Shown piece by piece: positions 1-24,392 of a DNA stretch of 24,392 nucleotides. The DNA comes from Actinomycetota bacterium. Its GTDB lineage: Bacteria > Actinomycetota > Actinomycetes > S36-B12. The stretch covers positions 1 through 24,392 of the forward strand of contig WLND01000001.1 in assembly GCA_009726075.1 (NCBI GenBank), written 5' to 3'. The notes beneath the pieces were generated by a model. The model ran no database searches. It was not told the DNA's origin and worked only from the letters and a program-made list of their open reading frames with translations. Positions within the stretch are counted from its first letter, which is position 1. Every line of letters begins with the position of its first letter. Both the position numbers and the translations under genes were made by a program.

Positions 1-724
1 GCAGTACGGTGTTGAGAGTGTCGAAGGCCCCGCCGGGAACGGCGACGGACGGGACCGGGTTGAGCAGGGAGACCGGGTTCGCGGAGGTGCCGATCTGCGG
101 CAGGACGAACGCGACGATGCTCCAGATGCTGATCGGGACCAGCAGGGCCGTTGTCTCCCGGGAGCTGTAGATCCCGCTGGCCATGCCCAGGGTCACGAAC
201 GCGAGCAGCAGGACCCAGGCGACGACGTAGAAGCCGAGGAGTCGAGCCGTGTCGCCCAGGGGCAGCGGCCCGTTGGTGATGAGCGAGATACTCGTCCAGC
301 TGATGATGGCCACGGCGGCCAGGATCATCGCCAGCCACGCCCCGATACCGGCGAGCTTGCCCAGCAGGTACGCGGGGATGCCGATCGGCCGGCTCAGCAC
401 GAGATCGATGGTGCGGGCCTTACGGTCGCGCATCGTCGACGTGACACCGACGACGATCGCCATCAGCGCGCCGATGAGCACGAGGTAGATGACCGTGTTG
501 CGGGCGTAGTAGAGCGCGGACACGTCCGTGAACGGATTCGGCGCAGTCGTCAGCCCGGCTTGAGTGGTCTTCTCCCACACGCTGCTGACGGTGCTGTTCG
601 TCAGCCAGCCGATGAGGCTGGAGACCGACACCATCACAATGAAGACGATCAGCAGCACCAGGGGAAGCCTCTCGCGGCGCAGGGCCACGAGTTCCTGTCG
701 CGCCATCGTGAGGACCGCGGTCAT
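1..724 (-). CDS. ABC transporter permease (ABC-2/NosY-like); 3' end runs off the window
   Basis: ATG at 724 overlaps the ATPase stop (ATGA). Manual translation MTAVLTMARQELVALRRERLPLVLLIVFIVMV...RDRKARTIDLVLSRPI...YLLGKLAG is hydrophobic, has the ABC-2 permease 'L.RP...YLLGK' motif, and showed no stop before base 1. Not in the ORF track. Confidence 0.85.
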   Translation of the reverse strand, partial: MTAVLTMARQELVALRRERLPLVLLIVFIVMVSVSSLIGWLTNSTVSSVWEKTTQAGLTTAPNPFTDVSALYYARNTVIYLVLIGALMAIVVGVTSTMRDRKARTIDLVLSRPIGIPAYLLGKLAGIGAWLAMILAAVAIISWTSISLITNGPLPLGDTARLLGFYVVAWVLLLAFVTLGMASGIYSSRETTALLVPISIWSIVAFVLPQIGTSANPVSLLNPVPSVAVPGGAFDTLNTVL

Positions 725-1458
725 GACGCGGACGCCGAGCGGATGTTGAGGTAGATCTCCTCCAGGGAGTCCTCGCCGGGGAACGCCTCGAGGGTGGCCT
801 CCAGTGACGCCTGGTAGGCCAGTTCCCCCTGACGCAGAATGCCGATGCTGGTGCAGGTCTTCGTCACCTCGGACAGCAGGTGCGTGTTCATGAAGATCGT
901 CATGCCCAGGTCGCGATTCAGCGCGACGATGACGTCCCGCAGCTGGCGCACGCCCTCCGGGTCCAGCCCTGACGTGGGCTCGTCGAGGAACAGCACCGAC
1001 GGCTCGTGCAGGATGGCCTGTGCGATGCCCACCCGTTGGCGCATCCCCTTGCTGAACGATCCGACCCGCTCGTGGTCATGGCCGGTGAAGTCCAAGTACT
1101 CCAGCACGTCCTGGATGCGGGCGTCGGGCCTAGACAAGCCCGACAGCCGCCCGAAGAACCGCAGGTTCTCCAACGTCGAGAGGTTGTCGTAGAACTGGAC
1201 GTTCTCGGGAAGGTAACCGATCATTCGCCGGACCCGGTTCGGGTCGACGGCGACATTGACGCCCGCCACATGGATCTCGCCCGTCGTCGGGGCGAGCAGC
1301 GTGGTCAGGATGTTCACTGTCGTCGTCTTGCCGGCGCCGTTGTGACCCAGCAGACCGAAGATCTCCCCCGTCCCGATCGTCAGGTCGAGGTTCCGCAGCG
1401 CGACATGGTCGCCGTACGACTTCGACAGTGCAGAGGTGTGAATCGCGATGTCAGCCAT
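721..1458 (-). CDS. ABC transporter ATP-binding protein (exporter type)
   Basis: Walker A GHNGAGKT, signature FSKGMRQR, Walker B VLFLDEP, H-loop MNTH. Start moved to ATG 1458 (MADIAI) because the 43-aa upstream extension in the ORF track looks non-coding. Confidence 0.93.
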   Translation of the reverse strand: MADIAIHTSALSKSYGDHVALRNLDLTIGTGEIFGLLGHNGAGKTTTVNILTTLLAPTTGEIHVAGVNVAVDPNRVRRMIGYLPENVQFYDNLSTLENLRFFGRLSGLSRPDARIQDVLEYLDFTGHDHERVGSFSKGMRQRVGIAQAILHEPSVLFLDEPTSGLDPEGVRQLRDVIVALNRDLGMTIFMNTHLLSEVTKTCTSIGILRQGELAYQASLEATLEAFPGEDSLEEIYLNIRSASAS

Positions 1459-1478
1459 GTCCGGAACGGTAGGGACCG

Positions 1479-1570
1479 GATCCTGAGAGTTCCTTGAGAG
1501 CAGATGGGGGCTCTCAGGCTTGCTCCTGCCTGGCCACCGCGGATCGGCTCGTCGGCCCATCCTCAGGATC
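1479..1570 (-). ncRNA. Candidate structured 5' leader RNA (riboswitch-like three-way junction)
   Basis: Minus strand has a 9-bp closing stem GATCCTGAG/CTCAGGATC, two internal hairpins and a purine-rich junction AGGCAGGAGCAAG, ending about 20 nt upstream of the ATPase ATG. Confidence 0.3.
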
Positions 1571-1577
1571 GCCGTCC

Positions 1578-1592
1578 TACCCTTCAAGGGTG
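1578..1592. promoter_or_regulatory. Palindromic operator candidate TACCCTTCAAGGGTG
   Basis: Perfect ACCCTT-C-AAGGGT (1579-1591) between divergent genes; resembles TACCC-Nn-GGGTA CsoR-type sites. Confidence 0.3.
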
Positions 1593-2705
1593 ACGTCCAC
1601 GTCTAGCCGCAACCCTGCGGGAGAAGCATCAGAGCGATCGATCCGGTCCGTGCAACGACTCGTGCACGCGGACACCCGCTCCTCGATGGCAGTGTTCCTG
1701 CGCCGCGAAATGGTGCAGGCGGAGGTTCCCACGGCCCTGTTCATCGTGGCCGGGCTGCTGCTGGTCGTCAGCGTCGTCGAGCTCGTCGACGCAGGCGCTG
1801 TAGAGATCGAGGCGTATGCAGGGGCGGTGATCGCCTCCGTTCTGCTGTTCCTACTAGGACTGGTCACCCGGCGGTCGCGACTCCTGCGCCAGGCCGCCTC
1901 CTGGCTGTTCGCCGCCGCAATGGTCTTGGTCATGGCATGGATGCTGACCGCGTTCTGGCAGTCCCCCGACCTCGCTCACCCCGGGTACATCGCGGTGATT
2001 CTCGTGGCGCTGGGCCCGATCGTCCTGGAGTGGGGACCGTTCCTGGTCGGCGGCGCAGCCATGACAGCGGCCACCATCGGGACCACTTGGGCCAACTCGT
2101 GGGGCCAACCGATCGCGTGGACGAGCACCTGCCTGCTGGCCATGTTCGTCAGCGCCGTCCTGCTCTACCTTCGCCGGCGCTCCCTGGCCGCAGTCGCCGC
2201 AGCGCAAGACTTGGCCGAGCAGCGAGCCATCACCGATTCCCTTACGGGAGTGCTGAACCGAACGGGGCTGGATGCCATGCTCCCGGGGCTGACGGCGACG
2301 GCCCTGCGGTTGGGACAGCCCATCGTCGTTACCTTCATCGACATCGATGGTCTGAAGGCCGCCAACGACACCTATGGCCACGAGTTTGGTGATGAGGTGA
2401 TCGCGTGCGTCGCCCATGCCATCCGGGGCGCTGGACGCCAGGGAGACCTAATCGCTCGATGGGGAGGTGACGAGTTCCTTGTGGTCGGCATGGGGATCGA
2501 GTCCGACCCGGATGCGATCACGGCGAGGATCGAACTTCACATCCGAGCGAGTGACATCGACATGAACCGCTGGCCAGGTGAAATCAGCGTTGGCTCCGCG
2601 CACGGCATGCCGTCGGCAGTCACCGTCGACGAGCTCATCGCGCGAGCGGACGAGCGCATGTACTCCGCCCGGCGTGTGCGGCGGGAGGGAGTGGACCAGG
2701 CTTAG
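1590..2705 (+). CDS. Membrane-anchored diguanylate cyclase (GGDEF)
   Basis: About 6 hydrophobic segments, then DIDGLKAANDTYGHEFGD and RWGGDEF; RxxD I-site (RQGD) lies 5 residues before GGDEF. Start uncertain (GTG 1590 or ATG 1686). Confidence 0.9.
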   Translation: MTSTSSRNPAGEASERSIRSVQRLVHADTRSSMAVFLRREMVQAEVPTALFIVAGLLLVVSVVELVDAGAVEIEAYAGAVIASVLLFLLGLVTRRSRLLRQAASWLFAAAMVLVMAWMLTAFWQSPDLAHPGYIAVILVALGPIVLEWGPFLVGGAAMTAATIGTTWANSWGQPIAWTSTCLLAMFVSAVLLYLRRRSLAAVAAAQDLAEQRAITDSLTGVLNRTGLDAMLPGLTATALRLGQPIVVTFIDIDGLKAANDTYGHEFGDEVIACVAHAIRGAGRQGDLIARWGGDEFLVVGMGIESDPDAITARIELHIRASDIDMNRWPGEISVGSAHGMPSAVTVDELIARADERMYSARRVRREGVDQA

Positions 2706-2760
2706 GTGTGGTGACACGTCGCACGCTGCCTCAGCGTGGACAGGCCGGGAGAACCGGGCA

Positions 2761-2787
2761 AGGCGGAAGCTCCCTGATGTTCCGCCT
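2761..2787. terminator. Hairpin between convergent genes, possible terminator
   Basis: AGGCGGAA-N11-TTCCGCCT, 8-bp stem, immediately past the tandem TAG TAG stops of the XRE gene. Confidence 0.45.
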
Positions 2788-2788
2788 A

Positions 2789-3139
2789 CTACGCGTCGAG
2801 CGCTCGCACGATTTCCTCGACGGCTCCACGCACGTGACGTAGCTGTCCTTCGGTGAGCCGCTTCTTGGGAAGGCTCTTGATCTCAATAACTTGACCGCTT
2901 CCCAGGTAGACATCCATGGTTCCGCGAGACCTACGGATGAACCGGTCTGACGGCACCGAGAGCCAGTCGATCAGTGCTGCGTATCGCGGCAGGTCGGGCA
3001 TCGATCCCGCCACGATCCGCTGAAGTGTCGACGGCTCCAGTTCGGCCTCAGCCGCCACCTGACGCCACGACATGGCGCGCTCCTGGCGGGCTTCATCGAG
3101 GGCCTCGACGAAGCCCGTGTGGTCGAACGTCGCTGACAT
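2789..3139 (-). CDS. XRE/Cro-C1 family HTH regulator divergent from tnsA
   Basis: LDEARQERAMSWRQVAAEAELEPSTLQRIVAGSMPDLPRYAALIDWL is a typical HTH_XRE; about 65 bp from the tnsA start. Confidence 0.8.
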   Translation of the reverse strand: MSATFDHTGFVEALDEARQERAMSWRQVAAEAELEPSTLQRIVAGSMPDLPRYAALIDWLSVPSDRFIRRSRGTMDVYLGSGQVIEIKSLPKKRLTEGQLRHVRGAVEEIVRALDA

Positions 3140-3191
3140 AGCCCCACTATCCCGTGGTCGACCGCCTCTTCCCTTGAGCGCTTGCCGTGTG

Positions 3192-3205
3192 TAGCGTAGA
3201 CGCTA
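3192..3205 (+). promoter_or_regulatory. Putative leaderless tnsA promoter -10 (TAGCGT) inside a perfect palindrome
   Basis: TAGCGT-AG-ACGCTA; the TAnnnT box lies 7 nt before ATG 3205. Confidence 0.45.
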
Positions 3206-3936
3206 TGACAATGACGCGTCCACGCAACATTCAGCCTGAAGTCGAACTCGTCATCGATGGGGACAGAAGCAGTCTGCCGCTCTCCTCAATGGCGGCGAGT
3301 CAGCTGCGTGCATGCACTCCCGTTCGCACCTTTCGCTGGCACCGAGGACAACGGCATTTCCCTGGCTGGTACTGGTCCGCGACCGACCGTCGGCACGTCA
3401 TGTACGAAAGTCGTCTTGAACTTGGACGCCTCGTCCTGGCTGACTTCGATCCCACGGTGTGCAGCATCCGCTCGCAGCCGTTCCGCCTGACCTTCACGGA
3501 TCGCGAAGGTCGCCTCAGGCGTCATGTCCCGGACTTCGCCCTGCTCACCGACCGGGGTGGTATTCGCATCGTCAACGTGAAGCCTCGGGCGCGGCTCCTT
3601 GATGACAAAGTGCGGACCGCACTTGAGGACGCGCACGCTGCGCTGGGCACTGCAGGCCTCGCGACGGAGATGTGGTCGGGGGAGGATCCAGTAGCCCACT
3701 CGACCATCGCCTTCCTGTCCGCCTATCGCAACTCTTCCCTCTTCGACGAGGCCGAACTGGGTCGTGCACGAAAGGTGCTCCGTGGCCGCATGTGCGTCGT
3801 CGAGGCGGAGCGACTACTGCTTGATGCCGGAATCACCCAACCACGTCCGATCGTGCTGCACCTGCTCTGGACGCACATGCTCCGCATGGACCTGACGAGA
3901 CCACTCGAACCCGACACCGTTCTGGAGGCAGCATGA
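3205..3936 (+). CDS. tnsA: TnsA-like heteromeric transposase endonuclease subunit (actinobacterial type)
   Basis: GQRHFPGWYWSAT..HVMYESRLE...DFDP.V..I.SQPF...RRHVPDF...VNVKP, a PD-(D/E)xK fold; stop overlaps the tnsB start (ATGA). Start at 3205 or 3211. Confidence 0.9.
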   Translation: MTMTRPRNIQPEVELVIDGDRSSLPLSSMAASQLRACTPVRTFRWHRGQRHFPGWYWSATDRRHVMYESRLELGRLVLADFDPTVCSIRSQPFRLTFTDREGRLRRHVPDFALLTDRGGIRIVNVKPRARLLDDKVRTALEDAHAALGTAGLATEMWSGEDPVAHSTIAFLSAYRNSSLFDEAELGRARKVLRGRMCVVEAERLLLDAGITQPRPIVLHLLWTHMLRMDLTRPLEPDTVLEAA

Positions 3937-5996
3937 CCCCGCACTCGTTCCGGTTGTCTCTCGGGCAGCGCGTCATCTTCGACGGCGACACATGGTCCGT
4001 TGCCTCGCTTGCGGGGAATACGGCTCACCTCACTCGCACGTCAGGCGGCCCACTCGTGATCCGGGTGACCGACCTCCTTGCATCGCCGGGATTCCGCGTC
4101 GCCGATCGTGACGATGCCCCTATCGAGGCTCTAGGTCCGGCGTTCGGCGCTCTCAATCCCGACAGCTACCGGGACATTGTGGAGAGGGAAGGGCACGTCC
4201 TCGAGGTCATCACGGGCTACCGAAAGGGCCAGCCCGAACTTGCCCTGCCCGGTGAGCCCCGACCGGCGTACGCCCCCGGGACCCACGTGTTGGCTCGATA
4301 CGAAGCGAAGGCGGCCGAACTGCAGTTATCCCCTCGAACCGTCCGGCGCATGGTCGAGGGCTACAACGCGAAGGGAGTCTCGTCACTCATAAGCGGTCAT
4401 GCCAACCGGCGGACGTCGCCGACCGGCCGCGTAGATGAGCGATGGATCGAGACCGCGCGCATCGTCCTCTCCGAGCATCACGATGCCTCGCAGCCCACCA
4501 TGCAGCTGATCATCGACAGAACCACCGCCCGTGTGCGGGCTGACCACGGATCCGATGTGAAGATCCCGAGCGTGCCCACGGCGCTTCGCGTCCTGCACGA
4601 GATCACAAAGGGCCAGCAGGCATTCTCCGGCACGAGTGCCAAGCAGAAGCGCAGCATCGCGGGCCGCCCCCAGGCCCCTTACGGTCGGCTTCGCGCGCAA
4701 CGGGTCGGGCAGTACGTCCTGCTCGACACGAGCCCCCTGGACGTGTTCGCTATGGATCCGATCACCCTCCGCTGGGTGGGCCTGCAGCTGACGGTCACAC
4801 TCGACCTCGGCAGTCGATGCATCACCGGGCTGCGTCTGTCCCATGTGTCGGCGAACGCGATTGATGCCGCCCTGGTGCTGTACGAAACGCTCAGCCCAGG
4901 CTCCCGCTCACACACGTCGATGGGGCTGCTTCCATACGGTGGCCTCCCCGATGCAGTCCTTCTTCCCGACGGCGATGAGGCTTCCGACACCGGCCTCCCC
5001 GGGACACAGGTCGACTCCCTCGTCATCGACCACGGGAAGATGTACATGTCCGAGCACCTGCGCGGAGTGTGTGACCGCCTGGGCATCAGCATCCAGCCCG
5101 CCCGCGTGCTCACCTCGACCGACAAGGCGCCCGTCGAACGCCTGTTCCGGACCATTCGTGAGGATCTCCTCGCCGCCCTACCCGGGTACAAGGGACCGGA
5201 CGTGTACAGCCGAGGCAAGAACATCGAAGACACAGCGTTCTACTTCTCCCACGAGCTCGAAGGCCTCATCCGGGACTGGGTCGCCAACCGGTATCACAGG
5301 CGGCCCCATGACGGACTCGCCACACCGGCCGTTCCCGGCCTGACGCTTTCTCCCGCAGAGATGTGGGATGTCCTGGTCGCATCAGGTGGGAGCCTCGTCG
5401 GGCCGCGGAGGCCTGAACTCGTCTACGACTTCCTGCCCGTGGCCTGGCGAACCGTCCAGCACTACGGCGTCGAAGTGAACCGACTGCGCTACGACGGTGA
5501 AGGACTTGAAGGGATTCGGGGAACTAGCAGCCCGTACAGCCACGCCAACGGCAAGTGGCCGCTTCGCTTCGACCCCGACGATGCCAGTCGCGTCTACTTC
5601 CAGCGCCCTGACGACCTCACGTGGCACATACTCCGCTGGGAGCATGCCGTCGACATACCTGCGCCGTTCAGCGTCGAGACGCTTCGCTATGCCCGCGGCT
5701 TGGCAGCCACCGAGAATCGTCACCCCGACGATCGACAGGCGTTGATCGAACTGCTCGAACGGTGGGACGCCGGGCTACTGAGCAACCCCACCGAACGCCG
5801 CGTCGCCCTGCGCATCTCCGAACAGCGTCGCGCCCGCACCGCCGCACTGAAGCTGCAGGATTCCGACGTTGCATCTGAGGACGGAGAAGCGGTCGAGACG
5901 TCCCCCCTGACCCTCGTACGGGACGCCGCAGGCGATGACGACGACGTATCGGAACTGGACGGCGACTACTACTCCGACGCTCTCGAGGTCGGCTGA
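3933..5996 (+). CDS. tnsB: TnsB/TniA-like DDE transposase with Mu-transposase C-terminal domain
   Basis: Catalytic triad LLDTSPLD / VIDHGKMY / KAPVERLF; C-terminal WRTVQHYGVEVNRLRY; acidic tail; 687 aa. Confidence 0.93.
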   Translation: MTPHSFRLSLGQRVIFDGDTWSVASLAGNTAHLTRTSGGPLVIRVTDLLASPGFRVADRDDAPIEALGPAFGALNPDSYRDIVEREGHVLEVITGYRKGQPELALPGEPRPAYAPGTHVLARYEAKAAELQLSPRTVRRMVEGYNAKGVSSLISGHANRRTSPTGRVDERWIETARIVLSEHHDASQPTMQLIIDRTTARVRADHGSDVKIPSVPTALRVLHEITKGQQAFSGTSAKQKRSIAGRPQAPYGRLRAQRVGQYVLLDTSPLDVFAMDPITLRWVGLQLTVTLDLGSRCITGLRLSHVSANAIDAALVLYETLSPGSRSHTSMGLLPYGGLPDAVLLPDGDEASDTGLPGTQVDSLVIDHGKMYMSEHLRGVCDRLGISIQPARVLTSTDKAPVERLFRTIREDLLAALPGYKGPDVYSRGKNIEDTAFYFSHELEGLIRDWVANRYHRRPHDGLATPAVPGLTLSPAEMWDVLVASGGSLVGPRRPELVYDFLPVAWRTVQHYGVEVNRLRYDGEGLEGIRGTSSPYSHANGKWPLRFDPDDASRVYFQRPDDLTWHILRWEHAVDIPAPFSVETLRYARGLAATENRHPDDRQALIELLERWDAGLLSNPTERRVALRISEQRRARTAALKLQDSDVASEDGEAVETSPLTLVRDAAGDDDDVSELDGDYYSDALEVG

Positions 5997-7093
5997 TGAC
6001 CATCCCCACAGCCGAACACACCTACAACCTGTCCCAGTACGAAGGGTGGAAGGCACGGTTCGAGTCCCCGCGTCGATCCCGACCCAGAGACCTGTCATCG
6101 ACCGACCTGGGGGCCCTCAACCGTCGAGACCGGCTTCTGTACGACGACGCCCGAAGCGTGTGGCACGCCAACCTCGGCCCGTACCTGACGCCGGACATCA
6201 AGTACGTGATCGACCAGTTGGACCTGATCGTCCAATCCAACCGCCAAGACGGCGATCGCGTCCGCAGTGCCGCCGTGCTGGACGCGTATCCGGGGCTGGG
6301 CAAGACGACCCTGGTCTGCCACTACGGAGGTCAGTTCCACCGGGATCAACTCGACATGTACGGCACGGCCACGGAGGCCGGTGATGATCGTGTGCCGGTC
6401 GCCTACGTGCGGCTCACGAGCAACACCACCATGCGCAGTCTGAACTCGATGCTCTGCCACTTCTATGCCCATCCCGCAGCGGATCGTGGCAACGCCACCG
6501 TGCTCGGTGCACGAGCGTCGCAGCGAGCGCTGGACTGCGCGACACGGCTCATCATCGTCGATGACGTGCACTTCCTGGACATGAACCGGCGTGACGGCCG
6601 GGAGGTCGCCAATCACTTCAAGTGGCTAGCCAACGAGTTCGCAGCCACTTTCCTGTTCGTAGGTGTTGGAATCACGGAGCGCGGCCTTCTCAGCGAGGGA
6701 CTCTCACCGACGAAAGTCCAGTACGCGCAGACCGCCCGCAGATGGACGAGAACCTCACTCGCGCCCTTCAGCATCGACGATGGGCCTGGGCGCAAGACTT
6801 GGCGAAGCCTCCTGCTTGCCATCGAACGGGACCTCGTTCTAGCCAACAAGTCGCCCGGCATGGTTGCGGATGTCCTCGCCGACTACCTCTACGCCCGCTC
6901 GACTGGCCATTTCGCTTCCTTGATGACCCTCATTGCGCGCGGCTGCCAGCGTGCCGTGAAGACGGGCGCCGAAGCGCTCACCATCAAGCTCCTCGACACC
7001 GTTCCCAACGATCAGGCCTCCGAGAACGCTCGCCGGCAACTCGAGGCGGGAATCCGGGATGGCCGATTGAGCTCGCGCCGCGAGGCCGTGTGA
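5996..7093 (+). CDS. tnsC: TnsC/TniB-like AAA+ ATPase
   Basis: Walker A DAYPGLGKT, Walker B LIIVDDVH; TGATG overlap with tnsB. Confidence 0.92.
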   Translation: MTIPTAEHTYNLSQYEGWKARFESPRRSRPRDLSSTDLGALNRRDRLLYDDARSVWHANLGPYLTPDIKYVIDQLDLIVQSNRQDGDRVRSAAVLDAYPGLGKTTLVCHYGGQFHRDQLDMYGTATEAGDDRVPVAYVRLTSNTTMRSLNSMLCHFYAHPAADRGNATVLGARASQRALDCATRLIIVDDVHFLDMNRRDGREVANHFKWLANEFAATFLFVGVGITERGLLSEGLSPTKVQYAQTARRWTRTSLAPFSIDDGPGRKTWRSLLLAIERDLVLANKSPGMVADVLADYLYARSTGHFASLMTLIARGCQRAVKTGAEALTIKLLDTVPNDQASENARRQLEAGIRDGRLSSRREAV

Positions 7094-9795
7094 GGGAACC
7101 GCGCCGTATCCCGATGCGACTGCCTCCCCTGCCGGGGGAGGCGTTCGAGAGCTGGCTCGTTGCCTACGCTCACCGACTAGACAGCCCCACCTCGGACATC
7201 TTGGCGCAGGCAGGCCTAAGCACGAGCCAGGTGTCCACTGATCCGCGCACTCTTGCGTTGGGTCCCTCTGCCGACACTCTCCAGCGGCTCAGCGACGTAA
7301 CCGGCCACGACTGCTCCGAACTGGAAAGCACATTCGTGCCCCTTCGCCAGTACTCTGCGGGGCTCTCGAAGGTTCGGATCCACGGAACCAGCTTCCTCGG
7401 TGCGCCGATGCGAGCAAGTCGCTTCTGCCCTGAGTGCCTCGACGCCAACGGCGGCAGGTGGATGGCCAGTTGGCGTCTGCCGTGGGTCGTCGCCTGCCCC
7501 ACGCACGGCATCCTGTTGGCGACCCACTGCCCAGATTGCGAGTCCGAGCAGCGACGTCGGCCCATCCTGACGGAAAGCACCCCAAACGACCCCCGGCATT
7601 GCGCCAACCCAGCATCAGGGAGCATCGGTCGCGCCCCCACCCGGTGCGAAGCCGACCTGACTGGGGTGTTCACCCACCCGGCGCCAACGGCGCTGGTGCA
7701 CCTCTCCGAGTCATGGAACGAGTTTCACGCCGTTGGCCGGGTGACGGACCTCCTTCGGCTGGTGGGCGACGTCGCCGTGCTGTCATCAGTCATCGGCACC
7801 TGCGCATCGGCAGGTGAGGCGCTAGCCCATCCCGAGAAGTTCGCGGACGTCCTGGCCCAGGCGGCGGAAGCGGTCCTTGACCCTGAAGGCAGCACCTTCA
7901 CCGAGCTCGCATCGCGGCGAGTCTCACGAAAGGCCCCGGCCCTGCCGGCTGGGTGGACGGGCATCAGCGAGGGCCTCGTCTCTCGAGCCTTGGTCATCCG
8001 CGATCCCTCGATGAGGCCACTCGACCGGATCCGGTGGGCCTCTGCAACTCGCGGACGTCGGCCTTCAGAGGTGAGGTCAGACGCGCTTTCCCGCGAGGGC
8101 AAGGTTCCTGCGTCATTGTGGCCCGAGTGGGCGCTGCTCCTGGCTCCACCTGGACTCGAGTCAGCAGCCGTGTTTCCCGCTGCGGCGGCCGGCTGCATGC
8201 TCCTGCGGGGATCCACGCTTCCGCTCTCCCAACTCATGAAGATGTTGTCCGATGATCCGACTGATTCCCGCAGTGCGGCTCGATCGATCCTCCAGGCCAC
8301 AGCGAACGACCCCGGCGACACGATCCTGCCCACCTTGACGAAGCTGAGTGAGACCTTGGAGGCCGAGCCGCCGCCAATCGACTACGCGAGGCGGAGGCGC
8401 TGGGCCGCTGAGCGTGACGTCTTGAGCAGAAGGGATTGGGTGCGCCTGTGCGAAGGGACGTCCTCAGCACCGGGCGAGGCTCGGAAGTGGCGCTACGCGC
8501 GCCTGCGCGTCTGGGAGACCCTTACGGGCGGAATGGCCCATCAGGCACCCAGCTCCCTGATGGCGGGGATGACCGACCCGCTGTCCGTCTACTACCAGTT
8601 CCTGCGCAACCTCACTCCAGCAGTCCTGCAGGCGCTGACGGCCCACGCGCGCGAAGTGCTCGACGCCTGGGGCCTGGAAGACGAGCCCGTCGAGTGGGTA
8701 CCGTCCTTGAGCATCATCGGTGCGCCATCCGACGTGCTGCCCGGAGTGAGCCGCCAGCAACTCGAAGGCCGTGTACCGATCGGCTCATTAGCCGGCCGCA
8801 GGGCGCTCAGTGACTGCGCCGCTGATGTAGGCCTAGACATCCAGCAGGCGAAGCTGATTGTCCGACTCGGTTGGTTCGCGCCCGAGCCGTCGCCGGGCAG
8901 GCCCGCGCGTACCCGTTTGAGTGAAGCCCAGGTGCGCGACGCGATCGAAGTCCGCGGGCTGACCCTCCGCCAGACCGCCGCCGAACTGGGCGTCGATCGC
9001 AAGACGGTCAGACAGAGGTGTCTCGAACTGGAAATCGACCTACACGCTCCAGGCAGACGTCGTCGGTGGAACGTCGACAAGGAGTGGCTGGCGACTCAGT
9101 ACGTCACCCGAGGTCGGCCACTCCCTGACATCGCTGCCGAAGTCGGTTGCAGCACCGCGAACCTGGCAAGGATTGCCAAGGAACACGGAATCCCGCTGCG
9201 CGGTCGTGGTGGCGCCAGCCATGGCTCCGCGACGGTGACCACCGGTGACCTGCCACCCCTGCTTGCCGCATGCCTGCGTGGGCAGGGAGCCCGAGAACGG
9301 GTGGAGCGATTCCACCAGATCGCAGCCTTTCGATCCTTGAACGAGGCCGCCCAGAGCATTGGACTGCACCAGTCGGCCATCAGCACCCAGTTGAAGAAGC
9401 TCGAGACCGCCGCTGGGGGTCGAATCCTCGAACGGGGCGATCGTCAGCATGCCCCACTCAAGGTCACACCCCTCGGCAGGAAACTGCTCAAGCAAGCGGA
9501 ACAGGAGCTCGGACTTCCGCAGCACCCAATCGTGCGAGCGCCCCTTGCCCCGGCTCTGGGCAGCTTCCGTGGCGCTGAACGGATCGCGAAGCTTGCTTCA
9601 GCGAGCAGGCAAAAGACTCTGCGCGAGGCCGCCGTTGCGGCGGGCGTGACGCCTCAGTCACTTCGCATCTCCTTTCGCGGTCTGGAGAGCGCCTGTGGCC
9701 CTCTGGTCAGCGCGTGGGGGCTGGACGAGGCCTTCCATCTCACGCCACGAGGCCAACTCCTCGTCCGACAGTGGGCTGCGCATCACTCCGCGTGA
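7090..9795 (+). CDS. tniQ: TniQ/TnsD-family target selector, 901 aa, with a C-terminal array of HTH and LysR-like wHTH motifs
   Basis: GTG 7090 overlaps the tnsC stop (GTGA) and is in frame with the 6622 ORF. N-terminus has PLPGEAFESWL and the Zn finger RFCPECL...W...CPTH...CPDC. The C-terminus has repeated HTH motifs. Confidence 0.9.
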   Translation: MREPRRIPMRLPPLPGEAFESWLVAYAHRLDSPTSDILAQAGLSTSQVSTDPRTLALGPSADTLQRLSDVTGHDCSELESTFVPLRQYSAGLSKVRIHGTSFLGAPMRASRFCPECLDANGGRWMASWRLPWVVACPTHGILLATHCPDCESEQRRRPILTESTPNDPRHCANPASGSIGRAPTRCEADLTGVFTHPAPTALVHLSESWNEFHAVGRVTDLLRLVGDVAVLSSVIGTCASAGEALAHPEKFADVLAQAAEAVLDPEGSTFTELASRRVSRKAPALPAGWTGISEGLVSRALVIRDPSMRPLDRIRWASATRGRRPSEVRSDALSREGKVPASLWPEWALLLAPPGLESAAVFPAAAAGCMLLRGSTLPLSQLMKMLSDDPTDSRSAARSILQATANDPGDTILPTLTKLSETLEAEPPPIDYARRRRWAAERDVLSRRDWVRLCEGTSSAPGEARKWRYARLRVWETLTGGMAHQAPSSLMAGMTDPLSVYYQFLRNLTPAVLQALTAHAREVLDAWGLEDEPVEWVPSLSIIGAPSDVLPGVSRQQLEGRVPIGSLAGRRALSDCAADVGLDIQQAKLIVRLGWFAPEPSPGRPARTRLSEAQVRDAIEVRGLTLRQTAAELGVDRKTVRQRCLELEIDLHAPGRRRRWNVDKEWLATQYVTRGRPLPDIAAEVGCSTANLARIAKEHGIPLRGRGGASHGSATVTTGDLPPLLAACLRGQGARERVERFHQIAAFRSLNEAAQSIGLHQSAISTQLKKLETAAGGRILERGDRQHAPLKVTPLGRKLLKQAEQELGLPQHPIVRAPLAPALGSFRGAERIAKLASASRQKTLREAAVAAGVTPQSLRISFRGLESACGPLVSAWGLDEAFHLTPRGQLLVRQWAAHHSA

Positions 9796-9813
9796 CGCGC
9801 CTCCCTCGCCTCG

Positions 9814-9915
9814 GTGGCCAACTTCACTGATTGGCGTGGCGGAATGGTGGCCGTCGTGGCCAACTTCACTGATTCTCGCCTCACGGCGGGTGGCCAGAAG
9901 TTCTGATTCCCTACA
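9814..9915 (-). repeat. Transposon end A: three TnsB-type sites plus terminal TGTAGG
   Basis: GTGGCCAACTTCACTGATT at 9814-9832 and 9856-9874 (identical), GTGGCCAGAAGTTCTGATT at 9890-9908; minus strand from 9915 reads TGTAGGGAATCAGAACTTCTGGCCAC. Confidence 0.88.
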
Positions 9916-9919
9916 CCCG

Positions 9920-9965
9920 TGTAGGACGTCAGTAGTTCTGGCCCTTTCTCAGTGAATCTGGCCAG
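9920..9965 (+). repeat. Transposon end B: terminal TGTAGG plus two closely spaced TnsB-type sites
   Basis: TGTAGGACGTCAGTAGTTCTGGCC matches end A in inverted orientation; second site TCTCAGTGAATCTGGCCAG at 9947-9965 (20-bp period). Confidence 0.82.
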
Positions 9966-10030
9966 TTCACGGGTGAAGCAAGTTCCGTCTCCGGCGGAGT
10001 GCTCATGATGTCGGCCTTGGGCACACGACA

Positions 10031-10211
10031 GGTGCCCCGCTGCTCGCGATCTGCGAGCCCTGCCTCCTTGAGCACGTTCAGATGGTGACACCGTCGGTTG
10101 AGACAGGCCCAAAGGCGTGGGGCTCGCAAGTCCATCAGGGCAGCAGGCGCGGGCGGACACTTCAGCCATCGTGAGTTCAACGTCGACCGCCATGCCGTGA
10201 CCAATCTTCAT
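10031..10211 (-). pseudogene. arsR: ArsR/SmtB repressor pseudogene
   Basis: ACCPDGLASP joins directly to TPLGLSQPTVS, so the usual LFKALADP.RL..L...CVCDL segment is missing. A frameshift follows, then HLNVLKEAGLADREQRGT, and the C-terminal wing and helix are lost. Confidence 0.8.
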
Positions 10212-10213
10212 AG

Positions 10214-10267
10214 ATTGACACGCATCAATGTACCCTGCACACTGAGATATCGACAAGCGTCAATGTA
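10214..10267 (+). promoter_or_regulatory. Tandem ArsR-type operators overlapping a sigma-A-like promoter
   Basis: ATTGAC-ACGC-ATCAAT(GTA) at 10214-10232 and ATCGAC-AAGC-GTCAAT(GTA) at 10249-10267; TTGACA (10215) N17 CACACT (10238). Confidence 0.7.
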
Positions 10268-10283
10268 AATCTTGGAGGTTGTC

Positions 10284-10547
10284 GTGTCACGTGTGCAACT
10301 GGCGCCGAACGTCTCGGACTTGGAGGCGTCGATCGCCTTCTCCTCGGCCCTGTTCGGGGTCGAGGCGCAGGCCAGCCGTCTTCGCGATGCCGGCCTTGCA
10401 GCCTTCGACGAGAAGGACATCACCTGCTGCTCTGCACTCCAGGAAATGCCGTGGGTTCACGACCCGCACGGCGCGCCCTGGGAGACCTACACCGTCAAGG
10501 ATGACGCTCCGGCGAATCCTCAGCCGCCCGCATCCGCGTGCTGCTGA
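10284..10547 (+). pseudogene. ArsI/CadI-family VOC protein with internal deletion
   Basis: MSRVQLAPNVSDLEASIAFSSALFGVE jumps to AQASRL..., missing the central PAK..PGYANF...LKLVL...NHLGVE segment; keeps TCC and PWETYTV; GGAGG RBS. Confidence 0.75.
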
Positions 10548-10578
10548 CCACGGCGCCGAGAGCGGAAGGGAACTTGGT

Positions 10579-10998
10579 ATGAGTGACACCCCCGCCGTGC
10601 TGTTCGTGTGCGTGAAGAACGGCGGCAAATCCCAGATGGCCGCCGCCCTGATGCGCCAGGCAGTCGGCGACACGGTCGAGGTTCACTCAGCGGGCACCCA
10701 CCCGGGCACGGCGATCAACGCCGAATCCGCGGCCGCCGTCGCCGAGGTCGGCGCAGACATGAGCGACCAGATCCCCAAGCCAATCGACCCGGCACTGCTG
10801 GCCCGCGTCGACCGGGTCGTCGTAGTCGGGTCCGAAGCCGTCGTCGACCCGCTCCCCGGTATGGCCGGGACCATCGAGACGTGGGAGACCGTCGAGCCGT
10901 CCGTCCACGGGATCGAGGGCGCCGAGCGAATGCGCCTGATCCGAGACGACATTGCCGCCCGCGTCACTGTTCTTGCCACCGAACTCACCGCAATCTGA
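10579..10998 (+). CDS. arsC: Arsenate reductase, LMW-PTP fold, mycothiol/mycoredoxin-dependent type
   Basis: VLFVCVKNGGKSQMAAAL...VHSAGT...AEVGADMS...ERMRLIRD; single Cys and K in place of the P-loop Arg, as in Corynebacterium ArsC1/ArsC2. Confidence 0.85.
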   Translation: MSDTPAVLFVCVKNGGKSQMAAALMRQAVGDTVEVHSAGTHPGTAINAESAAAVAEVGADMSDQIPKPIDPALLARVDRVVVVGSEAVVDPLPGMAGTIETWETVEPSVHGIEGAERMRLIRDDIAARVTVLATELTAI

Positions 10999-11012
10999 AC
11001 CGAGGAGACACT

Positions 11013-11399
11013 ATGACCACCATTCGTGTGTACGAGCCCGCCCTGTGCTGCAACACCGGGGTCTGCGGCCCCGATGTCGACGAGAGCCTGGTGACCTTCA
11101 CCGCCGACCTCGGCGCCCTCAAGGAACTCGGCGTCGACATCGAGCGGCACAACCTCGCCAACGACCCGACCGCGTTCGCCACGGACGACACGGTGCGCGC
11201 GTTCCTCCAGGTCGCCGGCTCTGACGGCCTGCCGCTGACGATCGTCGACGGCGTCACCGTCATGACCGGCAGCTACCCGGCGCGTGAGCAGCTGCTGAAG
11301 TTCGCAGGCGTCGATGCCGAGGTCGTTCCTGCGGGAGTTACCACCCTGACCGTGTCCGAAGAGTCGGGCTCGTGCTGCGGCGGAACAAGCTGCTGCTGA
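11013..11399 (+). CDS. arsD: Arsenite metallochaperone
   Basis: VYEPALCCNTGVCGPDVD (three As-binding Cys), GLPLTIVDG...GSYP, C-terminal CC..CC; GAGGAG RBS. Confidence 0.93.
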   Translation: MTTIRVYEPALCCNTGVCGPDVDESLVTFTADLGALKELGVDIERHNLANDPTAFATDDTVRAFLQVAGSDGLPLTIVDGVTVMTGSYPAREQLLKFAGVDAEVVPAGVTTLTVSEESGSCCGGTSCC

Positions 11400-11401
11400 C
11401 C

Positions 11402-13171
11402 ATGATGCGATTCCTGACGGACCCGCCCCGCTCCCTGTTCTTCACCGGCAAGGGCGGCGTCGGCAAGACGTCGGTCGCCTGCGCCACTGCCGTCACCCTC
11501 GCTGAGCAGGGCAAGCAGGTACTGCTGGTCAGCACCGACCCGGCGTCCAATGTCGGACAGGTCCTCGGCGTCACCATCGGCAACACCATCACGTCGATCC
11601 CCGACGTACCGAGACTGTCCGCTCTGGAAATCGACCCGGAGCAGGCTGCCCACGCCTACCGTGAGCGGATCATCGGGCCGGTTCGCGGGCTGCTGCCGGA
11701 CAAGGAGATCGCCTCCATCACCGAGCAGCTGTCCGGGTCCTGCACGACCGAGGTGGCCTCGTTCAACGAGTTCACCGCCCTGCTTTCCGACGAGACCGTG
11801 TTTGGCCAGTACGACCACGTGCTGTTCGACACCGCCCCGACCGGGCACACGATCCGGCTGCTCCAGCTGCCCGGCTCGTGGACGGACTTCCTCAACGATG
11901 GAAAGGGCGATGCGTCCTGCCTCGGCCCGCTCGCGGGGCTGGACAAGCAGCGCACCGTCTACGCCGACGCTGTCGCGGCGCTCAAGGATCCGACCCGCAC
12001 CCGCCTCGTCCTGGTCACCCGCGCGCAGGCATCTGCCTTGGCCGAGGTTGACCGAACGAACGACGAACTCTCCCAGACCGGGATCCACGCCACGCACCTG
12101 ATCGTCAACGGCGTGCTGCCCGCCGCCGCGGGCGAGGAGGACCTCGCCACCGCAGTTCGTGCCCGCGAGACCTCCGCCCTCGCACGCATGCCCGCCGGGC
12201 TGGCCGGCATGCAGGTCGACGTCATCGAGCTGAAGTCCGCGAACATGATCGGACTGCCCGCGTTGCGACTCCTCCTCGACGGTGACGCCTCTGAACCGGA
12301 TGAACGGGCTACGACCCTGGACGAGGTCGACGTGCCCGCGCACCGCCTCCGCACACTCGTGGACGAGATTGAGCGCGGCGGTCATGGGCTCGTGATGTGC
12401 ATGGGCAAGGGCGGCGTCGGCAAGACCACGATCGCCGCAGCCATCGCCGTCGCTCTGGCCCACCGCGGCCATCAGGTCCACCTGACCACGACGGACCCCG
12501 CCGCCCACGTCGAGGAGACACTGCACGGCACTGTCGACGGCCTCCGGGTCTCGCGCATCGACCCGGTCGAGGCGACCCGCGAGTACCGCGAGCGCATCAT
12601 GTCGACGAAGGGCAAGAACCTCGACGACGCCGGCCGGGCCGCCCTGCATGAGGATCTGCTCTCGCCGTGCACGGAGGAGGTCGCGGTCTTCGGCCAGTTC
12701 TCCCGCGTCATCAGCGCCGCCCGGCACGAGTTCGTCGTCGTCGACACCGCCCCCACCGGCCACACGCTGCTGCTCCTGGACGCCGCCGGCTCCTACCACC
12801 GCGACATCGTTCGGCAGATGGGATCGAACGGCGGATTCCGGACTCCGATGATGATGCTGCAGGACCCGGATCTCACCAAAGTCATCCTCGTGACGCTGCC
12901 GGAGCCGACACCAGTCACCGAGGCGCGCGTGCTTCAGGACGACCTCCAGCGTGCCGGGATCCATCCGTGGGCGTGGGTCGTCAACACGTCCCTGGCCGCG
13001 GCCCAGCCGGAGTCGACATTTCTCAGGCGCAGAGCTGCTGCCGAGGCAGAGCAGATCGCTGTGGTGGAGTCGCTGGCCAGTCGGGTGGCGATCGTTCCGC
13101 TGCTCACTCAGGAGCCGATCGGTGAGAGTCCCCTCGCCGCCATCGTCGCCAGCCCTCTGTCCGTCGCATAG
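11402..13171 (+). CDS. arsA: Arsenical pump-driving ATPase
   Basis: Two GKGGVGKT P-loops, two DTAPTGH motifs, and metal-binding Cys in SGSCTTE, ASCLGP and SPCTEE. Confidence 0.96.
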   Translation: MMRFLTDPPRSLFFTGKGGVGKTSVACATAVTLAEQGKQVLLVSTDPASNVGQVLGVTIGNTITSIPDVPRLSALEIDPEQAAHAYRERIIGPVRGLLPDKEIASITEQLSGSCTTEVASFNEFTALLSDETVFGQYDHVLFDTAPTGHTIRLLQLPGSWTDFLNDGKGDASCLGPLAGLDKQRTVYADAVAALKDPTRTRLVLVTRAQASALAEVDRTNDELSQTGIHATHLIVNGVLPAAAGEEDLATAVRARETSALARMPAGLAGMQVDVIELKSANMIGLPALRLLLDGDASEPDERATTLDEVDVPAHRLRTLVDEIERGGHGLVMCMGKGGVGKTTIAAAIAVALAHRGHQVHLTTTDPAAHVEETLHGTVDGLRVSRIDPVEATREYRERIMSTKGKNLDDAGRAALHEDLLSPCTEEVAVFGQFSRVISAARHEFVVVDTAPTGHTLLLLDAAGSYHRDIVRQMGSNGGFRTPMMMLQDPDLTKVILVTLPEPTPVTEARVLQDDLQRAGIHPWAWVVNTSLAAAQPESTFLRRRAAAEAEQIAVVESLASRVAIVPLLTQEPIGESPLAAIVASPLSVA

Positions 13172-13217
13172 CCACCTGTCCCCTGAGGCCATCCCAGTGC
13201 GGTGGCGGCGCGCGGTG

Positions 13218-13436
13218 TCATATGGAGACGTCCGCCCACGCTGCGCAGCAGCCGTCCGCGGGCGTTTCGGAGGGCTCGCAGAGGGCGGCGAACTCGTCCT
13301 CTGAGGAGTACAGGAAGCGCTCAATCATCTCCTGGCCGAACGTTGCGTCGAAGATGTTCTGAAGCAGCATCGACGACGTCCTCAGGATCAGCTGGTACTC
13401 CAGGCTGATGTCATCACGGCCGCAGTTATCGGCCAC
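13218..13436 (-). pseudogene. Remnant of the N-terminal three-helix domain of an actinobacterial ArsC1'-type reductase
   Basis: DISLEYQLILRTSSMLLQNIFDATFGQEMIERFLYSSEDEFA resembles the DLS.DQQ..L.TAA..L..EF...FG.ETIERFL.SSYDQFA pattern; no catalytic domain follows. Confidence 0.6.
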
Positions 13437-13499
13437 GGGCGTGCCGCTCAGGTGTTGGCGTGGCGGCCGCAGTCGACGCGGGCGGCCAGGTGCTCGACC

Positions 13500-13682
13500 C
13501 GATCGCTGGTGTCGGACAGGCAGTGGTGGCTGTCTGTCGAATACGAGGACGGATCACGCGAACTCTTCGACCGTGAGGCGAGCCTCGACGAGGTCGCCGC
13601 ATTGAGCGCCCATCTCAAGGCACTGTCCGAATGCGCAGGAGCCACGTGCCGAGACGCTGACATCTGGCCCGATCCCACGTGA
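13500..13682 (+). pseudogene. Probable sulfatase C-terminal fragment
   Basis: VEYEDGSRELFD...LSAHLKALSECAGATCR resembles the C-terminus of N-acetylglucosamine-6-sulfatase-like enzymes (YVEY..GERELYD...L..L..C.G..CR); no catalytic N-terminus. Start coordinate approximate. Confidence 0.45.
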
Positions 13683-13793
13683 GCTGCGAACACCAGGCTG
13701 CGAACCATGCGCAATTAGGGATTTGGTGAAGGCACCCGGGCATATGACTGCTCTACGCTACCCGGAATTGGTCGAAGGAGGGATGAGCTAAGA

Positions 13794-15023
13794 ATGACGA
13801 GCACGAGCAACACGTATGTGCGCAGCCCATGGGCGGGCAATGCCGATGAGCAGGAGCGACGCCACTGGGCTGCAGTCGCAGACGACGTTGCGCGCGTCAT
13901 CGCCGTCGATGCCCTGGAGCGCGACAAGCAGAGCACTCGTCCATTCGCGGAGATGCAGCTGCTCCGAGACTCCGGCCTGGCGAACTTCCTGATTCCGACC
14001 GAGTTCGGTGGAAGCGGCGGGCACTGGGAGACGGCCTTCCTCATCACTCGCATCCTGGCCAGGGCTGATGCTTCAGTGGCCCAGATCCTCGGCTACCACT
14101 ACGTGAATCAGGCCTGCGTCGTGTTCTACGGCCCCGATGTCGACGCTCAGGCCAAGTGGCTCAGCAAGAGCGCCGAGGGCCGATTGATGTGGAGTGACTC
14201 CTTCAACCCGGTGAGCCCCGACCTTGAGCTCGTGGCCGACGGCGACAACTACCGGATGACCGGGCTCAAGCGGTTCGCAACTGGCGCATCCGTGGCCGAC
14301 ATCGTCATCGCCGGCGGCATCGCGACGGGCGGCGCCCACGACGGGGAGCTCCTCGTGTTTGCGCTCGACACCCAGCGGGCAGGCATCGAGCATCTCGATG
14401 ATTGGGATCACCTCGGTCAGCGGGCGTCGGCGAGCGGTTCGGTTCGCTACACGGACGTCATCATCACCCCGGACGACATCGTCGGCACCGACACCGGGGA
14501 GCCGTTCTCGGCAGTCGTGACCCCGGGCGTACAACTCCTCTTCGGGAACATCTACCTCGGGATCGCCGAGGGTGCCCTCGAGCAGGCGAAGGAACTCACG
14601 CTTGCGCGGCCCGGCGCCTGGTTTCTGAGCGGGGTGGACCGCTACTCGCAGGATCCGATCACGCACCGGGTGTTCGGCGAGTTGGTCGCCAAGACGGTGG
14701 CGGTCGAGGCACTGGCCGATCGGGTGAACCGATGGTTCGATGATGTCGTGGCTCTCGGTGGCGACACCACCGCCGAGGATCGAGCGCGGATCGAGATCCA
14801 GGTGGCCCAGCTCAAGGTGATCTCGACCGAGGTCGGTCTCGAGGTTGCCAGCAGGGTCTTCGAGGTGACGGGGGCGAGTTCGACGAAGTCGAGCAATGGC
14901 CTCGACGTGTACTGGCGCAATATCCGCACGCACAGCCTCCACGATCCTGTTGACTACAAGAAGGTCGAAGTCGGGGCCAACTTCCTCACGGGAGCCGTCC
15001 AGCCGATCTCGCTCTACACCTAG
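13794..15023 (+). CDS. Acyl-CoA-dehydrogenase-fold flavin monooxygenase (DszC/SfnB-like)
   Basis: DDWDHLGQRASASGSVRY and YWRNIRTHSLHDPVDYK; GGAGG RBS. Confidence 0.85.
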   Translation: MTSTSNTYVRSPWAGNADEQERRHWAAVADDVARVIAVDALERDKQSTRPFAEMQLLRDSGLANFLIPTEFGGSGGHWETAFLITRILARADASVAQILGYHYVNQACVVFYGPDVDAQAKWLSKSAEGRLMWSDSFNPVSPDLELVADGDNYRMTGLKRFATGASVADIVIAGGIATGGAHDGELLVFALDTQRAGIEHLDDWDHLGQRASASGSVRYTDVIITPDDIVGTDTGEPFSAVVTPGVQLLFGNIYLGIAEGALEQAKELTLARPGAWFLSGVDRYSQDPITHRVFGELVAKTVAVEALADRVNRWFDDVVALGGDTTAEDRARIEIQVAQLKVISTEVGLEVASRVFEVTGASSTKSSNGLDVYWRNIRTHSLHDPVDYKKVEVGANFLTGAVQPISLYT

Positions 15024-15031
15024 GAGTTGCA

Positions 15032-16279
15032 GTGACAACCGATTCGACGGAGCCGTCCTTTGCGGCGTTGGCGGCGAAGTACCGTCCGATCTTCGAAAGA
15101 ATCGGTGAGGGATCCCTCCAACGCGAACTCGACCGCACCCTGCCGTTCGAACAGGTCCAGTGGCTCAAGGATGCTGGCTTCACCGGCGTGCGCGTGCCCC
15201 GCGAATTCGGGGGTGACGGTGCCACGCTCCCGCAGTTGTTCGAATTGCTCATGGAGTTGGCGGCCGCAGATCCCCATGTGCCGCAGGCGTTTCGCGGCCA
15301 CATCGCATTCGTCGAAGACCAGCTGTGCCGGCCGGCGGGCACGACCCGCGATGAATGGCTCACCCGCTTCGCCGCCGGAGACATGGTCGGCAATGCCGTC
15401 ACCGAGATCGGCAACGTGGCCCTCGGCGATACCCGCACGCGCCTGGCCGGCGACGGAGACACGCTCACCATCTCCGGGAGCAAGTTCTACACGACCGGGA
15501 GCATCTTCGCGGAGTGGATCGACGCGACGGCCCTGGACTCCCGGGGGGTCGAGGTCGCGGTGCTCGTCTCGACGCGTTCGGACGGCGTCGTCGTGTCTGA
15601 CGACTGGAATGGCTTCGGCCAGCGCCTGACCGGCAGCGGCAATGCCGTGTTCTCGGGTGCACCCGTGCGGGCAGATCACGTGTACGTCTTCAGTGACCGC
15701 TTTCCGTATCAGACGGCGCTGTACCAGCTCGTCCTCGTAGCCGTCCTGGCGGGCATCACTCGCGCATCGGCCAACGAGGCCGTCCACCAGGTTGCGAACA
15801 GGGCGCGAACCTTCAGCCACGGCAACGCGGCCCAAACCCGACACGATCCGCAGGTGCTGGAGAACGTGGGCCGCATCGCCGCCAATGCGGCGGCGGTTGA
15901 GGCGATCACGGTTCGCGCGGCTGGCAGTCTTCAGGCGGCCTTCGAGGCGCGCGGTGCCGACGCGTCGGTGGTGTCCGACTGCAAGCGGGATGCCGAACTG
16001 CGCTGCACCGAAGCGCAGGTCATCGCGACCCGCCTGGCCCTCGAATCAGCAACGGCACTCTTCGAAGGACTCGGCGCCTCGGCCGTCATCGAGACACAGG
16101 CCCTGGACCGCTACTGGCGCAATGCGCGAACGGTGAGTTCGCACAACCCCGTGGCCTTCAAGGCGCGGATCATCGGCGACTGGCTCGTCAACGGCACCGA
16201 ACCCCCCTATGAGTGGGCCATCGGCATTGGCCGCCCGAGCGCCGCTCAGGGAGGGGTGACGCCAGATGTCCGGTCGTGA
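15032..16279 (+). CDS. Second DszC/SfnB-like flavin monooxygenase
   Basis: RVPREFGGDG, GSKFYTTGSIFA, DDWNGFGQRLTGSG, DRYWRNARTVSSHNP; AGGAG RBS. Confidence 0.85.
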   Translation: MTTDSTEPSFAALAAKYRPIFERIGEGSLQRELDRTLPFEQVQWLKDAGFTGVRVPREFGGDGATLPQLFELLMELAAADPHVPQAFRGHIAFVEDQLCRPAGTTRDEWLTRFAAGDMVGNAVTEIGNVALGDTRTRLAGDGDTLTISGSKFYTTGSIFAEWIDATALDSRGVEVAVLVSTRSDGVVVSDDWNGFGQRLTGSGNAVFSGAPVRADHVYVFSDRFPYQTALYQLVLVAVLAGITRASANEAVHQVANRARTFSHGNAAQTRHDPQVLENVGRIAANAAAVEAITVRAAGSLQAAFEARGADASVVSDCKRDAELRCTEAQVIATRLALESATALFEGLGASAVIETQALDRYWRNARTVSSHNPVAFKARIIGDWLVNGTEPPYEWAIGIGRPSAAQGGVTPDVRS

Positions 16280-17627
16280 GATCAGGCTCAATGCCTTCAC
16301 CATGAACACCATCGGGCACCTGTCGCCGGGCCTGTGGCGTCACGACCGCGACCAATCCCGCCGCTATCTCGACCTGGACTACTGGACCGACCTCGCCCGG
16401 ACCCTCGAGCGGGGCAAGTTCGACGCCATCTTCTTCGCCGACGTCCTCGGCATCTACGACGTGTTCGACGGCGGGCCGGACGATGCGCTTCGGGGTGGCG
16501 TGCAGGTGCCGGTCAATGATCCGTTGGCCCTCATTCCGGCCATGGCCAGCGTGACCGAACACCTCGGATTCGCCATGACCGCGGCCGTCTCGTACGAGCA
16601 CCCCTACCCGTTCGCCCGGCGCATGAGCACCCTCGACCACCTGACCAAGGGGCGCATCGGCTGGAACGTCGTCACCGGATATCTCAACAGTGGCGCCGTC
16701 AACTTCGGTCTCAGCGGGCAGGAGGCCCACGATCGTCGCTACGACATCGCCGACGAGTACCTCGAGGTGTGCTACCGACTCTGGGAGCAGAGCTGGGAGG
16801 ACGGCGCGGTCGTCGCTGACGCTGCCAGCGGGGTCTACGCCGATCCCACTCGCATCCACCCCATTAGCCATGCGGGTGAGTTCTTCACCGTGCCGGGCCG
16901 TCACCTCAGCGAGCCATCGCCCCAGCGCACACCGGTGATCTACCAGGCCGGGGCATCACCGCGCGGAATCTCATTCGCCGCCAAGCATGCCGAAGGCGTG
17001 TTCGTCGCGGCGCCGAGCAAGGTTGTGCTCGGCAAGCAGGTGGCGGCAATGCGGGAGGCACTCGGCCAGGCCGGTCGCGATCCTCGGGCGGTGACGATCC
17101 TGAACCAGCAGACGGTCGTGGTCGCTGAGACCGATGCCGAGGCTCATCGGCTCTTCGAGGGCTACCTCGACCTTGCGTCGGAAACTGGTGCCCTCGTGCT
17201 CATGTCGGGGTGGACGGGCATCGACTTCGCCGCATTTGACCTCGACTCGCAGCTGGTCGATCAGCAGAGCAACGCGATTCAGTCCGTCGTCAAGGCTTTT
17301 ACCCGCGCCGACCCCGACCGCACGTGGACGATCCGTGAGATTGCCGACTACGTGAAGCTCGGTGGTGACGGACCGGTCATCGTCGGATCCGCCGAGACTG
17401 TCGCCGACCAGCTCGAGGCCTGGGTCGATGACACGGATGTCGACGGGTTCAATCTCGCGGCGACAGCAGTGCCCGAGGCATGGGAACAGGTCGCAGACCT
17501 GCTCATTCCCGAGCTCCAGCGACGCGGACGCTACAAGCAGGATTACTCCCAGGGAACCCTGCGGGAGAAACTCGGATCGCCGACCGCGCGTCCGTCCAGG
17601 CCCATTCCTGTCGCGGGTCATCCGTGA
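16266..17627 (+). CDS. LLM-class FMNH2-dependent monooxygenase (NtaA/DszA/DmoA/SnaA family)
   Basis: FDAIFFADVLGIYD, STLDHLTKGRIGWNVVTG, PSPQRTPVIYQAGASPRG, DVDGFNL, LIPELQRRG. Confidence 0.9.
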   Translation: MSGREIRLNAFTMNTIGHLSPGLWRHDRDQSRRYLDLDYWTDLARTLERGKFDAIFFADVLGIYDVFDGGPDDALRGGVQVPVNDPLALIPAMASVTEHLGFAMTAAVSYEHPYPFARRMSTLDHLTKGRIGWNVVTGYLNSGAVNFGLSGQEAHDRRYDIADEYLEVCYRLWEQSWEDGAVVADAASGVYADPTRIHPISHAGEFFTVPGRHLSEPSPQRTPVIYQAGASPRGISFAAKHAEGVFVAAPSKVVLGKQVAAMREALGQAGRDPRAVTILNQQTVVVAETDAEAHRLFEGYLDLASETGALVLMSGWTGIDFAAFDLDSQLVDQQSNAIQSVVKAFTRADPDRTWTIREIADYVKLGGDGPVIVGSAETVADQLEAWVDDTDVDGFNLAATAVPEAWEQVADLLIPELQRRGRYKQDYSQGTLREKLGSPTARPSRPIPVAGHP

Positions 17628-17658
17628 TGGGTGCGGTTTTGAGTGGTGAGGAGCAGCG

Positions 17659-18954
17659 ATGAGTGATCGTGAGTGGGGTTTTAGAACCCGGAGCCTCCAC
17701 GCGGGAGGCCTTCCGGACGCCACCACAGGTGCGCGTGCGGTGCCGATCTACCAGACGACGAGCTTCGTCTTCGAGAACACGGCCGATGCAGCGGCCCTCT
17801 TCGCGCTCCAGAAATACGGCAACATCTACTCCCGAATCGGCAATCCAACGGTCGCAGCCTTCGAGGAGCGCATGGCATCACTCGAGGGAGGCCTCGGGGC
17901 GGTTGCGACCAGCAGTGGGCAGGCGGCCGAGTTCTGCACGTTCGCGGCGCTGGCTGGCGCGGGCGATCACATCGTCGCGTCGTCGGCGCTCTACGGCGGC
18001 ACGGTCACGCAGCTCGATGTGACCCTACGCCGCTTCGGTGTCGACACGACCTTCGTCGCCAGCGATGATCCCGTCGACTTTGCCGCGGCCATTCAGGACA
18101 ACACGAAGGCGGTGTTCGCGGAGGTTGTCTCGAACCCCTCGAGTCAGGTCGCCGACATCCGAGGCCTTTCGGACGTTGCCCACGCGGCCGGCGTGCCCCT
18201 CGTCGTCGATGCCACGACGGTCACGCCGTTCCTGTGCCGGCCGATCGAGCACGGTGCTGACATCGTGATTCACTCGGCAACGAAGTTCATCGGCGGACAC
18301 GGCACGACACTCGGCGGCGTGATCATCGATGCGGGCACATTCGACTGGGGCAACGGGAGATTCCCCTCGATGACCGAGGACGTGCCTTCCTACGGCAACA
18401 TCAAGTGGTGGGACAACTTCGGCGAGTATGGCTTTCTCACGAAGCTGCGCGTTGAGCAGTTGCGCGACATCGGCCCAGCCCTTGCGCCGCACAGTGCCTT
18501 CCTTCTCCTGCAGGGGGTCGAGACGCTCGCGCAGCGCATGACCGAGCACGTGGCCAACGCGCGGACCATCGCCGAGCAGTTGAATGCCGACCCACGGGTC
18601 ACGTGGGTCTCCTACGCGGGACTGCCCACGCACCCGCACTTCGCCAGAGCGGCCCGCTACACGCCCCAGGGCCCCGGGGCCGTCTTTTCGTTCGGCATAG
18701 CGGGCGGCTACCGGGCCGCAGAGGCCTTCATCAACAATGTCCAACTCCTCAGCCACCTGGCGAACATCGGTGACGCCCGCACCTTGGTCATCCATCCGGC
18801 GAGCACGACGCATCAGCAACTGAGCCCGGAGCAGTTGAGTGCTGCGGGGGTTCCGGTGGATCTGGTACGCATCAGTGTCGGACTCGAGGATGTCGATGAC
18901 ATCTGGTGGGATATCGACCAGGCGCTGAGCATCGCCGCGAAGGAGCAGTCGTGA
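17659..18954 (+). CDS. metY: O-acetylhomoserine sulfhydrylase (aminocarboxypropyltransferase)
   Basis: AVPIYQTTSF, GNIYSRIGNPT, PLP-Lys motif HSATKFIGGHG, ANIGDARTLVIHPASTTHQQL; GAGGAG RBS. Confidence 0.93.
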   Translation: MSDREWGFRTRSLHAGGLPDATTGARAVPIYQTTSFVFENTADAAALFALQKYGNIYSRIGNPTVAAFEERMASLEGGLGAVATSSGQAAEFCTFAALAGAGDHIVASSALYGGTVTQLDVTLRRFGVDTTFVASDDPVDFAAAIQDNTKAVFAEVVSNPSSQVADIRGLSDVAHAAGVPLVVDATTVTPFLCRPIEHGADIVIHSATKFIGGHGTTLGGVIIDAGTFDWGNGRFPSMTEDVPSYGNIKWWDNFGEYGFLTKLRVEQLRDIGPALAPHSAFLLLQGVETLAQRMTEHVANARTIAEQLNADPRVTWVSYAGLPTHPHFARAARYTPQGPGAVFSFGIAGGYRAAEAFINNVQLLSHLANIGDARTLVIHPASTTHQQLSPEQLSAAGVPVDLVRISVGLEDVDDIWWDIDQALSIAAKEQS

Positions 18955-19427
18955 CCTGGGCCCCGCCGAGCGCGCGTGACCGTCTGGGGATCCTCACGTC
19001 CTCACGAAGCGTCGCCATCGTCGGAGCGTCGAATAATCCGTCGCGTGCGAGCTATTTCGTCGGCACCTACCTCCTAGCGAGCAGCGACTTCACCGTGTGG
19101 TTCGTGAACCCGCGTGAGGAGACCATCCTCGGGCACGTCGCGTACGGAAGCCTGGCCGATTTGCCCGAGGCACCCGACATCGTCGTGGTCTTCCGGAAGC
19201 CGTCCGACCTGCCGGAGGTGCTGGATGAGGCGCTCGCGTGCAACGCGAAGACCCTCTGGCTCCAACTCGGCATCGAGGACCCGGACATTGCCGAGCGCGC
19301 CAGCGAGGGTGGCCTCAACGTGGTCATGAACCGGTGCATCAAGATCGAGCACGCGCGTTTTCACGGCGGGCTTCACCTGGCTGGTTTCAACACCGGCGTC
19401 ATCAGCTCGCGCCGCAGCCTGGCCTGA
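18951..19427 (+). CDS. CoA-binding protein (YccU-like Rossmann fold)
   Basis: SVAIVGASNNPSRAS, PDIVVVFRKP, LWLQLGI, VVMNRCIKIEH; GTG overlaps the metY stop (GTGA). Confidence 0.88.
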   Translation: MTWAPPSARDRLGILTSSRSVAIVGASNNPSRASYFVGTYLLASSDFTVWFVNPREETILGHVAYGSLADLPEAPDIVVVFRKPSDLPEVLDEALACNAKTLWLQLGIEDPDIAERASEGGLNVVMNRCIKIEHARFHGGLHLAGFNTGVISSRRSLA

Positions 19428-19433
19428 GGAGGC

Positions 19434-20057
19434 TCAAGGCTGACGGGCCGGTGGCTCCTTGCCGCCTCGCGCCAGGGCCAGGAGATTGACGAGCGTGTCG
19501 GCCCACATGCCGGCGACCTCCTCGCGCAGTGCCTTCGGCATTGCCAGGCCTCCGATTGCGGTGATGCCTAGGGGCAGCGCCTGGGCAATGACGGAGAAGG
19601 CCGTGGCCGACTGCTCGGTCATGGCTGGCTCGACGCGACGCAGGCGCTTGGCGAACGTGCCGATGAGATCGCGGCGGGCGTCCTCGATCCGCGCTGCAAC
19701 GTAAGGGTTCGTGCGCGTCTGGGCGAGGGCCTCGAGGCGCGACCAGCGAATACCGGCCCGGCGCGGGCTCAGAATTATCAGGACGAAATCACGGATCCGA
19801 TCGCGGTCGAGTCCGGACGTCTCGAGGATGTCGAACAGGTCTTCAATGTCGGACTCAGCGAGCCCGCGGAACAGGTGCGCATAGGCCTCGGCAACCAGTT
19901 CGTCCTTGCCCCCGACCGGGAAGTGCCGGTAGACGAGCGTGTGCGAGACGCCGGCGGTCGCGGCGATCTCCTTCACCTGCACCTCGCCACCGACGCGCAG
20001 TACGTCGGCTGTCGCCCCAATGAGGGCGAGGCGCCCGGTGCCTCTCTTTACCGTCAT
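19434..20057 (-). CDS. TetR/AcrR family regulator
   Basis: VQVKEIAATAGVSHTLVYRHF..KDELV N-terminal HTH. Confidence 0.9.
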   Translation of the reverse strand: MTVKRGTGRLALIGATADVLRVGGEVQVKEIAATAGVSHTLVYRHFPVGGKDELVAEAYAHLFRGLAESDIEDLFDILETSGLDRDRIRDFVLIILSPRRAGIRWSRLEALAQTRTNPYVAARIEDARRDLIGTFAKRLRRVEPAMTEQSATAFSVIAQALPLGITAIGGLAMPKALREEVAGMWADTLVNLLALARGGKEPPARQP

Positions 20058-20088
20058 GCCCCGACCCTATGGGTAGGTGGCGCATCAC

Positions 20089-20193
20089 GTGACGGTGTGT
20101 CACTTGCATCGGACTGGTTGGGCCCTCGTCGTTGAGTCGCCCACGGTTGCCATCTTTCATCACACCGTGTCACTTTAAGTAAATCTGTGTCAC
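20089..20193. promoter_or_regulatory. GTGTCAC repeats in the tetR/chitinase divergent region
   Basis: GTGTCAC at 20097, 20167 and 20187, plus palindrome GTGAC-N5-GTCAC at 20089-20103, in an AT-rich promoter-like stretch. Confidence 0.35.
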
Positions 20194-20237
20194 AATAAGT
20201 GGGTAGATGAAATTCAACCGAGTCAAGGAGAGCTCCG

Positions 20238-22289
20238 ATGAAACGACCGATGGCCTACAGCGTCGCCGCGCTGGGCCTGGTGACACTCGCTGCGACAGCC
20301 GTGGGTGTCTCACTGCCCAGTAGCGCCTCGGCCGCGTCCGCCGACGTCACGATGGACTGGACCGTCACGCAGGACTGGGGCACGGGGTACCAGGGATCCG
20401 TGCGCGTCACGAACAACTCGGGCCGAACCATCGACCCGTGGTCCGTATCGGTTCCGTACCGGAACGGCATCACATCGGTCTGGGACGCGACGTCGACCTC
20501 GACCTCAGACGGGTATCGATTCGCCGGTCCCACCTGGAGCACGGGCCTGACCCCGGGATCGTCCGTCTCCTTCGGGTTCATCGGCAGCCCGAGGGGCGGG
20601 ACAACGACACCGACGTCGTGTGCGATCCCAGCTGGCACCTGCGTGGTCTCAGGGGGTTCGTCCAGCTCAACGACGCCGGCCCCGACGGTGACGCCCACGG
20701 TCGCACCGACGGTGGCCCCGACTCCGACACCCACGTCCAGCGCAACCCCCTCCGTGCCAGCGGGCTCGGCAATCTCGGTCAGCGTCAAGGTCACCTCCGA
20801 CTGGGGAAGCGGACGTAACGTCGACCTGACGGTCAAGAACGCCGGCTCAGCGCCGATCAACGGCTGGTCGGTCTCGATGCCGTGGTCGGGGAGCAGCGTG
20901 AGCATGTGGAACGCGACCTCGAGGCTCGCGGGCGGCGTCCTCACCGCGACGAACGTCGCCTGGAACGGATCACTTGCAGCGGGCGCGTCCGCAACCGTCG
21001 GCCTGACCGACAACGGAGCCTTCACCGCGCCAGCGACCTGCACGTCCACCGCAGGTGCCTGCGCAGTCGTGGGCGGGACGTCCTCGTCAGCAACGTCCGC
21101 GTCACCAACTGCGACAGCGACTCCCACCGCGTCACCGACCGCGACGACCCCGCACACGCCTCAGCCCGGCGCCTACTCGGGTGCCCGGAAGATCGTCGGC
21201 TACTACCCGGCGTGGGCGACCTACGCGCGCAACTACCAGGTGTCTGAGATCCCGGGCCAGAAGCTCACGCACATCAACTACGCCTTTGCGAACATCCAGA
21301 ACGGCAAATGCGTGCTCGGCGACTCATATGCCGACACCGACAAGGCCTTCGCCGGCGACACCTGGGATCAGGGCGCTCTCCGGGGCAACTTCAACCAGTT
21401 GCAGAAGCTGAAGGCAGCCAACCCCGGCCTGAAGACCATGATCTCCCTGGGCGGCTGGACGTGGAGCCAGAACTTCTCGGCGGCGGCATCGACCGACCAG
21501 GCCCGCAAGGATCTCGCATCGTCCTGCATCGGCTTCATGAAGCAGTACGGGTTCGACGGCATCGATATCGACTGGGAGTACCCGGTATCCGGTGGCCTGT
21601 TCCCCGGCAAGGCCGCAGACACGCAGAACTACGCATCACTGCTCCAGGAGTTCCGGACCGAACTGAATGCCCAGAAGGCACAGGACAGTAAGGACTACTA
21701 CCTGAGCATTGCCGCACCGGCCGGCCCGACGACCATTCCGAACCTCCCGATCGCGAAGATGGGGAGCACCCTGGACTGGATGAACCTGATGTCCTATGAC
21801 TTCCACGGTTCATGGGACCCGATCACCGGCCACAATGCACCAATGACCGTCGGCGCCAAGGACGCGGCCACCGGGTTCAGCATCACCGACGCGGTCAACA
21901 CGTACCTGACCGCAGGCTTCCCCGCCTCGAAGCTCGTTCTCGGGGTTCCGTTCTACGGCCGGGGCTGGGAGGGCGTGGGCGCTGCCGGCGCCGGGCTGTA
22001 CCAGGCGGGCACGGCCGCCTCCGTCGGCACCTGGGAGAAGGGCGTCTTCGACTACTCGGACATCAAGGCGAACTACCTGCCGACCATGACCCGCTATTGG
22101 GATGCCGATGCCAAGGCGCCGTACCTGTACGACGCCGCGCGCAAGCTTTGGATCTCGTACGACGACCCGCAGTCGATGAAGGCGAAGGCCGACTTCATCA
22201 AGGCAAAGGGGCTGGGCGGAGCGATGATCTGGGAGCTCAGCGGCGACCGCAGCAGTGAGTTGCTCGACACGCTGGTGAGCAGTCTGTAG
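20238..22289 (+). CDS. Secreted GH18 chitinase: signal peptide, CBM2, PT linker, CBM2, linker, GH18
   Basis: Hydrophobic signal ending ASA; two DWG.G...V.V.N...W...W CBM2 modules; KIVGYYPAW, SLGGW, FDGIDIDWEYP (DxDxE), MSYDFHGSW. Confidence 0.95.
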   Translation: MKRPMAYSVAALGLVTLAATAVGVSLPSSASAASADVTMDWTVTQDWGTGYQGSVRVTNNSGRTIDPWSVSVPYRNGITSVWDATSTSTSDGYRFAGPTWSTGLTPGSSVSFGFIGSPRGGTTTPTSCAIPAGTCVVSGGSSSSTTPAPTVTPTVAPTVAPTPTPTSSATPSVPAGSAISVSVKVTSDWGSGRNVDLTVKNAGSAPINGWSVSMPWSGSSVSMWNATSRLAGGVLTATNVAWNGSLAAGASATVGLTDNGAFTAPATCTSTAGACAVVGGTSSSATSASPTATATPTASPTATTPHTPQPGAYSGARKIVGYYPAWATYARNYQVSEIPGQKLTHINYAFANIQNGKCVLGDSYADTDKAFAGDTWDQGALRGNFNQLQKLKAANPGLKTMISLGGWTWSQNFSAAASTDQARKDLASSCIGFMKQYGFDGIDIDWEYPVSGGLFPGKAADTQNYASLLQEFRTELNAQKAQDSKDYYLSIAAPAGPTTIPNLPIAKMGSTLDWMNLMSYDFHGSWDPITGHNAPMTVGAKDAATGFSITDAVNTYLTAGFPASKLVLGVPFYGRGWEGVGAAGAGLYQAGTAASVGTWEKGVFDYSDIKANYLPTMTRYWDADAKAPYLYDAARKLWISYDDPQSMKAKADFIKAKGLGGAMIWELSGDRSSELLDTLVSSL

Positions 22290-22330
22290 CAGCGCCGCTC
22301 GTCGCACGCGGCAGTCACTGTCGTCGCACG

Positions 22331-22362
22331 GTGAAGCCCCCGGCCTCGGCCGGGGGCTTCAC
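22331..22362. terminator. Intrinsic terminator hairpin after the chitinase gene
   Basis: GTGAAGCCCCCGGCC-TC-GGCCGGGGGCTTCAC, perfect 15-nt arms. Confidence 0.85.
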
Positions 22363-22639
22363 TCGTTCGTGCTTGCTCTGTCGCGTGCCGAGCCTGGCAG
22401 GTCGCCCCCTTGGCTTGTCTCGCCGGAGCCAGGAGGGCCGAAAGTCCCCAAAAGCGTCGTCACCGCGACACTCACGAACGCGCGGCGTTCACTGATTGCG
22501 AGCGGTGTCTTCAGTCGCCCGTCGGGCGCAGGCGCCGCAGCGAGGGCGACTGCAATGTCATGAAGAATCCTCATCGGATGCGGGGTCGCCACCGAGCCTG
22601 CCCGTCCGAACGTCGGTGGGTCGGTAGGTCGGACGGGCC

Positions 22640-22918
22640 CCGGTCATTTCGTCCCGATTGTGGGCCGGACGCACGATGCGGGCCCTCACACGTCCTGATT
22701 CGTTCATCACATCCGAGCGCCGCCCCAACGTCGTCTCGTCCGGAATCTGGGTGACAACAAGAAAATAGGACGATCCGAGGGCCCGTTGATTCATCCGGCC
22801 CACAATCCGGACGAAACGACGCAGAGGAGGGGGGTGTCGTGCTGGGCCGGATGAACGAATCGGGCGCCGATACGCCCCCAGTCCTCCATCCGGCCCACAA
22901 TCGGGATGAAATGACCGG
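22640..22918. repeat. 279-bp imperfect palindrome built from ~30-bp units (REP/BIME- or MITE-like)
   Basis: 22640-22671 matches the reverse complement of 22887-22918 at 30/32; 22694-22708 matches 22850-22864 at 14/15; a further inverted pair at 22729-22751 and 22799-22821. Confidence 0.8.
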
Positions 22919-22936
22919 CGGGGGGGTGGGCGGCCG

Positions 22937-24392
22937 TTAGTCCACTCTGGTGGTGGTGGCCAGGACTGGGTCGGTGAGGTCGTTCCACCGGCGCACCACC
23001 GAGCCGCCCGGCACGCGCAGGCGAGCGCTCACATCGCCCGTGTCCACATTCCAGCGAACCGTGCCCGAGACCGGGAAGTCGTCGTAGAGCTTGACCTCCT
23101 TGAGCGTGATGTTCACGATGCCGTATCCGGTCTCGCGCCAGGTACCGCCGCGCAGGCCATGGCCCGTGGTCGTCTTTTCGCCTGGGCCGAGGTCGATTCG
23201 CAGGATGACGTCACCGACCGTGCGTGCCGCCGCATCTTGGCTCGAGATACCGACCCGCGTGCGCGGGTAGCCGGCGACGAGACGCAGACGAGGCTCGTCT
23301 GCGGCGCACGCGCCCCCAGCGCCCGCCACGACAGCACTCGGATCGGTCACGAATTGCTGGACGAGCCCATCGATGCACTCGGTTCCCGCGGTGCCGTGGA
23401 CGGCATTGGCGACGATGACCTGCCGCGAGTCGGGGAACTGCGCGGCCACCATGGCGCCCTCGCGGGTGGTCGTGACGAGGTCGAGATCGCCGGACAGCAC
23501 GAGGGTCGGGAACGTTCCGTACGTGCCGGCCGGAGGTGTCGGCGACCTCGAGGGGTAGCGGGTCGACGCGGGCCAGTCGAGGCACGATTCGAGATCCCAC
23601 CAGCCGGTCCCGCGGAATTCATCAATGGTGAATGGCGAGTAGAAACCGGGCGTCTTGCCCTGGCCAACCGCGACCGCCGCCTCGTACTGCGCCGGCCGGG
23701 CAGCCGGGCTGGCCTGCATGTCGACGATCTGCGGATAGTCCTGGCAGACCACGGCGTACATGTGACCCTCGTTCGCCTCGTCGATGCCGTTGCCCGCCGG
23801 ATGCGATGACCCGTCGTACTCCCATTCGGCGACGAGTCGCCCAAGGGGAAGCCAGTCGCCCAGGAGCGCCGCGCGCAGTGACGCATCGAGGGCGCCGAAG
23901 GTGAGGCCCCCGTAGCCAGCGTCGATGACCAGGTCGGCGAGGGTGCTCGGGTCGAGGGTGACGCGTTCGATGGTGCCATCAGGGGACGGAGCCTTGACGG
24001 TGACCGGACGCGCCCGAAGCTTGCGGACGACCTGGGCCAGCCGGCCGGCGCTGGTACCCGGTCGCCTCGCGCACGCCGGCTCGCGCGCGCAGACGGCATT
24101 CACGGCGTCCTTGGCCGATGCCCGGAAGGTCTCGACCCACCCTGTCTCGCCTACCGCTGGGTAGGCGCTGTCGAGCAGGAGGCTGCGAGTGAGCTCGGGG
24201 TGACGCCCGGCGAAGACCTGCCCGAAGAAAGTTCCGTAGGAAACCCCGTAGATATTGGACGGGCCCAGGCCGAGCGCATTGATGATGGCGGCGAGGTCGT
24301 CGGCGGCCAGGGACGATCCGAAGAGGTCGTAGTGGCTGCCCAGCTTCGCGGCGCACAGGCGAACCGAGTCCTGCCAGGTATCACCGGACTCA
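22937..24392 (-). CDS. Alpha/beta hydrolase (TAP/proline-peptidase-like); 5' end outside the window
   Basis: Frame stays open to the window edge: AADDL...LGL...IYGVSYGT (nucleophile), LDSA, PTLVLSGDLDLVT (Asp), NAVHG (His). Confidence 0.88.
   Translation of the reverse strand, partial: ESGDTWQDSVRLCAAKLGSHYDLFGSSLAADDLAAIINALGLGPSNIYGVSYGTFFGQVFAGRHPELTRSLLLDSAYPAVGETGWVETFRASAKDAVNAVCAREPACARRPGTSAGRLAQVVRKLRARPVTVKAPSPDGTIERVTLDPSTLADLVIDAGYGGLTFGALDASLRAALLGDWLPLGRLVAEWEYDGSSHPAGNGIDEANEGHMYAVVCQDYPQIVDMQASPAARPAQYEAAVAVGQGKTPGFYSPFTIDEFRGTGWWDLESCLDWPASTRYPSRSPTPPAGTYGTFPTLVLSGDLDLVTTTREGAMVAAQFPDSRQVIVANAVHGTAGTECIDGLVQQFVTDPSAVVAGAGGACAADEPRLRLVAGYPRTRVGISSQDAAARTVGDVILRIDLGPGEKTTTGHGLRGGTWRETGYGIVNITLKEVKLYDDFPVSGTVRWNVDTGDVSARLRVPGGSVVRRWNDLTDPVLATTTRVD

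Follow-up and report, generated by a model that had tools for sequence, protein, structure and literature searches.

A TniQ-family protein with five helix-turn-helix modules as the likely selector of an actinobacterial Tn7-like transposon docked behind dnaB

In Tn7 and in CASTs, the TniQ/zinc-finger core of the selector engages the TnsC ATPase. All characterised Tn7-like selectors are, to our knowledge, from Proteobacteria or Cyanobacteria. Tn7 TnsD of E. coli directs insertion to glmS. Its attachment site, attTn7, comprises the last 36 bp of the gene, and insertion occurs 27 bp past the binding site (PMC12372198). Tails of several helix-turn-helix (HTH) domains are general in TnsD-like proteins, and the type I-B and I-D CASTs have TnsD-like selectors that form part of a TniQ/TnsD continuum (Faure et al. 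2023, PMC10293859). The main text of that paper mentions neither Actinobacteria, LysR nor dnaB. An Actinobacteria-dominated 'clade 2' of Tn7-like transposons has also been defined, with no experimentally characterised member according to its authors (Benler et al. 2021, PMC8649781).

The window, the whole stretch of 24,392 nt that was analysed, carries part of a Tn7-like transposon. Its host phylum and gene set (tnsA, tnsB, tnsC, tnsD/tniQ) agree with 'clade 2' (PMC8649781), and the element presumably belongs there. The element has the Tn7-like features TnsA (PF08722), TnsB (PF09299), TnsC (PF05621/AAA_22) and TGT...ACA termini with site arrays. It also has a TnsD-type feature, a large C-terminal HTH extension on its TniQ-family protein, unlike the short adaptor TniQ. 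As in Tn7, the operon order is tnsA-B-C-selector, and the selector joins a TniQ/zinc-finger core to a C-terminal HTH region that gives specificity in TnsD. Whereas Tn7 TnsD is ~500 aa long and targets glmS, the selector here has 901 aa, two LysR-type winged HTHs and dnaB as its target. No tnsE partner was seen, in contrast to Tn7, and the window's element has no CRISPR module, in contrast to the CASTs.

The tns operon and its 901-residue protein

The operon (3187-9795, + strand) is made up of tnsA, tnsB, tnsC and tniQ, whose successive stops and starts overlap. The tnsA-like endonuclease subunit gene (3187..3936) matches PF08722 at 28.6 bits (cut-off 26.5), and NCBI names its orthologues in named genomes 'TnsA-like heteromeric transposase endonuclease subunit'. 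tnsB (3933..5996) encodes a 687-aa transposase with the PF09299 Mu-transposase C-terminal domain and a winged HTH; it shares 40-75% identity with its counterparts in related elements, and the rve (DDE) Pfam domain was undetected in it at E up to 0.01. tnsC (5996..7093) encodes a 365-aa AAA+ regulator with AAA_22 and TniB (PF05621) matches. Divergent from tnsA is a gene for an XRE-type HTH protein of 116 aa (2789..3139, - strand) with weak HTH_3 and HTH_31 matches. It is found at the equivalent place in the related elements L010 (85% identity) and G337 (52%), and is probably a regulator of the element.

The last gene, tniQ (7090-9795, + strand), is a stop-free ORF of 901 aa. Its start is placed at 7090 because the residues RRIP, preceding Met9, are kept among homologues and the GTG start codon overlaps the stop of tnsC. 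The database copy has 893 aa, with the start called at Met9. TniQ (PF06527) is matched at residues 8-143 (69 bits, cut-off 27, E 7.8e-19); this core with its zinc finger is encoded by nt 7111-7518, and Cys113, Cys116, Cys136, His139, Cys147 and Cys150 are invariant among 17 homologues. A LysR HTH_1 domain (PF00126) follows at residues 739-797 (45.4 bits, cut-off 26.6), and HTH matches below threshold lie at residues 620-643 and 667-710. The Pfam search found no LysR substrate-binding (effector) domain and, at E up to 0.01, no match to PF15978 (TnsD), so by sequence the protein differs from Tn7 TnsD in lacking membership of that family. Two relatives match PF15978 weakly over the H1-H2 region described below (15.7-17 bits, cut-off 32.4).

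The ten matches of a word-indexed search would alone point to a rare protein. This was ruled out by an exhaustive search, which returned 2,415 cluster representatives, 370 of them with E up to 1e-30.

An AlphaFold2 model built on a 114-sequence alignment (mean pLDDT 93, pTM 0.80) places five HTH modules at residues 555-900, all encoded on the + strand. Structure comparison extends the TnsD-like core to residue 227, and a helical middle separates it from the first module. H0 is a weak HTH-like unit (helices 555-559, 573-579 and 584-593; nt 8752-8868), and H1 (612-646, nt 8923-9027) and H2 (664-698, nt 9079-9183) are HTHs of three helices. W1 (734-807, nt 9289-9510) is a LysR-type winged HTH with linker helix, seen in both the model and Pfam; W2 (828-900, nt 9571-9789) is a second one, seen in structure only. 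The whole 901-residue model gave no Foldseek match at E up to 0.001, and domain-level alignment was needed. Residues 2-227 then align with Tn7 TnsD in the TnsD-TnsC-DNA complex (8v32_J) at Z 13.0, and the N-terminal core aligns with the TniQ structures 8bd5_Q and 7oxd at Z 12.6-12.8.

W1 and W2 align with LysR DNA-binding domains over 73-75 residues, linker helix included, at Z 9.5-10.1 and rmsd 1.8-2.1 A; W1 matches LysR domains in the PDB with E 3.6e-10. The two modules are 25% identical to each other (E 3e-5, single comparison). Both resemble the DNA-binding domains of the LysR regulators CbnR, BenM and OxyR in fold and linker helix, but they are C-terminal, stand in tandem in one chain, are fused to a transposition protein and have no effector domain. 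The 901-aa protein is thus not an LTTR: it has no effector domain, and its chain stops after the linker helix of W2. For one relative, NCBI nonetheless annotates a fragment as 'LysR family transcriptional regulator'.

The preliminary description of this locus had read the gene as a TniQ with about five HTH modules, among them LysR-type HTHs lacking an effector domain. The intact ORF, the Pfam TniQ match and the modelled modules bear this out, with PF00126 and structure for W1 and structure for W2, and the five peptide motifs quoted at the time are all present in the translation. The architecture is less unusual than was then implied. A multi-HTH tail is already the general design of TnsD proteins, and the 901-aa protein agrees with what is described for them (PMC10293859).

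Transposon ends and the landing site behind dnaB

dnaB is an essential helicase gene, present on chromosomes, on large actinobacterial plasmids and in many phages. In the window, the left (tniQ-side) transposon end spans 9814..9915 (+ strand), 19-120 bp past tniQ. It contains three direct 19-nt TnsB-type sites (9814-9832, 9856-9874 and 9890-9908), and its terminus ...CCCTACA closes at 9915. Two copies of the 19-mer are exact, against 0.01 expected by chance, and the third has diverged. An identical three-site layout follows tniQ in L010 (spacing 42 and 34, terminus CCCTACA), and the G337 element has three sites after tniQ and ends in ...TTCCTACA.

The right end lies on a separate contig of the same genome, C10, 8 bp past the dnaB stop codon, where the order is the stop TAG, GCG, CCCGT and then TGTAGGG.... 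The same CCCGT directly follows the left end in the window (9916..9920) and is the second copy of a target-site duplication. The termini are TGTAGG... and ...CCTACA, with three sites at each end. The two ends, on different contigs of a metagenome-assembled genome, are assigned to one element from two signs: the 5 bp that they share, and the terminal 26 nt of the left end, which match the dnaB-side end at 24/26 positions.

Within the window, no TnsB-type end sites were found to the left of tnsA. The possibility that the element consists of tnsABCQ alone was dropped: there is no second end by tnsA, similarity to L010 begins only at 2789, at the XRE gene, and the other end is on C10. Positions 1..2788 are probably cargo of an element that continues off the contig toward the dnaB-side end on C10. 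Pfam assigns an ABC-transporter ATPase (721-1587, - strand) and a GGDEF diguanylate cyclase (1494-2705) to this cargo. In contrast to Tn7, the window's copy and two relatives have their cargo between tnsA and the att-side end, which leaves the tns genes next to the far end.

An opposed right-type end, left by an older resident element, begins where the duplication closes (9920..9965, + strand; TGTAGGACG...). Its first T (9920) doubles as the last base of CCCGT, and it has two close sites (9929-9944 and 9949-9964) whose sequence recurs in the end following dnaB in the same-genus genome G251. A left end of this older element was not found in 9966-24392, where there are no further end-like sites. 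Older accessory DNA stacked behind dnaB fills 9966..22630, and its Pfam-assigned genes are LMW-phosphatase-type, ArsD, ArsA, two acyl-CoA-dehydrogenase-like, a luciferase-like monooxygenase (undetected in 5 same-genus genomes), a Cys/Met PLP enzyme, TetR and a GH18 chitinase. Beyond it lies native chromosomal flank, identified by same-genus synteny: an alpha/beta hydrolase gene (22937..24391, - strand) that is directly downstream of dnaB in four same-genus genomes (G252, G255, G256 and G257). In those four, the DNA ~320-1050 bp past the dnaB stop is 68-70% identical in nucleotide sequence to 23058-23783.

Ten occupied sites were compared, comprising the window's element and nine relatives in genomes or plasmids. 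The tnsA-side (right) end lies within -6 to +14 bp of the dnaB stop codon in all ten, always in the same orientation, and 54-63 bp always separate it from a single conserved block of dnaB codons, '(A/T/S)(F/H/S)Q..(H/E)(Y/L).RF'. The distance is 56, 57, 56, 57, 58, 59, 54 and 63 bp in eight genomes, and, counted by hand, 62 bp in Tsukamurella tyrosinosolvens NZ_LR134456.1 and 55 bp behind the plasmid-borne dnaB of Mycolicibacterium alvei pJCM12272. In three relatives the two ends share a contig: G294 (23,129 bp, duplication GCGCT), G337 (22,506 bp, GGCTG) and G669 (20,248 bp, TTCGG, within the last two dnaB codons). All three have perfect 5-bp duplications, as does the window's own element (CCCGT). 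Further right ends stand behind dnaB in G1114, G1049, G901 and G251.

These sites resemble those of Tn7 TnsD. In both systems an essential, conserved gene is targeted at its 3' coding end, and the element inserts in a single orientation at a set distance of a few tens of bp, near the stop codon or beyond it, duplicating 5 bp. The mapping of ends and flanks in homologues, proposed in the preliminary description as a way to find a conserved att gene, gives dnaB.

The site behind dnaB is a hot spot of piled-up cargo, and it could be asked whether the association arose by accident, in a region that is permissive or prone to recombination, with no recognition of the site by the selector. The crowding would fit such an origin: behind the window's element lie the stump of an older end and accessory DNA amounting to 12.7 kb, and other repeats occur behind dnaB in same-genus genomes. 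This explanation is nevertheless highly improbable given the single orientation and constant 54-63 bp offset at ten sites, with DnaB proteins as low as 43% identical, the inclusion of a plasmid dnaB and of an insertion within the last codons, and the exact 5-bp duplications.

Some observations sit less well with a selector specific for dnaB. In a tree of 13 sequences, whose deep branches are poorly supported, the selectors docked at dnaB are not grouped as a single clade. Distant family members on Streptomyces and Rhodococcus plasmids and in G1120 have no annotated dnaB adjacent, and G156 has an unoccupied dnaB site even though family members are present on another of its contigs.

Target selection and its meaning

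The 901-aa protein is likely a TnsD-type, sequence-specific selector of a cut-and-paste Tn7-like transposon that reads the 3' end of dnaB. Its N-terminal TniQ/zinc-finger core (residues 2-227) would engage the TnsC ATPase, and the C-terminal half with its five HTH modules would bind DNA. The site read would be the final stretch of the dnaB coding sequence, ~40 bp long or perhaps as much as 90 bp. TnsC would then set the cut by TnsA/TnsB at a fixed distance, giving a landing 54-63 bp from the codon block, around the dnaB stop. The tnsA-side end would face dnaB, a 5-bp duplication would be made, and dnaB would stay intact. We infer that the DNA is read by the 901-aa protein rather than by another factor; particular modules may correspond to particular bases, and all five may read one long site.

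The idea of a protein-only, TnsD-like selector, already put forward from the sequence, gains comparative support from the ten dnaB sites, the constant offset and the 5-bp duplications. The accompanying statement that cas, tnsE and a second tniQ are lacking holds for the window and for the 62%-complete genome, in which none was seen; the element runs off its contig, and for the window's copy a second selector is possible. The 901-aa TniQ could be an adaptor or serve another pathway, with dnaB docking carried out by a different factor encoded on the unassembled part of the element. The window's element is indeed incomplete on its dnaB side, the G294 element has a second TniQ gene (772 aa) adjoining its dnaB-side (right) end, and in Tn6022 TniQ serves as a hub for the separate selector TnsF (PMC10293859). 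However, a single TniQ-family gene is found in each of the two complete elements, G337 and G669, and the remainder of each element is variable cargo in which the XRE gene is the only other shared gene. Adaptor-type TniQs are also small and without a large C-terminal extension (PMC10293859), whereas ~350 residues of the 901-aa protein are HTH modules. A separate docking factor is therefore improbable.

Which modules of the TnsD-type selector read dnaB is a further question. Relatives without a LysR module also dock at dnaB, with TniQs of 761 aa (G1114, 59 bp) and 746 aa (G294, 63 bp), as does one with a single HTH_1 match (G1049, 813 aa, 54 bp). The LysR pair therefore cannot be what selects dnaB, and the shared modules (the helical middle and H0-H2) most likely carry the specificity, since relatives lacking W1 and W2 dock there too. 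The earlier proposal that the HTHs read the attachment site thus survives in the docking at dnaB, but not for the LysR pair as the dnaB-selecting part. The pair would add affinity or lengthen the footprint.

The LysR modules could instead do something else, with H0-H2 selecting dnaB. They might serve as repressors of the tns operon, bind to the ends of the element itself (for immunity or to pair the ends), or work as an internal pseudo-dimer on a regulatory operator, and only part of the HTH array would then read the target. LysR DNA-binding domains usually act as dimers on operators. The docking of TniQs with no HTH_1 match or one would agree with such a role, and so would the uneven tail, as W1 occurs in 102 of the 114 family representatives and W2 in only 25. 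Yet W1 and W2 are kept across the subfamily down to 33-41% identity, and a candidate regulator of the XRE type is already encoded separately in the elements. In the three cases with W1 and W2, the KHRNG codons, which form a second conserved block in dnaB, are equally far away, at -92 or -93; this would fit a longer footprint, although it may just reflect an indel-free DnaB. On balance a separate role for the LysR modules seems rather unlikely.

A bolder version of the dnaB-reading model is offered tentatively, and we doubt it more than we favour it. One selector would cover both Tn7 pathways through dnaB on chromosomes and plasmids, without a TnsE-like second selector, and the LysR-type pair would be a covalent pseudo-dimer that reaches the second dnaB block, ~92 bp from the insertion. 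Such a pseudo-dimer arrangement for DNA reading would be new for TnsD proteins. If this were true, a single protein would let the element both settle safely in the chromosome and travel on mobile replicons.

TnsD tails with several HTHs have been described before; for Tn7-like elements with a landing site at dnaB, we could not find a description in the text of the open-access literature. The cargo includes arsenic-resistance genes here, and mercury and arsenic resistance and a restriction-modification system in relatives. The dnaB 3' end, the mapped transposon ends and the single modular selector make an uncharacterised, Actinobacteria-dominated clade testable. Selectors with 0, 1 or 2 LysR-type modules that dock at dnaB are a natural series on HTH modules and specificity. 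For Streptomyces, Rhodococcus and mycobacteria, the system may offer one-copy, orientation-specific integration that spares the essential gene.

The TniQ protein and its family

The gene at 7090-9795 (+) is a single open frame of 901 codons that encodes a TniQ protein. It stands fourth in a compact operon, and its GTG start overlaps the tnsC stop. The preceding genes encode a TnsA-like protein (3187-3936), a 687-aa TnsB with a Mu-transposase C-terminal domain (3933-5996), and a 365-aa AAA+ protein of the TnsC/TniB type (5996-7093). Divergent from tnsA is a gene for a 116-aa XRE-type HTH protein (2789-3139, minus strand), probably the repressor of the tns operon. Its position is kept in two related elements (85% and 52% identity), and it is absent from others.

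In Pfam, the 901-aa protein matches TniQ at residues 8-143 (69 bits) and the LysR-type HTH_1 at residues 739-797 (45 bits), both well over the cut-off. Further HTH matches, at residues 620-643 and 667-710, fall below threshold, and no LysR effector domain was detected. An AlphaFold2 model built on a 114-sequence homologue alignment is very confident (mean pLDDT 93, pTM 0.80). Structural alignment matches residues 2-227 to Tn7 TnsD from the TnsD-TnsC-DNA complex (8v32_J; Z 13.0, rmsd 3.5 Å, 187 residues) and, at Z 10-12.8, to several TniQs. Next come a helical middle region, a weak unit of two to three helices (H0, residues 555-593), two three-helix HTH units (H1, 612-646; H2, 664-698), and two winged HTH units that each end in a linker helix (W1, 734-807; W2, 828-900). 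W1 and W2 each superpose on LysR DNA-binding domains (Z 9.5-10.1, rmsd 1.8-2.1 Å, 73-75 residues) and are recognizably alike; W1 also matches these domains by profile (E 3.6e-10). The preliminary description, a TniQ with about five HTH modules, the last two of them LysR-like, and no effector domain, is therefore correct, and all five of its quoted peptide motifs are found in the translation.

A word-indexed protein search with the TniQ recovered ten relatives only. An exhaustive search recovered 2,415 cluster representatives, of which 370 were at E <= 1e-30, mostly 700-920 aa long. In an alignment of 114 representatives, the middle region and H0-H2 are near-universal; 102 have the first LysR unit and only 25 the second. 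The family is sparse: genome searches gave hits in 6 of the 390 from the same order, 9 of the 401 from the class, and 3 of the 401 in the phylum sample. Named matches are all Actinomycetota (Streptomyces, Rhodococcus, Mycolicibacterium, Tsukamurella). NCBI calls the relatives "TniQ family protein", with one fragment called "LysR family transcriptional regulator".

Insertion behind dnaB

The tniQ-side (left) end of the element lies right behind the tniQ stop, where a 19-nt site occurs three times in direct orientation (9814, 9856, and 9890). Two of the three copies are identical, with 0.01 expected by chance. The array stops at the terminus ...CCCTACA, position 9915. A metagenome relative has the identical three-site layout, with 42/34 spacing, behind its own tniQ. 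No end-type sites were found in the window upstream of tnsA, and likeness to this relative starts only at the XRE-type gene; the cargo is thus on the upstream side of tnsA, and the element extends beyond the contig.

When the end sequence was searched against all contigs of the assembly, a partner end turned up on another one, C10. The order there is the TAG that ends the dnaB open frame, GCG, CCCGT, TGTAGGGAATCAAAACTTCTGGCCA, and then two more sites. The two ends agree at 24 of 26 terminal nucleotides, and CCCGT also stands directly behind the window terminus. With a MAG that is 62% complete, we infer the link: both ends would belong to one element of at least 11 kb, with a 5-bp duplication, inserted 8 bp after the dnaB stop.

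Three other genomes carry elements with both ends on one contig. The G294 element (23,129 bp) has its dnaB-side (right) end 12 bp past the dnaB stop and a GCGCT duplication. The G337 element (22,506 bp) begins 9 bp past the stop and is flanked by GGCTG; it has the XRE-tnsABCQ-left-end layout of the window, and its TniQ is 901 aa long with 40% identity. The G669 element (20,248 bp) has a TTCGG duplication inside the last two dnaB codons, in a genome of another class-level lineage whose DnaB is only 43% identical. Right ends lie behind dnaB in six more cases: genomes G1114, G1049, G901, and G251 (the last of the same genus as the window's), Tsukamurella tyrosinosolvens NZ_LR134456.1, downstream of rpsF-ssb-rpsR-dnaB, and Mycolicibacterium alvei pJCM12272, behind a plasmid-borne dnaB.

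Across the occupied sites, the right end falls at -6 to +14 bp relative to the dnaB stop, and the element orientation is identical at every one. Distance was also taken from the first base of a conserved dnaB codon block, (A/T/S)(F/H/S)Q..(H/E)(Y/L).RF. It is 56, 57, 56, 57, 58, 59, 54, and 63 bp in eight G-numbered genomes, and by our own count 62 and 55 bp in the Tsukamurella and M. alvei records. Mapping homologous element ends and flanks, proposed earlier as a way to find an attachment gene, thus led to dnaB, with recurrent offset and orientation and 5-bp duplications where both ends are seen. The complete G337 and G669 elements have one TniQ-family gene each, and the large HTH-array protein is the only candidate of this family for their selector.

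Several occupied loci have features of their own. In G901 (contig C1) and G1049 (contig C27), the dnaB match falls into two pieces with 0.9-1.1 kb between them in a single long open frame, a pattern expected of an intein; the usual offset of the transposon end from the 3' codon block is kept. The M. alvei element (NZ_AP022566.1; positions 4044-12579 of locus L056) lies 7 bp behind dnaB. The annotation divides its tniQ between a "hypothetical protein" and a "LysR family transcriptional regulator", a split that suggests a frameshift or mis-call. In the T. tyrosinosolvens element (positions 4910-25681 of locus L055), the tnsB region is broken by an IS21 element (istA, istB), and the cargo includes mercury (merA, merB) and arsenic resistance. 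This record is labelled a plasmid, yet holds rpsF-ssb-rpsR-dnaB.

Elements stacked at the site

An opposed, diverged right-type Tn7-like end (9920-9965) abuts the left end right behind the duplication. The two ends are 4 bp apart, and one base is shared with the duplication; the newer element went in one base inside the terminus of the resident. Behind it are 12.7 kb of accessory DNA (9966-22630) with an LMW-phosphatase-type gene, ArsD and ArsA (arsenic resistance), two acyl-CoA-dehydrogenase-like genes, a luciferase-like monooxygenase, a Cys/Met PLP enzyme, a CoA-binding protein, TetR, and a GH18 chitinase with CBM2. This DNA contains neither a left end nor tns genes, and 9920-22630 looks like an older, decayed element behind dnaB. 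The hydrolase gene that follows (22937-24391) has its counterpart directly behind dnaB in four same-genus genomes. Since the opposed end and accessory genes precede this dnaB neighbour, elements are stacked at the dnaB site.

Between 22640 and 22918, repeats of 27-29 nt are clustered in both inverted (93% complementary) and direct (90%) copies that share the core CCGGATTGTGGGCCGGATGAA. In four same-genus genomes, a similar core, CCGGATTCTGGG..GATGAA, follows the dnaB stop at a distance of 35-45 bp. The cluster may represent a small non-autonomous element; alternatively, its repeats may be bound by a different mobile element using the intergenic region downstream of dnaB.

Module function and target choice

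The selectors of dnaB-docked elements differ in their LysR units. Two units are present in the window's own genome, G337, and G669, one in G1049 and M. alvei, and none in G1114 (761 aa) and G294 (746 aa). Because the number varies from zero to two, the LysR pair is not what defines the choice of dnaB. The proposal that the protein is a target selector is supported, with the LysR pair reduced to an accessory part. The choice is most likely set by the shared modules, the middle region and H0-H2; two relatives show weak TnsD-profile matches over H1-H2. The LysR units may extend the footprint on dnaB, as KHRNG codons lie at -92 or -93 in all three cases with two units. However, this constant distance may reflect only a lack of indels in DnaB, and the units may instead have a regulatory role.

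Docking at dnaB has the geometry of Tn7 at glmS, a fixed offset and a single orientation. In Tn7, the TnsD binding site is the last 36 bp of glmS, and the element inserts 27 bp past it (PMC12372198). The 901-aa TniQ most likely acts like Tn7 TnsD and is a member of the TniQ/TnsD family; it is not a LysR regulator. It does not match the Pfam TnsD profile. Multi-HTH tails have already been given as the TnsD design (Faure et al., PMC10293859), and the Actinobacteria-dominated clade is uncharacterized according to Benler et al. (PMC8649781). A full-text search of open-access literature found no paper linking a Tn7-like element to dnaB.

On plasmids of Streptomyces and Rhodococcus, more distant members of the family have no annotated dnaB next to them, and the dnaB-docked selectors form no single clade in a small tree. 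Targets were evidently switched within the family. In G156, where the dnaB site is empty, two TniQ-family genes face each other on contig C218 (positions 15259-19972 of locus L023), one with an internal stop; this locus may be another attachment site with stacked elements. The G294 element may have two selectors, with a very divergent 772-aa TniQ just inside its dnaB-side end (contig C11; positions 1150-3468 of locus L021) in addition to the tnsABC-linked 746-aa TniQ. The value of the family lies mainly in its defined attachment site, dnaB, together with a natural series of selector modules.
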